Positions 1 through 64,000 are shown, numbered from the stretch's first letter. The stretch is DNA of 64,000 nt from an uncultured Dehalococcoidia bacterium (GCA_937901475.1 CALGTL010000162.1:441-64440), one strand, 5' to 3'. A program made the numbers and translations. The notes: generated by a model not told the origin, from the sequence alone.

Positions 1-1176
1 TCCAGCGCGCGTACGTCCGCGCGCTTTACGATTCCACCCTGGCACAAGACCGAACATCGTGACAGATGGACCTGGTTTAATCTCTGCGACATTAACTTCA
101 ACACCGTGTTGCGCAAGGGTCTCCTCGATCACACCTGCTGTTGCATGATGTACTTCGGTGACTGCCCCTGCACTCACACCAGCAGCTAACTGCCCCGTGT
201 TTGGCAAGCACCAAGCTGCGGCCACCCTTCCAGCACCACGGCGCGTTGAAGGAGGAACTGAGGCAGACTCTTGCGTAAGATTGGCGTTGCGATGCTTCGG
301 TGAAGACCTGGGTTTCCCCTCAGTCGCTGACGGAGTAAGGACCTCCGAGGGTGCCAGGGTAGCTGAAGGCTCGTTGGCTTGATTAAACGAGTCATTCAAA
401 CGCTCGTCACTACCACATAGAAAAGGCTGGTCCTCTCCCAACGGCGACGGCGCACGCACGGAGGAGGGCTCTCCCGGTTGAGTTGATGACAGGAAATCAC
501 CTAGCTCTCTACCCAATGCGCCATCCTGGCGTGAGGCCTGTCGATTGCGAGCCGTTTTTACGGCAGCTCCACTTCCACGAGCGAGTGCAGTGCTGCCACC
601 TTTGGCGGCTTTCGCTCCGCCCTTGAAAGCCATGCGTACCAGTTTTCCTAGTATGCGGTGTACCGGAACAAAGCGATAAGCCTGCGCGGTACCAATTGCG
701 GTTTTCCTTGCTCCTTTACCAGAGCCACGCAATAGTCGGTTGGTAAGCATTGGAAGCGTGAACCAAATACCAAACGCGGTCACTGCGCCCACCCGGATGT
801 AAGCCAGTAGCTCGTTGGGCCCGCGCACTTCATGCCCCAAAGAGCCACCTAGGCTCGCGGTACCCACCAGAGGAAGGTCATACGTGAAGTAGCTAAGCGC
901 CCCTTGTATGCCTGTGACCAAGAGGAATGATCCGAAAAGCAATCGCCATTTCTTGATTAGAAGAAAAGGTTTCTTCAGGAGCACTACCAGCAAAGCAATG
1001 CCAAGCGCGGCTATAGCGGCGACACCAGCGCCTGCCTGTATGAGTATCTCTTCTGCTAGGTCACGAGTCGGATCAACCAGCCATGCGGGCTGTGACGTAA
1101 CCGCATAGGTACCGAAAGTAACGCCACCCAGCAGAAGTAGTAACTTAACTGGTATCAGCCGGAACATGAAAAACAT
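1..1176 (-). CDS. ftsK: DNA translocase FtsK/SpoIIIE, N-terminal part (the gene runs off the left edge of the window)
   Basis: Absent from the ORF track because it has no stop codon in the window. My own minus-strand translation from ATG 1176 stays open to base 1 (392 codons). It begins MFFMFRLIPVKLLLLLGG with hydrophobic segments, continues through a long Pro/Ser/Ala-rich linker, and ends ...VIEETLAQHGVEVNVAEIKPGPSVTMFGLVPGWN, which is typical of the start of the FtsK alpha domain. Confidence 0.75.
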   Translation of the reverse strand, partial: MFFMFRLIPVKLLLLLGGVTFGTYAVTSQPAWLVDPTRDLAEEILIQAGAGVAAIAALGIALLVVLLKKPFLLIKKWRLLFGSFLLVTGIQGALSYFTYDLPLVGTASLGGSLGHEVRGPNELLAYIRVGAVTAFGIWFTLPMLTNRLLRGSGKGARKTAIGTAQAYRFVPVHRILGKLVRMAFKGGAKAAKGGSTALARGSGAAVKTARNRQASRQDGALGRELGDFLSSTQPGEPSSVRAPSPLGEDQPFLCGSDERLNDSFNQANEPSATLAPSEVLTPSATEGKPRSSPKHRNANLTQESASVPPSTRRGAGRVAAAWCLPNTGQLAAGVSAGAVTEVHHATAGVIEETLAQHGVEVNVAEIKPGPSVTMFGLVPGWNRKARGRTRAG

Positions 1177-1239
1177 CAATCTTACGATACCCCAATTATC
1201 CGAAAAAGGGAGGAGGGTTCGCCTGGTGCTTTGGTGGGA

Positions 1240-2895
1240 CTAGATATCGAGCAAGAGGGTCACAATCATCGGGCGACGACCGGTTTCCTTGAAGAGGAAG
1301 CTCCCCAGTGCCTCGCGCACCCGTGCATTGATGTAATCCTCTTCCAGCGGTATTTTCGCGGCCAACCGAAGCGTGTCCCCAACCAACTCAATAGCGTCGT
1401 CCACTAATTCCTCAGATTCATCCATATCAATGAACCCACTGGATGCGATTTCTGGTTCCCCGGCAAGGCCGCCTGTGGTTTCATCCAGTGTCAACGCCAC
1501 GACCACGAAGCCATCGCGAGCAAGATGGCGTCGGTCCCGAAGCACTGCGCTTCCCATGTTCCAAAGGCGTACTCCGTCAACAAACACGTGGCCTGCAGGC
1601 AAGTGTTCGACAACTTCAGCGCTGTCTTCGGTAATCTCTAGAACGTCTCCATCCTCAAGCACCATGATATTTTCGTGTGCCACATCCATAATTTCCGCAA
1701 GACCTGCGTGAGCACTAAGCATGCGGTACTCACCATGAATTGGCACAAAATATTTTGGCTTAATCAGATTGAGCATTAATTTGAGCTCTTCCTGGCTCGC
1801 GTGGCCTTGAACGTGCACGTCGGCCTGCCGCCGCGTAATCACCTTTGCACCTTGTCGTGTGAGGTTATTAATCACATCTGATACTTTAGTTTCATTACCA
1901 GGGATTGTGCTCGCTGACAGGATGACTGTGTCTCCCTCTTGAATCTGGATATCCCGGCTGTGCCGGCGTGCGACACGGGCAAGAACCGCGAGCGGCTCGC
2001 CTTGAGCGCCCGTGAGAACGAGGACTTGCCTCTCCGGAGGAAGCGCTGAAAGTTCATCGACGTTCATAATGACGCCCGGAGGTACCTTTAGGTACCCTTT
2101 CGCAAGCGCCATATTGACGTTGTTCACCATACTCCGACCAGCGAATGCGATATTACGACCGTGCTCAACCGCAGCGTCCGCGATTTGTTGCACGCGTGAA
2201 ATCAACGATGCGAACGTTGCCACCATCACCCGTCCTTCCGCGCGGCCTATCGCGATATCAAGTGCGTCGGAAACGATCTGCTCTGACGGGGTATAGCCAG
2301 GATTCTCAGCGTAAGTGGAATCGGACAGCAGCAGTAATACGCCCTCTTGTCCTAGCTCCGCTAGCCGATGAAGCTCCGTAGGGTGCCCATCCACTGGAGT
2401 GTGGTCTATTTTAAAATCTCCCGAATGAACAATAATCCCTGCATCTGTATGCAGCGCGATACCACAAGCATCCGGTATCGAGTGGCAGACACGGAAGAAT
2501 TCCGCCGTGATCCCTCCTAGTTTGATGCTTTCTCCAGCCTGTACCTCGAACAGATCATACTTGCCTACACCAGTGTTTTCCCTGAGCTTGACGTCCACGA
2601 GGTCACGAGCCAGCGGTGGCGCGTAGACAGGCACGTTTAGCTCGCGCAACAGGAAGGGCAGTGCACCCACATGGTCTTCGTGACCATGGGTGATAAGCAC
2701 CGCGCGAACCCTGTCTTGGTTCTTCTTGAGGTAAGTCATATCAGGGATGACCAAATCAACACCAAGCATGTCTTCTTTCGGGAACATCAAGCCTGCGTCG
2801 ATAACAACGATGTCTTCACCGTACTCGACGACCATCATATTTTTACCAACTTCACCGAGTCCCCCAAGGGGGATGATACGAATAGGGTTTGCCAT
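1240..2895 (-). CDS. rnj: Ribonuclease J (metallo-beta-lactamase / beta-CASP family)
   Basis: 551 aa. N-terminus IRIIPLGGLGEVGKNMMVVEY, metallo-beta-lactamase motif LITHGHEDHVGALP, and a length typical of RNase J. ATG start at 2895. Confidence 0.92.
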   Translation of the reverse strand: MANPIRIIPLGGLGEVGKNMMVVEYGEDIVVIDAGLMFPKEDMLGVDLVIPDMTYLKKNQDRVRAVLITHGHEDHVGALPFLLRELNVPVYAPPLARDLVDVKLRENTGVGKYDLFEVQAGESIKLGGITAEFFRVCHSIPDACGIALHTDAGIIVHSGDFKIDHTPVDGHPTELHRLAELGQEGVLLLLSDSTYAENPGYTPSEQIVSDALDIAIGRAEGRVMVATFASLISRVQQIADAAVEHGRNIAFAGRSMVNNVNMALAKGYLKVPPGVIMNVDELSALPPERQVLVLTGAQGEPLAVLARVARRHSRDIQIQEGDTVILSASTIPGNETKVSDVINNLTRQGAKVITRRQADVHVQGHASQEELKLMLNLIKPKYFVPIHGEYRMLSAHAGLAEIMDVAHENIMVLEDGDVLEITEDSAEVVEHLPAGHVFVDGVRLWNMGSAVLRDRRHLARDGFVVVALTLDETTGGLAGEPEIASSGFIDMDESEELVDDAIELVGDTLRLAAKIPLEEDYINARVREALGSFLFKETGRRPMIVTLLLDI

Positions 2896-3068
2896 AACTC
2901 CAAATTTCTGGTGCCCGCAGGCACCTGACCAGTCGCACCGCTTCTAGCGTCGATGCTAACCATGTTTAATTGTTGCAAAGGCGGCTCATCTGCCTCTGCC
3001 AGCTGTCCGGCTAGTGCTCGACGACAATATCGTCCGCTTCAACCACAGGGAGGATCTCAAGAAGCATT

Positions 3069-3719
3069 TCATTCGGCATCGACATAGTCACCTCTGCCAG
3101 CGAATTCCCCATGAGAGAGCTCCGCGAGCAACGCGCCTAGTTTTGCGAAATCATCGACGACTGTCGACCGCAACCCGCCGTTGTGAAGTGCCGCTGCCGG
3201 GTGATACAGCGGAAACAACGTAATACCATCAAATACCTTCGGCTGCGCCCTCAGCTTACCGATAGGCTCCCCGGGGAACCAACGCGCCAGTGCATAACGC
3301 CCTAGCGGGACGATAATCTTCGGCGCAATCTCTGCAATTTGCTCGTCGAGGTAGTGCCGACAGGCTTCGATCTCAGCAGGCAACGGATTGCGATTTTCAG
3401 GAGGGCGACACTTCACTATATTAGTGATGAATACATCCTCTCGGTGCAAACCGATGGATTCCAGCAGGTGAGTAAGGAAATGACCAGCCGCACCTATGAA
3501 AGGGCGCCCTTGCTTATCTTCATTCAAGCCAGGGCCTTCACCCACAAACATTATCTGGGCGTGCGTGAAGCCTTCACCAGGTACCGCATTAGTCCGTTCC
3601 TGGCATAGATCGCAATCTTTGCATGTCTTAATCGCCTGGTGGATGACATCTAAGCCAGCCAATAGTCGATCCTTTTCGCCGGAACTAGTCCGAGTAGCCC
3701 TTGCTCTTGATGAAATCAA
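3069..3719 (-). CDS. Uracil-DNA glycosylase, family 4 (Fe-S type)
   Basis: Contains the CKDCDLC cysteine cluster, motif A GEGPG and motif B-like YHPAAALH. The track start at 3719 is a TTG that overlaps the acpP 3' end by 35 nt. An in-frame TTG at 3662 would remove the overlap, so the start is uncertain. Confidence 0.85.
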
Positions 3720-3942
3720 CCGCGCTCTGGATAGTTCGGATGCTCTCCGCGTCTTCGTCGGAAATTTTCAACGGCTCTGCGCCGTCAGCAAATTCCTCCT
3801 CGAACGCCATAATCAGTTCAACCAAATCCAGTGAATCCGCGTTCAGGTCATCCGTAAATGACGCCTCTGGGACCACTGCTGACTCTTCTGAACCGAGTCG
3901 GTCTACCACTACTGCTTTCACTCTATCGAGGACACTCGCCAT
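3685..3942 (-). CDS. acpP: Acyl carrier protein
   Basis: 85 aa, acidic, with the phosphopantetheine attachment motif [20 protein letters not shown]. Confidence 0.9.
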
Positions 3943-3954
3943 GGGGTCTCCTAA

Positions 3955-4428
3955 TCAGCTGATGTCGTACTCATCCACAGGGGTCAGCCCCTCTAGGGCC
4001 GCCCCCAATACACCGTTGACGAAGCGCGAAGACGCTGCTCCACCAAATTCCTTTGCCAATTCTACCGCTTCGTTAATCGCAACCTTTGGCGGGACATCGG
4101 ACCCAGGTAACATCTCAAACAGCGCGAGTCTAAGGACGTTCCTGTCCACCGGCGATAGCTGGCCTATTGGCCACATCGGCGCGTTAATCTCAATCAGTTC
4201 ATCTACTCGCGACATAGATGCCATAACACCTTGCACTACCGTGTTCGCCATCTCAATTACACGATGAGAGGCCGCAGTCGCCTCTGCGTGGGTCGCGATC
4301 GACATATGCCACTCGTGGCCTGTTACATCAATTTCGTACAGCACCTGGAGCGCTAGGGAGCGCGCCTTGTGTTGGTGGGTCTTAGGCTTCTTGGTCCGGC
4401 CGCCCGCAGGCGTTGTTCGTGTCTCCAT
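3955..4428 (-). CDS. nusB: Transcription antitermination factor NusB
   Basis: 157 aa. The ARSLALQVLYEIDV... pattern and overall helical profile are typical of NusB, preceded by a basic N-terminal tail. Confidence 0.85.
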   Translation of the reverse strand: METRTTPAGGRTKKPKTHQHKARSLALQVLYEIDVTGHEWHMSIATHAEATAASHRVIEMANTVVQGVMASMSRVDELIEINAPMWPIGQLSPVDRNVLRLALFEMLPGSDVPPKVAINEAVELAKEFGGAASSRFVNGVLGAALEGLTPVDEYDIS

Positions 4429-4442
4429 GTATGCTTTGCAGC

Positions 4443-5366
4443 TTACGTCAGGGCGGCAAGAGCGTCTAGGTCTCCAATCGCCATCGTTTCAGCACCTACC
4501 ACGATGCGTTTGATCAAGCCCGTCAGCGCTTTCCCTGGGCCGATTTCCACGTACCGCTCTACTCCATCTGCCGCCATGTATTCGATAGACTGCTGCCAGT
4601 AGACACACCCGCAGAGTTGGTCTGCGAGCTCGGCGCGGATTTCATTGCCGCTCCCGAGGGGCATCCCTGTCGTGTTCCCAATCACCGGTACTGCTGGTGT
4701 TGCAAATACGGTCTCGGCAAAAAGCTGATCCATCTCGTCCTGCGCGGGCCGCATGACTTCGGTGTGGAATGCACCCGCCACATCCAGCGGTAGCGCTCGG
4801 CGCGCGCCCGCCTCCTTGGCTCGCTCTATCGCCGCTGCTAATGAAGCAGCAGGTCCTGCTATGACAATCTGCTGCTCGCTATTGGCATTGGCTACCTGGG
4901 CTCCCGTGCCCTCGCAAGCCGCCCGCGCAGCTTCTAACGTCAGGCCAATGAGGGCGGCCATTCCACTAGGTGTAGCCTCTGCTGCTGCCTGCATTAGCTC
5001 GCCACGACGGCGCACCAAGCGCAAAGCCTGGGCAAAATCCAGCGAACCAGCGGCCACTAGCGCGGTGTACTCACCGAGGCTATGACCAGCGACATAGGCG
5101 GGCTCGGGCATCAAATCCCGGGTGTGTTCTTCCAACGCACGAAGGAGGGCAACGCTTGCAGTAAGGATTGCTGGCTGAGCGTTATGGGATCGGAGCAACT
5201 CGTCGGGAGGCCCTTCGAGGATGACCCTGCTCAGACTGGTGCCTAGGGCATCATCTGCTTCTTCAAACACTGCATTGGCAGCAGGGGATGCGATGACGAC
5301 ATCAGCAGCCATGCCAACCTCTTGGGCACCTTGACCAGGGAATACGAACGCAGTAATGGCACTCAT
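4443..5366 (-). CDS. fabD: Malonyl CoA-ACP transacylase
   Basis: 307 aa, with FVFPGQGAQEVGM and the active-site motif GHSLGEYTALVAAG. Confidence 0.92.
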   Translation of the reverse strand: MSAITAFVFPGQGAQEVGMAADVVIASPAANAVFEEADDALGTSLSRVILEGPPDELLRSHNAQPAILTASVALLRALEEHTRDLMPEPAYVAGHSLGEYTALVAAGSLDFAQALRLVRRRGELMQAAAEATPSGMAALIGLTLEAARAACEGTGAQVANANSEQQIVIAGPAASLAAAIERAKEAGARRALPLDVAGAFHTEVMRPAQDEMDQLFAETVFATPAVPVIGNTTGMPLGSGNEIRAELADQLCGCVYWQQSIEYMAADGVERYVEIGPGKALTGLIKRIVVGAETMAIGDLDALAALT

Positions 5367-5480
5367 GGATAACTCGAATCACGCCTCAGATAGAGGCCGT
5401 CACGGGAAGAATCTACGCTTGGGACAAAGCATGTGTAGATACAGATTGCTCCCGGAATCAATATTCCAGGGCGTGGGTAT

Positions 5481-5669
5481 TTAAGCGAGATCGGTCTCTG
5501 CACTTAAGACGTCACGACCGCGGTAAAAACCGCAGGCAGGGCACGCGTGGTGCAGCTTCATAGGGCGGTGGCAGTGCTGGCACTCAACCACGCTAGGAAG
5601 CTTGATCGCCTGATGGGCACGGTGGGAGCCGACACTGGCCTTGGAACGCTTACGCTTTGGTACTGGCAT
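5481..5669 (-). CDS. rpmF: 50S ribosomal protein L32
   Basis: 62 aa, MPVPKRKRSKASVGSHRAH... with two Cys pairs (CQHC...CPAC) forming a zinc ribbon. Confidence 0.92.
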   Translation of the reverse strand: MPVPKRKRSKASVGSHRAHQAIKLPSVVECQHCHRPMKLHHACPACGFYRGRDVLSAETDLA

Positions 5670-5672
5670 GAA

Positions 5673-6203
5673 CTATCTCAACAACTCTCGTAACTTTCCC
5701 CATCGGGGGTCTAATTCGTCCTGGCATTCGTGGGTGTTCTCATTGAGATCCACTCCACACTGCGAACATATTCCTAAGCACTCTTCATTACATAACGGAG
5801 CCAGCAGAAGGCCAGCTAACCGATATTGCTGCAAGGTCTCGGTTAAATCCAACTCGTGATGATCATCAATGCTTCTGGTATCCGCATCCTCGGCATCACG
5901 GTCTTCTACCCGAACTCGAGCCCCCGTAGCCAAATCTACCTTAGGGAGATACTCGTCATCAATCTGCGCCGGCACAACATACTCCATCGGGTTCAAGCAC
6001 CGCGAGCACTCGCTCAAGACCATAATCTTGACGGGCCCTGAAACCCACACTCCTCGGTCAGTTTTGGTGATTTTCAAGTCACCAGTAGCTGCACCGAGCA
6101 CCATGCCATCATGGTCCAAGAGCGTACTGTTGAGGTCAAAAGACCTGGCCGCACCCACTGTCTCCTTTAGGAGTTCAGCGACGTTGATCTGTATCTCCGG
6201 CAC
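5673..6203 (-). CDS. yceD: YceD/DUF177 family protein (accessory factor linked to the large ribosomal subunit)
   Basis: 176 aa and acidic, with CSRC...C...CSQCG cysteine pairs. It sits immediately upstream of rpmF (3-nt gap), as in the classical yceD-rpmF pair. GTG start. Confidence 0.8.
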   Translation of the reverse strand: MPEIQINVAELLKETVGAARSFDLNSTLLDHDGMVLGAATGDLKITKTDRGVWVSGPVKIMVLSECSRCLNPMEYVVPAQIDDEYLPKVDLATGARVRVEDRDAEDADTRSIDDHHELDLTETLQQYRLAGLLLAPLCNEECLGICSQCGVDLNENTHECQDELDPRWGKLRELLR

Positions 6204-6264
6204 TCTCTACCTCCACGCAACCCAGGTATTGTACGCCAGGAAAGCCTGTTGAGGCTAGCCTAAC

Positions 6265-6672
6265 CTACGCCTGCCCTCGCTTATACGCTGCAATGGCCGC
6301 GTTGATAGCCGCACGGATATCCTCTGTACGAGCTCCGGGGCCGAAAATAGCCACTACTCCCATCTCCAGAAGCGCGGCTCGGTCATGCTCAGGGATAATA
6401 CCCCCCACTGCTACTGGCACCGTGTCCAGGCCCTGATCAGCGAGTGCATCCATCACGCGTGGCACCAATTCCATGTGCGCTCCAGATAGGATGCTTAGGC
6501 CCACGAGATCTGAGCCAAATTCCGCAGCTTGAGCAGCAATCTGCTGAGGAGTGTGTCGGATTCCTGTGTAAGCAACTTCGAATCCGGCATCGCGAAGAGA
6601 TCGCGCTACCATCCGCGCGCCACGATCATGACCATCCAGGCCCGGCTTTGCAATCAATACTCTGCCTGCCAC
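6265..6672 (-). CDS. Methylmalonyl-CoA mutase-type cobalamin (B12)-binding domain protein
   Basis: 135 aa, with RVLIAKPGLDGHDRGA (the DxHxxG B12-binding signature) followed by VGLSILSG. GTG start. Confidence 0.85.
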   Translation of the reverse strand: MAGRVLIAKPGLDGHDRGARMVARSLRDAGFEVAYTGIRHTPQQIAAQAAEFGSDLVGLSILSGAHMELVPRVMDALADQGLDTVPVAVGGIIPEHDRAALLEMGVVAIFGPGARTEDIRAAINAAIAAYKRGQA

Positions 6673-6674
6673 CG

Positions 6675-7103
6675 CTAGTGCTCGTCTCGCGGCTTCACAA
6701 TCTCAATCAGCACGCCATGTGTAGACGAGGGGTGGGTGAACGCAATCCGACCACCAAGCCCTTCCCGAGGGCTAACGATGATCGGAATGCCCATCGCCTC
6801 AAGCTCTTTGGCCTTCGCATCAGTATCCTCGACTGTGAACGCCATGTGATGTATGCCTTCACCGTGGCGCTCGATGAATTTCCCAATCGTCGTATCTGCT
6901 CTCAGCGGCTGTAGCAATTCGATATGCGTTTCGCCCTGGTGAATGAACGCTGCTAGAAGGCCGTGTTCTTCATTCCTAATCAACTCAGCGTCCGGCGACT
7001 GATATAGCTCACGAAACTGTTTTAGCGACGCTTTAAGGTCAGCGGTAGCAATTCCGATGTGGTTGATTGCGCCAACTTTAGTATTTGGGGTAAATAATGT
7101 CAT
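6675..7103 (-). CDS. mce: Methylmalonyl-CoA epimerase (VOC/glyoxalase fold)
   Basis: 142 aa, with INHIGIATADL... and GEGIHHMAFTVED. It lies 2 nt upstream of the B12-domain gene. AGGAG sits ahead of ATG 7103. Confidence 0.85.
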   Translation of the reverse strand: MTLFTPNTKVGAINHIGIATADLKASLKQFRELYQSPDAELIRNEEHGLLAAFIHQGETHIELLQPLRADTTIGKFIERHGEGIHHMAFTVEDTDAKAKELEAMGIPIIVSPREGLGGRIAFTHPSSTHGVLIEIVKPRDEH

Positions 7104-7297
7104 GATTGCTCCTGGGGAAACCCTCTATATCGCGGCAGGCCAACATGAGCATGGTATCGCTGAGAGCAACTGCTCGAAAGCAAGAGATCCTCATACACTA
7201 GCATTGTCGGGCTCTGGGGGTGGGCGGTGCTACAGGATATCCCTTCTTAGGTCGTTAAGATTCTTGTAAGGAAAAGCTCCAAAGTCAGGCGGTCTGC

Positions 7298-8449
7298 CTA
7301 GATAGCGTTGTCACGAAGCACAGCGCGAGATATCACCATGCGCTGGATCTCGGACGTTCCCTCATATATTTCAGTAATCCGCTGGTCTCGGTACATGCGT
7401 TCCACTGGATTCTCCCTAAAAAATCCATAGCCTCCGTGAATTTGGACTGCCTTATCCACACAGAAATGCGCAGCCTCCGACGCGTAGAGCTTGGCCATCG
7501 CCGATTCCTTATTATGCCTGTGCCCTGCATCCTTAAGTTGCGCGGACCGGCGCGTCAGCAACCGAGCCGCATCGATTTGCGTCGCCATATCAGCGAGCAT
7601 GAACTGGATTGCCTGGTGGTCCTTCAGGGGCTTCCCGAACGTCTCGCGTTGTTGTACGTAACGCACCGCCGCATCAAACGCACCTTGCGCAAGCCCAACC
7701 GATTGAGTAGCAAGCGAGATACGGCTGGAATCGATGATGGCCATAGCAATCTTGAAACCATCCCCCTCTTCTCCCAGCCGATTAGCCAACGGCACCTCGC
7801 AGTCTGTGAAGAACACATTTGCCGTACCTGAGCCCCGGATACCCATCTTCCCGTGCATTGGTATCGTCTCGAAGCCCTGTGTCTCTTTCTCCACAATGAA
7901 AGCCGTTGTCCCGCGAGAGCCCGCAGATCGGTCGTGTGAGGTGAATACCACCATCACATCTGCCTCGGCCCCGTTGGTAATAAACGTCTTTGAGCCGTTA
8001 ATTACGTATCCTTCACCTTTCCACGTGGCAGTTGTCTGCATATCCGATGCATCACTGCCCGAGCTTGGCTCTGTAAGGCCAAATGCTCCTAATTTCTCAC
8101 CAGAGGCCATCGCAGGCAAGAAACGCGCGCGCTGCTGCGGCGAACCAAAGCGATCAATCGTTGAAGCGCTGAGCGAGATGTGCGTTAGGTGCGTCGTGCT
8201 CGTAGTCATGCAGACACGTGCGATTTCTTCATCAACGATGACCATCTCCGCGTAGCTGGCTCCCGCTCCTCCCTGGTCTGTAGCGATTGTTAGGCCCATC
8301 AGGTCCATGCGCTTCAATCCCTCCAGGCTTTCCCAAGGGAATTCTTCATTCTGGTCCCAGCGGGCTGCCAACGGCGAAAGCTCAGCCTCAGCAAAATCAC
8401 GGATCGTCTTCGCAAGCAATCGTTCATCGTCGGTGTAAAGCGCGTCCAT
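7298..8449 (-). CDS. Acyl-CoA dehydrogenase
   Basis: ACAD pattern (GLTEPSSGSDA, FITNG, QIHGGYGF, EIYEGTSEIQ). The track start at 8476 is a TTG. ATG 8449 is preceded by GAGGAG with 5-nt spacing, so I use it as the start. Confidence 0.9.
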   Translation of the reverse strand: MDALYTDDERLLAKTIRDFAEAELSPLAARWDQNEEFPWESLEGLKRMDLMGLTIATDQGGAGASYAEMVIVDEEIARVCMTTSTTHLTHISLSASTIDRFGSPQQRARFLPAMASGEKLGAFGLTEPSSGSDASDMQTTATWKGEGYVINGSKTFITNGAEADVMVVFTSHDRSAGSRGTTAFIVEKETQGFETIPMHGKMGIRGSGTANVFFTDCEVPLANRLGEEGDGFKIAMAIIDSSRISLATQSVGLAQGAFDAAVRYVQQRETFGKPLKDHQAIQFMLADMATQIDAARLLTRRSAQLKDAGHRHNKESAMAKLYASEAAHFCVDKAVQIHGGYGFFRENPVERMYRDQRITEIYEGTSEIQRMVISRAVLRDNAI

Positions 8450-8514
8450 GAGATCTCCTCGTGTATCGTCTGACAACCACTATTCTAATCGCTGACATCA
8501 GATATCCTCACCCC

Positions 8515-9330
8515 ATGGGCACGCTGTATGTCGTCACCACTCCCATAGGAAACCTAGAAGACCTCACCCTCCGGGCAATCCGCATATTATCGGAGGTCGG
8601 ACTCGTTGCGGCCGAAGATACACGGCAATCGCGCAAGCTCTTGACACACCTGGGAATCTCGAAGCGAGTCGTTAGCTACAACCAACATAACGCCCCACAA
8701 CGAACGCCTCAATTGCTGCAGTCGCTGTTGAAAGAAGATGTTGCACTCGTGACAGACGCAGGCGTACCTGCAGTCAGCGACCCCGGTGCCGACCTAGTGC
8801 GCGCCGCAGCTGAGCAGGGCACCAATGTCATCGCTATCCCGGGTCCATCAGCAGTAACAACGGCCTTGTCGGTATCAGGCATGGGCGGCGATTCGTTCAG
8901 ATTCGTCGGGTTCCCTCCCCGAGCCCGCAAGTCGCGACGCAATCTGCTAGCCGGCCTAGAAGCCGAGCCAAGTACGCTAGTTTTCTTCGAGTCGCCACAC
9001 CGTATACGAGCCCTGCTTGAGGACCTTGTTGTGGTTTTTCGCGATCGGCCGATTGCCGTCTGTCGAGAGCTTACCAAGTTCTACGAGGAGGTCTTCAGAG
9101 GGACGGCTAGCGACAGCCTTGCTCATTTCGACAACCCTCGTGGCGAGTTCGTGGTCATAGTGCAGGGGGCTCCCCATCGCAAAGAGATTCAGGTCGATAC
9201 AGCAGGTGCTCGTACAGCTCTGGCTGCGCTGAAAGCCCAGGGGCAGACGAGGCGCGACGCAGTTGTCCAGGTCACCGACGCCTTCGCCATTACCAAGCGC
9301 GAGGCCTACCGCCTCTGGCTAGAAGAGTAG
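8515..9330 (+). CDS. rsmI: 16S rRNA (cytidine1402-2'-O)-methyltransferase RsmI
   Basis: GTLYVVTTPIGNLEDLTLRAIRIL, the tetrapyrrole-methylase-like fold typical of RsmI. I use ATG 8515 rather than the track GTG at 8461, which would overlap the divergent ACAD gene. Confidence 0.9.
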   Translation: MGTLYVVTTPIGNLEDLTLRAIRILSEVGLVAAEDTRQSRKLLTHLGISKRVVSYNQHNAPQRTPQLLQSLLKEDVALVTDAGVPAVSDPGADLVRAAAEQGTNVIAIPGPSAVTTALSVSGMGGDSFRFVGFPPRARKSRRNLLAGLEAEPSTLVFFESPHRIRALLEDLVVVFRDRPIAVCRELTKFYEEVFRGTASDSLAHFDNPRGEFVVIVQGAPHRKEIQVDTAGARTALAALKAQGQTRRDAVVQVTDAFAITKREAYRLWLEE

Positions 9331-9384
9331 GTCTCATCTGTCTGATCTCTCGCGCTCACAAATCAACCTCAAAAAAACCTCCGA

Positions 9385-9393
9385 TGCTAGAAT
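9385..9393 (+). promoter_or_regulatory. Candidate extended -10 element (TGcTAGAAT) upstream of metG
   Basis: TGCTAGAAT at 9385-9393, 34 nt upstream of the metG ATG. No good -35 is visible. Confidence 0.3.
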
Positions 9394-9426
9394 GGCGTCA
9401 CCTCTCACCGTACGAGTGTTTCCTCT

Positions 9427-11094
9427 ATGTCTGATCGCATTTTCATAGGCGTAGCTTGGCCTTACGCCAACGGTCCCTTACACCTCGGCCACCTTGCCGG
9501 TTGCTACCTTGCTGCCGACATCTTCGCGCGCTTCCATCGACTGAATGGTGATGAAGTCCTTATGGTCTCCGGTAGTGACTCTCACGGCACGCCCATCATG
9601 CGAAAAGCGGACGACGAGGGGATTACCCCTCGCGATGTGGTGGAGAAATACCACGCATCGTTTCTAGATTCTTTCGAGCGACTAGGCATTACCTTTGATC
9701 TGTTCACTAACACCATGACTGCCAACCATCGCGAGACTGTTTCAGACCTCATGCTGAAGCTCAATGAGAAGGGGTTGCTCTATGGTGCCACCATGAAAGT
9801 AACCTACTCACCAGAATTCCAGCGTTTCCTCCCGGATCGTTATGTACAAGGCACCTGCCCTCACTGCGCTGACCCAGATGCACGCGGCGACCAATGCGAT
9901 AGCTGCGGTCGAATACTGGACCCAATCGACCTAATCAACCCCACCTACCGACACGGTGGCAAGCAATACCCAGTAGAGATTCGTGACACAGATCATCTCT
10001 TCTATAAGCTCAGCTTCTTCCAGAATGAACTCCTTGAATGGGTCAGCAAGCAGGATCACTGGCGTCCTAACGTGAAGAATTTCACCCGGGGTTATCTATC
10101 CGAGGGCCTGAAAGACAGAGCAATCAGCCGCGACATCGACTGGGGAGTCCCCTTGCCTATCCCCGGATACGAAGAGAAGCGTATCTACGTGTGGTTCGAG
10201 GCGGTGTGCGGTTACCTGTCCGCCAGCAAGGAGTGGGCACAACGTTCCGGCAACTCCGAAGCGTGGCGCCCTTTCTGGGAAGACTCGTCCACCAAGTCTT
10301 ATTACTTCATAGGAAAGGATAATATCCCTTTCCATACAATCATCTGGCCCGCTATGCTCCTAGGCTATGGTGGACTCAATTTGCCCTATGACGTGCCATC
10401 CAACGAGTTCTTAACCCTAGAGGGTAAGCAGCTTTCCACGAGCCGTAATTGGGCTGTGTGGGTGCCTGATTACCTAGATCATCTCCCACCTGATCCGTTG
10501 AGGTATCACCTTGCAGCCACTATGCCTGAAACTGGTGATTCCGATTTCTCCTGGGCTGACTACGTCCGTCGCAACAACGACGAGTTGGTTGCCACCTTCG
10601 GCAATCTCGTACACCGCACGCTCACACAAGTGTTCCGCAATTTCGACGAGGCGGTTCCTGACCCTGACGGGACGCGCCCCGAGGACAACGAGCTCATCGC
10701 CAAGGCTGACGCGGCGCTTCAAGCTGTCGCCGAAAGCTTGAACGCCGTTCGTCTACGAGAGGCTCTCCACGGTGGAATGGGCCTAGCCCGCGAAGCGAAC
10801 AAGTACATTGACAATCAGGCCCCTTGGAAGCAGGTCAAAGAGAATAAAAACGAAGCTGCTAAGACCCTTTACACGACCATGTACGTTCTTTCAGCGCTCA
10901 AGACCATTCTCTATCCCTTTCTCCCTTTCAGTGCCCAGCGGCTCCATGAACTGCTTGGCCTCACTGGCGACGTGACCAGCGGCACATGGGCCATCGAGCG
11001 CCCGGTTCCTGGGGTGAAGATTCCGCAGCCAACACCTCTCTTCACCAAGCTTGACGACTCGGTAGCCGAAGAGATGATCGCGATGCTTGGGTAA
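9427..11094 (+). CDS. metG: Methionine--tRNA ligase
   Basis: 555 aa. Class I HIGH motif (PLHLGHLAG), zinc knuckles CPHC...CDSCG, and a KMSKS-like GKQLSTSRN. Confidence 0.93.
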   Translation: MSDRIFIGVAWPYANGPLHLGHLAGCYLAADIFARFHRLNGDEVLMVSGSDSHGTPIMRKADDEGITPRDVVEKYHASFLDSFERLGITFDLFTNTMTANHRETVSDLMLKLNEKGLLYGATMKVTYSPEFQRFLPDRYVQGTCPHCADPDARGDQCDSCGRILDPIDLINPTYRHGGKQYPVEIRDTDHLFYKLSFFQNELLEWVSKQDHWRPNVKNFTRGYLSEGLKDRAISRDIDWGVPLPIPGYEEKRIYVWFEAVCGYLSASKEWAQRSGNSEAWRPFWEDSSTKSYYFIGKDNIPFHTIIWPAMLLGYGGLNLPYDVPSNEFLTLEGKQLSTSRNWAVWVPDYLDHLPPDPLRYHLAATMPETGDSDFSWADYVRRNNDELVATFGNLVHRTLTQVFRNFDEAVPDPDGTRPEDNELIAKADAALQAVAESLNAVRLREALHGGMGLAREANKYIDNQAPWKQVKENKNEAAKTLYTTMYVLSALKTILYPFLPFSAQRLHELLGLTGDVTSGTWAIERPVPGVKIPQPTPLFTKLDDSVAEEMIAMLG

Positions 11095-11097
11095 TCT

Positions 11098-12084
11098 ATG
11101 ACAAGCACTTCTCAACCCGACATCGATTTCATCTACGAGCCTGTTCAGGATCAACTCGACATGGTGGTTGACAGCTTACGCAGCCTAGCCGGCCACGCAA
11201 AGCTGTCCGGTGAAGATGGTCTGCTGGAGCACGCAGTCGTCAGCGGAGGGAAGAAGGTTCGCCCCACAGTAACTCTCCTGGCAGGCGCACTCAGAAAGGG
11301 ACCGCAGGATAAGCTCGTGACCATGGCCACTGCAGTTGAGTTGCTGCATATAGCTACGCTCATCCACGACGACACCGTCGACAAAGCAGATACTCGCCGT
11401 GGACGCGCCACAATCAGCAACATCTGGGGCAACGACGTAGCAGTACTTCTTGGGGACTATGTATTCGCCACGTCGGCCACGTATGTGTGCGATACAGGGA
11501 ACCTCCGCGTTGTTCGGCGCTTCTCAGAAACGATCATGGAGTTGGCGCAGGGTGAACTTTCTGAGTACTTCAGCACTCACGACTGGAATCAGTCCATAGA
11601 AGAGTACACTCAGCGAATTTACAACAAGACAGCATCGCTGTTCTGTACCGCCGCAGAGACCGGAGGTGTGCTCTCCGGTGCGCCTGAAGAAGAGTGCGAA
11701 GCACTCAGCCAGTACGGCTACAACCTAGGCATGGCCTTCCAGATCATGGATGATTTGCTCGATTTCACGGGCACTGAAGAAGAGCTTGGTAAGCCCGTTG
11801 GAAACGACTTGCTTCAAGGCACTGTTACTCTGCCCGTTCTTCTCTTCGCTGAACAGAACCCTGACCTCCCCTCCATGAAGCGGCTCATCCAGGGCAGTCA
11901 GGAGCCTGAAGATCTGCGAGCGGTCGTAGACCTCGTGCGCGTCTCCAATGTAATCGACGAATCGGCAGCCGTCATGGAAAGCTACAAGCAGAAAGCGCTC
12001 GAAGCCTTAACTCTTGTCCCCAAGCACCGCGCCCGCGAGTCCCTCGCAGCCCTAACGGATTACGTCAGCCACCGCCGCAGCTAG
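11098..12084 (+). CDS. Polyprenyl diphosphate synthase (trans-IPPS, long-chain type)
   Basis: Two Asp-rich motifs, LIHDDTVD and FQIMDDLLD. It starts 3 nt after metG. Confidence 0.88.
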   Translation: MTSTSQPDIDFIYEPVQDQLDMVVDSLRSLAGHAKLSGEDGLLEHAVVSGGKKVRPTVTLLAGALRKGPQDKLVTMATAVELLHIATLIHDDTVDKADTRRGRATISNIWGNDVAVLLGDYVFATSATYVCDTGNLRVVRRFSETIMELAQGELSEYFSTHDWNQSIEEYTQRIYNKTASLFCTAAETGGVLSGAPEEECEALSQYGYNLGMAFQIMDDLLDFTGTEEELGKPVGNDLLQGTVTLPVLLFAEQNPDLPSMKRLIQGSQEPEDLRAVVDLVRVSNVIDESAAVMESYKQKALEALTLVPKHRARESLAALTDYVSHRRS

Positions 12085-12224
12085 GCAGGGGTCCGTTTTC
12101 AAAGCCAGGCAAAGGAGGCACAGGACTCTTAGCGAGTCCTTGAGCTTTTACTCCTTTACCAAGGCTAAAAAGTCGATCTGCGATTCGAGGGCGACCACTA
12201 GTGGATGCCAGGGATACTATGCCG

Positions 12225-13217
12225 CTAACTCTGGCGTTCTTTGCCTAACACAGCGCTATTCGCGACCATCATCGGCTCCCCTGCGATCCAAGCGTTGATG
12301 TTCGCGACCGCACCCTGATAGAAGTTCCCCAGCCCTTCCAAACTGGCATACCCGAGATGGGGTGTCAGCACCACGTTGTTGAGAGGTAGCAAGGGATGGT
12401 CTTTGGAAATTGGCTCACTGTCATAGACGTCAATCGCCGCACCAGCAATGGTTCGGTTTCGTAGTACGTCAATTAGCGCCTCGGTCTGCACAATAGGCCC
12501 GCGTGAAGTATTCACTAGGTACGCCGTTGGCTTCATCAATCCCAGCTCACGAGCGCCAACCCAACCGCGACTTTCATCGCTCAACGGCACGTGGATCGTT
12601 ACCACATCGGATTGCTTGAAAAGTTCGTCCCAGGGCACATAGCTGGCACCCGCAGCCTTTGCCAGCTCAGGCGTCAGTGATCGGCTCCATGCGATGACAT
12701 TCATACCAAAAGCGTTCGCAATCTTTGACATGGGCGCACCGATGCCACCGAGTCCGATGATGCCCAGTGTTTTACCCGAGAGGCCAGAGCCCATCCGGGT
12801 CTGCCAGCGACCCTCTCGGATTTCACGGTCTTCCCAAGAGATGTGGCGCATCAGGTCAATGATTAAACCCCAAGCCAGCTCCATGGTGGGTCCGCCTGGC
12901 CCAACACCCGATGACCCACTGGTGCTCGTCACCAAGATTCCGAGGCGAGTGCAGGCATCCATATCCACATGCGGTTGTCGACCACCCGTCCCAGACAACA
13001 TCTTCAGGTTAGGGAGTCGACTAACGACCACTGCAGGGAATGGGGTGCGCTCACGCATCATCTGCACGACATCAAATCCTTGCAGTATTTTCACGAGCGC
13101 GTCCGGCTCCGCGACGTGGTTTTTGAAGTAAACCACCTCTGAGTCAGGAATTGAGTCCCAATCAGCGAGGTTCTTCGCATTCTCAGCGTAGTCATCTAAC
13201 ACAGCGATACGAATCAT
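12225..13217 (-). CDS. D-isomer-specific 2-hydroxyacid dehydrogenase family protein
   Basis: NAD-binding GIIGLGGIG, and NTSRGPIV...DVYDSEP...TPHLGYAS, characteristic of the D-2-HADH family. Substrate unknown. Confidence 0.85.
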   Translation of the reverse strand: MIRIAVLDDYAENAKNLADWDSIPDSEVVYFKNHVAEPDALVKILQGFDVVQMMRERTPFPAVVVSRLPNLKMLSGTGGRQPHVDMDACTRLGILVTSTSGSSGVGPGGPTMELAWGLIIDLMRHISWEDREIREGRWQTRMGSGLSGKTLGIIGLGGIGAPMSKIANAFGMNVIAWSRSLTPELAKAAGASYVPWDELFKQSDVVTIHVPLSDESRGWVGARELGLMKPTAYLVNTSRGPIVQTEALIDVLRNRTIAGAAIDVYDSEPISKDHPLLPLNNVVLTPHLGYASLEGLGNFYQGAVANINAWIAGEPMMVANSAVLGKERQS

Positions 13218-13288
13218 CGAGTGTCTCCTGTGGGTGGTCTATCGCCAGCCTTCTCGGAACAGGCTGCCCTTCAGCAACAGCCTTGCCG

Positions 13289-13678
13289 CTAGCCGGCAAG
13301 CGCTGCGCGAGCAATCTCTTCATCTAGAGGGCCACCGGGGGCACCGCTGACGCCAACAGCTCCGATGCAGCATCCATCCTCTATGATTGGCTCGCCGCCT
13401 TGAGCAAAAATCGCGCCCATGTGAATGAGTTGGTACTGGAAAACGGGACGTCCAGCGCGCTCAACGCTGTCAGCTGTTGAGCTCTTCGTACCTGCGGCGG
13501 CCTTAGCCTTACCAAGCGCGATATCATTGGTAGTAAACCAGGCGCCGTCCATCTTGAGGAAGCCTTTCATCAGGCCGTTCTCATCGACAACGCAGATCGA
13601 AACAGGGAAGCCCATTGCGGTGGATTTCGCCTCTGCAGCATCGATGATTTGCTTCGTCTTCTGTGTAGTTAGCGACAT
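13289..13678 (-). CDS. GlcG/HbpS-like (DUF336) heme-binding family protein
   Basis: 129 aa, with the C-terminal pattern GGEPII..G..IGAVGVSGAPGGPLDEEIA typical of DUF336. GGAGGA sits ahead of the ATG. Confidence 0.7.
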   Translation of the reverse strand: MSLTTQKTKQIIDAAEAKSTAMGFPVSICVVDENGLMKGFLKMDGAWFTTNDIALGKAKAAAGTKSSTADSVERAGRPVFQYQLIHMGAIFAQGGEPIIEDGCCIGAVGVSGAPGGPLDEEIARAALAG

Positions 13679-13713
13679 GTAAGTCTCCTCCGCTTATTGA
13701 TTGGTACAGCAGG

Positions 13714-14601
13714 CTAAGCCAGCACTCCACGTGCGGCGTCGAGTTGATCTTCGGCGTGGTAGGAAGAGCGCACTAATGGGCCAGAAGCAACATGCTTGAA
13801 ACCTAACTCCATGCCCTCATCCTCAATTTCCTTGAACTCTAAGGGATGGTAGAAGCGATCCATTTCCACGTGGCCTTTGCTCGGACGCAAGTACTGGCCC
13901 ACTGTAAGCAAGTCAACCCCCGCTGCACGTAGATCATTCATCGTCTGTGACAGCTCTTGGCGGGTTTCTCCCAGGCCCACCATAATTCCGCTCTTCGTCG
14001 GGATATGAGGATGAGATTTCTTAGAAACCTTGAGTAATTCCAACGAGAGGTCATAGTCGCCCTTGGCGCGTACGGCTTTAAACACGCGCCGCACGGTCTC
14101 AATGTTGTGATTAAGCACGGCTGGGCCTGCATCCAAAACGGTTCCGAGATCAACCCAGTGCCCCTGGAAATCGGGAATAAGCACTTCAACTTCGCAAGTA
14201 GGCAGTCTCTCATGCACCTGTCGGATACTTTCCGCGAACACCCATGCACCGCCATCAGGCAGGTCGTCGCGATCAACGGATGTAATGACGCAGTAGCGCA
14301 AGCCTAGCTGCCCAACAGTACGTCCTAATCTCCCTGGCTCTTCGAGATCAAGCCCTGCAGGTTTTCCACTGGTGACTGCGCAATATCGACATGCGCGAGT
14401 GCACACTTCACCCAGGATCATGAACGTTGCGCTCTTTTTATCCCAGCATTCACCGATGTTGGGGCAATGCGCTTCCTCGCAAACGGTGCTGAGTTCAGCC
14501 ATGCGCAGCTTCTTGCGCAGATCCAAAAACCCGGGACTGCCAGGCATTTGCACTTTGAGCCAGTCGGGTAATCGTCGTACGGGCAGCGGTTCAGATGTCA
14601 T
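13714..14601 (-). CDS. lipA: Lipoyl synthase
   Basis: Two cluster motifs, CEEAHCPNIGEC and the radical-SAM CTRACRYC. 295 aa. Confidence 0.93.
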   Translation of the reverse strand: MTSEPLPVRRLPDWLKVQMPGSPGFLDLRKKLRMAELSTVCEEAHCPNIGECWDKKSATFMILGEVCTRACRYCAVTSGKPAGLDLEEPGRLGRTVGQLGLRYCVITSVDRDDLPDGGAWVFAESIRQVHERLPTCEVEVLIPDFQGHWVDLGTVLDAGPAVLNHNIETVRRVFKAVRAKGDYDLSLELLKVSKKSHPHIPTKSGIMVGLGETRQELSQTMNDLRAAGVDLLTVGQYLRPSKGHVEMDRFYHPLEFKEIEDEGMELGFKHVASGPLVRSSYHAEDQLDAARGVLA

Positions 14602-14728
14602 CGGGTAGTGTCACCTCATCTTCCCATCAGGGGCAAAAGCAAATGTTACCATCGCAACAGTCACTACTTGAGTCGTTCCCATTGCCTGGGCCCCGATGGT
14701 AGCGAATCTGAGTCACAACAGGCCCATC

Positions 14729-16159
14729 TTACCTACGCTTTACTGGAACATGGCCAAGCCCGCACTCCGCCATGGCTTGGCGCAAGCTATCAACCCCCAA
14801 CACACGCAGGCCTGGTACATCACCGACTTGGCTTGCGCTATTTTTAGGTACTACTGCCGTTTTGAATCCATGCCGAACAGCCTCCGTCAATCGGCGTTCA
14901 ATCTGTGGAATGCGCCGTATCTCACCGTTCAATCCGACCTCTCCGAGGAGAACCGTGTCAGGGTCAAGTGCCACATCTAAGTAACTTGAGGCCATAGCTA
15001 GGGCTAATCCTAGATCGCTTGCGGGCTCATTCACTTTCAATCCACCGGGGACATTCACCATGATGTCCTGATTGCCCAGACTCAGACTACAGCGACGTGT
15101 TAGCACTGCCGAAATCATAGCCATTCGATTGAAATCCACTCCATTTGCTGTTCGGCGCGGAGGGGAGAAAGTAGACATGTTCGTCAGCGCCTGCACCTCC
15201 GACAGCAAAGGCCTGCTGCCCTCTAATGTCACGATTACCGCCGAGCCAGGTACAGCTCGCTGGCGTTCCGCGATTAGCGCAGCGGAAGGGTCGCTGACCT
15301 CAGACAAGCCATCTCCACTCATCTCTAGAAGCGCAACGTCATTGGTAGAGCCGAATCGATTCTTTGTGCAACGCAGCATTCGGTAGCTACCCATCTCATC
15401 GCCATCCATGTATAAAACCACATCCACCATGTGCTCCAGCACACGTGGGCCAGCGATATTACCGTCCTTCGTAACATGCCCTGCTAGGAACAGGGGCACA
15501 CCACTTGTCTTCGCCCAGCCCAACAACACCTGCGCAGAGTCACGCACCTGCGCCACGCTACCTGCACCAGATGCAGTGCCCTCGAGGTACAGCGTTTGAA
15601 TGGAGTCAATAATCACCAGCTTGGGACGCTCGCTCTCAAGTAGAGCGACGACGCTTTCCACGTTCGTTTCGCCCGCAAACAACAAGCTAGGCGCCTCTGC
15701 ACCAATGCGGGAAGCCCTCATGCGCACCTGCGCGCCGGACTCCTCACCAGAAACGTACAGTACTTTCCCTCCAGCATTCGCAATCCGAGCCGCAGCTTGC
15801 AGCAGCAGTGTCGATTTGCCGATGCCAGGGTCGCCAGCCAGCAACATCACAGACCCTGCAACAATTCCCCCGCCCAATAAGCGATCTAGCTCCGGCATGC
15901 CCAGGCCGGTGCGCAGCTCATCGCCACCTGGCTGATCACCCAGAGGCAATACTGTCACCAAAGGAGCAAGCATAGGGCCGCCCACACGCCTGGCCATGGC
16001 GGTAGCACCGACTGCGGGGCGCTTGGATTCGCTGAATTCAACGTAGGTTCCCCAAGCTCCACAACCTGGGCAGCGTCCGTCCCATTTCGGGCTAGTGTGG
16101 CCGCAGTCCTGGCAAAGGAATGTGGTTCTCGTCTTGGCGGCTTTCGAGTTTGGTGGCAT
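14729..16159 (-). CDS. radA: DNA repair protein RadA
   Basis: N-terminal zinc ribbon FLCQDCGH...CPGCGAWGT, Walker A GDPGIGKST, and a Lon-like C-terminal domain. I use ATG 16159 (MPPNSKAAK...) instead of the upstream track start at 16195. Confidence 0.92.
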   Translation of the reverse strand: MPPNSKAAKTRTTFLCQDCGHTSPKWDGRCPGCGAWGTYVEFSESKRPAVGATAMARRVGGPMLAPLVTVLPLGDQPGGDELRTGLGMPELDRLLGGGIVAGSVMLLAGDPGIGKSTLLLQAAARIANAGGKVLYVSGEESGAQVRMRASRIGAEAPSLLFAGETNVESVVALLESERPKLVIIDSIQTLYLEGTASGAGSVAQVRDSAQVLLGWAKTSGVPLFLAGHVTKDGNIAGPRVLEHMVDVVLYMDGDEMGSYRMLRCTKNRFGSTNDVALLEMSGDGLSEVSDPSAALIAERQRAVPGSAVIVTLEGSRPLLSEVQALTNMSTFSPPRRTANGVDFNRMAMISAVLTRRCSLSLGNQDIMVNVPGGLKVNEPASDLGLALAMASSYLDVALDPDTVLLGEVGLNGEIRRIPQIERRLTEAVRHGFKTAVVPKNSASQVGDVPGLRVLGVDSLRQAMAECGLGHVPVKRR

Positions 16160-16238
16160 GCCCGCATCCTCACCCATTAGACAACCACCATGCAAGAGGC
16201 AAATGCCTCTTTTATCGGCGGCCCCCTCATTGGCTCAA

Positions 16239-16276
16239 ACAAAAAAAGAGGGGAAAGCAAATGCTTTCCCCTCTTT
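16239..16276 (-). terminator. Rho-independent terminator downstream of clpC
   Basis: Perfect 14-bp stem (AAAGAGGGGAAAGC / GCTTTCCCCTCTTT) with a 4-nt loop. On the minus strand it is followed by a T run (plus-strand A run at 16239-16247). It lies 21 nt after the clpC stop. Confidence 0.8.
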
Positions 16277-16296
16277 TGTATCAGCGGTTGACCCGT

Positions 16297-18771
16297 CTAC
16301 TTCGCAGCAGCGACTTCAATCACCGGCCCAACGCTCAGAGTGTCGTCGTCAGTGTTGACATCGACCATGACTGTGTCACCAGGGTTGTATGTGCCATTCA
16401 AAACGGCATCAGACAACGGGTCTTCAATATTGTGCTCGATAACCCTGCGCAGTGGGCGGGCACCGAATGTGGGGTCGTAGCCCTTCTCACCAAGCCATGC
16501 CTTTGCAGCATCGCTAACCTCAAGGCTTAGGCCTTTCTCCAGCATGGGCTTGCGCACTTCATTCAGCATCAGGTCAACGATGCTAACGATGTGCTCCTTA
16601 GTCAACGCATGGAAGACCAGCTGTCCATCGATACGGTTCAAGAATTCAGGACGGAAGAATCGCTTGACCTCTTCGTCCACTTTACCCTTCATCTTCAGGT
16701 AGGCACCGGCCGCTTCCTGATCGTCCGTCATCGTGTGTGAAAAGCCGATGGAGGTATCACGCTTGATGAGATCCGAGCCGATATTGGATGTCATCACGAT
16801 AATAGTATTACGGAAGTCCACCTTGCGACCCTTGGCATCGGTTAGATGACCGTCGTCAAAAATCTGCAGGAGAATATTGAACACATCTGGGTGAGCTTTC
16901 TCAATCTCGTCGAACAGGATGCAACTGTAATTCCTCCGGCGGATAGCATCTGTCAATTGACCGCCCTCGTCGTAGCCTACGTAGCCTGGAGGTGCACCGA
17001 CCAAACGGGCAACCGTGTGGCGCTCCATAAATTCAGACATGTCCAGGCGAATCATGGCGTCGTCTGAGCCAAACATAAACTCAGACAGCGCCCTAACCAG
17101 CTCGGTCTTGCCAACACCAGTGGGGCCTAGGAACAAAAAGCTACCAATAGGCCTACGCGGATCCTTCAACCCCGAACGCGCTCGACGTACCGCCTTAGAG
17201 ATGCTAACGATCGCTTCATCCTGGCCGATAATCCTATGGTGAATATGATCTTCCATGTGCAGCAAGCGCTCAGTTTCCTCTACCGCCATTCGGGTAACAG
17301 GAATACCGGTCCACATGCTAACTACTTCCGCAATCTCCTCGGCGCTCACAACCGGTTGTTCGTTTGTTGAATTCGCTTGAAACTCACTCTGAATTTGCTC
17401 CAGCTTGTCCGCGAGCTTCAGCTCCCGGTCGCGCAATTCAGCCGCGTACTCGTACTGCTGCTGAGCAATTGCCTCGTCCTTTTCGTGACGAACAGTCTCA
17501 AGCCCTTTCTGTGATTCCTTCACCGGCAGCGGGGTCCCGCTGTTACGGATGCGTACACGAGAGCCTGCTTCATCCATGAGGTCGATTGCTTTATCCGGCA
17601 AGAAACGATCCGCGATGAATCGCGATGCCAAAGTTGACGCAGCCACTAAGGCTTCATCCTCGATAATCACACCATGGTGCTCCTCGAATTTGCTCTTAAT
17701 TCCACGGAGAATATCCACAGTCTCTTCAGTTGAGGGCTCTTCTACATTGACCGGTTGGAACCGACGCTCCAACGCGGGGTCGCGCTCGACGTATTTACGG
17801 TAGTCATCAGTAGTCGTCGCGCCGATGGTTTGCAATTCACCTCGGGCCAATGAAGGCTTGAGGATGTTCGCAGCGTCAACCGCGCCTTCCGCAGCGCCAG
17901 CACCAACCATCGTGTGCATTTCATCGATGAATAGGATGCAGTTGCCCGCCGCCTTAATTTCCTCGATGACTTTCTTCAAACGTTCTTCGAACTCACCACG
18001 GTACTTGGTACCTGCAACCAACGCCCCCATGTCTAGCGTGACCACCCGCTTGTTAGCAAGGCTGTCGGGGACATCGCCGCTAACCACGTGATGCGCCAAT
18101 GCTTCTACGATGGCCGTCTTACCAACACCAGGAGGTCCAATGAGGACAGGGTTGTTCTTCGTGCGGCGGCTCAAGATCTGGATAACCCTAGCAATCTCCT
18201 TGCTGCGGCCGATTACCGGGTCAATTTTGCCTGCCCTTGACGCGGCCGTAAGGTCGATACCCAATTGATCAAGGGTTGGTGTGCGTGTGCTAGCACCCCC
18301 AGCACGCTGCCCCTGTCCCTGGGAAACGCTCTGATTCAGGATGCGAGTGGTCTCCGCACGGACCTTGTCGAGTGAAACCCCTAGGCTTTCGAGGACCCCA
18401 GCAGCCACTCCTTCACCCTCGCGCATGATGCCAATAAGCAAGTGCTCTGTGCCGATGTAGTGGTGACTCAAGCGACGAGCCTCATCGACTGCCAACTCGA
18501 TGACTTTCTTGGCGCGAGGCGTCAGGCCGATGTCACCAGGGGATGGGCGCTCACCCCTACCGATAATAAATTCAACCGCGGAGCGTACTTTCGACAACTC
18601 CACTCCAAGGCTGCTCAGAACGCGAGCGGCTACTCCATCGGTCTCCCGTACGAGGCCAAGCAAGATATGTTCAGTACCTATGTAGTTGTGATTAAAGCGC
18701 TGCGCTTCTTCCTGTGCCAGTGACAGCACTCTCCGGGCGCGCTCTGAGAACTTTTCAAATCTGCTTGCCAT
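16297..18771 (-). CDS. clpC: ATP-dependent Clp protease ATP-binding subunit ClpC
   Basis: 824 aa. Duplicated Clp N-domain ([16 protein letters not shown]...), two AAA+ modules (GPPGVGKT and GPTGVGKT) and a UVR-like middle region. Confidence 0.93.
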
Positions 18772-18791
18772 GATCTAGGTCCATCCTTGAT

Positions 18792-20015
18792 CTACGAGTC
18801 GTTTTCGTCAGCCTCAGGTCCCTCAACATTGTCCACGGTTACTTCACTTGATGTACCAAGAACGAACAACGGCGCAGGCTCTGGCTCTGGGTCACGGTAC
18901 TCTGTCGGTGTTGCTTCAATCTCCGCCTGTTTCAGGCTGAGTCCGAGTCGGTGTCGGTCGGAGTCCAGGCTGACAATCTTCAACGATATTGAATCACCAA
19001 CCCCAACCACTTCCTTTGGGTGACGGATTTGCCTATCAGTCAATTCCGATATATGTATGAGGCCTTCAACAGCATCATCGATGCGGGCAAAGGCGCCAAA
19101 GTCAGTCAATTTCGTAATCACCCCTGTGACCACCTGACCGACAACGAACTGCCCTGCTGCACGGTCCCAAGGAGTAGCTTCCAGTCGTCTAAGGCTAAGA
19201 GCGATGCGCCTCGCCTCACGATCGACTCGGAGAATATAGACATCCACTTCTTGGCCAGGCTTGACTACATCTTCTACCGAGGCCACCGGGGACCAAGAAA
19301 GTTCAGAAATGTGAATCAATCCGTCCGCGCCACCTAAATCAACGAACGCTCCGAAACTAGACGTTCCCGTGACGCGCCCATGACGAGTTTCCCCTTCGGC
19401 AAGCGAGTCGAGCAATTGGTCTTTTGCGCCCTCGCGTTGCTCGCGGTTCGCTGCGCGCTCCGAAAGCACCGCGCGGTTGCGACGACGATTAACCTCAAGG
19501 ACCTTTACTGTGATTTCCTCACCTAAGCGGCCAGCGAGAACTGCCTCGTGATCAGAGCCTGGAGGGACAATCGTCTGAGAAAGAGGAATGAATGCCTGCA
19601 AGCCGCCCACGTCCACAACAGCTCCACCACGGTTGAAGCCCGTGATTTTTGCCTGAGTCGTGCCGCCGCTTTCTACGAGATCCTCAAGAAGCCCCCACAC
19701 TGATTCGCCCCGGGCCTTGTCAATCGACAGCAGAATGTGTCCATCTACATGTGAAGCATCCAGAACTAAAACTTGAACCGTAGAACCTACTTGGTAAAGT
19801 GCCTCTGAAGAGGGCGTGATCGAGCGCGCTTCGCGTTGCGGCACTACTCCTTCAGACTTATGGCCGATCGAAACTAGGATTCCGTCAGAATCCATGCGCA
19901 TAATCTGCCCTTCGACCACGTCGCCACGGCGCAATTCCTGCTGCGCCTCAGATTCCTCAAGTAGCTCGGCCATCGTTGGCTGCAATTGAAGGCCGACCTC
20001 TGGCTCATCAGCCAT
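18792..20015 (-). CDS. rpsA: 30S ribosomal protein S1 (four S1 domains, acidic C-terminal tail)
   Basis: Repeated S1-domain patterns (G.VV.G.V....FGAFV.L.G.DGLIHISEL). It ends 20 nt upstream of the clpC start. Confidence 0.9.
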   Translation of the reverse strand: MADEPEVGLQLQPTMAELLEESEAQQELRRGDVVEGQIMRMDSDGILVSIGHKSEGVVPQREARSITPSSEALYQVGSTVQVLVLDASHVDGHILLSIDKARGESVWGLLEDLVESGGTTQAKITGFNRGGAVVDVGGLQAFIPLSQTIVPPGSDHEAVLAGRLGEEITVKVLEVNRRRNRAVLSERAANREQREGAKDQLLDSLAEGETRHGRVTGTSSFGAFVDLGGADGLIHISELSWSPVASVEDVVKPGQEVDVYILRVDREARRIALSLRRLEATPWDRAAGQFVVGQVVTGVITKLTDFGAFARIDDAVEGLIHISELTDRQIRHPKEVVGVGDSISLKIVSLDSDRHRLGLSLKQAEIEATPTEYRDPEPEPAPLFVLGTSSEVTVDNVEGPEADENDS

Positions 20016-20199
20016 AATGACCCCGCTTTAAGGCCTATTTGCCTGTTACAAGTTTACGCGCGCACGGAGAAAGCTGTCTACCCGACATCCTCCCTCGTTT
20101 AGGAGTCGTGGTGGGATCCATAAGATTCCACGCCTAGGTCTCCGTGTTGATATGTACACCCGTAGCAAATAAGTGGCTTCTCCCCTAACCGCAAGCACT

Positions 20200-20241
20200 A
20201 GAAAAAGAACAAAGAAATGCCCGGGTGCGTAACACCCGGGC
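20200..20241 (-). terminator. Rho-independent terminator downstream of the 5S rRNA gene
   Basis: Hairpin GCCCGGGTG-cgtaa-CACCCGGGC at 20219-20241. On the minus strand it is followed by the T-rich tract ATTTCTTTGTTCTTTTTC. It begins 16 nt after the 5S 3' end. Confidence 0.6.
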
Positions 20242-20257
20242 TTGATTCAAAAAAATA

Positions 20258-20379
20258 GCTCCTGGCGATGGCCTATTTTCCCAGCTAGTCGCCCAACCAG
20301 TATCGTCGGCGCTAAAGCGTTTCACTGCCGTGTTCGGGATGGGAACGGGTGGTGCCGCTTCGCTCTAATCACCAAAAGC
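20258..20379 (-). rRNA. rrf: 5S ribosomal RNA
   Basis: The reverse complement reads GCUUUUGGUGAUUAGAGCGAAGCGGCACCACCCGUUCCCAUCCCGAACACGGCAGUGAAACGCUUUAGCGCCGACGAUACUGG...CCAUCGCCAGGAGC. It carries the conserved CCGAAC...GUGAAAC and GCGCCGA blocks of bacterial 5S, and a 12-bp terminal helix I forms between the 5' and 3' ends. Length about 122 nt. Confidence 0.85.
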
Positions 20380-20389
20380 TAATAGAGAT

Positions 20390-20418
20390 AATTTACCACC
20401 GGCTCCAGCAAGAGTCAA
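20390..20418 (-). promoter_or_regulatory. Candidate sigma70-type promoter for the 5S rRNA gene
   Basis: On the minus strand, TTGACT (20418-20413), a 17-nt spacer, then TAAATT (20395-20390). The predicted transcription start is only a few nt upstream of the mature 5S 5' end. Confidence 0.45.
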
Positions 20419-20850
20419 ATGCCATTTCCTCCCGCAGGCAGGCCATTACCTAGTAGAAGGCTATTTAGAAACCTGGCTCCGTTTGATTTCTACGACTGAA
20501 ACGTCTCGCAACCAAGCGTAGCCTCTTCCTCGCTCAGGCATTCCTGTAGAAATCCGGATCCTATTCCACGAGGTGATCAATTCCGTTTATTGAAACAAGC
20601 TTCACTGAGTACTTAAATATAACCGACGGCGGAGTTGAATTTGCATGTCGGCGTGCCGTATACCTAGTTCTTAATTTTATTAACTAATATGACACGTCGC
20701 TCACTAACCCTACGAAGCCAGCTACTACCCCTAGGCTTATATCCAGTGGCAAGATTGAACCGCGCAAAAATTCTTGGAAACAATCGGTGCAATCAATCAA
20801 TTGAGGTTAACTGCTTACCCACGCCTGATAGCACCCCTTAGTCGCTGACG

Positions 20851-20880
20851 TTGTCGGGGCGGCCTTATTCCGTCTATAAT
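20851..20880 (+). promoter_or_regulatory. Candidate promoter for rplS
   Basis: TTGTCG (20851-20856), an 18-nt spacer, then TATAAT (20875-20880). It lies 34 nt upstream of the rplS ATG, which has a GAGGA Shine-Dalgarno sequence. Confidence 0.4.
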
Positions 20881-20913
20881 CCTGAGGTTGCGACCCAAAT
20901 GAGGATGTGAGTT

Positions 20914-21267
20914 ATGGAAGCCCGCGAAGTATCTACACTGGTTTCGAACGAAAAGATCGCTGAGTTCCAGCCTGGCGACACAATTAAAGTTAATGTGTGG
21001 ATTCGTGAAGGTGCACGCAGGCGTCAGCAGAGTTTCCAGGGTGTCGTTCTCCGGAAGCGCCGTGGGGGGCCATCCAGTTCATTCACGGTTCGCCGTGTCG
21101 CAGCAGGCATAGGCGTAGAGAGAAGCTTCTTTTTCCACTCCCCAAACGTTGAGAGCGTCGAGCTTATTCGTCGGGGTATCGTCCGCCGAGCCAAGCTCTA
21201 TTATCTGCGAGGACTTTCCGGGAAGGCAGCTCGCATCAAAGAGCGCACTCAATCCGGGAAACGGTAA
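20914..21267 (+). CDS. rplS: 50S ribosomal protein L19
   Basis: 117 aa, with [26 protein letters not shown] and RRAKLYYLR typical of L19. Confidence 0.93.
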
Positions 21268-21292
21268 GCGGTTGACCTAACAATGATTCCTC

Positions 21293-21324
21293 AAAGGACC
21301 GACCAATTGGTCGGTCCTTTTTTT
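21293..21324 (+). terminator. Rho-independent terminator downstream of rplS
   Basis: AGGACCGACC-aatt-GGTCGGTCCT (10-bp stem) followed by TTTTTTT. Confidence 0.8.
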
Positions 21325-21407
21325 GCCCTTTTTACTCTTCATTTGACATAAAGTACGCCGCCCGCCGCTAACCTCGGGCCCTATACTCGGGGCGGAGGAG
21401 AAGCTTC

Positions 21408-23879
21408 TTGGTTACGCCGAACGCAAATGCGCTTTACGTAGAAGTCGTCGTCGATGCTAGGACCAATATCAGTGGCGACCGCTTCACGTATGAATGCCCT
21501 ACCAATTTGATTCTTGAGATAGGCCATCTCGTGCGCGTTCCGTTTGGGCAGCGCACACTCCACGGTGTTGTTGTTGCGCAGGCGCAGGAGTTGAATCTCT
21601 CTTATGTCAAGCCAGTGCTTGGCCTCATCCATCCAGAACCGGTCATCGACGCTGCTCACCTAAAGCTTGCCGAGTGGATCGCTCGCTACTACCGCGCGTC
21701 GCTGTTCGACGCGATTGCCCCTATGTTACCCCCAGGGATGCGCGGCCGAGCGCGAACCACCGTTCAGTTGACAGTAGACGCCGTGGAAGCTGAAAGCTTA
21801 CCTAGAGGAGCCAATCGGCTGCTCTCCTACCTGCGCTCCAACCCACGACCGCACCAGGTCGCGATGCTCACACGCAACCTCGGGCCATGGGTTCCCAACG
21901 CAGCGCGTGCACTGATTCACGCAGGGTTGCTGGAGGAGCGTATACCGGAGCCGGTGATTCGCGCTCTCCAGCGCAAAGCGGAAGTCGTTCGCCTTGCAAT
22001 CCCCGTTGCCAATATCGCTGCGCGCATCGAAACGATGGCGCGAGCACCACGGCAATCCTTATTGCTCAAGCACATTGCCTCTCACCCCACGGCAACTCAC
22101 TTTGCACCTGCCTTACGCAGAGAGTTCGGCTCCACAGCGCTCGTGGGCATCATCGAGAAAGGGCTTGTGTCTCTCTCAAAAGAACATCTTGCAATTCTCC
22201 CTCCTGGCAACCGTATAAGCGAGAATCCCCTACTGCCCACTGGTCCGCAGTCCGAAGCCCTCGCCTCTATAAACGCAGCCCAAGACGACCTTTCATCCAC
22301 TCCGAGGGCATTCCTTCTTGAAGGGGTTACTGGTTCAGGAAAAACTGAGGTTTACCTTCAATCTATCGCGCACTGCATGGCCGCAGGAAAGCGCGCCATA
22401 GTCCTGGTTCCTGAACTTTCGCTGACCCCTCAGACCGTGTCTCGCTTCGAGGCACGGTTCCCTGGGCAGGTCGCGCTGATTCACAGTGGACTTAGTCCAG
22501 CAATCCATTGGGAGGAGTGGTGGGCGGTCTATCGCGGTGAGCGCGGGATAGTAGTTGGGCCACGATCTGCCCTATTCGCCCCCGTGCGCGACCTTGGCCT
22601 AATAATCCTCGACGAAGAGCACGAGTGGACATACAAACAGGTAGATGCCTCACCCCGCTACCACGCACGCGATGTCGCCAATCAACTGGCGCGAATTACC
22701 GGTGCAACTGTAGTTTTAGGCAGTGCGACCCCTGACCTTGGCACGGCATATGCGGCCGAACGCGGAGCCATCGGCCGCTTAATTTTACCTTCGCGTATCG
22801 AACGGTCAGGTGCCGCCACTAATTTACCTGACGTCCGGATCATCGATATGCGTGATGAACTTCGACAGGGCAACAGCAGTGTATTTAGTAAGCATATGCA
22901 AGAGCGGCTTCATCACACTCTAGAAGCTGGCAAGCAATCCATTTTGTTCCTTAACCGCCGAGGCAGCGCAGGCATCGTGGAGTGCCGCAACTGCGGTCAC
23001 GTCGTCAAATGCGCACGGTGCGACACTCCACTCGCATTACACGGTGGCACCATCCATAGCAGTCCAACTCATAGGCAAGGGGGAACACTCGTATGTCACC
23101 ATTGCAACAAACGTCGGCAAGTACCATTAGCCTGCCCTAAATGCGGCAGCCTTCGTATTCGATCCCTCGGTGCCGGTACCCAGAAAATCGTTGAGGAGGT
23201 CTCCGCTCTTCTCCCCAGCGCGCGGGTGCTCAGGTGGGACAGCGATACCGCTTCAAATGCTGCAAGTCACGCCGGTCTGCTGGATGCTTTCGAATCAGGC
23301 GAAGCTGACATCATGGTTGGCACGCAGATGATCGCTAAAGGCCTGGACTTACCCTCGGTCACGCTCGTTGGCGTGATTCTCGCCGACCTAGGACTGAACC
23401 TACCTGACTTTAGGGCACCCGAACGTACCTTCCAATTGCTCACCCAGGTAGCTGGGCGCACGGGCCGCGGAGGAACCCGCGGCGAAGTTCTTATCCAGAC
23501 CTACCAACCTGATCACTACTCCATCCGAGCCGCAGCGCTCCAAGACTACCCTGCCTTCTACCGGGAAGAGATGGAGTACAGGCGCGAGCGCGGCAACCCT
23601 CCCCTGACTCGCCTAGTTCGGTTGCTGTTTGGTCATACCGAAGTCGCCTCTGCCCGCAACGAGGCACAACGGATGGCCAACAATTTACGTAAAATCGCCC
23701 GGGAGTGGGACATGCAGGACGTAGACGTCGTCGGGCCTGCACCGGGCTATCCTCCTCGTTTACGAGGAGCATGGCGCTGGCATGTATTCATCCGCGCCAT
23801 CAACCCTCAAGTCCTTCTGGATAAAGTTGAAATACCCCCCATGTGGATAGTCGATGTCGACCCCGTCAACGTCATCTAG
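21408..23879 (+). CDS. priA: Primosomal protein N' (replication restart helicase PriA)
   Basis: 823 aa. Walker A GVTGSGKTEVY, DEEH box (ILDEEHE), and a Cys-rich zinc insert CRNCGH..CARCD...CHHCN...CPKCGS. TTG start preceded by GGAGGAG. Confidence 0.9.
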   Translation: MVTPNANALYVEVVVDARTNISGDRFTYECPTNLILEIGHLVRVPFGQRTLHGVVVAQAQELNLSYVKPVLGLIHPEPVIDAAHLKLAEWIARYYRASLFDAIAPMLPPGMRGRARTTVQLTVDAVEAESLPRGANRLLSYLRSNPRPHQVAMLTRNLGPWVPNAARALIHAGLLEERIPEPVIRALQRKAEVVRLAIPVANIAARIETMARAPRQSLLLKHIASHPTATHFAPALRREFGSTALVGIIEKGLVSLSKEHLAILPPGNRISENPLLPTGPQSEALASINAAQDDLSSTPRAFLLEGVTGSGKTEVYLQSIAHCMAAGKRAIVLVPELSLTPQTVSRFEARFPGQVALIHSGLSPAIHWEEWWAVYRGERGIVVGPRSALFAPVRDLGLIILDEEHEWTYKQVDASPRYHARDVANQLARITGATVVLGSATPDLGTAYAAERGAIGRLILPSRIERSGAATNLPDVRIIDMRDELRQGNSSVFSKHMQERLHHTLEAGKQSILFLNRRGSAGIVECRNCGHVVKCARCDTPLALHGGTIHSSPTHRQGGTLVCHHCNKRRQVPLACPKCGSLRIRSLGAGTQKIVEEVSALLPSARVLRWDSDTASNAASHAGLLDAFESGEADIMVGTQMIAKGLDLPSVTLVGVILADLGLNLPDFRAPERTFQLLTQVAGRTGRGGTRGEVLIQTYQPDHYSIRAAALQDYPAFYREEMEYRRERGNPPLTRLVRLLFGHTEVASARNEAQRMANNLRKIAREWDMQDVDVVGPAPGYPPRLRGAWRWHVFIRAINPQVLLDKVEIPPMWIVDVDPVNVI

Positions 23880-23930
23880 CTCAGCCGGATCACCGCCGCA
23901 CGGGCGCCAACCCGCTATACTTTCTTCACC

Positions 23931-24473
23931 ATGACGGTTCTTACGATGCATTACCTAGGCAAAGATCCAATCCTCCGAGAAAAGGCCCGTAAGGTTCGTG
24001 ATTTTGACGATCCTAAGCTGCACGCTCTCGCGAGTGACATGATTGACTCCATGTACCACTACTATGGAGTTGGTCTCGCGGCCAACCAAGTGGGGTCGCT
24101 CAAGCGGATTTGCGTTATTCAGCTTCCGGAGGACGAAGAGCCCACGGTGCTCATCAATCTAGAGATCACCCGCAAGGAGGGCGAGCGTGAGGTGAGCGAA
24201 GGCTGCCTTAGCCTCCCCGGTTGGCAGGCTTACATCCTCCGCGCCGAAAAGGTTTGGGCCCACGCAGTCGGTCTTGACGGCAAGCCCATCAGGTACAAAG
24301 GCGTCGAGGATCTATTAGCACAGGCCCTTGAACACGAAGCCGACCATCTCGACGGTAAGCTCTTCGTCGACTACCTCCGAAACAAAGAAGACCTGTTTGA
24401 GGTGAACCACGGAGAAGAGGAGCAGGGTGAAGGTGCCGCTCGACCAACACCAGGTATAACGGGAGGGGAGTAG
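23931..24473 (+). CDS. def: Peptide deformylase
   Basis: The three def motifs are present: GVGLAANQVG, EGCLSLPG and HEADHLDG. Confidence 0.92.
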   Translation: MTVLTMHYLGKDPILREKARKVRDFDDPKLHALASDMIDSMYHYYGVGLAANQVGSLKRICVIQLPEDEEPTVLINLEITRKEGEREVSEGCLSLPGWQAYILRAEKVWAHAVGLDGKPIRYKGVEDLLAQALEHEADHLDGKLFVDYLRNKEDLFEVNHGEEEQGEGAARPTPGITGGE

Positions 24474-24475
24474 CC

Positions 24476-24643
24476 ATGCCAGGCACGCAGCAAGAAGAAA
24501 CGGGCCTTGGCTACGAATGTCACGACTGCGGTGAGGTCTACACACCCGGGGAAAATTTCGCAGCCTGCACTAACGATGGGCATTATGTAGGCCCGATTCA
24601 AGCGTGTGTGCTGCCATTCATGACGCCTACAACCAAAGACTAG
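24476..24643 (+). CDS. Hypothetical small Cys-containing protein (55 aa, possible zinc-ribbon-like)
   Basis: Below the ORF-track size cutoff. My translation from ATG 24476 gives MPGTQQEETGLGYECHDCGEVYTPGENFAACTNDGHYVGPIQACVLPFMTPTTKD, ending at a stop at 24641-24643. A GGAGGGGAG Shine-Dalgarno-like tract lies directly upstream, and the ORF starts 2 nt after the def stop. Confidence 0.35.
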   Translation: MPGTQQEETGLGYECHDCGEVYTPGENFAACTNDGHYVGPIQACVLPFMTPTTKD

Positions 24644-24846
24644 AGAGTGTGGAGCTGCAGCGGCTTCCGGCCAAGTGCATTCGCGTGATAGAATCCGCTC
24701 TTGGTGCGCACTACGGTCAGAACAGTATGGATAGTCAGCGCGCCATGCCCTTGATTCAACATGCAGGCGTAGCTTGGGCTCGACCCATAAACGTCGCTGC
24801 CAGGCTTACCGAAAGGCACGGTGGCTCTCGCCACCTTTATTAGAAC

Positions 24847-26253
24847 GTGTTCCAAAGAATCCTCAGTGGCATCGCTACCGTCTTATTCGCATGGCCTTAT
24901 CGCGTTCGATGGCCTTTAACCATGATTATTCTGGTTGGCGGCGCATTCGCAACCCTGGCGGTTAACAAAATCGACCTCGGCGACTTTCACCGTGGTTCTA
25001 GCGAGCCTCTCGGGCTCAGTCTAGGTCTTGATCTCGTCGGCGGCATCCATCTTGTATACCAGGCTGGCGAAGAAGGCTTTGAGCCCACTCCAGACCAGAT
25101 GTCAGGACTGATAGAGAACATCACTCGCAGGGTGAATAAGCTTGGCCTCGCAGAACCAAGCATCCAGCAACTCGGCTCTGATCGTCTTGTGATTCAACTA
25201 CCCGGCCTTGAAGACGAAGAGCAAGCGAAGTCTCTCATAGGCAAGACAGCGCTTCTAGAAATCCTCAAGCGCGTCTGTACGGCGAACCCGTGTGACGACA
25301 CAGCCCCTCAAAACTTTTCAGATCAACTCACCGGGCTCACTGGTGCGGACATGTCCACCGCATTCGCGGGCACGAGCACGACTACCAACCAGCCAATCCT
25401 CCTATTCGAGCTCAACCGGGGAGCAGCCGCGCAGTTCAGCGTCCTGACCACCGAGTTATTCAACACCAACGTTGTTGGTGGTACACCAGACCAGCTGGCG
25501 TTCTCCATGGATGGTGAAGTTCTCGTATCAGCAGTGGTATCCAGTCCCATAACGGCAGGGAGCGGTCAGATCAACGGGAGCTTCAGCGCCGAGGAAGTCC
25601 GCCAACTGGCCATTCAAATTGAATCCGGTCGCCTGCCCATCGAAATCACTGAGCTCTCATCGGACTTCGTCGCAGCATCTCTCGGTGCCAATTCACTTGA
25701 CCAGGCAATAGAAGCGGGCGTGATAGGTCTAGCCCTCGTATTGTTCTTCATGATTGCCTACTACCGAGTTTCTGGGCTCGTCGCGGCGATGACGCTGGTG
25801 TTCTACACGGCAATGGTCCTCGCTGTCTTCAAGCTCCTTCCTGTGACCCTCACCCTGGCGGGACTTGCGGGTTTCATCATTACCCTTGGTATGGCCGTGG
25901 ACGCAAACATCCTAATCTTCGAGCGTATGAAGGAGGAGATCCGCATCGGCCGGTCTCTCCCATTCGCAGTGCAGATTGGGTTCAACCGCGCATGGACTTC
26001 CATTCGCGACGGTAACGTCTCCACGCTCATCATCGCTGCCATCTTGTTCTTCTTCGGCAGTAGCGGTGCCAATTCCTCCGTTACAGGGTTCGCTGTGGCC
26101 TTGACCATCGGCGTACTTGTTAGCATGTTTACGGCCTTAGTCATCAGCAAAAAGATGTTGGCGTTAGTGGTAGGCACTTCGTTAGGGAAATGGCCTAGAG
26201 CGTTCAGCCCCGAGGGACACAAAGGCGAATCAGCCGCCGAGCGGGGTGCATAG
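24847..26253 (+). CDS. secD: Protein translocase subunit SecD
   Basis: 468 aa. N-terminal TM segment, large periplasmic domain (LGLDLVGGIHLVYQ), and a C-terminal 5-TM block with LTLAGLAGFIITLGMAVDANILIFER. GTG start. Confidence 0.9.
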   Translation: MFQRILSGIATVLFAWPYRVRWPLTMIILVGGAFATLAVNKIDLGDFHRGSSEPLGLSLGLDLVGGIHLVYQAGEEGFEPTPDQMSGLIENITRRVNKLGLAEPSIQQLGSDRLVIQLPGLEDEEQAKSLIGKTALLEILKRVCTANPCDDTAPQNFSDQLTGLTGADMSTAFAGTSTTTNQPILLFELNRGAAAQFSVLTTELFNTNVVGGTPDQLAFSMDGEVLVSAVVSSPITAGSGQINGSFSAEEVRQLAIQIESGRLPIEITELSSDFVAASLGANSLDQAIEAGVIGLALVLFFMIAYYRVSGLVAAMTLVFYTAMVLAVFKLLPVTLTLAGLAGFIITLGMAVDANILIFERMKEEIRIGRSLPFAVQIGFNRAWTSIRDGNVSTLIIAAILFFFGSSGANSSVTGFAVALTIGVLVSMFTALVISKKMLALVVGTSLGKWPRAFSPEGHKGESAAERGA

Positions 26254-27228
26254 ATGAACGTTGTAAGCATTCGCAAATGGACGTTTGGCGTCTCCGCATT
26301 GTTCTTCATCGCAGCCATCACCACCCTAGCCATCCCTCCTGCCCTCACCCCAGGTATCGATTTCAGCGGTGGCTCCGCCTTCACGGTAACCTTCGCAGAT
26401 GTTCTTGATCCGACACTTGTCGAGAAGAAACTTACCGGCATCGGCCACCCGGAAGCCATCATTCAGCCCTCGGTCGAGGCCGACGGTAGCTACGGCAAGG
26501 GCTATTTCATCCGTGTTGGTGATCTTGAGCCCACTCTCCGAGGTGTTGATGGCAACATAGAAACCCCTGGTGGCCGCGAGAAAATCGAGGCTGCGCTCAA
26601 CTCCCTCAGTACTCTAACCGTCACTGGCTTCGACTCTGTCTCCGGCACCATTGCTGCTGAGAATGTCCGCAACGCAGCAATCGCAGTAATAGTTTCAGCC
26701 TTCGCCATTCTTCTCTACGTAACGTGGGCGTTCAGGCGCGTGCCTTCTCCGTTTAGGTATGGCACAGCCGCGATCATCGCTCTTATCCATGACACGGTCA
26801 TCGTTCTTGGGCTTTTCTCTATTCTTGGGAAGCTCTTCCATTTCGAAGTGAACGCCATGTTCATAACTGGCATCTTGACCATCATCGGATACAGCGTTAA
26901 TGACACTATCGTTGTATTCGACCGCGTACGGGAAAACATCGTTCGCTTCCCCACACTCAGCATCGGAGAGGTGGTGAATCTCAGTGTCCGAGAAACCGTT
27001 GCACGCTCGCTCAATACGTCTATCACGCTGCTAATTGTAGTGGCCGCATTAGTGCTGTTCGCCGCTACTTCGATTCAGCCTCTTCTCTACGTACTCGCAG
27101 CCGGCGTCATCGTCGGGACGTACAGCTCGATTTTCATAGCCACCTTGATGCTCGTCGTCTGGGAAAACGGTGAAATTCGCAAGGTCGCTTCCAAGATTCC
27201 GATTTTCGGCCCCAAGCCCGCTGCATAA
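26254..27228 (+). CDS. secF: Protein translocase subunit SecF
   Basis: 324 aa, with GIDFSGGS... and ...GYSVNDTIVVFDRVREN. It starts directly after the secD stop. Confidence 0.9.
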   Translation: MNVVSIRKWTFGVSALFFIAAITTLAIPPALTPGIDFSGGSAFTVTFADVLDPTLVEKKLTGIGHPEAIIQPSVEADGSYGKGYFIRVGDLEPTLRGVDGNIETPGGREKIEAALNSLSTLTVTGFDSVSGTIAAENVRNAAIAVIVSAFAILLYVTWAFRRVPSPFRYGTAAIIALIHDTVIVLGLFSILGKLFHFEVNAMFITGILTIIGYSVNDTIVVFDRVRENIVRFPTLSIGEVVNLSVRETVARSLNTSITLLIVVAALVLFAATSIQPLLYVLAAGVIVGTYSSIFIATLMLVVWENGEIRKVASKIPIFGPKPAA

Positions 27229-27522
27229 GGCCGAGCTCTTTAATCTCGCTGATTCCGCCCCTGTTTCGGACAGTGTCTCTTGATAATCTAAAGTACTGTT
27301 CGATTGTTAGGGCAGGTAATTAGCATTTGAGTCGTTCGCAAGCAGGTCTAACGCCTGTTTAAACATGCTGAAAATCGACCCCTTTGTCTATTCGGAAGCA
27401 CCTCTCTAAAAGCAGTATTAGCGTGGATTTGAGCCAAGACATACTCATCGCCATTGTTAGGTCTACACCTTCTCTGATCGTCAACAACATAGTAGCCCGC
27501 ATCCCATGTCCAAAAAATGACA

Positions 27523-27562
27523 AGCAGCAAGTGCGGGCCAGTTTTGACCCGCACTTGCTGCT
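27523..27562. terminator. Strong hairpin, possibly a bidirectional terminator
   Basis: Perfect 15-bp stem AGCAGCAAGTGCGGG / CCCGCACTTGCTGCT with a 10-nt loop. It is flanked by an A-rich tract on the left (CAAAAAATGACA, T-rich on the minus strand) and by CTCTTATT on the right. Confidence 0.55.
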
Positions 27563-27774
27563 CTCTTATTGGTGGTCATATTATGTAGCGGGTTGCGCGA
27601 GATTCGCCTCTTGGAGCACCTTCACCCGGTCTACTTCGTTACTCTCGGCTCCCCAATCGCTCATACCACCAAATCTTGCTGGAACCCAGCAAGAATCACT
27701 CACCCAAGCTCTACCAGGCCAACGATTCCCCCTACCCTATCCCGCCTGCTGCATCAGTCGGCGAATTGGGCCAG

Positions 27775-28398
27775 CTATTGAGAGGGAGTACGGCCTGAAC
27801 CCTCTATCCCTCGATTGCGACCACCACTGCTTCGCTGAGGGAATTCATGCCCCTGTTCTGCTCGGTGAGTCTGTCCGATTTTGCGTTCACTACGGCTTCC
27901 AAATTGCTCCAGCATCACAGCCGCCTTTTGCTCCGTAATATGGCCCTTCGCTACTGCGATATCCAACCGCTCAGAGCGTCCCACTACCACCGCTTCACGC
28001 CGAGCGTCACCAACGGCTCCCCTAAACGTCTCTCCATTCACTCCCAAAAGCTCTGCTACCTTTTCAAGGTCGATTTTCAAGCGTCCCGGTATTACGTTAA
28101 ATGCTGCTAGTGGTGCAGAGTCGTACCACGTCTGAGTCTCGTCTGCCTGGTCCTGCGTCACAGTCCCAGCCTCAACTAACTTCGCGAGCCTTTCGGCTAC
28201 CGCTGCATTACGAGCTCGTTCACGAACTGTGGCGAAGGCGTCAGTCACGACCTGATGATCCTCGCCTAGATTCTGAGCAATTTTCTCATGGATCACCTCG
28301 CTATTCGCGGGATCCCAGTGAGCGAGTGCCGTACCGCCGAGTACACTCAAAGCCAGTAACCCTGTCGACATCATCACAACGATTCTTGCCTTGTTCAT
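27775..28398 (-). CDS. Hypothetical secreted protein with an internal helical repeat
   Basis: 207 aa. Signal-peptide-like N-terminus MNKARIVVMMSTGLLALSVLGGTALA. Two related segments (ERLAKLVEAGTVTQDQADETQTW and ERLDIAVAKGHITEQKAAVMLEQF). Gly/Arg/Ser-rich C-terminal tail. I recognise no catalytic motif. Confidence 0.6.
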   Translation of the reverse strand: MNKARIVVMMSTGLLALSVLGGTALAHWDPANSEVIHEKIAQNLGEDHQVVTDAFATVRERARNAAVAERLAKLVEAGTVTQDQADETQTWYDSAPLAAFNVIPGRLKIDLEKVAELLGVNGETFRGAVGDARREAVVVGRSERLDIAVAKGHITEQKAAVMLEQFGSRSERKIGQTHRAEQGHEFPQRSSGGRNRGIEGSGRTPSQ

Positions 28399-28777
28399 TT
28401 CAAAACCTCCATCACCATATATATTTGATCAAAGCGATTGGTAGAGTTCGCTTGAAGGTTTCTAAAATACATAGCATGTATCAAGAAAATTTCAGGAAAC
28501 TGTGGAGGTAGCTTCACAGTTTATGCCCACCAGAGGTCACAGTTAAAGTAATTCTTAGAGTTGAGTCGGGTGGGCGACGCGCGCAGCCGGAGTCGTTGAA
28601 GGCGCGATTAACGTTCATGGATCGAGAAGGTCATCGCATCCACTGCCGTACCTATAGTAGTGACGGGTATGCGTAACTCGTTGTTGGTACTCGCGAGAAT
28701 CGCAAGCAACTTTATAATGATTCTGCCAGGCGCAAGAAGTTGTTAGGTCGCGGCGCCAAGCCAAAGGAGCAACGCAT

Positions 28778-29635
28778 ATGAAAATCGGCGCACATGTTTC
28801 CACATCTAAAAGCGCAGACTTGGCCATCGACCGTGCGGTAGAGATTGGGGCTGAGGCGGTCCAAGTCTTCGTGTCTCCTCCCCAATCATGGGGATTCAAA
28901 CCTCTTGATGAAAAGATTGCAGCAGACTTCAAAGCAAAGGCCCGCGAGTACAACATCGGACCCAATGTATTCCATGCCATCTATCTCGTCAGCCTCGGCT
29001 CCGACGATGACGCATTGATCAATCGAGGCATAAGCTCGTTGAAGAGGTACATGAACGCCGCAGGGGAATTAGATGCACTAGGGGTAATATTCCATCTCGG
29101 CTCCCACAAGGGCAAAGGCTTCGATGCTGTTAAGGCGAAAGTTGCTGAAGGGATACGCAATGTCCTTTCAGAATCACCCGATAACGTGTACTTGCTCTTG
29201 GAGAACAGCGCTGGCATGGGCAACCACATTGGCTCTAAATTTTCCGAGCTTGGCTCGATGCTCCGTGAGATTGATGACCGCCGCGTGCAGGTCTGCCTCG
29301 ACACGCAGCATAGCTTCGCCGCAGGCTACGACCTGAGGACGCCAGGAGCGGTAGCGGCGGCTATGGCCGAGTTCGATAAAGAGATCGGCCTGGAACACTT
29401 GAAGGCGGTGCACTGCAATGACTCCAAACCAGAACTCGGTGGCGCTGTGGACCGGCACGAAAACATAGGCGAAGGCACTATGGGTATCGGCGCTTTCGAG
29501 GCAATCATGGCCGACCCTTCCTTCCAGGAAGTGCCGTTCTACCTTGAGGTCCCAGGGTTCGAGGGCAAAGGCCCTGACAAGCAGAACATCGATTTGCTCA
29601 AGGGCATCCGCAAACTCGCTTCTCTGTCTAGTTGA
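28778..29635 (+). CDS. nfo: Deoxyribonuclease IV (endonuclease IV)
   Basis: 285 aa, with MKIGAHVS, HLGSH, LENSAGMG, CLDTQHSFAAGYD and HCNDSK...DRHENIGEG typical of Nfo. AAGGAG Shine-Dalgarno sequence. Confidence 0.92.
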   Translation: MKIGAHVSTSKSADLAIDRAVEIGAEAVQVFVSPPQSWGFKPLDEKIAADFKAKAREYNIGPNVFHAIYLVSLGSDDDALINRGISSLKRYMNAAGELDALGVIFHLGSHKGKGFDAVKAKVAEGIRNVLSESPDNVYLLLENSAGMGNHIGSKFSELGSMLREIDDRRVQVCLDTQHSFAAGYDLRTPGAVAAAMAEFDKEIGLEHLKAVHCNDSKPELGGAVDRHENIGEGTMGIGAFEAIMADPSFQEVPFYLEVPGFEGKGPDKQNIDLLKGIRKLASLSS

Positions 29636-29645
29636 GAATCGAAGC

Positions 29646-30011
29646 ATGCGTACACCAGAATTCGAGGCCCTCGTCAGAGAAGTAGTGGGGAACATCCCTG
29701 AGGTCTTCCTCAGGGTAATGACCAATGTCGACTTCCTCGTACGGCACCAGCCACTGAAGAGCCAGATTGAAGAAGCCGGTCTCGACGAAAACGAAAAACT
29801 ACTTGGGCTCTACGAGGGATTCCCGGTCACGGAAGCCTTCGACGGAAACATGGCCCCGCCAGACATAATCACAATATTCCAAGGGCCCATTGAAGAGATG
29901 TGCAAAAGCGAAGAGGAAATCAAGGAACAAGTGCGGCAGACGGTCATCCATGAGGTCTCGCACTTCTTCGGAATCAGCGATGCTCAACTCCATAGCTGGG
30001 GGCTCTACTAG
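29646..30011 (+). CDS. Small zinc metallopeptidase-like protein (DUF1025/zincin-like)
   Basis: HExxH motif in VIHEVSHFFGISD near the C-terminus. I use ATG 29646 (MRTPEFEAL...) because the track start at 29544 would overlap nfo. Confidence 0.7.
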   Translation: MRTPEFEALVREVVGNIPEVFLRVMTNVDFLVRHQPLKSQIEEAGLDENEKLLGLYEGFPVTEAFDGNMAPPDIITIFQGPIEEMCKSEEEIKEQVRQTVIHEVSHFFGISDAQLHSWGLY

Positions 30012-30069
30012 CCATTGTCTCCCTTTTGAAGCACCAGTAATCGGGGAAGAATCATGAGAGCACCAGGAT

Positions 30070-31125
30070 TTAGTTAATGCGCTCTGCCTTGAGGCGTTGC
30101 TCCGCGATCTCATCGGCCGCCTTCTTGGTGGTGATGCCCTCATCACGCGAGCGCTGAATCACACGTGTCACCGTGTCGAATATCTCACCAGCCTTTCTCA
30201 TCGCCCATTCTCGGCTGTAAGAGCCTGTGTACTCCGATGCTACGTTAATCACTCCTCCCGCATTCACAATGTAATCCGGTGCGTAAATAATCCCTCGCAA
30301 TCGTAACCGCTCCGCATCTGCACTCTCCTCGTGCAGCTGATTATTCGCGGCCCCGCACACAATAGGCGCCTGCAGCCGAGCAATTGTCTCCTCGTTCAGA
30401 ACACCACCCAATGCACACGGTGCAAACACGTCCGCTGCAACGTCGTAGATATCCTCAGCTCCCACTATCTCTACGCCAGGTAATTCGGCTGCCCGCGCCT
30501 TTGCTGCACCGTAGATATCTGTCACCACAAGCTTTACCCCTGCATCACGCAAATAAGACGCCAGCGACATCGCAACATTGCCGAAGCCTTGGACCGCAAC
30601 CGTCTTACCCTCCAGCGAATCAGTGCCCCATAGTGCGACCGCGCACGCACGCATGGCCTGGAATACACCGTAGCCAGTCACCACTGCAGGGTTACCACTC
30701 CCTCCCAAAGACTCAGGCAGCCCCAACACATGCTGCGTCTCGTGTGATATCCACTCCATTTCCTGAGCGGTCGCCCCCACGTCCTCGGTTGTCACATAGC
30801 GACCGTTCAAAGTCTCCACGAAGCGACCGTAGGAGCGGAACATTGCCTCGGTCTTATCCGTTCGTGGGTCGGCGACAACTAATCCTTTGCCACCACCGAA
30901 TGGCAACCCGGCCGCCGCTGACTTGTACGTCATCGCCTTTGACAGCCGCAATACATCCATGATCGCGTCATCATCGGTGGCATGTGGCCAAATGCGAGTT
31001 CCTCCCATAGATGGCCCCAGTTTGGTGTCATGAATAGCAATGAACGCCTTCAACCCCACAGCCGGATCAGTCCAAATAGCAAGTTCCTGGTGGCCATTCA
31101 CCTGCATGAATTCAATGAACTTCAT
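30070..31125 (-). CDS. Leucine dehydrogenase-type Glu/Leu/Phe/Val dehydrogenase
   Basis: AFIAIHDTKLGPSMGGTRIWP and PFGGGKGLV (catalytic Lys region), plus the NAD fold VAVQGFGNVA. ATG 31125 follows GGAGA. The track start at 31137 is a TTG four codons upstream. Confidence 0.85.
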   Translation of the reverse strand: MKFIEFMQVNGHQELAIWTDPAVGLKAFIAIHDTKLGPSMGGTRIWPHATDDDAIMDVLRLSKAMTYKSAAAGLPFGGGKGLVVADPRTDKTEAMFRSYGRFVETLNGRYVTTEDVGATAQEMEWISHETQHVLGLPESLGGSGNPAVVTGYGVFQAMRACAVALWGTDSLEGKTVAVQGFGNVAMSLASYLRDAGVKLVVTDIYGAAKARAAELPGVEIVGAEDIYDVAADVFAPCALGGVLNEETIARLQAPIVCGAANNQLHEESADAERLRLRGIIYAPDYIVNAGGVINVASEYTGSYSREWAMRKAGEIFDTVTRVIQRSRDEGITTKKAADEIAEQRLKAERIN

Positions 31126-31152
31126 CACTATCTCCAATCTGAAGAAAAAGAC

Positions 31153-32202
31153 CTAGCTAGTAAAAGTGTCCTTCGGGGCGTGGGGAGATGTGGTCCTTGG
31201 TTTACCCAAGAACGAGAGTCCCTCACGAGGTAGAACAAACAGAGCAATAACCACCGGGGGCAAGAACACTACTAGGTGCAAAACCAATCCATAGCCCAAA
31301 GCAAGCGCCTGTGGCACGCCCCAAATGCTAGCCAGTTCGACAACCGCAACCTCAAATGTCCCCAGCGCTCCTGGCAATCCGGGCATCGCCGTCGCGAAGA
31401 AAATTGCGCCAAAAATGAGAATTGTCGACTGTAGCATCGACAATTCCACTCCCATGCCATCGGCCAGCACGTAGGCCATAGGTCCTAGAACTAACCAATA
31501 CGCCGCAGTCAGCATCACAGTCCCCGAAAGGCGTCGCTTACGCGAAAGTAACATCGTCACAGCTTCATCGTAAGTATTGACTCCTGGGATACGGCGCATC
31601 AATGTGAATCGACGCGACAACCACCCCACATTCAACAGGGTCCCCAGAACCACTACGAACGCAAGGCCTGCAACAATAGCGGGCACCGCGCGAGCAGATA
31701 GCGTTGGCTCCACTGTTAGCGACACTGCCGCAAGCAGCAGCGTTACCCCAAGATCTTGCATGCGCGACATTACCAGCGTTGCCACCACCAAAGGGCCAGG
31801 AATGCGGTCGCGCAGCGTCAGCATCGCCAGCATCGCGGGCTCATCTAACAAGCGAATGGGTGACACGTTATTGAGCCCTAGGGAGGCATTCTCCACTAAA
31901 AACAACCGCGCCGTCCGCGCAGGATGTCCCACGAACAAGAATCGCCAGCGCAGCGCACGCAAGTAAGCAGATATCAACACCAACCCTAGCGCAATGCCCA
32001 CCGCCATTGGCGATGCGGCGGACAACTGCGTGCTAACGTCAGTCCAATCGATTCCTCGCGTAGCTACAGCTCCAAAAAAAAGTCCTATAGCGAAACCAAA
32101 TGGAACGATGACCTGCGGACGAGTCAGCATTATGGTGAACTTGAACAATCTTCTTTTCCTAGAAAATCTATGAGGAAATAGTGTGCGATGACTATTCCGC
32201 AT
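31153..32202 (-). CDS. UPF0104 / LPG-synthase-TM (MprF flippase-like) family membrane protein
   Basis: Multi-pass hydrophobic protein with the family-typical LRALRWRFLF segment after the second TM. I use ATG 32202, 13 nt after the upstream stop. The track start at 32346 would overlap the ATPase gene by 131 nt. Confidence 0.7.
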   Translation of the reverse strand: MRNSHRTLFPHRFSRKRRLFKFTIMLTRPQVIVPFGFAIGLFFGAVATRGIDWTDVSTQLSAASPMAVGIALGLVLISAYLRALRWRFLFVGHPARTARLFLVENASLGLNNVSPIRLLDEPAMLAMLTLRDRIPGPLVVATLVMSRMQDLGVTLLLAAVSLTVEPTLSARAVPAIVAGLAFVVVLGTLLNVGWLSRRFTLMRRIPGVNTYDEAVTMLLSRKRRLSGTVMLTAAYWLVLGPMAYVLADGMGVELSMLQSTILIFGAIFFATAMPGLPGALGTFEVAVVELASIWGVPQALALGYGLVLHLVVFLPPVVIALFVLPREGLSFLGKPRTTSPHAPKDTFTS

Positions 32203-32215
32203 AAACAAGTCAGGA

Positions 32216-33862
32216 TTACCCGAATAGGTCCTTCTTATCGCCAGGCCCCATAGGCCCACGACCATAGCCAGGTATCGACATCTCGGTGGCGAAATCCTGG
32301 TAATCACGTGTGCGTACCACGACCGGCATGCGTAACGCATGCCCAAACAACAGCGCTTGTTGCTGCGACTCCAACCGCGACAACACTCCCTTCAGCTCGC
32401 GTGAGCCAGGTGCACCCTTGAGCACCGCGTCAACATCCCGCTCGTTGTCGAGTTGGCAGGTGATACGCGTACCCAATTGACTCAGCACTTCTTCGTCAAT
32501 CCCTGAAGGGCGCTGATCGACCACCAACAGCGTCACGTGATACTTCCGCATCTCTCGCGCAATCGTCCCGAAAATAGTCTGGCTAGCAATCCCGCCGCTC
32601 AGGAAGCGGTGGGCTTCTTCAATAGTGATAACCAATGGGTCTGGTTGCTTTGCATCTGAGGCCAACGCCTCCTCTGTTCGCTTGCGATACTCCGCATGAA
32701 TTCGGCGCGTGATGAGATTTGCCACTAACACGTAGGCCATCTGGTCATTTCCATAGCGACCAAATTCCATAACCACATGCTTTCCGGACGCTAGGTGATC
32801 CAACACTTGCTTGACCGCGCCACCACCTGACGGCGCCTCTGGTTGGATGAATGCGATACGATCCAAATCACGCAATTTCCGACGGAGAGCTCCCAGCACA
32901 CCAGCGTGTTCCCCCTCAGAAGCAAGCCCCGCCATCGCACTCGCATCCATACCTAAAAACTCACCAATCCAGCGCTTCCCGTAGCGATCATAAAGTGTGT
33001 AGCAAGCGTTCACGCCAGCATCCGAAATACCCAGAGTCGAAGACAGTATCGCAATATCTTCAGGTTCGATCTCGTCGAGGCCTATTTTCACGTCATAATC
33101 AGGCGTTAAATTACGCCTTCGCGCAGACTCTAGATCCAGCGAGAACACCGACACACCGCTCTGCAATATCTGGCGTAGCCCTTTCACCGCATAGCCACTC
33201 TCCGAGGTCGCCTGCCAGCCATACTCAGAATGCATGTCGAAAATCAAGTGCGTCGCCAGCCCACGCTGGGCTATCGCCGTCAGCAGAATGCGGGTAAGGA
33301 AACTCTTGCCCGAGCCACTTTTCCCGAAAACCCCGTTGGAACGCTTCACCAATTCCTCAAGGTTCAAGCAAACCCGGGTGTCTTCCATGTCTAATGGGCT
33401 ACCGATATAGATGTGGGTTTTATCTTCTTCGCCAAAGATCATCTGCACGTCTTCATTCGTGGCTCGATTCACAGGAGCGAAGTGAGCTGGCAATGACCGT
33501 GCAGGCTGTGGCTCCTCCTCTCCCATGCCAGTCATCAGCATCGGCGTAACCTGAGCCTGGGCGAACGTTCCCGTGCCTGATAGCACTTCCGCCATTGCGG
33601 CATCCGCGTTTGCGATGTTCGAGGACAGTCGGCCGTCCGCACTCTCGAGCGACAAATCAGTGATGATGCCGAAGTAGCGGTGGCGCGTACCCTGAATCGT
33701 CACGAAGGTGCCCACCTTCGCATCTTCCACAGTGCCGTTGCCCGTCAGCCGTACATCCAATCCCTGCGACAGCGAGCCGCCAACGATGATTCCGATCTCT
33801 ACCGCCTCATCCTTTGGTGGCAAGGGCTCAGCGAGACCTAATTCTTCAAAGGCGTTGCTCAA
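32216..33862 (-). CDS. HerA/FtsK-superfamily ATPase (DUF87/HerA-like)
   Basis: 548 aa. N-terminal barrel-like segment (IGIIVGGSLSQGLDVRL...VGTFVTIQGTRHRYFGIITDLS), Walker A GVFGKSGSGKSF, Walker B-like LVITIEEAHRFL, and LLVVDQRPSGID. The TTG start overlaps the upstream TGA stop (TTGA). Confidence 0.8.
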   Translation of the reverse strand: MSNAFEELGLAEPLPPKDEAVEIGIIVGGSLSQGLDVRLTGNGTVEDAKVGTFVTIQGTRHRYFGIITDLSLESADGRLSSNIANADAAMAEVLSGTGTFAQAQVTPMLMTGMGEEEPQPARSLPAHFAPVNRATNEDVQMIFGEEDKTHIYIGSPLDMEDTRVCLNLEELVKRSNGVFGKSGSGKSFLTRILLTAIAQRGLATHLIFDMHSEYGWQATSESGYAVKGLRQILQSGVSVFSLDLESARRRNLTPDYDVKIGLDEIEPEDIAILSSTLGISDAGVNACYTLYDRYGKRWIGEFLGMDASAMAGLASEGEHAGVLGALRRKLRDLDRIAFIQPEAPSGGGAVKQVLDHLASGKHVVMEFGRYGNDQMAYVLVANLITRRIHAEYRKRTEEALASDAKQPDPLVITIEEAHRFLSGGIASQTIFGTIAREMRKYHVTLLVVDQRPSGIDEEVLSQLGTRITCQLDNERDVDAVLKGAPGSRELKGVLSRLESQQQALLFGHALRMPVVVRTRDYQDFATEMSIPGYGRGPMGPGDKKDLFG

Positions 33863-34482
33863 ATCGTGCCCTCGCCGATTGGCAAGCGCCGCACGATCGC
33901 ATTGATGCGCGCAGTATCCCCTGAAAGTTCCATGGCCACCGTTCGGCTTGCCGCGATCAGGAACGCTCGTGGGTCGTTGAACGCTTGCGATGCGTTGCGT
34001 AACGCCGCAGCCATAGCATCGTCGCCAGACCCACCAAATCCGGCGAGGAGGTACAGAAAATCCAATCGCGGAACCGCGCCAATGCCAAAGAAGCTGCGCA
34101 CTTCATCCGGGGTACAGGTGTAGAGGAATGTATGTATCCGTGGCGGTTGCGACGGTAGGTACTGGTGCACCACTCCGTTCGCCTCACGATGCCCGGTGAT
34201 CGCAATCTTCACGTCGGTACGTAATAATTTCTCAAGCTGTGGATGCGCCGCATAGATCTCTGCCTCTGTCTCCACTTCAGCACCTCGCGCGATCACCCGC
34301 CTCGACGGATCAAGCGCAGTCGTCGTGATACCGCTCACCACGCCGAACACGTCCTCGCCCGCCCGCACAAGCGTTCCCAGTGCAGGAGACTCGTACAATT
34401 GATGGCACTGCCCCATCAATTGCTCCACGGAGGCCTCGACCACCTCACCAAACCGCGTCGTTGGTATGTACTTACTCACCAT
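33859..34482 (-). CDS. Hypothetical protein; P-loop-less paralog of the HerA N-terminal region
   Basis: 207 aa. FGEVVEASVEQ...LGTLVRAGEDVFGVVSGIT and TCTPDEVRSFFG parallel the N-terminal roughly 170 residues of the adjacent ATPase (IGIIVGGSLSQ...VGTFVTIQG..YFGIITDLS; RATNEDVQMIFG). It has no Walker A motif. Confidence 0.5.
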   Translation of the reverse strand: MVSKYIPTTRFGEVVEASVEQLMGQCHQLYESPALGTLVRAGEDVFGVVSGITTTALDPSRRVIARGAEVETEAEIYAAHPQLEKLLRTDVKIAITGHREANGVVHQYLPSQPPRIHTFLYTCTPDEVRSFFGIGAVPRLDFLYLLAGFGGSGDDAMAAALRNASQAFNDPRAFLIAASRTVAMELSGDTARINAIVRRLPIGEGTI

Positions 34483-34797
34483 TCATCGATTGTCGCGGAG
34501 CGACGCTGCCAGCAGCAAGGGGGATTTGACCGCGCTCTGATAACCAACCCTCTCCTTTCGGATCATCAGTACGCCAGTGACCTTTAGGCCTGCAGCGAAG
34601 CCACGAGTTTCCAGGGTGAGGCGCGATTTGATTCACACCGAAGCACACCAATGAACCCTGGGACGTGATACTGTCATCCACGCTATAAGGCCCCGCCTCC
34701 GCATCCTGCTCACCGTAGTGATTAGTCGCATCATCGTGGTCTTCGGGACCATCATCACAGCCCGGCTCACTCGCCGGTAGATTCGAGAGACCAAACC

Positions 34798-35793
34798 TTG
34801 ACTGAGCAACAGCCAGCCCCCCAGGAAGCCACGCACTTCACCAAAGAACTACTTATAGATGCCATGCGCCACCTGACCGCTGACTTCGCTGCAGCTCAGT
34901 CTGGCGAAGCGGAGGATGAGCGTGCCATGTCGCGCCTCACCCATGCCCAGAAAATCGGACTCCACAAGCTCGCGCCTGAAGCAATCGCCGCAATGGAGAG
35001 TGCAATGGAAGCGGTCCGGGATTTAACATGGCCCGGCGGGCTTGATCAACGTTATCTGGGTCTCGTAGGCATCGTAGAGACGCTCGCCCGTATCAGTACT
35101 GAATTGCTACCACACAACGATAAAAGCGCGCACCTCACGGGCCTTATGCCTGTGATGCATGCAGCTTGGGTTGCCTCTGGTTTACGCCTACGAACTCGAC
35201 TTGCCGACCGCATGCGTGGGCTCTGTGTGGTCATAGATCCCCAGATGACCAAGGATCGCCCTGTAAGCGATATTGCCGAGCAAGTCCTCAAAGGAGGCGC
35301 CATTGCTATCCAGCTACGCGTAATGCCCCGCGACATCGACACAGCAGAACGGGTTCAAGAGTTATGCAGCGCCTCAGGAGCGCTCTTCATAATCCAAGAT
35401 CGCGTAGATATCGCGGCAGCCATCAAAGCAGACGGAGTCCGGCTTCCCGAAAACGGACTCTCTCTAGACGCCGTCCGCAAGGTATTGACTCCATGGCAGA
35501 TTGCAGGACCCTCCGCCACCACTGCGGACGAGGTACGAACCGCTATCGCTGCGGGCGCGGACTACGTTGCAGTGAGTACCGCGCGTGGCCTAGATCTCCT
35601 GCGAACTATCGGAATGCACGTCACCAAGGGCGGCCCTCCGTTGATTGCCTATCGTGGCGTCACGGCAAAGAACGCTGCGGAAATCGCCAATGCCGGCGCT
35701 GATGGATTCTGCGTGACCGCCACAGTTACCGAGTCTCCCGACCCGCAATTCGCTACTGCTAGGCTCATCGAAGCTTTCACGGAAGGCATGTAA
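34798..35793 (+). CDS. ThiE/TenI-superfamily (thiamine-phosphate synthase-like) protein with an N-terminal extension
   Basis: The C-terminal roughly 195 aa align by eye to ThiE (GGAIAIQLR, FIIQDRVDIAAAIKADGV, GADYVAVS, AGADGF). The first roughly 135 aa are an unrecognised helical region. The start is TTG 34798; the first in-frame ATG is at 34864. Confidence 0.65.
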   Translation: MTEQQPAPQEATHFTKELLIDAMRHLTADFAAAQSGEAEDERAMSRLTHAQKIGLHKLAPEAIAAMESAMEAVRDLTWPGGLDQRYLGLVGIVETLARISTELLPHNDKSAHLTGLMPVMHAAWVASGLRLRTRLADRMRGLCVVIDPQMTKDRPVSDIAEQVLKGGAIAIQLRVMPRDIDTAERVQELCSASGALFIIQDRVDIAAAIKADGVRLPENGLSLDAVRKVLTPWQIAGPSATTADEVRTAIAAGADYVAVSTARGLDLLRTIGMHVTKGGPPLIAYRGVTAKNAAEIANAGADGFCVTATVTESPDPQFATARLIEAFTEGM

Positions 35794-35795
35794 GC

Positions 35796-36827
35796 ATGCG
35801 TGTAGCTATTTTCTCGACCAAACCCTACGACAAAAGATTTTTCGATGAAGCAAATCAAAGGCTGATCGACAATGGAGGCCCATCGGCCGGGCATGAGATT
35901 GGCTATTTCGAGTCCCGGCTCACAGTGGAGTCGGTGTCCATCGCCTTCGGCATCCCCGCGGTATGCGTATTCACCAACGACGAAGTCGACCCGCAAGTAC
36001 TATCGATGCTCTCTGGTGGGGGAACCAAACTTGTCGCTTTACGTTGCGCCGGTTTCAACAATACAAACCTGGCCGAAGCCGCGCGATTAGGTATCACCAT
36101 CGCCCGCGTTCCTGCTTACTCACCAAATGCCGTCGCTGAGCACACCATCGGCCTTATGCTGGCGCTGAACAGGAAGTTCTACCGGGCTCACACTCGCGTC
36201 CGTGAAGGTAGTTTCGAGCTGGAAGGCCTCTTGGGGTTCAACCTTCACGGCAAAACTGTCGGAGTAATTGGCACTGGCCGCATCGGAGCAATCGTCTCCC
36301 AGATTCTCACCGGGTTCGGCTGCCGCGTGCTACTCAATGACCCTCGCCCCAATCAATCAATCACGAACTATGGAGCTGAGTACGTAGCCCTGGACACTCT
36401 TTTCAACGAGTCTGATGTGATCACTCTTCACTGCCCGCTCACACCTGAAACTAACCACATCATCAACCACGAAGCTCTCTCTAAGACCAAGCGAGGCGTA
36501 ATGCTTGTGAACACCAGCCGTGGGGCACTCATCGACCCCGCTGCCGCACTCGATGCCTTGAAGGCAGGGCAGCTCGGTTTCCTTGGGCTCGATATCTATG
36601 AAGAGGAGTCTGATTTCTTCTTCCATGACCTATCGGGGAAAGTCATCCCAGGCGAATTTTCCTCGCAACTTATGACCTTCCCCAACGCCCTCATCACAGG
36701 CCACCAAGCCTTCTTCACCACTGAGGCTATGACCGCAATCGCCGAAACCACTCTCAACAACCTCACCACTTTTGAGCGCGGTGAACCCCTCGGCCTCAAC
36801 GAAGTCACCATCGACATGATTCGCTAA
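35796..36827 (+). CDS. ldhA: D-lactate dehydrogenase (LdhA-type 2-hydroxyacid dehydrogenase)
   Basis: Resembles E. coli LdhA end to end: MRVAIFSTKPYDK, ALRCAGFNN, ARVPAYSPNAVAEH, VGVIGTGRIG, LHCPLTPET, NTSRGALID, TGHQAFFT. It starts 2 nt after the ThiE-like stop. Confidence 0.88.
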   Translation: MRVAIFSTKPYDKRFFDEANQRLIDNGGPSAGHEIGYFESRLTVESVSIAFGIPAVCVFTNDEVDPQVLSMLSGGGTKLVALRCAGFNNTNLAEAARLGITIARVPAYSPNAVAEHTIGLMLALNRKFYRAHTRVREGSFELEGLLGFNLHGKTVGVIGTGRIGAIVSQILTGFGCRVLLNDPRPNQSITNYGAEYVALDTLFNESDVITLHCPLTPETNHIINHEALSKTKRGVMLVNTSRGALIDPAAALDALKAGQLGFLGLDIYEEESDFFFHDLSGKVIPGEFSSQLMTFPNALITGHQAFFTTEAMTAIAETTLNNLTTFERGEPLGLNEVTIDMIR

Positions 36828-37118
36828 GCACTACGCCTCTACAGCAGGCGCCTATGCGCGAACCTGAATCTCTCTACCCGGCCAACGAGGGGGGGCGGGG
36901 GTTAAGCTAAAATCCAATCACTGTGCACTGGGAGTGATGCATGGTTTGAAGCAAGGCCATAACAGAACCGAGAAGTGGCGCTTATGCACCCAGAATCAAC
37001 TCGATTCCTAGGTAGGTTCACTGCCAATCCCTAGCGATTGCTGATCCTTCTCTTTCAGCCAGTGCTGTCGGAGGCAGGGAATTTACTGCTCCACAAATTT
37101 ATGTATACGGAGGCCATC

Positions 37119-38012
37119 ATGCGGGCAACGCTACGTCGTATCTATTTGTCCTCGCTACTCGTGATTACTGTTGCTTTAGTAGCCAATGCATGCTCAGCGA
37201 AGGGTGAGGCTGTTCTATACATCGGAGGGATACCTGATCAGGATGTTTCACTACTGGAAGCCCGGTTCGGTAGATTAGCCGAATATTTGGCTTATCAATT
37301 GAACGTGGAAGTGCAGTACTTGCCATCCAGTCACTATTCAGCATTAGTGACCGGATTCAAGAATAACGATCTCCAGTTGGGCTGGTTCGGAGGCCTGACT
37401 GGTGTGCAAGCGAGACTGGCCACACCCAATGCCCAGGCCTTAGCCCAACGACCCCGAGACGAGAATTTCCACTCCGTATTCGTGGCAGACCCAGCCCTTG
37501 GTTTATCTAACCTCACCCAAGTAGCAGGGTTATCGTTGACCTTCGGCAGCGAAAGTTCGACCTCTGGGCACCTGATGCCTAGGTCATTCTTGATTGATGC
37601 CGGAGTCGACCTCGAATCTGATTTGAATGGCCCTCCTTCTTACTCAGGGTCCCATGATGTGACCTGGAAACTCGTCGAATCGGGTGCATTTCACGTTGGT
37701 GCGTTGAACGAAGCAGTATGGGAAGCGCGTGTAGCTTCCCGCGAAGTCGACCTCACGAAGGTCGATGTGTTCTACCGAACTCCCCCTTACTATGACTATC
37801 ACTGGGTTGTCCGTGGTGACCTAGATGCTACGTTCGGAGAGGGAACGACCAAGCGGCTCCGTCAGGCTCTCCTTTCGATTGACACATCTCGCGGCGGCGA
37901 GGAAGCCGAGATTGCAGAAGCATTCCAAACCGACCGGTTCATCGCAACCAATAACGACAACTACAAGGCGATTGAAGAAATTGCAACCACGCTCGGCATC
38001 ATTGAACGTTAG
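37119..38012 (+). CDS. phnD: Phosphonate/phosphite-type ABC transporter substrate-binding lipoprotein (PhnD family)
   Basis: ATG 37119 follows GGAGG. Lipoprotein-like signal LLVITVALVANAC. PhnD-like GGIPDQD...YSALVTGFKNNDLQLGWFGG. Confidence 0.85.
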   Translation: MRATLRRIYLSSLLVITVALVANACSAKGEAVLYIGGIPDQDVSLLEARFGRLAEYLAYQLNVEVQYLPSSHYSALVTGFKNNDLQLGWFGGLTGVQARLATPNAQALAQRPRDENFHSVFVADPALGLSNLTQVAGLSLTFGSESSTSGHLMPRSFLIDAGVDLESDLNGPPSYSGSHDVTWKLVESGAFHVGALNEAVWEARVASREVDLTKVDVFYRTPPYYDYHWVVRGDLDATFGEGTTKRLRQALLSIDTSRGGEEAEIAEAFQTDRFIATNNDNYKAIEEIATTLGIIER

Positions 38013-38766
38013 ACCGGCACTCGCAGTCAGTGTCGAAGGTTTAACGAAAAGGTTTGGCATCACTAGTGCCGTGAACGATGTTGAATTGTTCGTTCCACCC
38101 GGACAGGCCATTGCTTTCGTTGGGCCAAGTGGCGCTGGGAAAACCACGCTACTGGAACTCATAGCTGGTTCTGTAAGCCCGGACGCTGGACGAGTGAGTC
38201 TGTATGGCCAAGATCTGTCTTCGTTGAAACCTGGACGCGAGTTAGCATCACTTGTCGGTGTCGTTGCGCAGCAATACGACCTGGTCCCCAATCTTTCAGC
38301 GTTGCAGAACGTGCTCGCAGGTCGCTTGGGAGCCTGGGGTGCTTGGAAATCGATCTTGTCGCTACTTGCTCCACGTGACAAGCCCTTGGCGATGCGAGCG
38401 TTGGAACGCGTGGGTATCGCAGGGCGAGCGGAGGAACGAGCGGGACGACTGTCTGGTGGTGAGCAACAGCGAGTGGCTATCGCCAGAGTTGTGGTCCAAG
38501 ACCCCAAGATAATTCTCGCTGATGAACCAGTATCGTCACTGGACCCAGCACGCGCAGAGGATGTTCTTGCCCTACTGGTCTCGATTGCCCACGAGCGAAA
38601 GCTGACCCTCATCGCATCGATGCATGCTATTGACCTGGCAACCCGCTATTTCGACCGACTGGTGGGGTTACGCAATGGGCGGATCCTCTTCGATTGCCCG
38701 GCGAGCGACGTGACTCGTACCGACCTAAATGCGCTTTACAAGATTGAGGAGGAACGCGGTGGCTAG
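38002..38766 (+). CDS. phnC: Phosphonate-type ABC transporter ATP-binding protein
   Basis: Walker A GPSGAGKTT, signature LSGGEQQRVAIAR, Walker B IILADEP. TTG 38002 is the likely start and overlaps the phnD stop. The track ORF extends upstream only because that frame is open. Confidence 0.88.
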   Translation: MNVRPALAVSVEGLTKRFGITSAVNDVELFVPPGQAIAFVGPSGAGKTTLLELIAGSVSPDAGRVSLYGQDLSSLKPGRELASLVGVVAQQYDLVPNLSALQNVLAGRLGAWGAWKSILSLLAPRDKPLAMRALERVGIAGRAEERAGRLSGGEQQRVAIARVVVQDPKIILADEPVSSLDPARAEDVLALLVSIAHERKLTLIASMHAIDLATRYFDRLVGLRNGRILFDCPASDVTRTDLNALYKIEEERGG

Positions 38767-38767
38767 C

Positions 38768-39553
38768 GTGAGTAAATTGATGGAAAGTCGGCGACTTTTG
38801 ATGATCATCTTACTCGGCGCGCTAGCATGGAGTCTCGCGAGCGTTGAATGGAAAGATGGGGTGTTGCACACAAGAGGAATTTCTGCGTTAGGGGAAATCT
38901 CAGGAGCCATATTCAAGCTAGATCTCTCGGGAGAGACCCTCGGCAAGCTCCTGATAGCAGCATGGCGAACCGTCGCCTATGCGGTTGCTGGCCTTAGCCT
39001 CGCGTTGGTTATTGGACTTCCTCTCGGAATAGTCGGCTCAGGCGTACTGAACAGTTCGGCCAATAAACGTCGAACCGTGCAAACCCTAGTACGATTCATC
39101 CTAGGGTTCCTACGCTCGATTCATGAGTTGGTGTGGGCATGGCTCTTCGTCGCAGCGATTGGGCTATCCCCTCTGGCTGCGGTGCTAGCTCTTGCGATTC
39201 CGTACGGCGGCATACTAGGAAGAATTTATTCAGAACTGTTTCAAGACGTGCCGGAGGCCCCGCTTCGCGCGCTAAGGAACGCAGGTGCCTCGGAATGGCG
39301 GGTCTTCTGGTACGGCCGTTTGCCAGCAGTACTACCTGAACTAATTGGCTACACGTTCTACCGGTTCGAGTGTGGGATACGGTCTGCGACAGTGCTGAGC
39401 TTCGTGGGGCTAGGAGGACTCGGCTACCAGATTGGAATCTCGTTGGACGACCTTGCCTATGGCCGTGCGTGGACATTCATACTGGGGCTTGTAGGCTTGA
39501 TTGTGCTAGTCGAAGCATGGAGTGCTACTGTACGGCGAAAGATCATCCTGTGA
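38768..39553 (+). CDS. phnE: Phosphonate-type ABC transporter permease (PhnE family), copy 1
   Basis: Multi-TM protein with the PhnE-type segment RSIHELVWAWLFV and the EAA-like loop ALRNAGASEWRVFWYGRLP. Start is GTG 38768 or ATG 38780. Confidence 0.85.
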   Translation: MSKLMESRRLLMIILLGALAWSLASVEWKDGVLHTRGISALGEISGAIFKLDLSGETLGKLLIAAWRTVAYAVAGLSLALVIGLPLGIVGSGVLNSSANKRRTVQTLVRFILGFLRSIHELVWAWLFVAAIGLSPLAAVLALAIPYGGILGRIYSELFQDVPEAPLRALRNAGASEWRVFWYGRLPAVLPELIGYTFYRFECGIRSATVLSFVGLGGLGYQIGISLDDLAYGRAWTFILGLVGLIVLVEAWSATVRRKIIL

Positions 39554-40425
39554 AAATCCTCGTTCGTGCGCGGCTCGCTGTTAGGTCAATGCTTCCTCTC
39601 CTTGGAGTAGTCCAAGCCTCTTTTGCTCTCGGCACCTTGCTGCTCCTGGCCTCATGGCTGTTCATTTTCGAATGGGATCGACAGCAACGGGTGCCTTTCC
39701 TCTCTGCAGAATCAGCCACGCGGGCCTGGGGATTCGTAAAGGATCTTGCAGGAGTAGGTAAAGTCACCAGCCCTGCGTACGCTGATTCTTCCGAATGGTG
39801 GCGGGGGGCTCATTTGGCTTACGATACGCTGGCCATGAGCGTACTAGCCATTATGTTGTCAGGTACCGCAGCGCTGGCGACCTTTTTGCTAGGCGCTCGC
39901 AACGTGATGCTGGGGGATTTGGCACCAAACGCAGGATTAGCGTCACACAGCGTGTTCTTGGTGGTACGCATCACTTGGGCGTTCGTGCGGAGCGTACCGG
40001 AGCTTGTTTGGGCGCTGATTATCGTGTTCATTTTCACGCCAGGAATGCTACCCGGCGCCCTTGCGCTGGCTATCCACAACTACGGAGTGCTCGGCAAGCT
40101 AACATCCGAAGTCGTTGAAGGCATGGACGTTAAGCCCATACGTGCGCTACAGGCTGCAGGTGCAGGGCGGGCCACGATGCTGCTGTACGGGGTATTGCCG
40201 CAAGCGCTGCCTCGATTCCTGACTTACCTCCTTTATCGATGGGAGGTTGTAATCCGAACGACAATAGTCGTCGGTTTCGTGGCCGCTGGCGGATTGGGCA
40301 TGGAGTTTCGACTCAGCATGAGCAACTTCCACTACACCAGCGTAACGCTACTTCTGGGTTGGTACTTACTCCTTGTTCTTGGCGTTGATGTTATTTCCTC
40401 GCAGCTTCGCCGCTTGACGCGCTAG
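39550..40425 (+). CDS. phnE: Phosphonate-type ABC transporter permease (PhnE family), copy 2
   Basis: Paralogous segment RSVPELVWALIIV and ALQAAGAGRATMLLYGVLP. GTG 39550 overlaps the upstream TGA (GTGA). Confidence 0.85.
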   Translation: MKILVRARLAVRSMLPLLGVVQASFALGTLLLLASWLFIFEWDRQQRVPFLSAESATRAWGFVKDLAGVGKVTSPAYADSSEWWRGAHLAYDTLAMSVLAIMLSGTAALATFLLGARNVMLGDLAPNAGLASHSVFLVVRITWAFVRSVPELVWALIIVFIFTPGMLPGALALAIHNYGVLGKLTSEVVEGMDVKPIRALQAAGAGRATMLLYGVLPQALPRFLTYLLYRWEVVIRTTIVVGFVAAGGLGMEFRLSMSNFHYTSVTLLLGWYLLLVLGVDVISSQLRRLTR

Positions 40426-40538
40426 TACTCGCAACCCTAGGCCCTATATGGGTAAGGTTTGATTCCAGTTGGGAACGAGCCGCACGCATAGCTCTGCACC
40501 CAAGCGCCTAATTGTGAGCGTCTCTCTTAACGACTTGC

Positions 40539-41330
40539 CTAAGCCTCCATTCGCACGCGCCCATCAGGTGTTGCACCACTGACCTCACTCAAATCGATGA
40601 TAATCGCCGCACCATTAGCCCAGGACTCATGGTTCTGTTCAACCTCAGGGGAATCGTCGTATATTTGCTTGCGAATCGATTCGTCCGCCTCCACTCGCGC
40701 CTTTCCCTTAAAGATTAAAGTCGAACGGCTAGGGTTATCGCGGTAAAGCAGTTCCACGTGCGGGTTGCTTGCAATCGCCACAGCCATACCCGTAGTCGAC
40801 GCACGCACCCAAATGCTTAGCTGCGTGTCGCTGTACGCTTGCACGCTGCCACGAAGCGACACTCGCGGGTATCCATTAGCATCGACATACGCCACAACAA
40901 TCGGAGTGTCGTTAACTAAAGCACCGTTTACACGACTCTTGACGAAATCAGGTAACTTGTTGGTCTCCAGCAACGGCGTACCGGTAATGTTGTCCTGCTC
41001 CACGCGAGCAATCTTTCCCGCATCGTTGAACCAGAACTTCAAGTGAACCTCCGTCGGCCCCGCACCTACGGCTGCCATCGGTGCAACCACTGCCACGTGG
41101 TCACCTACCTCGATAGGTGCCGGCCATGTCGTCTTGCGATACACCGGCGTCAATGGCCACACACCAGTAATACGCGCCAACACATCATCGTGACCCGAAA
41201 ACTCGCGCGGTCCCGCCTTAAGTGTCACGTCTTCTGCCAAATGTGGCGACGCCGCCTTCGCCGCCTGTTTATCACCCGTACTGAGAGCGTTCACGTATGC
41301 CTGCGCTGCTGCTATTTGTTCATTGGACAT
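40539..41330 (-). CDS. Fusion protein: NTF2/SnoaL-like N-domain plus PNPOx-like (FMN/deazaflavin-binding split-barrel) C-domain
   Basis: ATG 41330 follows AGGAG. The N-terminus AAQAYVNALSTGD...DVTL...G is SnoaL-like. The C-terminus PIVVAYVDANGYPRVSLRGS...LIFKGKARV is typical of the pyridoxamine-5'-phosphate-oxidase fold. Domain calls are by pattern only. Confidence 0.6.
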   Translation of the reverse strand: MSNEQIAAAQAYVNALSTGDKQAAKAASPHLAEDVTLKAGPREFSGHDDVLARITGVWPLTPVYRKTTWPAPIEVGDHVAVVAPMAAVGAGPTEVHLKFWFNDAGKIARVEQDNITGTPLLETNKLPDFVKSRVNGALVNDTPIVVAYVDANGYPRVSLRGSVQAYSDTQLSIWVRASTTGMAVAIASNPHVELLYRDNPSRSTLIFKGKARVEADESIRKQIYDDSPEVEQNHESWANGAAIIIDLSEVSGATPDGRVRMEA

Positions 41331-41445
41331 GATTGCTCCTGCACACTCATTGTGAGTAGCGAAGCGTAGCACGCCACACGCATGGATTTGCGGTCGCTCC
41401 TCCCATATCATCAACTGCAGTGGAGAAACCAACCGGGGGCGAGAG

Positions 41446-42717
41446 ATGCTAACCACTACAGAGAATGAACGATTGACACAGGTAGGCCCAGGCACTCCTA
41501 TGGGAGCACTCCTCAGGCGCTACTGGCACCCTATCGCCGCCACAGGCGAGTTGGCCGAGCGCCCCACCAAGTCGGTCCGCCTCCTCGGCGAAGATCTCGT
41601 TCTCTACAAGGACCTCTCTGGCAATTACGGCCTCATCGATGCCATTTGCCCTCACCGCCGCGTAGACCTCTCCTATGGGATTCCGGAAGAACATGGTCTC
41701 CGTTGCATGTACCACGGCTGGATGTTCAACGAGGCCGGCCAATGCACCGAGCAACCGTTCGAAGAGACAGTGCATCCTGACGGGCGTTTCAAAGACAAAG
41801 TAAAGACCGTTGCCTATCCCGTTCAGGAGCTGGGCGGCGTGCTGCTGGCCTACATGGGCCCTGCACCCGCGCCGCTCGTGCCCCGCTGGGATCTTTTCGT
41901 TTGGGAAAACGTCGTCCGCGACGTTGGCGTGACTGTCCTCCCCTGCAACTGGCTCCAGTGCATGGAGAATTCCCTAGATCCTGTCCACGTTGAATGGCTA
42001 CACGGCTACTACACCAATGCGCTGCTCGACCCAGAGGGTCGTGCCGACATCCCGCAGCGCCCAAATTTAGAGCCGTGGCGCGTACGCGAGCACGGCTCTA
42101 TCAGCTTCGACCTGTTCGACCATGGCATCATCAAACGACGTACGTTCAAGGCGAGTACCGGGGACCCAGGCACAACGACCGCAGACCCAGAATGGACGTC
42201 GGGGCATCCCATCCTGTTCCCGAACATCCTCCGTGTGGGATCGTCATTCGAGTACCGCGTCCCGATGGACGACACACACACTCTTCACCTCGTGTTCAGC
42301 GCTTATGCCATGCCTCCAGGCGTAACTGCGCCCGTCCAAGAGACCGTCCCACACTACGAGATTCCCGCGTTCGCTGAGGATGGCTCATGCATCGTCGACT
42401 ACACGCTCGGGCAAGACATGATGGCATGGTCAACCCAAGGTCCCGTCGCCAGGCGTGAATTAGAGAAGCTGGGGCAATCAGACGTGGGAATCATTCTCTT
42501 CCGGAAATTGCTCCACGACCAGATGGACTTGGCCGCCCGCGGCGAAGAGGTCATGAACACATTCAGGGATCCCCTTGAGAACGAGATGCTAGCGCTGTTC
42601 CAGGAGTACCAACCCGGAGGTGATGTCAATCGCGCCAACCTGTGGGTGCGCCAAGGGTCGCAGTACAGCCCGGTCGTGCCACAAGTAGACAAGATCTACG
42701 CCGACGCCATGGGCTAG
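41446..42717 (+). CDS. Rieske (2Fe-2S) non-heme iron oxygenase, alpha-subunit type
   Basis: Rieske motif CPHRRVDLSYG...LRCMYHGW (CxH...CxxH), and the mononuclear iron motif ENSLDPVHVEWLH (D-x2-H-x4-H). Confidence 0.85.
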   Translation: MLTTTENERLTQVGPGTPMGALLRRYWHPIAATGELAERPTKSVRLLGEDLVLYKDLSGNYGLIDAICPHRRVDLSYGIPEEHGLRCMYHGWMFNEAGQCTEQPFEETVHPDGRFKDKVKTVAYPVQELGGVLLAYMGPAPAPLVPRWDLFVWENVVRDVGVTVLPCNWLQCMENSLDPVHVEWLHGYYTNALLDPEGRADIPQRPNLEPWRVREHGSISFDLFDHGIIKRRTFKASTGDPGTTTADPEWTSGHPILFPNILRVGSSFEYRVPMDDTHTLHLVFSAYAMPPGVTAPVQETVPHYEIPAFAEDGSCIVDYTLGQDMMAWSTQGPVARRELEKLGQSDVGIILFRKLLHDQMDLAARGEEVMNTFRDPLENEMLALFQEYQPGGDVNRANLWVRQGSQYSPVVPQVDKIYADAMG

Positions 42718-42901
42718 CCAGCTATCCATGAGTGCACACCACTGCGACAGCGAAATATAGCGTCTAACGATAGCGTCCGCTAGCCCTTCCTGAAGGCGCA
42801 GGGAAAGCCCGAATGAGTAGCACAGCGCAAGGAGCGAAGGGGGCAGGAAAACGGGCACCGTCAGGTTGTTACAGCTGGTTGCCAAATACAGCAGCCAGGT
42901 A

Positions 42902-44401
42902 TTAAACCAGATTGAGGGCAGCCTGCCGAGCGACTTCCAAAAGCCCGCCTGGCCAAAGGCCAAGCACTAGGATTGCACAGGACGTCACAGCTAACGCCGC
43001 CCACGCGTACAGCGGCAAAGTGATGCGTATGGGGTTGTCCGACTCCCGTAGGTACATCACTCGCACGACACTCAGGTAGTAGTAGGCAGACAACACGCTG
43101 TTCAGCAGGCCAATCACAGCCAGCCACAACATGTCGGCGTTAATAGCAGCGTTGAACAGGAACAATTTACCGATGAATCCCACCGTCGGCGGGATTCCCG
43201 TCAACGACAACAACGCCAACCCGAGGAGCGCTGCCAGGAGAGGTGCGCGTCGCCCCATCCCCGCAAGCCCATCGATTGTCTCGTCGCCAGTACGATTAGT
43301 AACCGCCATCACCACGAAGAACGCCGTCATGTTCATCGCGGCATAGCCCGCCAAGTAGAACAGTACTGCTTCGATACCCAGCTCCGGGTCGGGCCCTGAG
43401 CCCACGTAAGCCGCAACGCCCATGAGCAAGTAGCCTGCCTGTGCTATGGCGCTATAACCCAGTAAACGCTTCACGTTAGTCTGCGCTATCGCAATCACGT
43501 TACCGACCGTCATTGTTATCGCCGCAAGCACTGCGAATAACAATGACCAATCCGACGCCACCGGGTCGAGTCCCGTGTAAAACACCCGCAGCACCACCGC
43601 GAACGCGGCAGCTTTGCTTGCCACCGCAAGGTACGCCGCAACAGGGGTTGGTGCACCCTCATAGACGTCAGGTGTCCACATTTGAAACGGCACTATAGAC
43701 AGCTTGAAACCGAATCCTGCTACCACCAACACCACACCCACCATCACCGCCACACCACCGAATGGAATTGATGATTCACCGTTCATCAACATCTGCCCAA
43801 TAGCCGGAATCGCAGGGTCAAACGATACTAGCTGCAACGTGCCTGTCGCTCCGTACAGGAAAGCAAATCCATAGAGCAGCACAGCTGACGATACCGCCGA
43901 CAGCATCAGATATTTCAGGCCAGCCTCTAACGATTTTAGTCGCGTTTTGTTATACGCCGCCAGCGCGATTACCGGAAGCGAAGCCAACTCAAGCGAGATG
44001 TAGACCGTAATCAAGTCACCCGCCGCAGGTAACAGCATCAGACCCGCTGAGGACAACAACAGTAGACCGTAGAACTCAGCCTGGAATGGATGAAACCGTG
44101 ACGCATATTCCGATGACGAAAGGAACAACAGCGCCAGCACAGTCACAGTGAGAAACTTGAAATACAACGCGAACTCATCAACCACCAGCGCCCCGTTGAA
44201 GGCAGTATCGGCCCCTGTCGTGCGAATGTCGCTCCACACGCTCACGCCAGCGACCATCGGCACCAGCAAACCAATGACCGCCACTGCAATAACGACACCC
44301 TTGCGTCGCACTGCCAAATCGAGCGAGACCACGATGATTGCGAGGACTATGACCGACAATTCCGGCGAAATAAGGAATAAATCACGAATCCCAATGTTCA
44401 T
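42902..44401 (-). CDS. nuoN: NADH-quinone oxidoreductase subunit N
   Basis: 499 aa polytopic antiporter-like subunit, last gene of the operon. Contains FKLSIVPFQMWTPDVYEGAPTPV. Confidence 0.9.
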   Translation of the reverse strand: MNIGIRDLFLISPELSVIVLAIIVVSLDLAVRRKGVVIAVAVIGLLVPMVAGVSVWSDIRTTGADTAFNGALVVDEFALYFKFLTVTVLALLFLSSSEYASRFHPFQAEFYGLLLLSSAGLMLLPAAGDLITVYISLELASLPVIALAAYNKTRLKSLEAGLKYLMLSAVSSAVLLYGFAFLYGATGTLQLVSFDPAIPAIGQMLMNGESSIPFGGVAVMVGVVLVVAGFGFKLSIVPFQMWTPDVYEGAPTPVAAYLAVASKAAAFAVVLRVFYTGLDPVASDWSLLFAVLAAITMTVGNVIAIAQTNVKRLLGYSAIAQAGYLLMGVAAYVGSGPDPELGIEAVLFYLAGYAAMNMTAFFVVMAVTNRTGDETIDGLAGMGRRAPLLAALLGLALLSLTGIPPTVGFIGKLFLFNAAINADMLWLAVIGLLNSVLSAYYYLSVVRVMYLRESDNPIRITLPLYAWAALAVTSCAILVLGLWPGGLLEVARQAALNLV

Positions 44402-44404
44402 CCG

Positions 44405-45904
44405 CTAGCCCCCGAAACCGACGAGGCTGAAGCCTGCCATGATGGGGTCAATCCCAACCGCGAAAACATCTGTTAGCACACTTGGGTACAGGCCCACCAC
44501 GAAGATGGGGATTATCAGCACCAGCATTGCCGCTACATCCACCGGTCTCGCATCCGTGAGGCTACCCCACCGTGCCATGCTCGGCCCGAACAGCGTTCGC
44601 TGCGCTGTCCACAGGATGTAGCCCGCAGCCAGCACCACGCCAAACGCCGCCAGCGCTGTCGCCAGCCCAAAAACCTGAAACGTACCCAGGAAAATCAACA
44701 ATTCAGCCACGAACCCACTCGTCGTCGGTAAGCCCAGCGACGCCAGTCCAGCGACCATGAAGCCGAGTGCAATCAACGGCATCTGCTTCGCGAGGCCGCC
44801 CATGTCGGGGATGTGTCGAGTATGCGTTCGCTCGTAGATGAGTCCCACCACCACGAACAATAACCCCGTAATGGTACCGTGAGTAAACAACTGCAAGGCC
44901 GCACCGTTCATTCCTACGCTACTCAGCGAAGTTCCGGTACCCGCGACCGATGCGATTCCCAGCGTTACGAAGCCCATATGGCTCACGCTCGAGTAAGCGA
45001 CCATGCGCTTGAGGTCTGTTTGCCGCATCACAATGAACGCCCCATACAGCACGCTTACCACAGCAATGATTGACAAGGGCGATGCGAAATCTGCCATCTG
45101 TTCCGGGAATAAGCCTGCGTTGATTCGCAGCAACCCATACCCACCCATCTTCAGAAGCACACCGGCCAGCATCACACTCACTGCCGTAGGTGCATCCGTA
45201 TGCGCATCAGGCAGCCAAGTGTGTAGAGGGAACATTGGCAGCTTCACCGCGAACGCGATAAGGAATCCAGCGAAGATCAACCAGGTTGGCACCAATAGGT
45301 TTGCCATGTCCCGTCCCACCAGCGCCATAATGTCGAACGTCCTCTCACCACTGGGCATTGAGAAGTACAGCGTCAGCATCGCTGCCAGCATGAACGCCGA
45401 GCCTAGGAACGTGAAAATAAGGAATTTCATCGCCGAGTACTCGCGCCGCCCTGTTCCCCATGAGGAAATGAGGAAGAACATTGGTACCAGCTCCAGTTCC
45501 CAAAAAACGAAAAACAGGACCAGATCCAGTGAAACAAACACGCCCATGACCGCGCCTTGCAACAACAGCAGCCACATGTAGTACTGGTTCGGTCGGTCCT
45601 TCACATTCCATGAAACCAGCACCGCAGCTAACCCCAGGATCCCGTTGAGCAGCACCATGGGCGCGCTCAATCCATCCATTGCCAGTAGGTACTGGATATT
45701 GAACGCAGATATCCAGTCGAAGCGCTCGGTAAACTGGTATCCACCAGACCCGGTGTCGTAGCCAACGAAGGCCACCAGAGCCAGTGCCAGCTCCGCAATC
45801 GCGGCAGTGAGCGCGATCTGCCGTGCCCTCTGCTGTGTCTCGCCTAGCACTAGCACTAGCAAGGCGCTGGCAATGGGAAGGAAAATAAGGGCGCTAAGCA
45901 ACAT
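44405..45904 (-). CDS. nuoM: NADH-quinone oxidoreductase subunit M
   Basis: 499 aa, with VKLPMFPLHTWLPDAHTDAPTAVSV typical of NuoM. Confidence 0.9.
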   Translation of the reverse strand: MLLSALIFLPIASALLVLVLGETQQRARQIALTAAIAELALALVAFVGYDTGSGGYQFTERFDWISAFNIQYLLAMDGLSAPMVLLNGILGLAAVLVSWNVKDRPNQYYMWLLLLQGAVMGVFVSLDLVLFFVFWELELVPMFFLISSWGTGRREYSAMKFLIFTFLGSAFMLAAMLTLYFSMPSGERTFDIMALVGRDMANLLVPTWLIFAGFLIAFAVKLPMFPLHTWLPDAHTDAPTAVSVMLAGVLLKMGGYGLLRINAGLFPEQMADFASPLSIIAVVSVLYGAFIVMRQTDLKRMVAYSSVSHMGFVTLGIASVAGTGTSLSSVGMNGAALQLFTHGTITGLLFVVVGLIYERTHTRHIPDMGGLAKQMPLIALGFMVAGLASLGLPTTSGFVAELLIFLGTFQVFGLATALAAFGVVLAAGYILWTAQRTLFGPSMARWGSLTDARPVDVAAMLVLIIPIFVVGLYPSVLTDVFAVGIDPIMAGFSLVGFGG

Positions 45905-47932
45905 CTAGCTCCTCACCAGGTACGTCCACAGCAGCGTAATCACGCCAACAGATACGGCAATTCCATACGCCTGCACCTGGCCACTCTGAAGCTGCCCGAC
46001 AAATTTGCCAGTGTTGCGCCCGGCCCAGCCCACGAGATCCACAGTACCATCCACAACCTTGCGATCAATCCAATCGCTAGCCAGGAACACGCCCTTGAAT
46101 AACGCGCGACGCACCACCAGCGTCTCGTAGAAGTAATCCATGTAGTAGCGCTGATCCAACACCCGGTTCAACATATGCCACTGCTTAGGCATGCGAGCTA
46201 AATCGAACCATTTCATCCCATAGATTGCTACCGCCAAAGTGATACCGCCCAAAACCAACGTCATCGATAGTCCCGCTATCCAGACCACTAACTCGGGGGA
46301 GGGTTCGTTGAAGAAGTGCGAAAACCAATGCGCGGGCACAGGCCCTAGTTCAATAACGCTGTTCAGTACAGCGCCTGAGCCAATAGCCATCAAGCCAAGC
46401 ACCGACATCGGCACTAGCATGGAAAGAGGGGATTCACCCTTATGCACGTGGCTATGGGCCTCATCAGCGGCCCGATCCGCCATTGGCACAGCTTCGATCC
46501 CTCCGCGAAATTCACCATGAAAAGTCAAAATAATCAGCCGGAACACATAGAACGCTGTCATCCCAGCTGCGACCAACGCCAACCAGAACGTCGCTTGCCC
46601 GACAACACCAGCTCCCGTACCAGGTGTTAGTTGACTAATACTCCATGCCGCAGCCAGCACTTCATCTTTGCTCCAGAAACCTGCTAATGGGAAAACACCC
46701 GCAAGGCTCAATCCGGCGATGACCGTCAGCCCGTATGTCACTGGCATCCAGGCGCGCAGGCCACCCATGTATCGCATATCGAACGTCTGCACCGAGTGAT
46801 GCACACTGCCGGCACTCAGGAATAGCAAGCACTTGAAAAACGCATGATTAAGCAGGTGGAACAGCGCCACCCCAGGCGCACCGACGCCCAGTGCAATGAA
46901 CATGTAACCCAACTGACTCACCGTCGAAAACGCAAGCACTCGCTTGATATCATTCGTAACCAACGCCATCGTCGCAGCAATCACCGCAGTTACACCGCCG
47001 GTCAGTGCCACAACATTCAAGACCCATGACGAAGCCTCGAACAGAGGGAACATTCGAGCCACCAAGAAAACCCCAGCCGCAACCATCGTTGCAGCGTGTA
47101 TTAACGAACTCACAGGGGTTGGTCCTTCCATCGCATCAGGCAACCACGTATTCAACGGGAACTGGGCTGACTTACCCACTGCCCCTGCAAACAGACCAAG
47201 GGCCGCCCAAGTCACGAGGCTCGCTGACAGCAGCGGTGCAGCCGAGTTGATATCGGGGATCTCAAATGGATTCTGTCCCCGTACCAGGAATTCGCCTCGG
47301 TGTGAAAACAACCACATCAGCGCGAGCATAAACCCGAAATCGCCGATGCGAGTCACGATGAAGGCCTTCTTGGCAGCAGCTGCAGCAGCAGGTCGGTGGA
47401 ACCAGAACCCAATCAGCAGGTACGAGAACAATCCGACCAATTCCCAAAACAGAAATGCTTGAATCAAGTTGTACGCTAGAACCAGCCCTAACATCGCCGC
47501 CGTGAAAAATGACATGTAAGCGAAGTAGCGCGGGTAGTCCACGAACGCCCCATCTTCGGCATTGGCGGCCTTGCGCATGTAGCCGAGTGAGTACACTTGC
47601 ACTAACAGGCTTACGCCCGTTATCACCACCGCCATCATGGCCGACAGCGGGTCCAGTAGCACGCCAATAGTCAGCTCGAAAGCACCCTGGGTAACGTCAC
47701 CACCCACAGTGAACCATGAGTGCGGAGAGAACCCAATCGACTCCCCATGGTGGCCGCGAACCGAGTTCAACGCCCAAAGGCTCAACGCGAACGCTCCGCC
47801 TATCGCCACGATACCTACAGAAGCACTAGCTTGCCACAGCGACCGGGTCCATGGACGGAGCACTGCGATAATGAGGAATCCGCCGAGTAACGGCAGACCC
47901 ACGATGGCCCAGACAGCAGCCTCGTTAATCAA
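45905..47932 (-). CDS. nuoL: NADH-quinone oxidoreductase subunit L
   Basis: 675 aa, with GKSAQFPLNTWLPDAMEGPTPVSSLIHAATMV and the long C-terminal extension typical of NuoL. TTG start. Confidence 0.92.
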   Translation of the reverse strand: MINEAAVWAIVGLPLLGGFLIIAVLRPWTRSLWQASASVGIVAIGGAFALSLWALNSVRGHHGESIGFSPHSWFTVGGDVTQGAFELTIGVLLDPLSAMMAVVITGVSLLVQVYSLGYMRKAANAEDGAFVDYPRYFAYMSFFTAAMLGLVLAYNLIQAFLFWELVGLFSYLLIGFWFHRPAAAAAAKKAFIVTRIGDFGFMLALMWLFSHRGEFLVRGQNPFEIPDINSAAPLLSASLVTWAALGLFAGAVGKSAQFPLNTWLPDAMEGPTPVSSLIHAATMVAAGVFLVARMFPLFEASSWVLNVVALTGGVTAVIAATMALVTNDIKRVLAFSTVSQLGYMFIALGVGAPGVALFHLLNHAFFKCLLFLSAGSVHHSVQTFDMRYMGGLRAWMPVTYGLTVIAGLSLAGVFPLAGFWSKDEVLAAAWSISQLTPGTGAGVVGQATFWLALVAAGMTAFYVFRLIILTFHGEFRGGIEAVPMADRAADEAHSHVHKGESPLSMLVPMSVLGLMAIGSGAVLNSVIELGPVPAHWFSHFFNEPSPELVVWIAGLSMTLVLGGITLAVAIYGMKWFDLARMPKQWHMLNRVLDQRYYMDYFYETLVVRRALFKGVFLASDWIDRKVVDGTVDLVGWAGRNTGKFVGQLQSGQVQAYGIAVSVGVITLLWTYLVRS

Positions 47933-47972
47933 GCGCAGCCTCCCGCAACCGCCGCTTTTTGCAAAGGCGTCG

Positions 47973-48167
47973 TCATAATTTCCTAAGAATCTCGTCCGCC
48001 ACGTGCTCCCTACCGCGAGGAACCATGACCCTGAACGCCACAGACTCTCCGTGATTCAAGATGCCGCCTTCGGGCAAGAGGCGCACAGGCAAGCCTTCGC
48101 CTTCGAGGACTTCTTTCCACATCTCGGCCAACATCAGGGTCGGCGTTTTTTTGTAATCAACCCACAT
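47973..48167 (-). CDS. Small DUF2007-like protein embedded in the nuo operon
   Basis: 64 aa, MWVDYKKTPTLMLAEMWKEVLEGEGLPVRLLPEGGILNHGESVAFRVMVPRGREHVADEILRKL. The pattern (helix...L..EGIP v..., then V.VLVP.....A.EIL) resembles the DUF2007 small beta-alpha-beta family. ATG start. It lies 62 nt after nuoK and 40 nt before nuoL. Confidence 0.5.
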   Translation of the reverse strand: MWVDYKKTPTLMLAEMWKEVLEGEGLPVRLLPEGGILNHGESVAFRVMVPRGREHVADEILRKL

Positions 48168-48229
48168 ATTCCAAACTCTCAGCCCGCTCTAGCAGGTTGT
48201 CGTCCTATCAAATCAACCAGACATTTCCA

Positions 48230-48577
48230 TCAGCGCCGCATCAGCGACGCCTCTGTCACGTCAACTGAATCTTTCGTCCGCACCATCGCAATCACCAGAG
48301 CCAGTCCTAATGCCACCTCCGCGGCAGCAACCACAATCACAAACACCGCAAAAGACTGTCCAGCGAGGAGAGTAGATTCGGCGATTGGCGTCACCTCGCC
48401 TGCCGCACGCAGCGCAGCAGGTGTTACATACCTTGAGAACGCCACTAATGCCACATTCACTGCGTTAAACATAATCTCGACCGATATAAGCACTGCAATC
48501 ACGTGACGCCGCGAAAGAGCACCGTAAAGCCCTATGCAGAACAAAATGGCAGATAAGATGAGTAATCGTTCCAACAC
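48230..48577 (-). CDS. nuoK: NADH-quinone oxidoreductase subunit K
   Basis: 115 aa, with LFCIGLYGALSRRHVIAVLISVEIMFNAVNVALVAFS and VVAAAEVALGLAL. It carries a loop about 15 aa longer than usual between TM2 and TM3. Confidence 0.9.
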   Translation of the reverse strand: MLERLLILSAILFCIGLYGALSRRHVIAVLISVEIMFNAVNVALVAFSRYVTPAALRAAGEVTPIAESTLLAGQSFAVFVIVVAAAEVALGLALVIAMVRTKDSVDVTEASLMRR

Positions 48578-48579
48578 GT

Positions 48580-49092
48580 CTACCGCTCCCTGACCAACGA
48601 AAGCGCACCAATCACCGCAGCCAACAGCAACACCCCTGCTATTTCAAACGGCAACAGGAACTGGTCCAGCAACAACCGCCCGATTGCCGCAGGGGTATCC
48701 ACAAACACAGCGGCCAACGGCTCTGGCAGGACATCGGGTAGCAGTGACCACTCAGCCTGTACCACTGAGAACACCAACGCTGAGAGCAGTAACAATGACA
48801 CCAGCACCGCGAAGGGCTGCGCCCTGGTACTGCTGTTGCTCTCGGTAACGTTCGACGTAATCATCGCGGCGAAGATCACCAGCACCGCAACACCGCCTGC
48901 GTACACCAACAACTGCACCACAGCAAGAAACTCTGCATTCACTAAAGCGAATATGCCCGCGACTCCCACGAAGCTCACGACCAGCAACAGTGCCGCACGG
49001 AACATATTGTGAGTCCGCACAACACCAAACGCTCCGAGCACCGTAACGACGGCCAGAGACCAGAACGCAAACTCTTTAAATGCGTTCTCCAT
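48580..49092 (-). CDS. nuoJ: NADH-quinone oxidoreductase subunit J
   Basis: 170 aa hydrophobic protein in the expected position between nuoI and nuoK. Contains FLAVVQLLVYAGGVAVLVIF. Confidence 0.85.
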   Translation of the reverse strand: MENAFKEFAFWSLAVVTVLGAFGVVRTHNMFRAALLLVVSFVGVAGIFALVNAEFLAVVQLLVYAGGVAVLVIFAAMITSNVTESNSSTRAQPFAVLVSLLLLSALVFSVVQAEWSLLPDVLPEPLAAVFVDTPAAIGRLLLDQFLLPFEIAGVLLLAAVIGALSLVRER

Positions 49093-49676
49093 TACTTGTA
49101 TTCACCGTCCGCGGTCGGCCGGGTGTCCCCATCATCAGGAAGCATTTCAGGACGCTGGGGATGCCAGAAGCGAGCCTCACGGCCCGTGTCTTCCCATTTC
49201 TTCGATTCACCTGCAAACGGGTCAAACTTCTCCCGCTCAAGCTGCGGACGAAACCACGTGCTGGGGTGCTTATCCCGTCCGTTCAGGTCCTCCTTCGTAA
49301 TTAGAAGGTCTTGGCGTCGGTACTGAGCAGCTTCAAAATTCGACCCCATGTGCAGCGCGTCGTACGGACAGGCCTCGACACACAATCCGCAATACATGCA
49401 GCGAGCCTGGTCGATATCAAATGTATCCACGCGGTAGGTACCACCATCTTGCTCGTTCCCGCCATTTGGGTCTGTCACAATCCGGATAATGCCTAGCGGG
49501 CAAAACTTCGCGCAGCTAGCGCAACCCGTGCACCGGTCAACGAACCACGTAAACTCTTGGCCCCGGAATCGTGATGCCTGGGGCACGCTCTCTTCGGGGT
49601 ATTGGATAGTCACTGGTTTGCGTACCAGATTCCTCGCGGTTACAACCAAGCCCCTTAATATGCCGATGCCATACAT
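49092..49676 (-). CDS. nuoI: NADH-quinone oxidoreductase subunit I
   Basis: Two 4Fe-4S motifs, CTGCASCAKFCP and CMYCGLCVEACP. It has a roughly 60-aa hydrophilic C-terminal tail. Confidence 0.9.
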   Translation of the reverse strand: MYGIGILRGLVVTARNLVRKPVTIQYPEESVPQASRFRGQEFTWFVDRCTGCASCAKFCPLGIIRIVTDPNGGNEQDGGTYRVDTFDIDQARCMYCGLCVEACPYDALHMGSNFEAAQYRRQDLLITKEDLNGRDKHPSTWFRPQLEREKFDPFAGESKKWEDTGREARFWHPQRPEMLPDDGDTRPTADGEYK

Positions 49677-50848
49677 CAGTTGACCTCCTCAGTCTGGACA
49701 ACTCGTTGACCCGCACGAGCAGGCGTACCCAGGTTAGTCACCAACGACATCAGCGGGATTGCTGTAAACGCAATGCCCCAGTTAATCGCAATCATCATCC
49801 ACAGTTGGACGGGCGATGGGTCTGGCCAAGCGATGGTTTCCATCGCTAGCGCCACCACATTCACCAAGCTGAGCGGAAATAGATACTTCCACGCGAACGC
49901 CAAGATATGGTCGATTCTCATGCGGGGTAGCGTCGCACGCACCCATGACGCTACGAACAGGAACCCGAAGACCTTTATCAGGAACCACAAGTGAGAAGGC
50001 AGTACTGCCCACTCCCAGCCGTCCAAGAAGAGGATCGCGAACAGCGCACCGGCAAGCACGACGTTCGAAAACTCAGCCAGGTAAAACACTCCAAATTTCA
50101 TCCCCGAATACTCGGTCAAGTACCCGCCTACCAATTCCGACTCCGCCTCGGTCACATCGAACGGAGGGCGATTCAACTCTGCGGACATAGCGATCAGGAA
50201 TATCAGCGCGCCTAACGGTGACACCAGCAGGAAAGGCACGCTCTGCGCCTCAATGATGTCCACCATTGACATTGAACCCGCCAGGATAGTGATGCCCAGG
50301 AGCGCCATCACCAGCGGAATCTCGTATGACAGCAACATTGCAACGGCACGCATACTGCCGAGCAACGCTAGCTTATTACCCGACGAATAGCCTGCCATCA
50401 GCACTGCCAACGACGCAATACCACTCATTCCTACCACGTACAGGACAGCGATGTTGATATCAGCAACGTAGCTGCCGCTACCGAACGGAATCACTGCCAA
50501 CGCCAAAAGCGAAGGGGCCAACATCACGATAGGCGCCGCGTTGAAAAGCAACCGATCCGCACGTCTCGGCACGATATCCTCTTGGAATAGTAATTTCACC
50601 GCGTCTGCGATGGCCTGCAGAATCCCGAAAGGCCCAACCCTGTTGGGGCCGACTCTCGACTGGAACCTGCTGACCACTTTGCGCTCCATCCATGTGAAGA
50701 TTGTCCCAATCAGCAGAAATCCGTTCACCACGACCATAATCACGGCCATCGCGCCTAGGCCGTACGCCAACCACTCAGGGCCACCCAGCGTGTTCGCCAC
50801 GGATTCGTAGGTCCAACTGAAGATGGAATTGTCTTTCAGCGGGGACAT
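49676..50848 (-). CDS. nuoH: NADH-quinone oxidoreductase subunit H
   Basis: 390 aa, with WMERKVVSRFQSRVGPNRVGPFGILQ and NRPPFDVTEAESELVGGY typical of NuoH. Confidence 0.92.
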   Translation of the reverse strand: MSPLKDNSIFSWTYESVANTLGGPEWLAYGLGAMAVIMVVVNGFLLIGTIFTWMERKVVSRFQSRVGPNRVGPFGILQAIADAVKLLFQEDIVPRRADRLLFNAAPIVMLAPSLLALAVIPFGSGSYVADINIAVLYVVGMSGIASLAVLMAGYSSGNKLALLGSMRAVAMLLSYEIPLVMALLGITILAGSMSMVDIIEAQSVPFLLVSPLGALIFLIAMSAELNRPPFDVTEAESELVGGYLTEYSGMKFGVFYLAEFSNVVLAGALFAILFLDGWEWAVLPSHLWFLIKVFGFLFVASWVRATLPRMRIDHILAFAWKYLFPLSLVNVVALAMETIAWPDPSPVQLWMMIAINWGIAFTAIPLMSLVTNLGTPARAGQRVVQTEEVN

Positions 50849-51978
50849 CAGCGATCCACTTCGCCCATATTTACGTCAATGCTGCCGAACGACACGATGG
50901 CATCCGACAGCTTCCAGCCAACCAACATTTGCTTCAGCAAAGTCAGATTAATCAATGACGGGGCTCGCACATGCATTCGGTATGGTGCAATAGAACCGTC
51001 ACTCACCAGGTAGAACCCAAGCTCACCCTTCGGGGCCTCGATCGGCACATACGACTCGCCGACAGGCGGACGAAACAGCATCGCAGACGTTGCGCGCACA
51101 GGCCCTGGCTCAATCTGCTTCACGCATTGCTCAATTATCTTCACTGACTCTCGGATCTCACGGATACGGATGATGTAACGGTCGTAGTTATCCCCTTGGT
51201 CGCCAAGCGGAACGTTGAATGACACTCTGTCGTACACGTCGTATGGAGCTGCCTTGCGGAGATCCCATGAAACGCCTGATGCTCGTAATACAGGTCCTGT
51301 GATTGAGGCATTCACGGCATCACGGCCAGAAATCACTGAAACACCCTGTGTTCGGCTTAGCACTATCTCGTTCTTCGAGATTAATCCCTCCAGCTCATCA
51401 ATGAAGGCCGGCAGTTCGTCCACTATTTTCCCCAACGCCGGCCAGAACTCGGCAGGTGCATCCTGAAAAACCCCGCCGATACGCATGTACGATACCGTGA
51501 TTCGTGCACCGCACAGCATTTCGAACAGATCCAACACTCGCTCGCGCTCGCGCATCGCGTACATAAGTGGCGTCGCAAACGCGCCCAAGTCTTGCAAGAA
51601 GAAGCCCGTAGCCACCAAATGGCTCACGATGCGCTGCAGTTCCGCAGCGATAACCCTAAGGTACTGCCCCCGATCAGGGGCTGTGATTCCCGTCAACTGC
51701 TCGCACGATAAAACATACGCTTGGTTATTTGTCATCGACGCAACGTAATCCATACGGTCCGTCAGCGTAATAACCTGCGTGTAGTGCCTTTCTTCCGCTA
51801 ATTTCTCCGAGCCTCGGTGCAGGTAGCCTATAACCGGCTCCACATCCAAGATGTTCTCACCGTCCATCGTCAGGCGCATCCTGAATACCCCGTGGGTACT
51901 CGGGTGGTGCGGGCCAATATTCACGATTACTGGTTGTGTGTGCATCGTCACGTGACTACCTACCCACCATGCGGCCAC
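50848..51978 (-). CDS. nuoD: NADH-quinone oxidoreductase subunit D
   Basis: NIGPHHPSTHGVFRM, GYLHRGSEK, and the C-terminal VDVNMGEVDR. The start is either 51978 (overlapping nuoC by 19 nt) or ATG 51945. Confidence 0.92.
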   Translation of the reverse strand: MAAWWVGSHVTMHTQPVIVNIGPHHPSTHGVFRMRLTMDGENILDVEPVIGYLHRGSEKLAEERHYTQVITLTDRMDYVASMTNNQAYVLSCEQLTGITAPDRGQYLRVIAAELQRIVSHLVATGFFLQDLGAFATPLMYAMRERERVLDLFEMLCGARITVSYMRIGGVFQDAPAEFWPALGKIVDELPAFIDELEGLISKNEIVLSRTQGVSVISGRDAVNASITGPVLRASGVSWDLRKAAPYDVYDRVSFNVPLGDQGDNYDRYIIRIREIRESVKIIEQCVKQIEPGPVRATSAMLFRPPVGESYVPIEAPKGELGFYLVSDGSIAPYRMHVRAPSLINLTLLKQMLVGWKLSDAIVSFGSIDVNMGEVDR

Positions 51979-52436
51979 GTGTAGGGCAATGGCGGCTCAA
52001 GGTAGTCACGGCGGAGTGGATGCCCCTGGAAACCTTCCCACGTCAGCATTCGCTTCAGGTTCGGGTGGCCATCGAAAGACACTCCCAAAAGATCGTAAAC
52101 CTCGCGCTCTTGAAGATCAGCACCAGCCCATACGCTCGTCACTGACGACAACGAGAGCGCTTCACGACCATACAATCTCACCTTTAGCACCGTCGATGCG
52201 TTTCGTGAAATAGAAGTCAAGTGGTAAACCACGTCGAAGAACTCCACGTAGTCAACCGCTGTAACGGAGCTAAGCAAGTCATAGGCCTGTGACGGATCAT
52301 TACGCAAAAAGCGGCAAATATCCAGGATCAATTCGGGTTTCACCCAGGCTGCATCTCTATCGGAATCCATCACGGAGTCATACGCGTAATTGCTCACGGC
52401 CTCAGCCAAGTCCGCGCCTGAAACAGCGGCGGTCAT
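51960..52436 (-). CDS. nuoC: NADH-quinone oxidoreductase subunit C
   Basis: 158 aa, with [29 protein letters not shown] typical of NuoC. Confidence 0.88.
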
Positions 52437-53101
52437 CGAGGATCCTGCCGGGGTGCGCCCCCTGCGGAAACATTCGCAATACTGTATTTCCTAATCTTGT
52501 CATGGAGTTGCATTATCCCGTAGATCAACGCATCCGGCCTCGGTGGGCAGCCCGGCACATAAACGTCTACCGGCACGATGTGATTGACGCCCGGCACCAC
52601 ACTGTAGCCCTGGTAATACGGGCCGCCGCTAGTAGCGCAAACACCCATCGCGATAACCCATTTGGGCTCAGACATTTGGTCGTAGATCCGGCGTACAGCA
52701 GGCGCCATCTTCCAAGTCAGCGTCCCGGACACAATCAACAAGTCCGCTTGGCGCGGAGTAGCGCGCATAGCCTCCATGCCGAATCGCGCGATGTCGAATC
52801 GCGACATCGCAGACGCAATCATCTCGAAGACGCAACACGCTAAGCCGAAGGCCACCGGCCACACTGCGTTACGCCTACTCCAATTCAGCAGTGCATCCAC
52901 CGAGGTAACCGCTATATTGTTTCTTAGGTCCTGCGGAACCTCAATCAGCGGCTCAGGAAACGCCTCTTGAGCGCTCCATTTAAGCTGCTCGATGGATTCC
53001 CCTTCAATCCGGTCCATATCCCACTCCACAACGGGAGCCGGAAACGACTGACCATATGCCGAGTGGCTGGGCTCGTGCCGATTGCCTGCGTCTTCCGCCA
53101 T
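52433..53101 (-). CDS. nuoB: NADH-quinone oxidoreductase subunit B
   Basis: [24 protein letters not shown] and [11 protein letters not shown] (N2 cluster ligands). It has a hydrophilic N-terminal extension of roughly 45 aa. Confidence 0.9.
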
Positions 53102-53181
53102 AGATGGTGTCCCTCAGAAGCCATTAAACGGCTTAATAATGCCGCCCAGCGCTCGTAAAACTACCCTATTTCAACCCCCAA

Positions 53182-53210
53182 ATCATAGCACAGCTCACCC
53201 TATAAGTGAA
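53182..53210 (-). promoter_or_regulatory. Candidate promoter for the nuo operon
   Basis: On the minus strand, TTCACT (53210-53205), a 17-nt spacer, then TATGAT (53187-53182). It lies about 80 nt upstream of the nuoB ATG. Confidence 0.3.
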
Positions 53211-53374
53211 ATCCCTCACAACCGCCAATCTGGGCTCTCTAATTCCACTCATTCCTCTACTCCAGATGCCATAAGGAAAGCTCTCCTGCGCACCAAAATC
53301 CCTTGCTACACTGTTGCGAAAGAACCAACCTAGCCGAAGAACGGCAGCCGAAGCCAAGCGAGCGAGACTCCGCC

Positions 53375-54022
53375 ATGAGCGACACGACTGACAACCAAGC
53401 CCGGCTCGATAACATCACGAACACCGCCCTAGATGAGTTCAAAGCGAAGCACGCCGTCCGTGAACGCGCCATCCAGGCGTCGCGCGAAGTCATTCGTGGA
53501 AGCGCCAATGCCATCCGTGCTATCCACCGAAACGAGCTTGAGAAAGCTAGGGCCCAAGTCCTAGAAGTAGGTGCGCTCGTGGCTGAAACCCGTGACCTAC
53601 TCAAAGACCACCCTGACATCTATTTCACTGGCTACACCCAAGACGCTCAAAAAGAATACGCCGAAGCCCGCTGTGTCTACGCCTTCATCGCATACGAGGG
53701 CACTCCCACGCCACAAGAGATAGGGATTGAGACCTCGTCATACCTCAATGGCCTCGCCGAAGCCGCCAGTGAATTGCGACGCTACATTCTCGACTCCCTC
53801 AGACGCGATGACGACTCCCGATCAGAGGAGCTAATGCGGCTGATGGACGACGTCTACAATGTCCTTGTCGTCATGGATTTCCCTGATGCTCTCACCGGTG
53901 GGTTACGCCGTACCACAGATCAACTTCGGGCAGTTCTTGAACGTACTCGTGGTGACCTCACCATGACAACCCGCCAGCGTCGACTCGAACGACTCCTCGC
54001 CGGACGCGACGCAAGCCCTTAG
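53375..54022 (+). CDS. Translin/TRAX (C3PO-like) family protein
   Basis: 215 aa from ATG 53375, all-helical. The YLNGLAEAASELRRYIL segment matches the Y-L-x-G-[LV]-A-[DE]-x-x-[GS]-E-L-x-R block seen in TRAX and archaeal translin. Confidence 0.7.
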   Translation: MSDTTDNQARLDNITNTALDEFKAKHAVRERAIQASREVIRGSANAIRAIHRNELEKARAQVLEVGALVAETRDLLKDHPDIYFTGYTQDAQKEYAEARCVYAFIAYEGTPTPQEIGIETSSYLNGLAEAASELRRYILDSLRRDDDSRSEELMRLMDDVYNVLVVMDFPDALTGGLRRTTDQLRAVLERTRGDLTMTTRQRRLERLLAGRDASP

Positions 54023-54065
54023 CCTCGTTTTCCCTGAACTGCCTCTAGCGCGCAAGTAAACCTCG

Positions 54066-54094
54066 TTGATTACCACTTGGTATGCTTGTACATT
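54066..54094 (+). promoter_or_regulatory. Candidate promoter for hppA
   Basis: TTGATT (54066-54071), a 17-nt spacer, then TACATT (54089-54094). It lies about 80 nt upstream of the hppA ATG, which has an AAGGAGA Shine-Dalgarno sequence. Confidence 0.35.
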
Positions 54095-54173
54095 CTCATG
54101 TCTGTTACCGGTACTAGTTTTGTGAATTACGCGCGTCCCGAAACAGAATGGCGCGCCGAGAAGGAGATCCAAT

Positions 54174-56258
54174 ATGGAAGGCTTAGTTGCAGCCTTAGGG
54201 GCAGGGGTTCTTGCGATTATTTTCGCGTTATTCCTAGCTCGACGAGTGCTTTCGGCAGACGAAGGCACCGACCTTATGAAAGAGATCGGCACCGCAATCC
54301 AGGAAGGCTCCGCAGCATTCCTGAAACGCGAGTACTCCATGCTCGCCGTTTTCGTAGCTGTCGTGACCGTTATCTTGTTGGTGCTCGGGTTCACTCGTGA
54401 CGAGCAAGATCCCCAGACCGCGTACGCCTATCTTGTAGGCGCGATTACTTCTGGCGTCGCAGGCCTTATTGGCATGCAGATTGCAGTCCGGTCCAACATG
54501 CGCACTGCAGCAGCAGCACGCATTGGTCTCAACCCCGCACTACGCATCGCGTTCTCTAGCGGTGGAGTGATGGGCATGACCGTGGTTGGCATCGGCCTCA
54601 TCGGTGCAGCGGTTCTCTGGATCATCTTTGAGGACCCTTCCATCATCGCCGGGTTCAGCTTCGGCGCATCCTCGATCGCACTGTTCGCCCGTGTTGGTGG
54701 TGGTATCTACACCAAAGCAGCAGACGTGGGTGGTGACCTCGCGGGTAAAGTCGAAGCGGGCATCCCGGAAGACGATCCTCGCAATGCAGCTGTCATCGCG
54801 GACAATGTGGGTGACAACGTCGGCGACGTTGCTGGCATGGGCGCTGACTTGTTCGAGTCGTATGTCGGCTCAATCATTGCGAGCCTGGCTCTCGCTGCGA
54901 CCGGAACGGCGTTCATATTGGGAGCGCCGAACCCAGAGGCCATTGGCTTCACCACCAAGGTGGATTCGGGTCTCGCACTTCTACCGTTCCTTATCGCCGC
55001 CGTCGGCATCGCCGCCTCTATTCTCGGCACCTTTCTCGTTCGAACCAAGGAGAACGCAAGCATGGGTAGCCTCCTATGGGCGCTACGCCGGGGTATTTTC
55101 GCCGCGAGTATCCTTTCTCTCGCAGGTGCATTCGGTGCAATCTACTATCTGTTCGAAATAGCAGCGGCCCCAACGCTTGGCATGGCCGCCGTCTGGAAGA
55201 TGTGGGGGGCGGTTGCTACGGGTCTCGGCGCGGGTGTCATCATCGGCATCAGCACTGAGTACTACACTTCCTACGAGAACAAACCCACTCAAAACGTCGC
55301 GGCGCGCACGGCCACTGGCCCCGCTACCGTCATCATCAGTGGGTTCGCTTCAGGCATGCTCAGTACGATTATCCCGATGGTGGTCATTGTGGCCGCTGTC
55401 ATTTTGGCCAACGAATTCGCCGGTCTCTACGGTATCGCTATTGCAGCCGTTGGCATGCTTTCCACTCTCGGCATCACCTTGGCAACCGATGCGTACGGCC
55501 CGGTGGCCGACAACGCTGGCGCCATCGCAGAGCAAGCCGGTCTTGAACCGGAAGTTCGCGACCGCACCGATGCCCTCGATTCTCTCGGTAATACCACTGC
55601 CGCAACCGGCAAAGGTTTCGCCATCGGATCCGCCGTCCTCACCTCTCTCGCTCTTATGGCAGCCTACGCTAATGCCGTTGGTTTGGAGTCCATCGATCTC
55701 TTGAAGGTACCAACCCTCGCCGGCTTACTCCTCGGTGCACTAATGCCCTTCGTATTCAGCGCACTCACCATGGAAGCGGTCGGCCGTGCGGCTCAAGATA
55801 TGGTTGAAGAGGTCCGTCGTCAGTTCAAAGAAATTCCGGGTCTCAAAGAAGGTCTCCCTGGTGTTAAGGCTGAGTATGCAAAATGCGTAGACATCAGCAC
55901 CAAGGGCGCCCTGCGCGAAATGATCCTCCCCGGGCTCCTTGCAGTAATCGTTCCCATCGTTGTCGGCATCACCCCATTCCTTGGTGCTGAAGCCGTCGGC
56001 GGTCTCCTTCTTGGTGCCATTTCATCCGGCGCGCTACTCGCAATCACAATGGCCAACGCCGGCGGCTCCTGGGACAACGCTAAGAAGTACATCGAAGCAG
56101 GAAATCTGGGGGGCAAGGGCAGCGAGGCTCACTCCGCAGCTGTGGTTGGCGACACCGTAGGAGACCCCTTCAAGGATACCTCTGGCCCCTCGCTCAACAT
56201 CCTCATCAAGCTCATGTCCATCGTCGCGCTGATTTTCGCTACCACCTTCGTAGACTAA
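54174..56258 (+). CDS. hppA: Membrane-bound ion-translocating pyrophosphatase
   Basis: 694 aa, with GGIYTKAADVGGDLAGKVE, DNVGDNVGDVAGMGADLFESY and GNTTAATGKGFAIGSA. The Ala rather than Lys in GNTTAA is the pattern of the K+-dependent subfamily. Confidence 0.93.
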   Translation: MEGLVAALGAGVLAIIFALFLARRVLSADEGTDLMKEIGTAIQEGSAAFLKREYSMLAVFVAVVTVILLVLGFTRDEQDPQTAYAYLVGAITSGVAGLIGMQIAVRSNMRTAAAARIGLNPALRIAFSSGGVMGMTVVGIGLIGAAVLWIIFEDPSIIAGFSFGASSIALFARVGGGIYTKAADVGGDLAGKVEAGIPEDDPRNAAVIADNVGDNVGDVAGMGADLFESYVGSIIASLALAATGTAFILGAPNPEAIGFTTKVDSGLALLPFLIAAVGIAASILGTFLVRTKENASMGSLLWALRRGIFAASILSLAGAFGAIYYLFEIAAAPTLGMAAVWKMWGAVATGLGAGVIIGISTEYYTSYENKPTQNVAARTATGPATVIISGFASGMLSTIIPMVVIVAAVILANEFAGLYGIAIAAVGMLSTLGITLATDAYGPVADNAGAIAEQAGLEPEVRDRTDALDSLGNTTAATGKGFAIGSAVLTSLALMAAYANAVGLESIDLLKVPTLAGLLLGALMPFVFSALTMEAVGRAAQDMVEEVRRQFKEIPGLKEGLPGVKAEYAKCVDISTKGALREMILPGLLAVIVPIVVGITPFLGAEAVGGLLLGAISSGALLAITMANAGGSWDNAKKYIEAGNLGGKGSEAHSAAVVGDTVGDPFKDTSGPSLNILIKLMSIVALIFATTFVD

Positions 56259-56285
56259 AGGCGCGGACCAAGTTGAGGTTAGAAA

Positions 56286-56319
56286 GAGAAGGGGCACCCT
56301 AGCCGGGGTGCCCCTTCTC
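56286..56319 (+). terminator. Strong hairpin after hppA (terminator-like, no clear U tract)
   Basis: 14-bp stem GAGAAGGGGCACCC / GGGTGCCCCTTCTC with a 6-nt loop, 28 nt after the hppA stop. It is followed by ACATCTTGTG rather than a T run. Confidence 0.5.
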
Positions 56320-56601
56320 ACATCTTGTGCCTGGTAACATTCTGTGCTCGGTTCTCGAGCCCCAAGCTTACAATCGAGCACAGGATTACCCGCGTTGCGA
56401 TAACCGCTGCAAAAGGAGCGGTCGATCACCTCGTGCGCCACCCCTCTCCCCGCAAGCCCAGAAGCAGAGCGAGCACGTTAGAACAAAATAAACACTTCAA
56501 AGAAGCAGGACCGTTCGGCTGATTTTAATTAAACTCAGCGCTGACAATTCCACCGAATCCTGCGAAAATCCACGCAACAGCCCTTCCAGGAGAGATTTCC
56601 T

Positions 56602-57402
56602 ATGGACTTCGGACTATCCACCAAAGTAGCGCTCGTCACGGGCGGCAGCCGCGGCATCGGCTACGCGATTGCAACAGCACTCGCATCCGAAGGGGCCAGT
56701 GTCGCGATTTGCGGGCGTGATGCCGTCACCGCCAAGGCAGCCGCAGCCGAAATTGCCAAGGCCACTGGCTCCAAAGTCATCGGTCTCCGGGCTGATATGG
56801 GCCACGCCGGCGACATCGCAGCGCTCATCAAAGACATCGTCAGCCATCTGGGCGGCCTCGACGTGCTCGTGAACAATGCTGCCACCATCGGCGGTACTGG
56901 CGGTGTCGATACCCTCGCCCAGCTCAATGAGCCTCTCCTCAACGCAGATTTCCAGGTTAAGATGCTTGGCTACCTCCGCTGCGCCAAAGAAGCGTACCCT
57001 CACATGGAAGCCAAAGGCTGGGGCCGCATCGTCAACATCGATGGCCTCGCCACCCGCCAAGCAGCCGGCGTTAGCGGCGGCATGCGCAACGCTGCAGTGA
57101 TGAACGCTACCAAGGTCCTCTCAGAGGAGCTTGGCCCCAAAGGCATCACCGTAAACGCTGTCCACCCTGGTGCCACTAAGACAGAGGCTCTCGCCCCACG
57201 CTTAGCAGGGCAGATGGAACGCACTGGTAAAACGCTGGAAGAGGTTGAGGCCGATATGGCCGCAGGGCTCGCCATCCGGCGCCTAGTCACCGCACCAGAC
57301 ATAGCCAATGTCGTAACCTTCCTCTGCTCTGAGCAAGCAGGCGCCGTCACAGGTGAAAGCATTTCAGCCGCAGGTGGCGGCAACAAGGCAGTCTTCTACT
57401 AG
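56602..57402 (+). CDS. Short-chain dehydrogenase/reductase-fold protein (atypical active site)
   Basis: Rossmann motif ALVTGGSRGIGYAIA and NNAA. The classical YxxxK region is not recognisable (see findings). Confidence 0.85.
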   Translation: MDFGLSTKVALVTGGSRGIGYAIATALASEGASVAICGRDAVTAKAAAAEIAKATGSKVIGLRADMGHAGDIAALIKDIVSHLGGLDVLVNNAATIGGTGGVDTLAQLNEPLLNADFQVKMLGYLRCAKEAYPHMEAKGWGRIVNIDGLATRQAAGVSGGMRNAAVMNATKVLSEELGPKGITVNAVHPGATKTEALAPRLAGQMERTGKTLEEVEADMAAGLAIRRLVTAPDIANVVTFLCSEQAGAVTGESISAAGGGNKAVFY

Positions 57403-57415
57403 GGGTATCACGACC

Positions 57416-58507
57416 ATGACAGAATTAAGAGTGATCGATGCCGACACACATGTAGACGAGTCCGAGGCCACTTGGGAGTACATTGACAGCGTCGCCATCA
57501 AACATGCGCCTATCAACGTCACTCGCAATACAGATGCCTCCACCAACGCAGGCCCCGACGGCACCCGTTGGTGGCTCGTTGGCACCCGTGCTCAGCCACG
57601 GGTAGTGCGCGACGATGCGCACTACCCGTCACGCGGGAGGCGCGAGTTGGATGACATTCCTGGGCGCCTCGCTGATATGGATCGCATGGGCGTCGACGTC
57701 CAAGTCATCTTCCCCACCTTCTTCATCCGTTACGGCACAAACAACCCGGTCGCGGAACAGGCGCTCACCCGCGCCTACAATCGCTGGATAGCGGCGCGGT
57801 GCGCCGAGAGCAATGGACGCCTCCGCTGGGCCGCCGTCCTACCCCTCTTAGACCCCGACATGGCCGTCGAAGAGTTGAGATGGGCCAAGCTGAATGGCGC
57901 GGCCGCCGTCTTTAAGCGCGGCTTCGACCTTGAGAAATCCTCTAGCGACCCCCACTTCTTCCCGGTCTACCAAGAAGCCAATGACCTTGACATCCCGATC
58001 TGCATCCACACTGGGCATCCTCTCCCCGGAAGGGAATGGGATCGCAGTTTCCCCGTAATAGCAGCCTTCAATTCCATTGTCATGGACGGACTGCCGGATA
58101 AGTTCCCGAAGTTGCGCTTCGGGTTTGTCGAAGCCGGTGCGGCCTGGATTCCGTACAGCCTCACCCAAATGTCCACCCATATCCGAGCTAAGACTCTCCA
58201 TGAGCGCACGCAGACCTTCGAGCTCACCAAAGATTTACTGCGTGAAAACCGTTTGTTCATCACTGTAGATCCTTTGGACGATATCGAATACCTGCTCAAA
58301 TTCGGCGCCGAGAACAACCTGATGGTCGGCACTGATTACACGCACGGCGACCCCTCGGCCAATCTCGCCGCCCTTGACGAGGTCCGCGCATGGGTTGGTG
58401 ACGGCAAGGTCAGCGAGGACGTAGCCCGCAAGGTCCTAGGCACTAACGCTCGCTCTTTCTATGGGCTCGAAACTAACGGGTCCCAAAACATTCACCCTAC
58501 AAGCTAA
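57416..58507 (+). CDS. Amidohydrolase-2 (ACMSD/LigI-like TIM-barrel hydrolase/decarboxylase) family protein
   Basis: I use ATG 57416 (MTELRVIDADTHVDESEATWEY). FPTFF, CIHTGH and GTDYTHGD are patterns typical of the family. It starts 13 nt after the SDR stop. Confidence 0.8.
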   Translation: MTELRVIDADTHVDESEATWEYIDSVAIKHAPINVTRNTDASTNAGPDGTRWWLVGTRAQPRVVRDDAHYPSRGRRELDDIPGRLADMDRMGVDVQVIFPTFFIRYGTNNPVAEQALTRAYNRWIAARCAESNGRLRWAAVLPLLDPDMAVEELRWAKLNGAAAVFKRGFDLEKSSSDPHFFPVYQEANDLDIPICIHTGHPLPGREWDRSFPVIAAFNSIVMDGLPDKFPKLRFGFVEAGAAWIPYSLTQMSTHIRAKTLHERTQTFELTKDLLRENRLFITVDPLDDIEYLLKFGAENNLMVGTDYTHGDPSANLAALDEVRAWVGDGKVSEDVARKVLGTNARSFYGLETNGSQNIHPTS

Positions 58508-58582
58508 GCGCTCGCAGGCGACCAACCGAACCGCTAGAATGCGCTCACCCCCGCTCGGGGCATCACCTCAGGAGAACCGCGC

Positions 58583-59161
58583 ATGGTCCTCAGTGACCGC
58601 ACCATTAAAGAAGAGATGGCCAAAGGCCGCATAATCATTCGGCCACTAGGCGAAGGCTGTGTCCAGCCGGCTAGCGTCGATCTCCATTTGGATCGGAATA
58701 TCCTGATCTTCCGCAACAACCGCGTCCCCTACATCGATGTCCGTAAAACCAACGACCGCCTCACCGATATGGTCAGCATGGCCGATGACGATCCTTTTAT
58801 GCTCCACCCTGGTGAATTCGTCCTCGGCAGTACGCTTGAACACGTCGAAGTCCCCGACGACCTCGTCGCTCGCCTCGAAGGCAAAAGCTCTCTCGGGCGC
58901 ATCGGGCTCCTCATCCATTCAACTGCTGGCTACGTAGACCCCGGTTGGAAGGGGCACCTGACATTGGAATTAAGCAACGTCTCTTCACTCCCTATAACCC
59001 TCTATCATCGGATGAAGATTGGCCAGATTTCTTACCTGCGGCTCACCACGCCGGCAGAGCACCTATACGGCTCTGCTGAGCTCGGCAGCAAGTACCAGAA
59101 CCAACAGGACCCCACTGCCAGCAAAGTCCATCTCGACTTTAATCCCGAAGCGAACCGTTAG
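58583..59161 (+). CDS. dcd: dCTP deaminase
   Basis: MVLSDRTIKEEMAKGRIIIRP...QPASVDLHLD, and GRIGLLIHSTAGYVDPGWKGHLTLEL. AGGAGA Shine-Dalgarno sequence. Confidence 0.92.
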   Translation: MVLSDRTIKEEMAKGRIIIRPLGEGCVQPASVDLHLDRNILIFRNNRVPYIDVRKTNDRLTDMVSMADDDPFMLHPGEFVLGSTLEHVEVPDDLVARLEGKSSLGRIGLLIHSTAGYVDPGWKGHLTLELSNVSSLPITLYHRMKIGQISYLRLTTPAEHLYGSAELGSKYQNQQDPTASKVHLDFNPEANR

Positions 59162-59179
59162 GCTCTCGAGGTTGACGGT

Positions 59180-60307
59180 ATGGCGCACTCTCAACGGACT
59201 CTCAACCAAGACCCTATGACGCAGGCGATTACCCTGGCACGCCAAGCCATTGGAATCGCCAGCCCCAACCCGCCTGTAGGCGCGGTCATCGTCAAAGACG
59301 GCCAAGTTATCGGAGAAGGCCATACTCAGCCTCATGGCCAGGCCCATGCCGAGGTCATCGCCCTCGCCCAAGCAGGCGAAAACGCCCGTGGCGCGGAAAT
59401 GTACGTCACCCTAGAGCCCTGCGCTCACCAAGGACTCACTCCCCCCTGCACTAAAGCCATCATCGCTGCAGGCATAAGGCGCGTACACGTCGCCACCCTT
59501 GATCCCAACCCCCGCACGAATGGTCGTGGGATTAACGAACTCGAAGCAAATAACATCAGCGTCGTTCTCCGTGAAGGCAGCCCCGAAGGCCTCGCCCTCA
59601 TAGAGGCCTTCGCCAAGCACGTCACTACCGGCATACCCTTTGTGATTGCGAAGTTCGCGATGAGCCTTGATGGCAAGATTGCCACGCGCTCAGGCGACTC
59701 CAAATGGGTATCTAGCGTCGCCTCTCGCAAACAAGCGCACGTGCTCCGCGCCGGCGTCGACGCAGTAATGGTTGGCATTGGCACGGTTTTAGCTGACGAC
59801 CCTCAACTCACCATCCGCGACATCCCTCACGCCAGGTCACAACCCATCCGTGTTGTGATTGACTCCAGCGGCCGTCTACCAATGACTTCCGCGATGCTCG
59901 CCCTTGAAGGGACCACTATTGTTGCCACGGCCAACATCGATGTCGACCGGCGCAGCGCTCTTGAATCAGTAGGTGCAGAGGTCATCGATACGGGCCCCGG
60001 CGGCGAGGTTAATCTCGCTCAACTGCTCCTAGCACTAGGCGAGCGTCAGATTACATCAATCCTTGTTGAAGGTGGCTCGCAGCTGCATGGCTCTCTCTTC
60101 GATCTTGGTTTGGTCGACAAGGTCGTCGGCATCGTCGCGCCGGTCATCATCGGAGGAATCGAAGCGCCGGGCCCTATCGGTGGCAGTGGCGCTCACACCA
60201 TCCCAGACGCCATTCGCCTAACCCAGGTAACCTACGCACAGGTAGGCGAAGACATGATCGTAACCGGCTACCCGACCAAATGGCAGGCAAATCACCCACG
60301 GGAGTAA
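59180..60307 (+). CDS. ribD: Bifunctional riboflavin biosynthesis protein RibD (deaminase/reductase)
   Basis: Deaminase motifs HAEVIAL and TLEPCAHQGLTPPC. Reductase domain FVIAKFAMSLDGKIA. An alternative ATG at 59216 gives a more typical N-terminus. Confidence 0.92.
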   Translation: MAHSQRTLNQDPMTQAITLARQAIGIASPNPPVGAVIVKDGQVIGEGHTQPHGQAHAEVIALAQAGENARGAEMYVTLEPCAHQGLTPPCTKAIIAAGIRRVHVATLDPNPRTNGRGINELEANNISVVLREGSPEGLALIEAFAKHVTTGIPFVIAKFAMSLDGKIATRSGDSKWVSSVASRKQAHVLRAGVDAVMVGIGTVLADDPQLTIRDIPHARSQPIRVVIDSSGRLPMTSAMLALEGTTIVATANIDVDRRSALESVGAEVIDTGPGGEVNLAQLLLALGERQITSILVEGGSQLHGSLFDLGLVDKVVGIVAPVIIGGIEAPGPIGGSGAHTIPDAIRLTQVTYAQVGEDMIVTGYPTKWQANHPRE

Positions 60308-60311
60308 TCGA

Positions 60312-60890
60312 GTGTTTACCGGAATCGTCGAAGAGATGGGTAGCATCGTTGAGATATCTAGCCATCGCCTAGTCGTCCGTGCCAAGAGCACACTAGAAGG
60401 AGTCTCTCTCGGTGACTCCATTGCCGTCAACGGAGCATGCCTCACCGTCGTCGAGTTCACCAGCAACTCGTTTGCGATGGATCTTTCCCAAGAGACGCTT
60501 GACCGCACAGCCTTGGGCAGTTTAACAGTCAACAGCCCGGTTGACCTCGAACGTGCCCTCACCCCTTCTTCGCGTATGGGAGGCCATTTCGTCCAAGGCC
60601 ACGTGGACGGTGTCGGCACAGTCACGGCCATCAGTGGCAGACCAGAAGCACGGTCAATGTCGGTCAAGGCGCCCCCTGACGTTGACCGTTACATCGTTGA
60701 GAAGGGGTTCATCACCGTCGAGGGCGTCAGTCTTACAGTCACAGGCGTCGTTCATTCAACGTTTTCCATCACCGTGATACCGTATACCTGGGAGCATACG
60801 GTGCTCCATTCCAAAGCCATCGGCGACGCGGTCAACCTAGAGGTCGATATCGTCGCGAAGTATGTGGAGCGCCTGCTCCCAGAGAGGTAA
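60312..60890 (+). CDS. ribE: Riboflavin synthase
   Basis: [10 protein letters not shown]..., and a duplicated barrel ([13 protein letters not shown] and [12 protein letters not shown]). GTG start. Confidence 0.92.
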
Positions 60891-60896
60891 GGTCCA

Positions 60897-62102
60897 GTGC
60901 TAGCGTCCGTGGAACAAGCCGTCGAGGACATAAAGAACGGCAAGATTGTCATCGTTGTCGATGATGAAGACCGCGAGAACGAAGGCGACTTCGTGATGGC
61001 AGCTGAGTTCATAACGCCTGTGGCCATCAATTTCATGGCCACCTACGGACGAGGTCTTATCTGCGTACCCATGCGAGCGGACAGGCTCGAACAACTTGGC
61101 CTTGACCTCATGGTCGGACGCAACACTGCTCGCCATGAAACCGCTTTCACTGTCTCAGTTGACATCGCTAACGGTGGCACGGGTATCTCAGTAGCCGACC
61201 GTGCAGCAACAGCGCTAGCTCTCGTGTCTCCCAACACTCACGCTGAAGACCTAGCTCGCCCGGGTCACATGTTCCCCTTACGCGCGGCAGACGGCGGAGT
61301 ACTCGTCCGCGCCGGACAAACTGAAGCCTCGGTTGATCTCGCCCGCATTGCAGGCCTCACCGAAGCAGGTGTCATCTGCGAGATTATGAACGAAGATGGC
61401 ACGATGGCACGCCTACCCGACCTTGAAGTCGTCGCTGAAGAACACGGCCTCAATATCGTCAGCGTAGCCCAAATCATCACCTACCGCCTAGAACACGAAT
61501 GCCTCGTGGAACGAGTAGCAGAGGCGCGCCTCCCAACTGCCCTTGGTGACGCCCTTGTCGTTTCGTTCCAATCCTCGGTCGACGCCACGGAGCACGTCGC
61601 TCTCGTCTTTGGCGATGTTAAGACCGATGAACCGGTGCTCATCCGCGTGCACAGCGAATGCCTGACGGGCGATGTCTTCGGAAGTCTCCGGTGTGACTGC
61701 GGAGTACAGCGCGACATGGCCATCAAGGCAATCGCTGAAGAAGGCCGAGGAGTCTTCCTTTACATGCGCCAAGAAGGGCGTGGTATTGGCCTGCATAACA
61801 AAATCCGCGCCTACGCTCTCCAGGACAGCGGCGCCGATACCGTTGAAGCGAACGCCCAACTTGGATTTGCGCCCGACCTACGGCATTACGGAATCGGTGC
61901 TCAAATATTGGTCGATCTCGGCGTGAAAAATATGCGCCTCCTAACCAACAACCCTAAGAAGGTCGTCGGTCTGGAAAGCTACGGGCTTCACCTTACCGAG
62001 CGCGTCCCTCTGATTGTGGAAAGCAATCCCGAGAACCTCCATTACCTAGAAACCAAGCGCGATAAGATGGGGCATCTGTTCGACACTAAGTCCGCCGGCT
62101 AA
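60897..62102 (+). CDS. ribBA: Bifunctional 3,4-dihydroxy-2-butanone-4-phosphate synthase / GTP cyclohydrolase II
   Basis: [12 protein letters not shown] (DHBP synthase), and [19 protein letters not shown]...EGRGIGL (GTP cyclohydrolase II). GTG start. Confidence 0.93.
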
Positions 62103-62393
62103 TCAAAGGATTCAGACAATCGGCCGTTGAGCCTCTTCCTGCAGGTACGATTGACTCATACTTCTGACTGTTTCGTCCCGGCGCATCGAATTACAATCGA
62201 CATGAACTCCTGCTGATTTACCCAGTGGTGTATAGCGAGAAGTGAATCTTGCCATTCGGGACATTCCGGCCGTGACTATCGCTCCAGCGGACGCAACCGC
62301 TCCAGCAGTCAAGGTACCTCCAGGAATTCCGGACGCCGGAAGAATAAATAATTTCGCCTAGGCGCTCACGGCTAGGCCAGCTAGAATGAATGT

Positions 62394-62900
62394 ATGGCAC
62401 GCGAGCTTTCAGGAAATGTCGATGGTACGGGCCTGAGGGTTGGTATCCTCGTAGCCCAGTTCAATGAAGCTATCACCTCTCGCCTCCTTGGGGGCGCACG
62501 TGATGCACTGACCCGCCACGGTGTCCGCGAGGACGACATTACTATCGTCTCCGTACCAGGCGCACTAGAATTGCCCCAAGCTGCTCAACGGATGGCTCGC
62601 ACCGGGGAATGGGATGCTTTGGTCACGCTAGGTTGCGTCACCAAAGGCGAAACCGCCCACTTCTCATACGTTTCCGGTGAGTCTGCTCGTGGCATCGCGG
62701 ACATCGCACGAGCATTCGATATACCCGTGATGTTCGGAGTGCTCACCACCTACGACACTGAACAAGCGATGGCCCGTTCAGGTGGCGCGTTAGGCAATCG
62801 CGGTTTCGACTGCGCTCTAGCCGCTATCAAGATGGCCACTCTTTATCATCAGATCGACCACGATACCAACAATGTGACCGGCAAAGAGTTGTCCAGATGA
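62394..62900 (+). CDS. ribH: 6,7-dimethyl-8-ribityllumazine synthase
   Basis: LRVGILVAQFNEAITSRLL, VPGALELP, and GCVTKGETAHFSYV. Confidence 0.92.
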   Translation: MARELSGNVDGTGLRVGILVAQFNEAITSRLLGGARDALTRHGVREDDITIVSVPGALELPQAAQRMARTGEWDALVTLGCVTKGETAHFSYVSGESARGIADIARAFDIPVMFGVLTTYDTEQAMARSGGALGNRGFDCALAAIKMATLYHQIDHDTNNVTGKELSR

Positions 62901-63355
62901 GCATTCAAGACCAACTAACTGATGACCTGAAAATCGCAATGAGAAGTGGTGATGACCTCAGTAGGGGCATTATCCGCATGATCAAAGCAGCGATTCAGAA
63001 CGCCACCATAGCCGCGAAGGGCAGTGAGCTTGACGAAGCGTCCGTGCACGCTGTTCTAGCCAAAATGGCGAAGGAGTATCGCGACTCCATCACGACCTAT
63101 CGAGAGGTGAAGCGTGAAGACCTTGCCCTCAAAGAGGAAACTGAGCTTGAGGTTCTCGCTCGCTACCTCCCCGAGCAAATGGGTGCTGACGAACTCCGTG
63201 CCATCGTCCAAGCAGTCATCGCTAAAGTCAGCGCAACCGGCCCTGGCGACAAAGGCAAGGTTATGGGCAGTCTTATGCCCCAAGTCAAAGGCAAAGCCGA
63301 CGGCGCCTTAGTCAACACCATCGTCACTGAGATTCTCGCGTCCTTCGCTTCCTAG
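62897..63355 (+). CDS. yqeY: GatB/YqeY domain-containing protein
   Basis: 152 aa, with LTDDLKIAMRSGD...LARYLPEQM...KGKVMGSLMPQVKGKADG typical of YqeY. ATGA overlap with ribH. Confidence 0.85.
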   Translation: MSIQDQLTDDLKIAMRSGDDLSRGIIRMIKAAIQNATIAAKGSELDEASVHAVLAKMAKEYRDSITTYREVKREDLALKEETELEVLARYLPEQMGADELRAIVQAVIAKVSATGPGDKGKVMGSLMPQVKGKADGALVNTIVTEILASFAS

Positions 63356-63388
63356 CCCGCCAAACATTGCCCAGAAAGAGCCACTCGC

Positions 63389-64000
63389 ATGCCCTCACGT
63401 TTCGCTATTGTTGTCTTCCCCGGCACCTGGAGCGATGTGGACTGGCATCACGCAATCACCAACGTCCTCGGAGTTGACGCAGAGTACGTCTTCCACAAGC
63501 AATCTACCCTCGCGGGGTTCGACGCAGTCATCCTCCCTGGCGGATTCTCATATGGCGACTACCTGAGACCAGGCGCCATCGCCCACTTATCGCCTGTCAT
63601 GCGCTCTGTCATCGACTTCGCCGCCGGTGGAGGACCGGTGATCGGGAGTTGTAATGGATTCCAAGTACTTTGCGAATCGGGACTCCTACCTGGTGCGCTC
63701 ATGCGCAATCGGAGCCTCCAATTCCGTTGTCACCCTCAAAACCTGCTGGTCGAGCGTGCAGCAACCCCCTTCACCTCGCTCTCCTCTGTTGGAGACATTC
63801 TTTCTATCCCTGTTTCCCACGGTGATGGCAACTACTATGTCGATCCTGAAGCCCTTGCCTTGATGGAATCCAAAGGCCAAATTGCCTTCCGGTATTGTGA
63901 CCCTTCAGGTGCAGTCACCGAGGACGCCAACCCCAACGGGTCGCTCAACAACATCGCTGGCATCACTAACGAAGCGGGCAACGTCCTAGGCCTTATGCCC
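63389..64000 (+). CDS. purQ: Phosphoribosylformylglycinamidine synthase subunit PurQ (glutaminase), 5' part running off the right edge of the window
   Basis: Absent from the ORF track because it has no stop. My translation from ATG 63389 is open to base 64000 (204 codons): MPSRFAIVVFPGTWSDVDW...LPGGFSYGDYLRPGAI...GSCNGFQVLCE...NPNGSLNNIAGI. Confidence 0.88.
   Translation, partial: MPSRFAIVVFPGTWSDVDWHHAITNVLGVDAEYVFHKQSTLAGFDAVILPGGFSYGDYLRPGAIAHLSPVMRSVIDFAAGGGPVIGSCNGFQVLCESGLLPGALMRNRSLQFRCHPQNLLVERAATPFTSLSSVGDILSIPVSHGDGNYYVDPEALALMESKGQIAFRYCDPSGAVTEDANPNGSLNNIAGITNEAGNVLGLMP

Follow-up and report, generated by a model that had tools for sequence, protein, structure and literature searches.

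The window, a stretch of 64,000 nt (64 kb) from an uncultured Dehalococcoidia bacterium, contains three tightly packed minus-strand genes, here called A, B, and C (table 1). All three were recovered in the ORF listing where a first-pass annotation, made from the sequence alone, had placed them, and every peptide string quoted in that annotation was found in the translations. The reported stop/start overlap between A and B is visible in the ORF coordinates and is compatible with co-translation of A and the HerA ATPase encoded by B; an overlap of the same kind occurs at a related locus (L002). The 13-nt gap reported between the stop of B and the ATG of C is also present (sequence tcctgacttgttt), and C is probably co-transcribed with A and B in the window. 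The start of C is uncertain, as the majority of its homologs align only from about residue 25; were Met25 the start, the gap between B and C would widen to ∼85 nt. Relative to the two closest relatives, A (dN/dS 0.07–0.11) and B (0.03–0.04) are under purifying selection, and because these ratios are low we consider both to be genuine genes rather than chance ORFs.

Table 1. Features of the A-B-C locus (positions in the whole 64-kb window) and parts of protein A
Feature	Position	Strand	Description
Gene A	33859..34482	minus	207-aa ORF, ATG start
Gene B	32216..33862	minus	548-aa ORF, TTG start
Gene C	31153..32202	minus	349 aa from internal ATG at 32202 of longer ORF 31153-32346
TTGA overlap, A stop/B start	33859..33862	minus	4 nt shared
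Divergent intergenic region, gene A/ThiE-like gene	34483..34797		presumably holds promoter
Protein A parts			N-terminal HAS-barrel-like beta-barrel, ∼residues 10-135; C-terminal helical bundle, ∼residues 140-200; without P-loop

A leaderless promoter had been proposed upstream of A. The strings on which it was based are present (TTGCTG-N18-GACAAT at 34518–34489, with the ATG ending the string at 34480), and the two hexamers agree with the sigma-70 consensus at 3/6 and 4/6 positions, but the proposal does not rise above chance: a sigma-70 promoter scan of 30900–34900 returned no sites, against 2.2 expected in shuffled sequences. The gene content of the window is housekeeping only, including RadA, PriA, ClpC, SecDF, an Nfo-like AP endonuclease, complex I, and an H+-PPase. 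GC content is uniform along the window, which contains no relaxase, pilus, or integrase genes, and the surroundings of A-B comprise no defence island or mobile element, with synteny conserved across the class.

Protein B is a complete HerA ATPase of the hexameric HerA type. It matches the Pfam families DUF87 (the HerA central domain, 1.9e-25) and HAS-barrel (3.2e-7) and, by sequence, HerA chains in the PDB (e.g., 4d2i at 1.2e-19), in agreement with its initial assignment to the HerA/FtsK superfamily. The residues of its Walker A (GKSGSGKS), Walker B (ITIEEAH), and arginine-finger region (DQRPS) motifs are unchanged in 30 orthologs. Against the NCBIfam HerA equivalog model B scores 99 bits (cut-off 800), and because it falls so far under the equivalog cut-offs it represents a distinct HerA lineage. 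The first-pass annotation had allowed for a conjugative or type IV secretion ATPase within a mobile element; the genomic context offers no such element, and the NCBIfam models for VirB4, TraG, TraC, and FtsK score only 9–15 bits on B (cut-offs 325–800).

Protein A had been described as a P-loop-less paralog of the HerA N-terminal domain, and it matches no curated family in Pfam, NCBIfam, or PADLOC, NurA included; the A family, which comprises 980 clusters at 50% identity, is undescribed. The sequence from the window lacks a Walker A motif and is unmatched by Pfam HAS-barrel (PF09378) at E≤1, and a profile of A finds no match among PDB sequences. The AF2 model of A (pLDDT 89.5, pTM 0.85) has the beta-barrel fold of the HerA N-terminal domain, and HerA chains make up all 50 of the Foldseek matches listed against the PDB (best E=1.6e-6), with alignments spanning 129–201 columns, mostly 130–150. 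Pfam HAS-barrel matches were obtained for 5 of 14 divergent relatives of A (best E=5.8e-7) and, at E≤0.063, for 3 of 38 close relatives, and one family member (P0260) has a weak precomputed match. The listed fold matches, all to HerA, together with the HAS-barrel in divergent relatives, bear out the paralog idea: A is a paralog of the HAS-barrel that lacks an ATPase domain. A parallel had also been drawn between the N-termini of A and B. It holds at the level of fold and family but is not significant in the sequences of the pair: BLASTP gives no match, and hhalign of the two families reaches only E=0.07, although it pairs the same segments (residues 4–61 of A with 16–79 of B). With a pI of 5.7 A is mildly acidic, which does not suggest DNA binding and favours no specific partner either. 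Two sets of candidate fusions were rejected: apparent A-B fusions of 705–797 aa are B-frame upstream extensions overlapping A in another frame, and in a putative NurA-A fusion (P0227) the junction, as we read the sequence, resembles a frameshift or a mis-called gene.

Three independent scans, when pooled, gave 162 distinct A loci, all belonging to the Chloroflexota/Dehalococcoidia. Almost all genomes with A carry it directly upstream of herA: HerA is encoded within 3 kb downstream on the same strand in 151 of the 153 loci with enough downstream sequence, the median distance from A to HerA is 30 nt (155 loci), and A lacks a nearby HerA at L009 and L170. Conserved copies of the genes occur in at least 167 species. 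Of 121 A loci, 79 encode NurA, identified by Pfam matches of 1e-22 to 1e-26, upstream in the same orientation, with direct adjacency in 46, and the order nurA-A-herA recurs in 47 of 80 loci anchored on NurA; metagenomic outliers have the nurA-A order too. The ancestral and commonest arrangement is nurA-A-herA. The first-pass annotation had noted the absence of NurA, Sir2, and DUF4297 and could map the gene combination to no described system. Within the 64-kb window the absence stands, as neither Sir2 nor DUF4297 is encoded and the only matches to NurA, sought by tblastn and with a custom HMM, were chance ones to the MetRS and PurQ genes, but in the wider family nurA belongs to the operon and the combination maps to NurA-HerA. 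NurA-HerA may not need A in order to function, because 33 loci in the NurA-anchored scan have no A-herA nearby. Association with Mre11-Rad50 is typical of archaeal NurA-HerA operons but not a requirement in bacteria; a search of 171 loci for Mre11 or Rad50 near A-B found only L168, with the order A-herA-mre11-rad50, and among the A loci from L168 onward this order occurs on that one contig alone (represented by L168 and L172). Neither gene is found near A-B in the window.

Gene C was correctly recognized as a polytopic UPF0104/LPG-synthase-TM membrane protein. Like members of the MprF/LPG_synthase_TM family, it matches the transmembrane flippase-like domain over its full length (Pfam LPG_synthase_TM, PF03706, 3.1e-34; TIGR00374 flippase-like, 2.5e-18). 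Unlike bifunctional MprF, it (349 aa) lacks the lysyl-phosphatidylglycerol synthase domain, scoring 17.5 bits on the bifunctional MprF model (cut-off 600), and is thus a stand-alone flippase-like protein. On the strength of C, the initial proposal was a three-part translocation system of A, HerA, and C, anchored in the membrane and working without a nuclease. The tight packing of the three genes on one strand favours this, as do the position of C after HerA in ∼32 loci of the window's clade, the unlinking of nurA in that clade, and the existence of membrane-associated HerA-like ATPases such as Thermus TdtA (PMC5365140). Like Thermus TdtA and the archaeal Ced system ATPases, B is a member of the HerA/FtsK superfamily with a membrane protein encoded nearby. 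Unlike in those systems, C is not conserved with HerA beyond a narrow clade and there is no ICE or pilus context; moreover, B has unaltered conserved motifs and scores far under the cut-offs of the CedD (65 bits, cut-off 600), VirB4, and TraG models.

The distribution of C also argues against a three-gene module. C occurs in only 33 of the 162 A loci, every one within the window's clade, and even there it follows HerA directly in only part of the clade. At three loci (L003, L005, L008) C is skipped and B is followed by a Leu/Glu dehydrogenase gene, and at another (L033) C sits elsewhere, beside the dehydrogenase gene and apart from A-B. A, B, and C accordingly do not co-occur across genomes, which by the first-pass annotation's own terms counts in part against its reading. 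The adjacency of B and C carries little functional signal because the ThiE-like and dehydrogenase genes on either side show the same degree of synteny in the window's clade, so that shared ancestry suffices to explain it, and we regard C and the downstream dehydrogenase as syntenic neighbors rather than system components. A membrane-translocation role is without comparative support, since C is not conserved with A-herA and the wider operon is nurA-A-herA. The three-part membrane system is therefore highly improbable as an account of the locus. A related notion, conceivable because nurA has split off and a flippase-like gene follows herA, is that A and HerA have been re-used in the window's clade to move DNA or another polymer, as a translocase that is anchored in the membrane and works without a nuclease. 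We give it the least credence of all the readings considered here, and if true it would represent a kind of HerA system so far undescribed.

A rearrangement in the window's clade has broken the link between nurA and A-herA: nurA now lies elsewhere on the chromosome, and A has remained with herA. NurA clusters were found on contigs equal in length to four chromosomes bearing A-herA-C (2381319, 3298779, 2388059, and 2938702 bp), and a further cluster lies on a 1.53-Mb contig matching in size one whose A is 68% identical to that of the window. On the 3.30-Mb chromosome nurA is located at ∼50 kb and A-herA at ∼2.34 Mb. One locus retains nurA beside SelB with A-herA gone (L167). By extrapolation from these related chromosomes, the window's source genome would carry nurA as well. 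The separation (∼1 Mb by the shorter arc in the 3.3-Mb chromosome) could be taken to mean that A-HerA acts independently of NurA in this clade, as a translocase serving another nuclease or process, with nurA in some other role; functional uncoupling can accompany operon breakage. We consider this improbable, since nurA and A-herA are both kept and conserved in the same genomes, no other nuclease is consistently adjacent to A-herA, and the stand-alone nurA has no second HerA alongside.

The split also bears on which partner A serves. In known complexes HerA and NurA associate with a stoichiometry of 6:2, and NurA binds via the HAS-barrel face of HerA (PMC9960219). A free copy of this docking surface might act on NurA rather than HerA, holding the nuclease inactive or chaperoning it until handover to HerA, and the common operon does place A between nurA and herA. 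Yet after the operon split A stays with herA and never with nurA, no A is found near any of the 33 stand-alone NurA loci (33/33) nor at L166 and L167, and the stop/start coupling of A is with herA. NurA is thus an unlikely primary target of A, if a better candidate than the alternatives set out above.

HerA also serves in anti-phage defence, as in SIR2-HerA (Nezha) and DUF4297-HerA (PDB 8sub, 8j4u, 8ziq), raising the question of whether A could be a new effector or sensor of such a system. B scores on the PADLOC HerA models (best 8.4e-37) and on the NCBIfam anti-phage HerA models, and defence HerA structures are among the fold matches of A. By analogy with the anti-phage systems, the HAS-barrel face of a HerA hexamer would recruit a partner encoded alongside. 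Unlike in those systems, the partner A has no enzymatic domain and contains no Sir2, DUF4297, or other effector domain in Pfam or PADLOC searches, C likewise has no Sir2 or DUF4297 match there, the genes around the locus are metabolic or housekeeping, and A-B is housekeeping-like, vertically inherited, and linked to NurA. The matches of B to defence HerA are generic, with the repair HerA models outscoring the anti-phage models in NCBIfam; the breadth of species conservation, strong purifying selection, and housekeeping synteny likewise argue against defence, and where a partner is encoded it is NurA and, once, Mre11-Rad50. A defence function is therefore very unlikely.

The system is best explained as a machine for repair or recombination that is encoded on the chromosome and inherited vertically, and we think it probable that A and B constitute the HerA half of a NurA-HerA DNA end-processing system of the Dehalococcoidia, with A as a HerA accessory subunit. 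Similar to the characterized NurA-HerA systems of Deinococcus radiodurans, Sulfolobus, and Thermococcus (PDB 4d2i, 7wrx, 9x1l), B combines a HAS-barrel with a RecA-like DUF87 core, Walker A and B motifs, and an arginine finger, most relatives encode a NurA-domain nuclease in the same operon, and one has adjacent Mre11-Rad50 genes. It differs in that the relatives' operon includes an extra HAS-barrel protein of 180–230 aa between nurA and herA, in the unlinking of nurA in the window's clade, and in the distinctness of the HerA lineage to which B belongs. Our literature search returned nothing relevant on any third component of NurA-HerA or on HAS-barrel proteins that stand alone, and the extra protein was not found described for any NurA-HerA system. 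The physiological role of bacterial NurA-HerA is only partly settled in the Thermus and Deinococcus literature.

Because of the stop/start overlap, A may be made in step with HerA, to which it would bind as a noncatalytic accessory subunit. Since A consists of a free-standing HAS-barrel and a helical bundle, and going by gene order and fold, its most likely place would be the HAS-barrel crown of the HerA hexamer, the face on which the NurA dimer docks. There it could link six-fold HerA to two-fold NurA, whether as an adaptor or as an additional ring; alternatively, it could gate the docking of NurA and the entry of DNA. By analogy with the archaeal and Deinococcus complexes, HerA would then drive double-stranded DNA into NurA for 5'-3' resection. 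We still regard the first-pass idea, in which A caps, regulates, or partners the HerA ring, as the best guess. A stronger version makes A an obligate third subunit, which would add a further barrel ring, or an adaptor, where the HerA hexamer meets the NurA dimer; this version is tentative and rather less likely to be right than wrong.

NurA-HerA is regarded as a two-protein machine comprising a hexameric motor and a dimeric nuclease. Across a bacterial class we find a third, strongly conserved gene wedged between nurA and herA, which remains linked to the motor gene after operon breakage and encodes a free-standing copy of the domain by which HerA binds its partners. We read the arrangement as a variant form of the known NurA-HerA system. 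The Dehalococcoidia and SAR202 are abundant, mostly uncultured bacteria of the ocean and subsurface whose DNA repair has been little studied. If A is a true subunit, it would represent a new way to couple or regulate HerA-family rings, bearing both on DNA repair and on the HerA-based anti-phage systems that use the same docking face, and would provide a name and a testable role for ∼1000 sequence clusters currently annotated as hypothetical.

Three densely packed minus-strand genes, recovered by the ORF listing as the first-pass annotation had placed them, encode a 207-aa protein (A), a HerA-type ATPase (B), and a flippase-like membrane protein (C), although it is uncertain where C begins, its homologs aligning from approximately residue 25 onward only. 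The sequence string proposed as a leaderless promoter is present, but its hexamers share only 3/6 and 4/6 positions with the consensus, and a promoter scan of the A-B-C region returned no promoter-like site.

Features of the A-B-C region, its surroundings, and one relative's locus (window positions unless an L number, denoting a relative's genomic locus with its own coordinates, is given)
Feature	Position	Strand	Remarks
Gene A	33859-34482	minus	ORF, 207 aa
Gene B	32216-33862	minus	ORF, 548 aa; TTG start; 4-nt overlap with A stop
Gene C	31153-32202	minus	349 aa from the ATG first proposed; 13 nt after B stop
Dehydrogenase-peptidase-endonuclease block	28778-31137		Also in many loci, e.g., L064, L066, L070, L076
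RadA/Sms	14729-16195	minus	
PriA	21408-23879	plus	
A-HerA-Mre11-Rad50 genes	L168:6001-12353		Same contig as L172 (Dehalococcoidales MAG CAZHZF010000005.1); A 186 aa, HerA 541 aa, Metallophos/Mre11-like 403 aa, SbcC/Rad50-like 855 aa

B is an intact HerA, as its motifs had indicated. It matches the Pfam families DUF87 (1.9e-25) and HAS-barrel (3.2e-7) as well as the sequences of HerA chains in the PDB, and 30 orthologs all keep the residues of its Walker A, Walker B, and arginine-finger motifs unchanged. It also scores on several HerA models of NCBIfam and PADLOC, yet under every equivalog cut-off. C was likewise correctly assigned, being a stand-alone flippase-like protein (Pfam LPG_synthase_TM, 3.1e-34; NCBIfam TIGR00374).

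The proposal that A is a P-loop-less paralog of the HerA N-domain holds at the level of fold and family. A has no match in Pfam, NCBIfam, or PADLOC and BLASTP finds nothing between A and B; an hhalign comparison of the two families gives E=0.07 over exactly the segments originally aligned, so that pairwise sequence comparison hints only weakly at a common origin. Structure prediction and family-level searches argue strongly for it. The AlphaFold2 model of A built from 38 homologs is confident (pLDDT 89.5, pTM 0.85) and has a beta-barrel at the N-terminus with a helical bundle after it, and all 50 hits listed in a Foldseek search of this model against the PDB are HerA chains (best E=1.6e-6; alignments of 129-201 columns, mostly 130-150), including the HerAs of Sulfolobus, Thermococcus, and Deinococcus, SIR2- and DUF4297-associated HerAs, and TdpA. 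The Pfam HAS-barrel model in addition directly recognizes 5 of 14 divergent family members (best E=5.8e-7). On the basis of this fold and these matches, A is a HAS-barrel protein without the ATPase core. It is under selection, with a dN/dS of 0.07-0.11 against its two nearest relatives, a value on which we rejected A as a decaying remnant. Motifs of the family are sharply conserved, including T54...R61..ARG67, PQLxxLLRT89, and LPPxPPRIH117. With a pI of 5.7, A is slightly acidic, a property that does not point to DNA binding.

The family of A has many members but a narrow taxonomic range. Exhaustive profile searching yielded 980 clusters at 50% identity, the best 150 of which were inspected. 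Wherever a source name or genome-record title gives a taxon, it is Chloroflexota, Dehalococcoidia, Dehalococcoidales, or SAR202, apart from one record titled just "bacterium"; the sources annotate A as "hypothetical protein." Pooling three independent genome scans with several metagenomic contigs gave 162 distinct A loci. Of the 153 loci whose sequence extends far enough, 151 encode HerA on the same strand within 3 kb downstream of A, at a median gap of 30 nt. A and herA are almost invariably paired, with start/stop coupling. HerA was not found near A in two loci, L009 and L170. The A gene of the former (L009:7908-8576) stands in the order DAK2-DegV-A and that of the latter (L170:3249-3791) between aminoacyl-tRNA synthetase and AP_endonuc_2 genes, with HerA out of reach in both; these may be orphans, or their HerA genes may have relocated.

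The membrane protein is not conserved along with this pair. C is found in only 33 of the 162 pooled loci, all of them in the window's clade (relatives whose A is at least 50% identical to that of the window), and even there it moves independently: in L003, L005, and L008 a Leu/Glu dehydrogenase gene directly follows B, and in L033 C lies beside that dehydrogenase gene, several kilobases off on the other side of A. Since the upstream ThiE-like gene and the downstream dehydrogenase are as syntenic as C, the B-C adjacency is ordinary gene order kept among close relatives and is no mark of the functional A-B-C triad of the first-pass annotation. The ThiE-like gene (34798-35793), on the opposite strand upstream of A, is kept across the window's clade; Pfam TMP-TENI covers only its residues 142-308, leaving about 140 N-terminal residues unmatched.

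The absence of NurA noted earlier is true of the 64-kb window, where none was found, and of the 8-kb flanks of window's-clade loci, but not of the family. In the more distant relatives, the gene immediately preceding A in the same orientation codes for a 400-aa NurA (Pfam NurA, 1e-22 to 1e-26). Of the 38 loci L043-L080, 32 carry NurA upstream; where 6 kb or more of sequence precedes A, the count is 79 of 121 loci, 46 of them with NurA immediately next to A. A NurA-anchored scan had hits in at least 570 species and gave the order nurA-A-herA in 47 of the best 80 loci, an order repeated in divergent metagenomic members. Ancestrally, the A-herA pair is part of a nurA operon.

This operon has come apart in the window's clade, and NurA itself has not been lost, as NurA clusters are found on contigs matched by length to four complete chromosomes with A-herA-C and on a 1.53-Mb contig matched by length to that carrying an A 68% identical to the window's. 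On a 3.30-Mb chromosome nurA lies at ~50 kb and A-herA at ~2.34 Mb; on the 1.53-Mb contig SelB, the usual neighbor, still precedes nurA, which A-herA no longer follows; and in two sister-subclade MAGs they occupy separate contigs. These unlinked cases imply a rearrangement that cut between nurA and A. Downstream of herA, a block of Leu/Glu dehydrogenase, zincin-like peptidase, and Nfo-like AP endonuclease genes occurs in both NurA-linked and unlinked clades, placing the breakpoint upstream of A rather than downstream of herA. In a neighbor-joining tree of the NurA-anchored loci L081-L160, NurA without A-herA nearby appears in at least three separate groups, which suggests that the operon broke more than once. 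A use of A-HerA independent of NurA in the window's clade would suit the lost linkage; with NurA retained in these genomes, we regard it as quite improbable. That A is a decoy or chaperone directed at NurA is unlikely, for although the two genes are often adjacent, A goes with herA when the operon splits: it stayed with herA in every split case and was found near a stand-alone NurA in none of 33 loci.

NurA-HerA is the closest known system, its HerA represented in the window by B and its NurA in relatives' loci. What is new is a third gene, A, beside nurA and herA; Pfam, NCBIfam, and PADLOC hold no model for it, and a literature search found no description. In one Dehalococcoidales genome, the sole such case among the loci examined, A-herA is followed by Mre11-like and Rad50/SbcC-like genes, resembling the archaeal herA-mre11-rad50 repair-operon partnership.

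The window is core chromosome. Its genes include RNase J, MetRS, RadA/Sms, ClpC, ribosomal protein S1, PriA, SecDF, Nfo-like AP endonuclease, Leu/Glu dehydrogenase, ThiE, a phosphonate transporter, complex I, and H+-pyrophosphatase; GC content is even, and no mobile element, conjugation system, or defense island is indicated. The DNA repair and replication genes RadA/Sms and PriA lie ~8-19 kb from A-B-C and flank ClpC and ribosomal protein S1 (14729-23879), a proximity that probably reflects core-genome context. AT skew is markedly positive (+0.1 to +0.24) at 42900-52000, coinciding with the minus-strand complex I (nuo) operon (three Proton_antipo_M genes, NADHdh, 49-kDa subunit), whose membrane subunits probably explain it. 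In the phosphonate ABC-transporter region, ORFs 37821-38612 (minus) and 37825-38766 (plus) overlap almost wholly; the former is probably an artifact because the latter carries the P-loop GPSGAGKT typical of ABC ATPases. An anti-phage role for A-HerA, by analogy with SIR2/DUF4297-HerA systems, is very unlikely, as the A-B module differs from these in having neither effector nor island context, and membership was rejected on those grounds. The membrane translocase first envisaged is the least probable reading we weighed: T4SS/FtsK/Ced-type assignment was rejected on scores far under cut-offs and wrong context, and the finding, although real, is not a new membrane-coupled system.

HerA and NurA assemble as a hexamer and a dimer (6:2), with NurA bound to the HAS-barrel crown of HerA, which feeds it duplex DNA for resection (PMC9960219). 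We think it reasonably likely that A serves this end-processing machine as an accessory subunit, with C unrelated to it. A would be a putative noncatalytic subunit bound to HerA, acting at or on its HAS-barrel face. As an adaptor or extra ring it might join the six-fold HerA motor to the two-fold nuclease NurA, or it might gate NurA docking or DNA entry; we are less confident of any single geometry than of the accessory role. A offers a testable handle on how partners dock with HerA.
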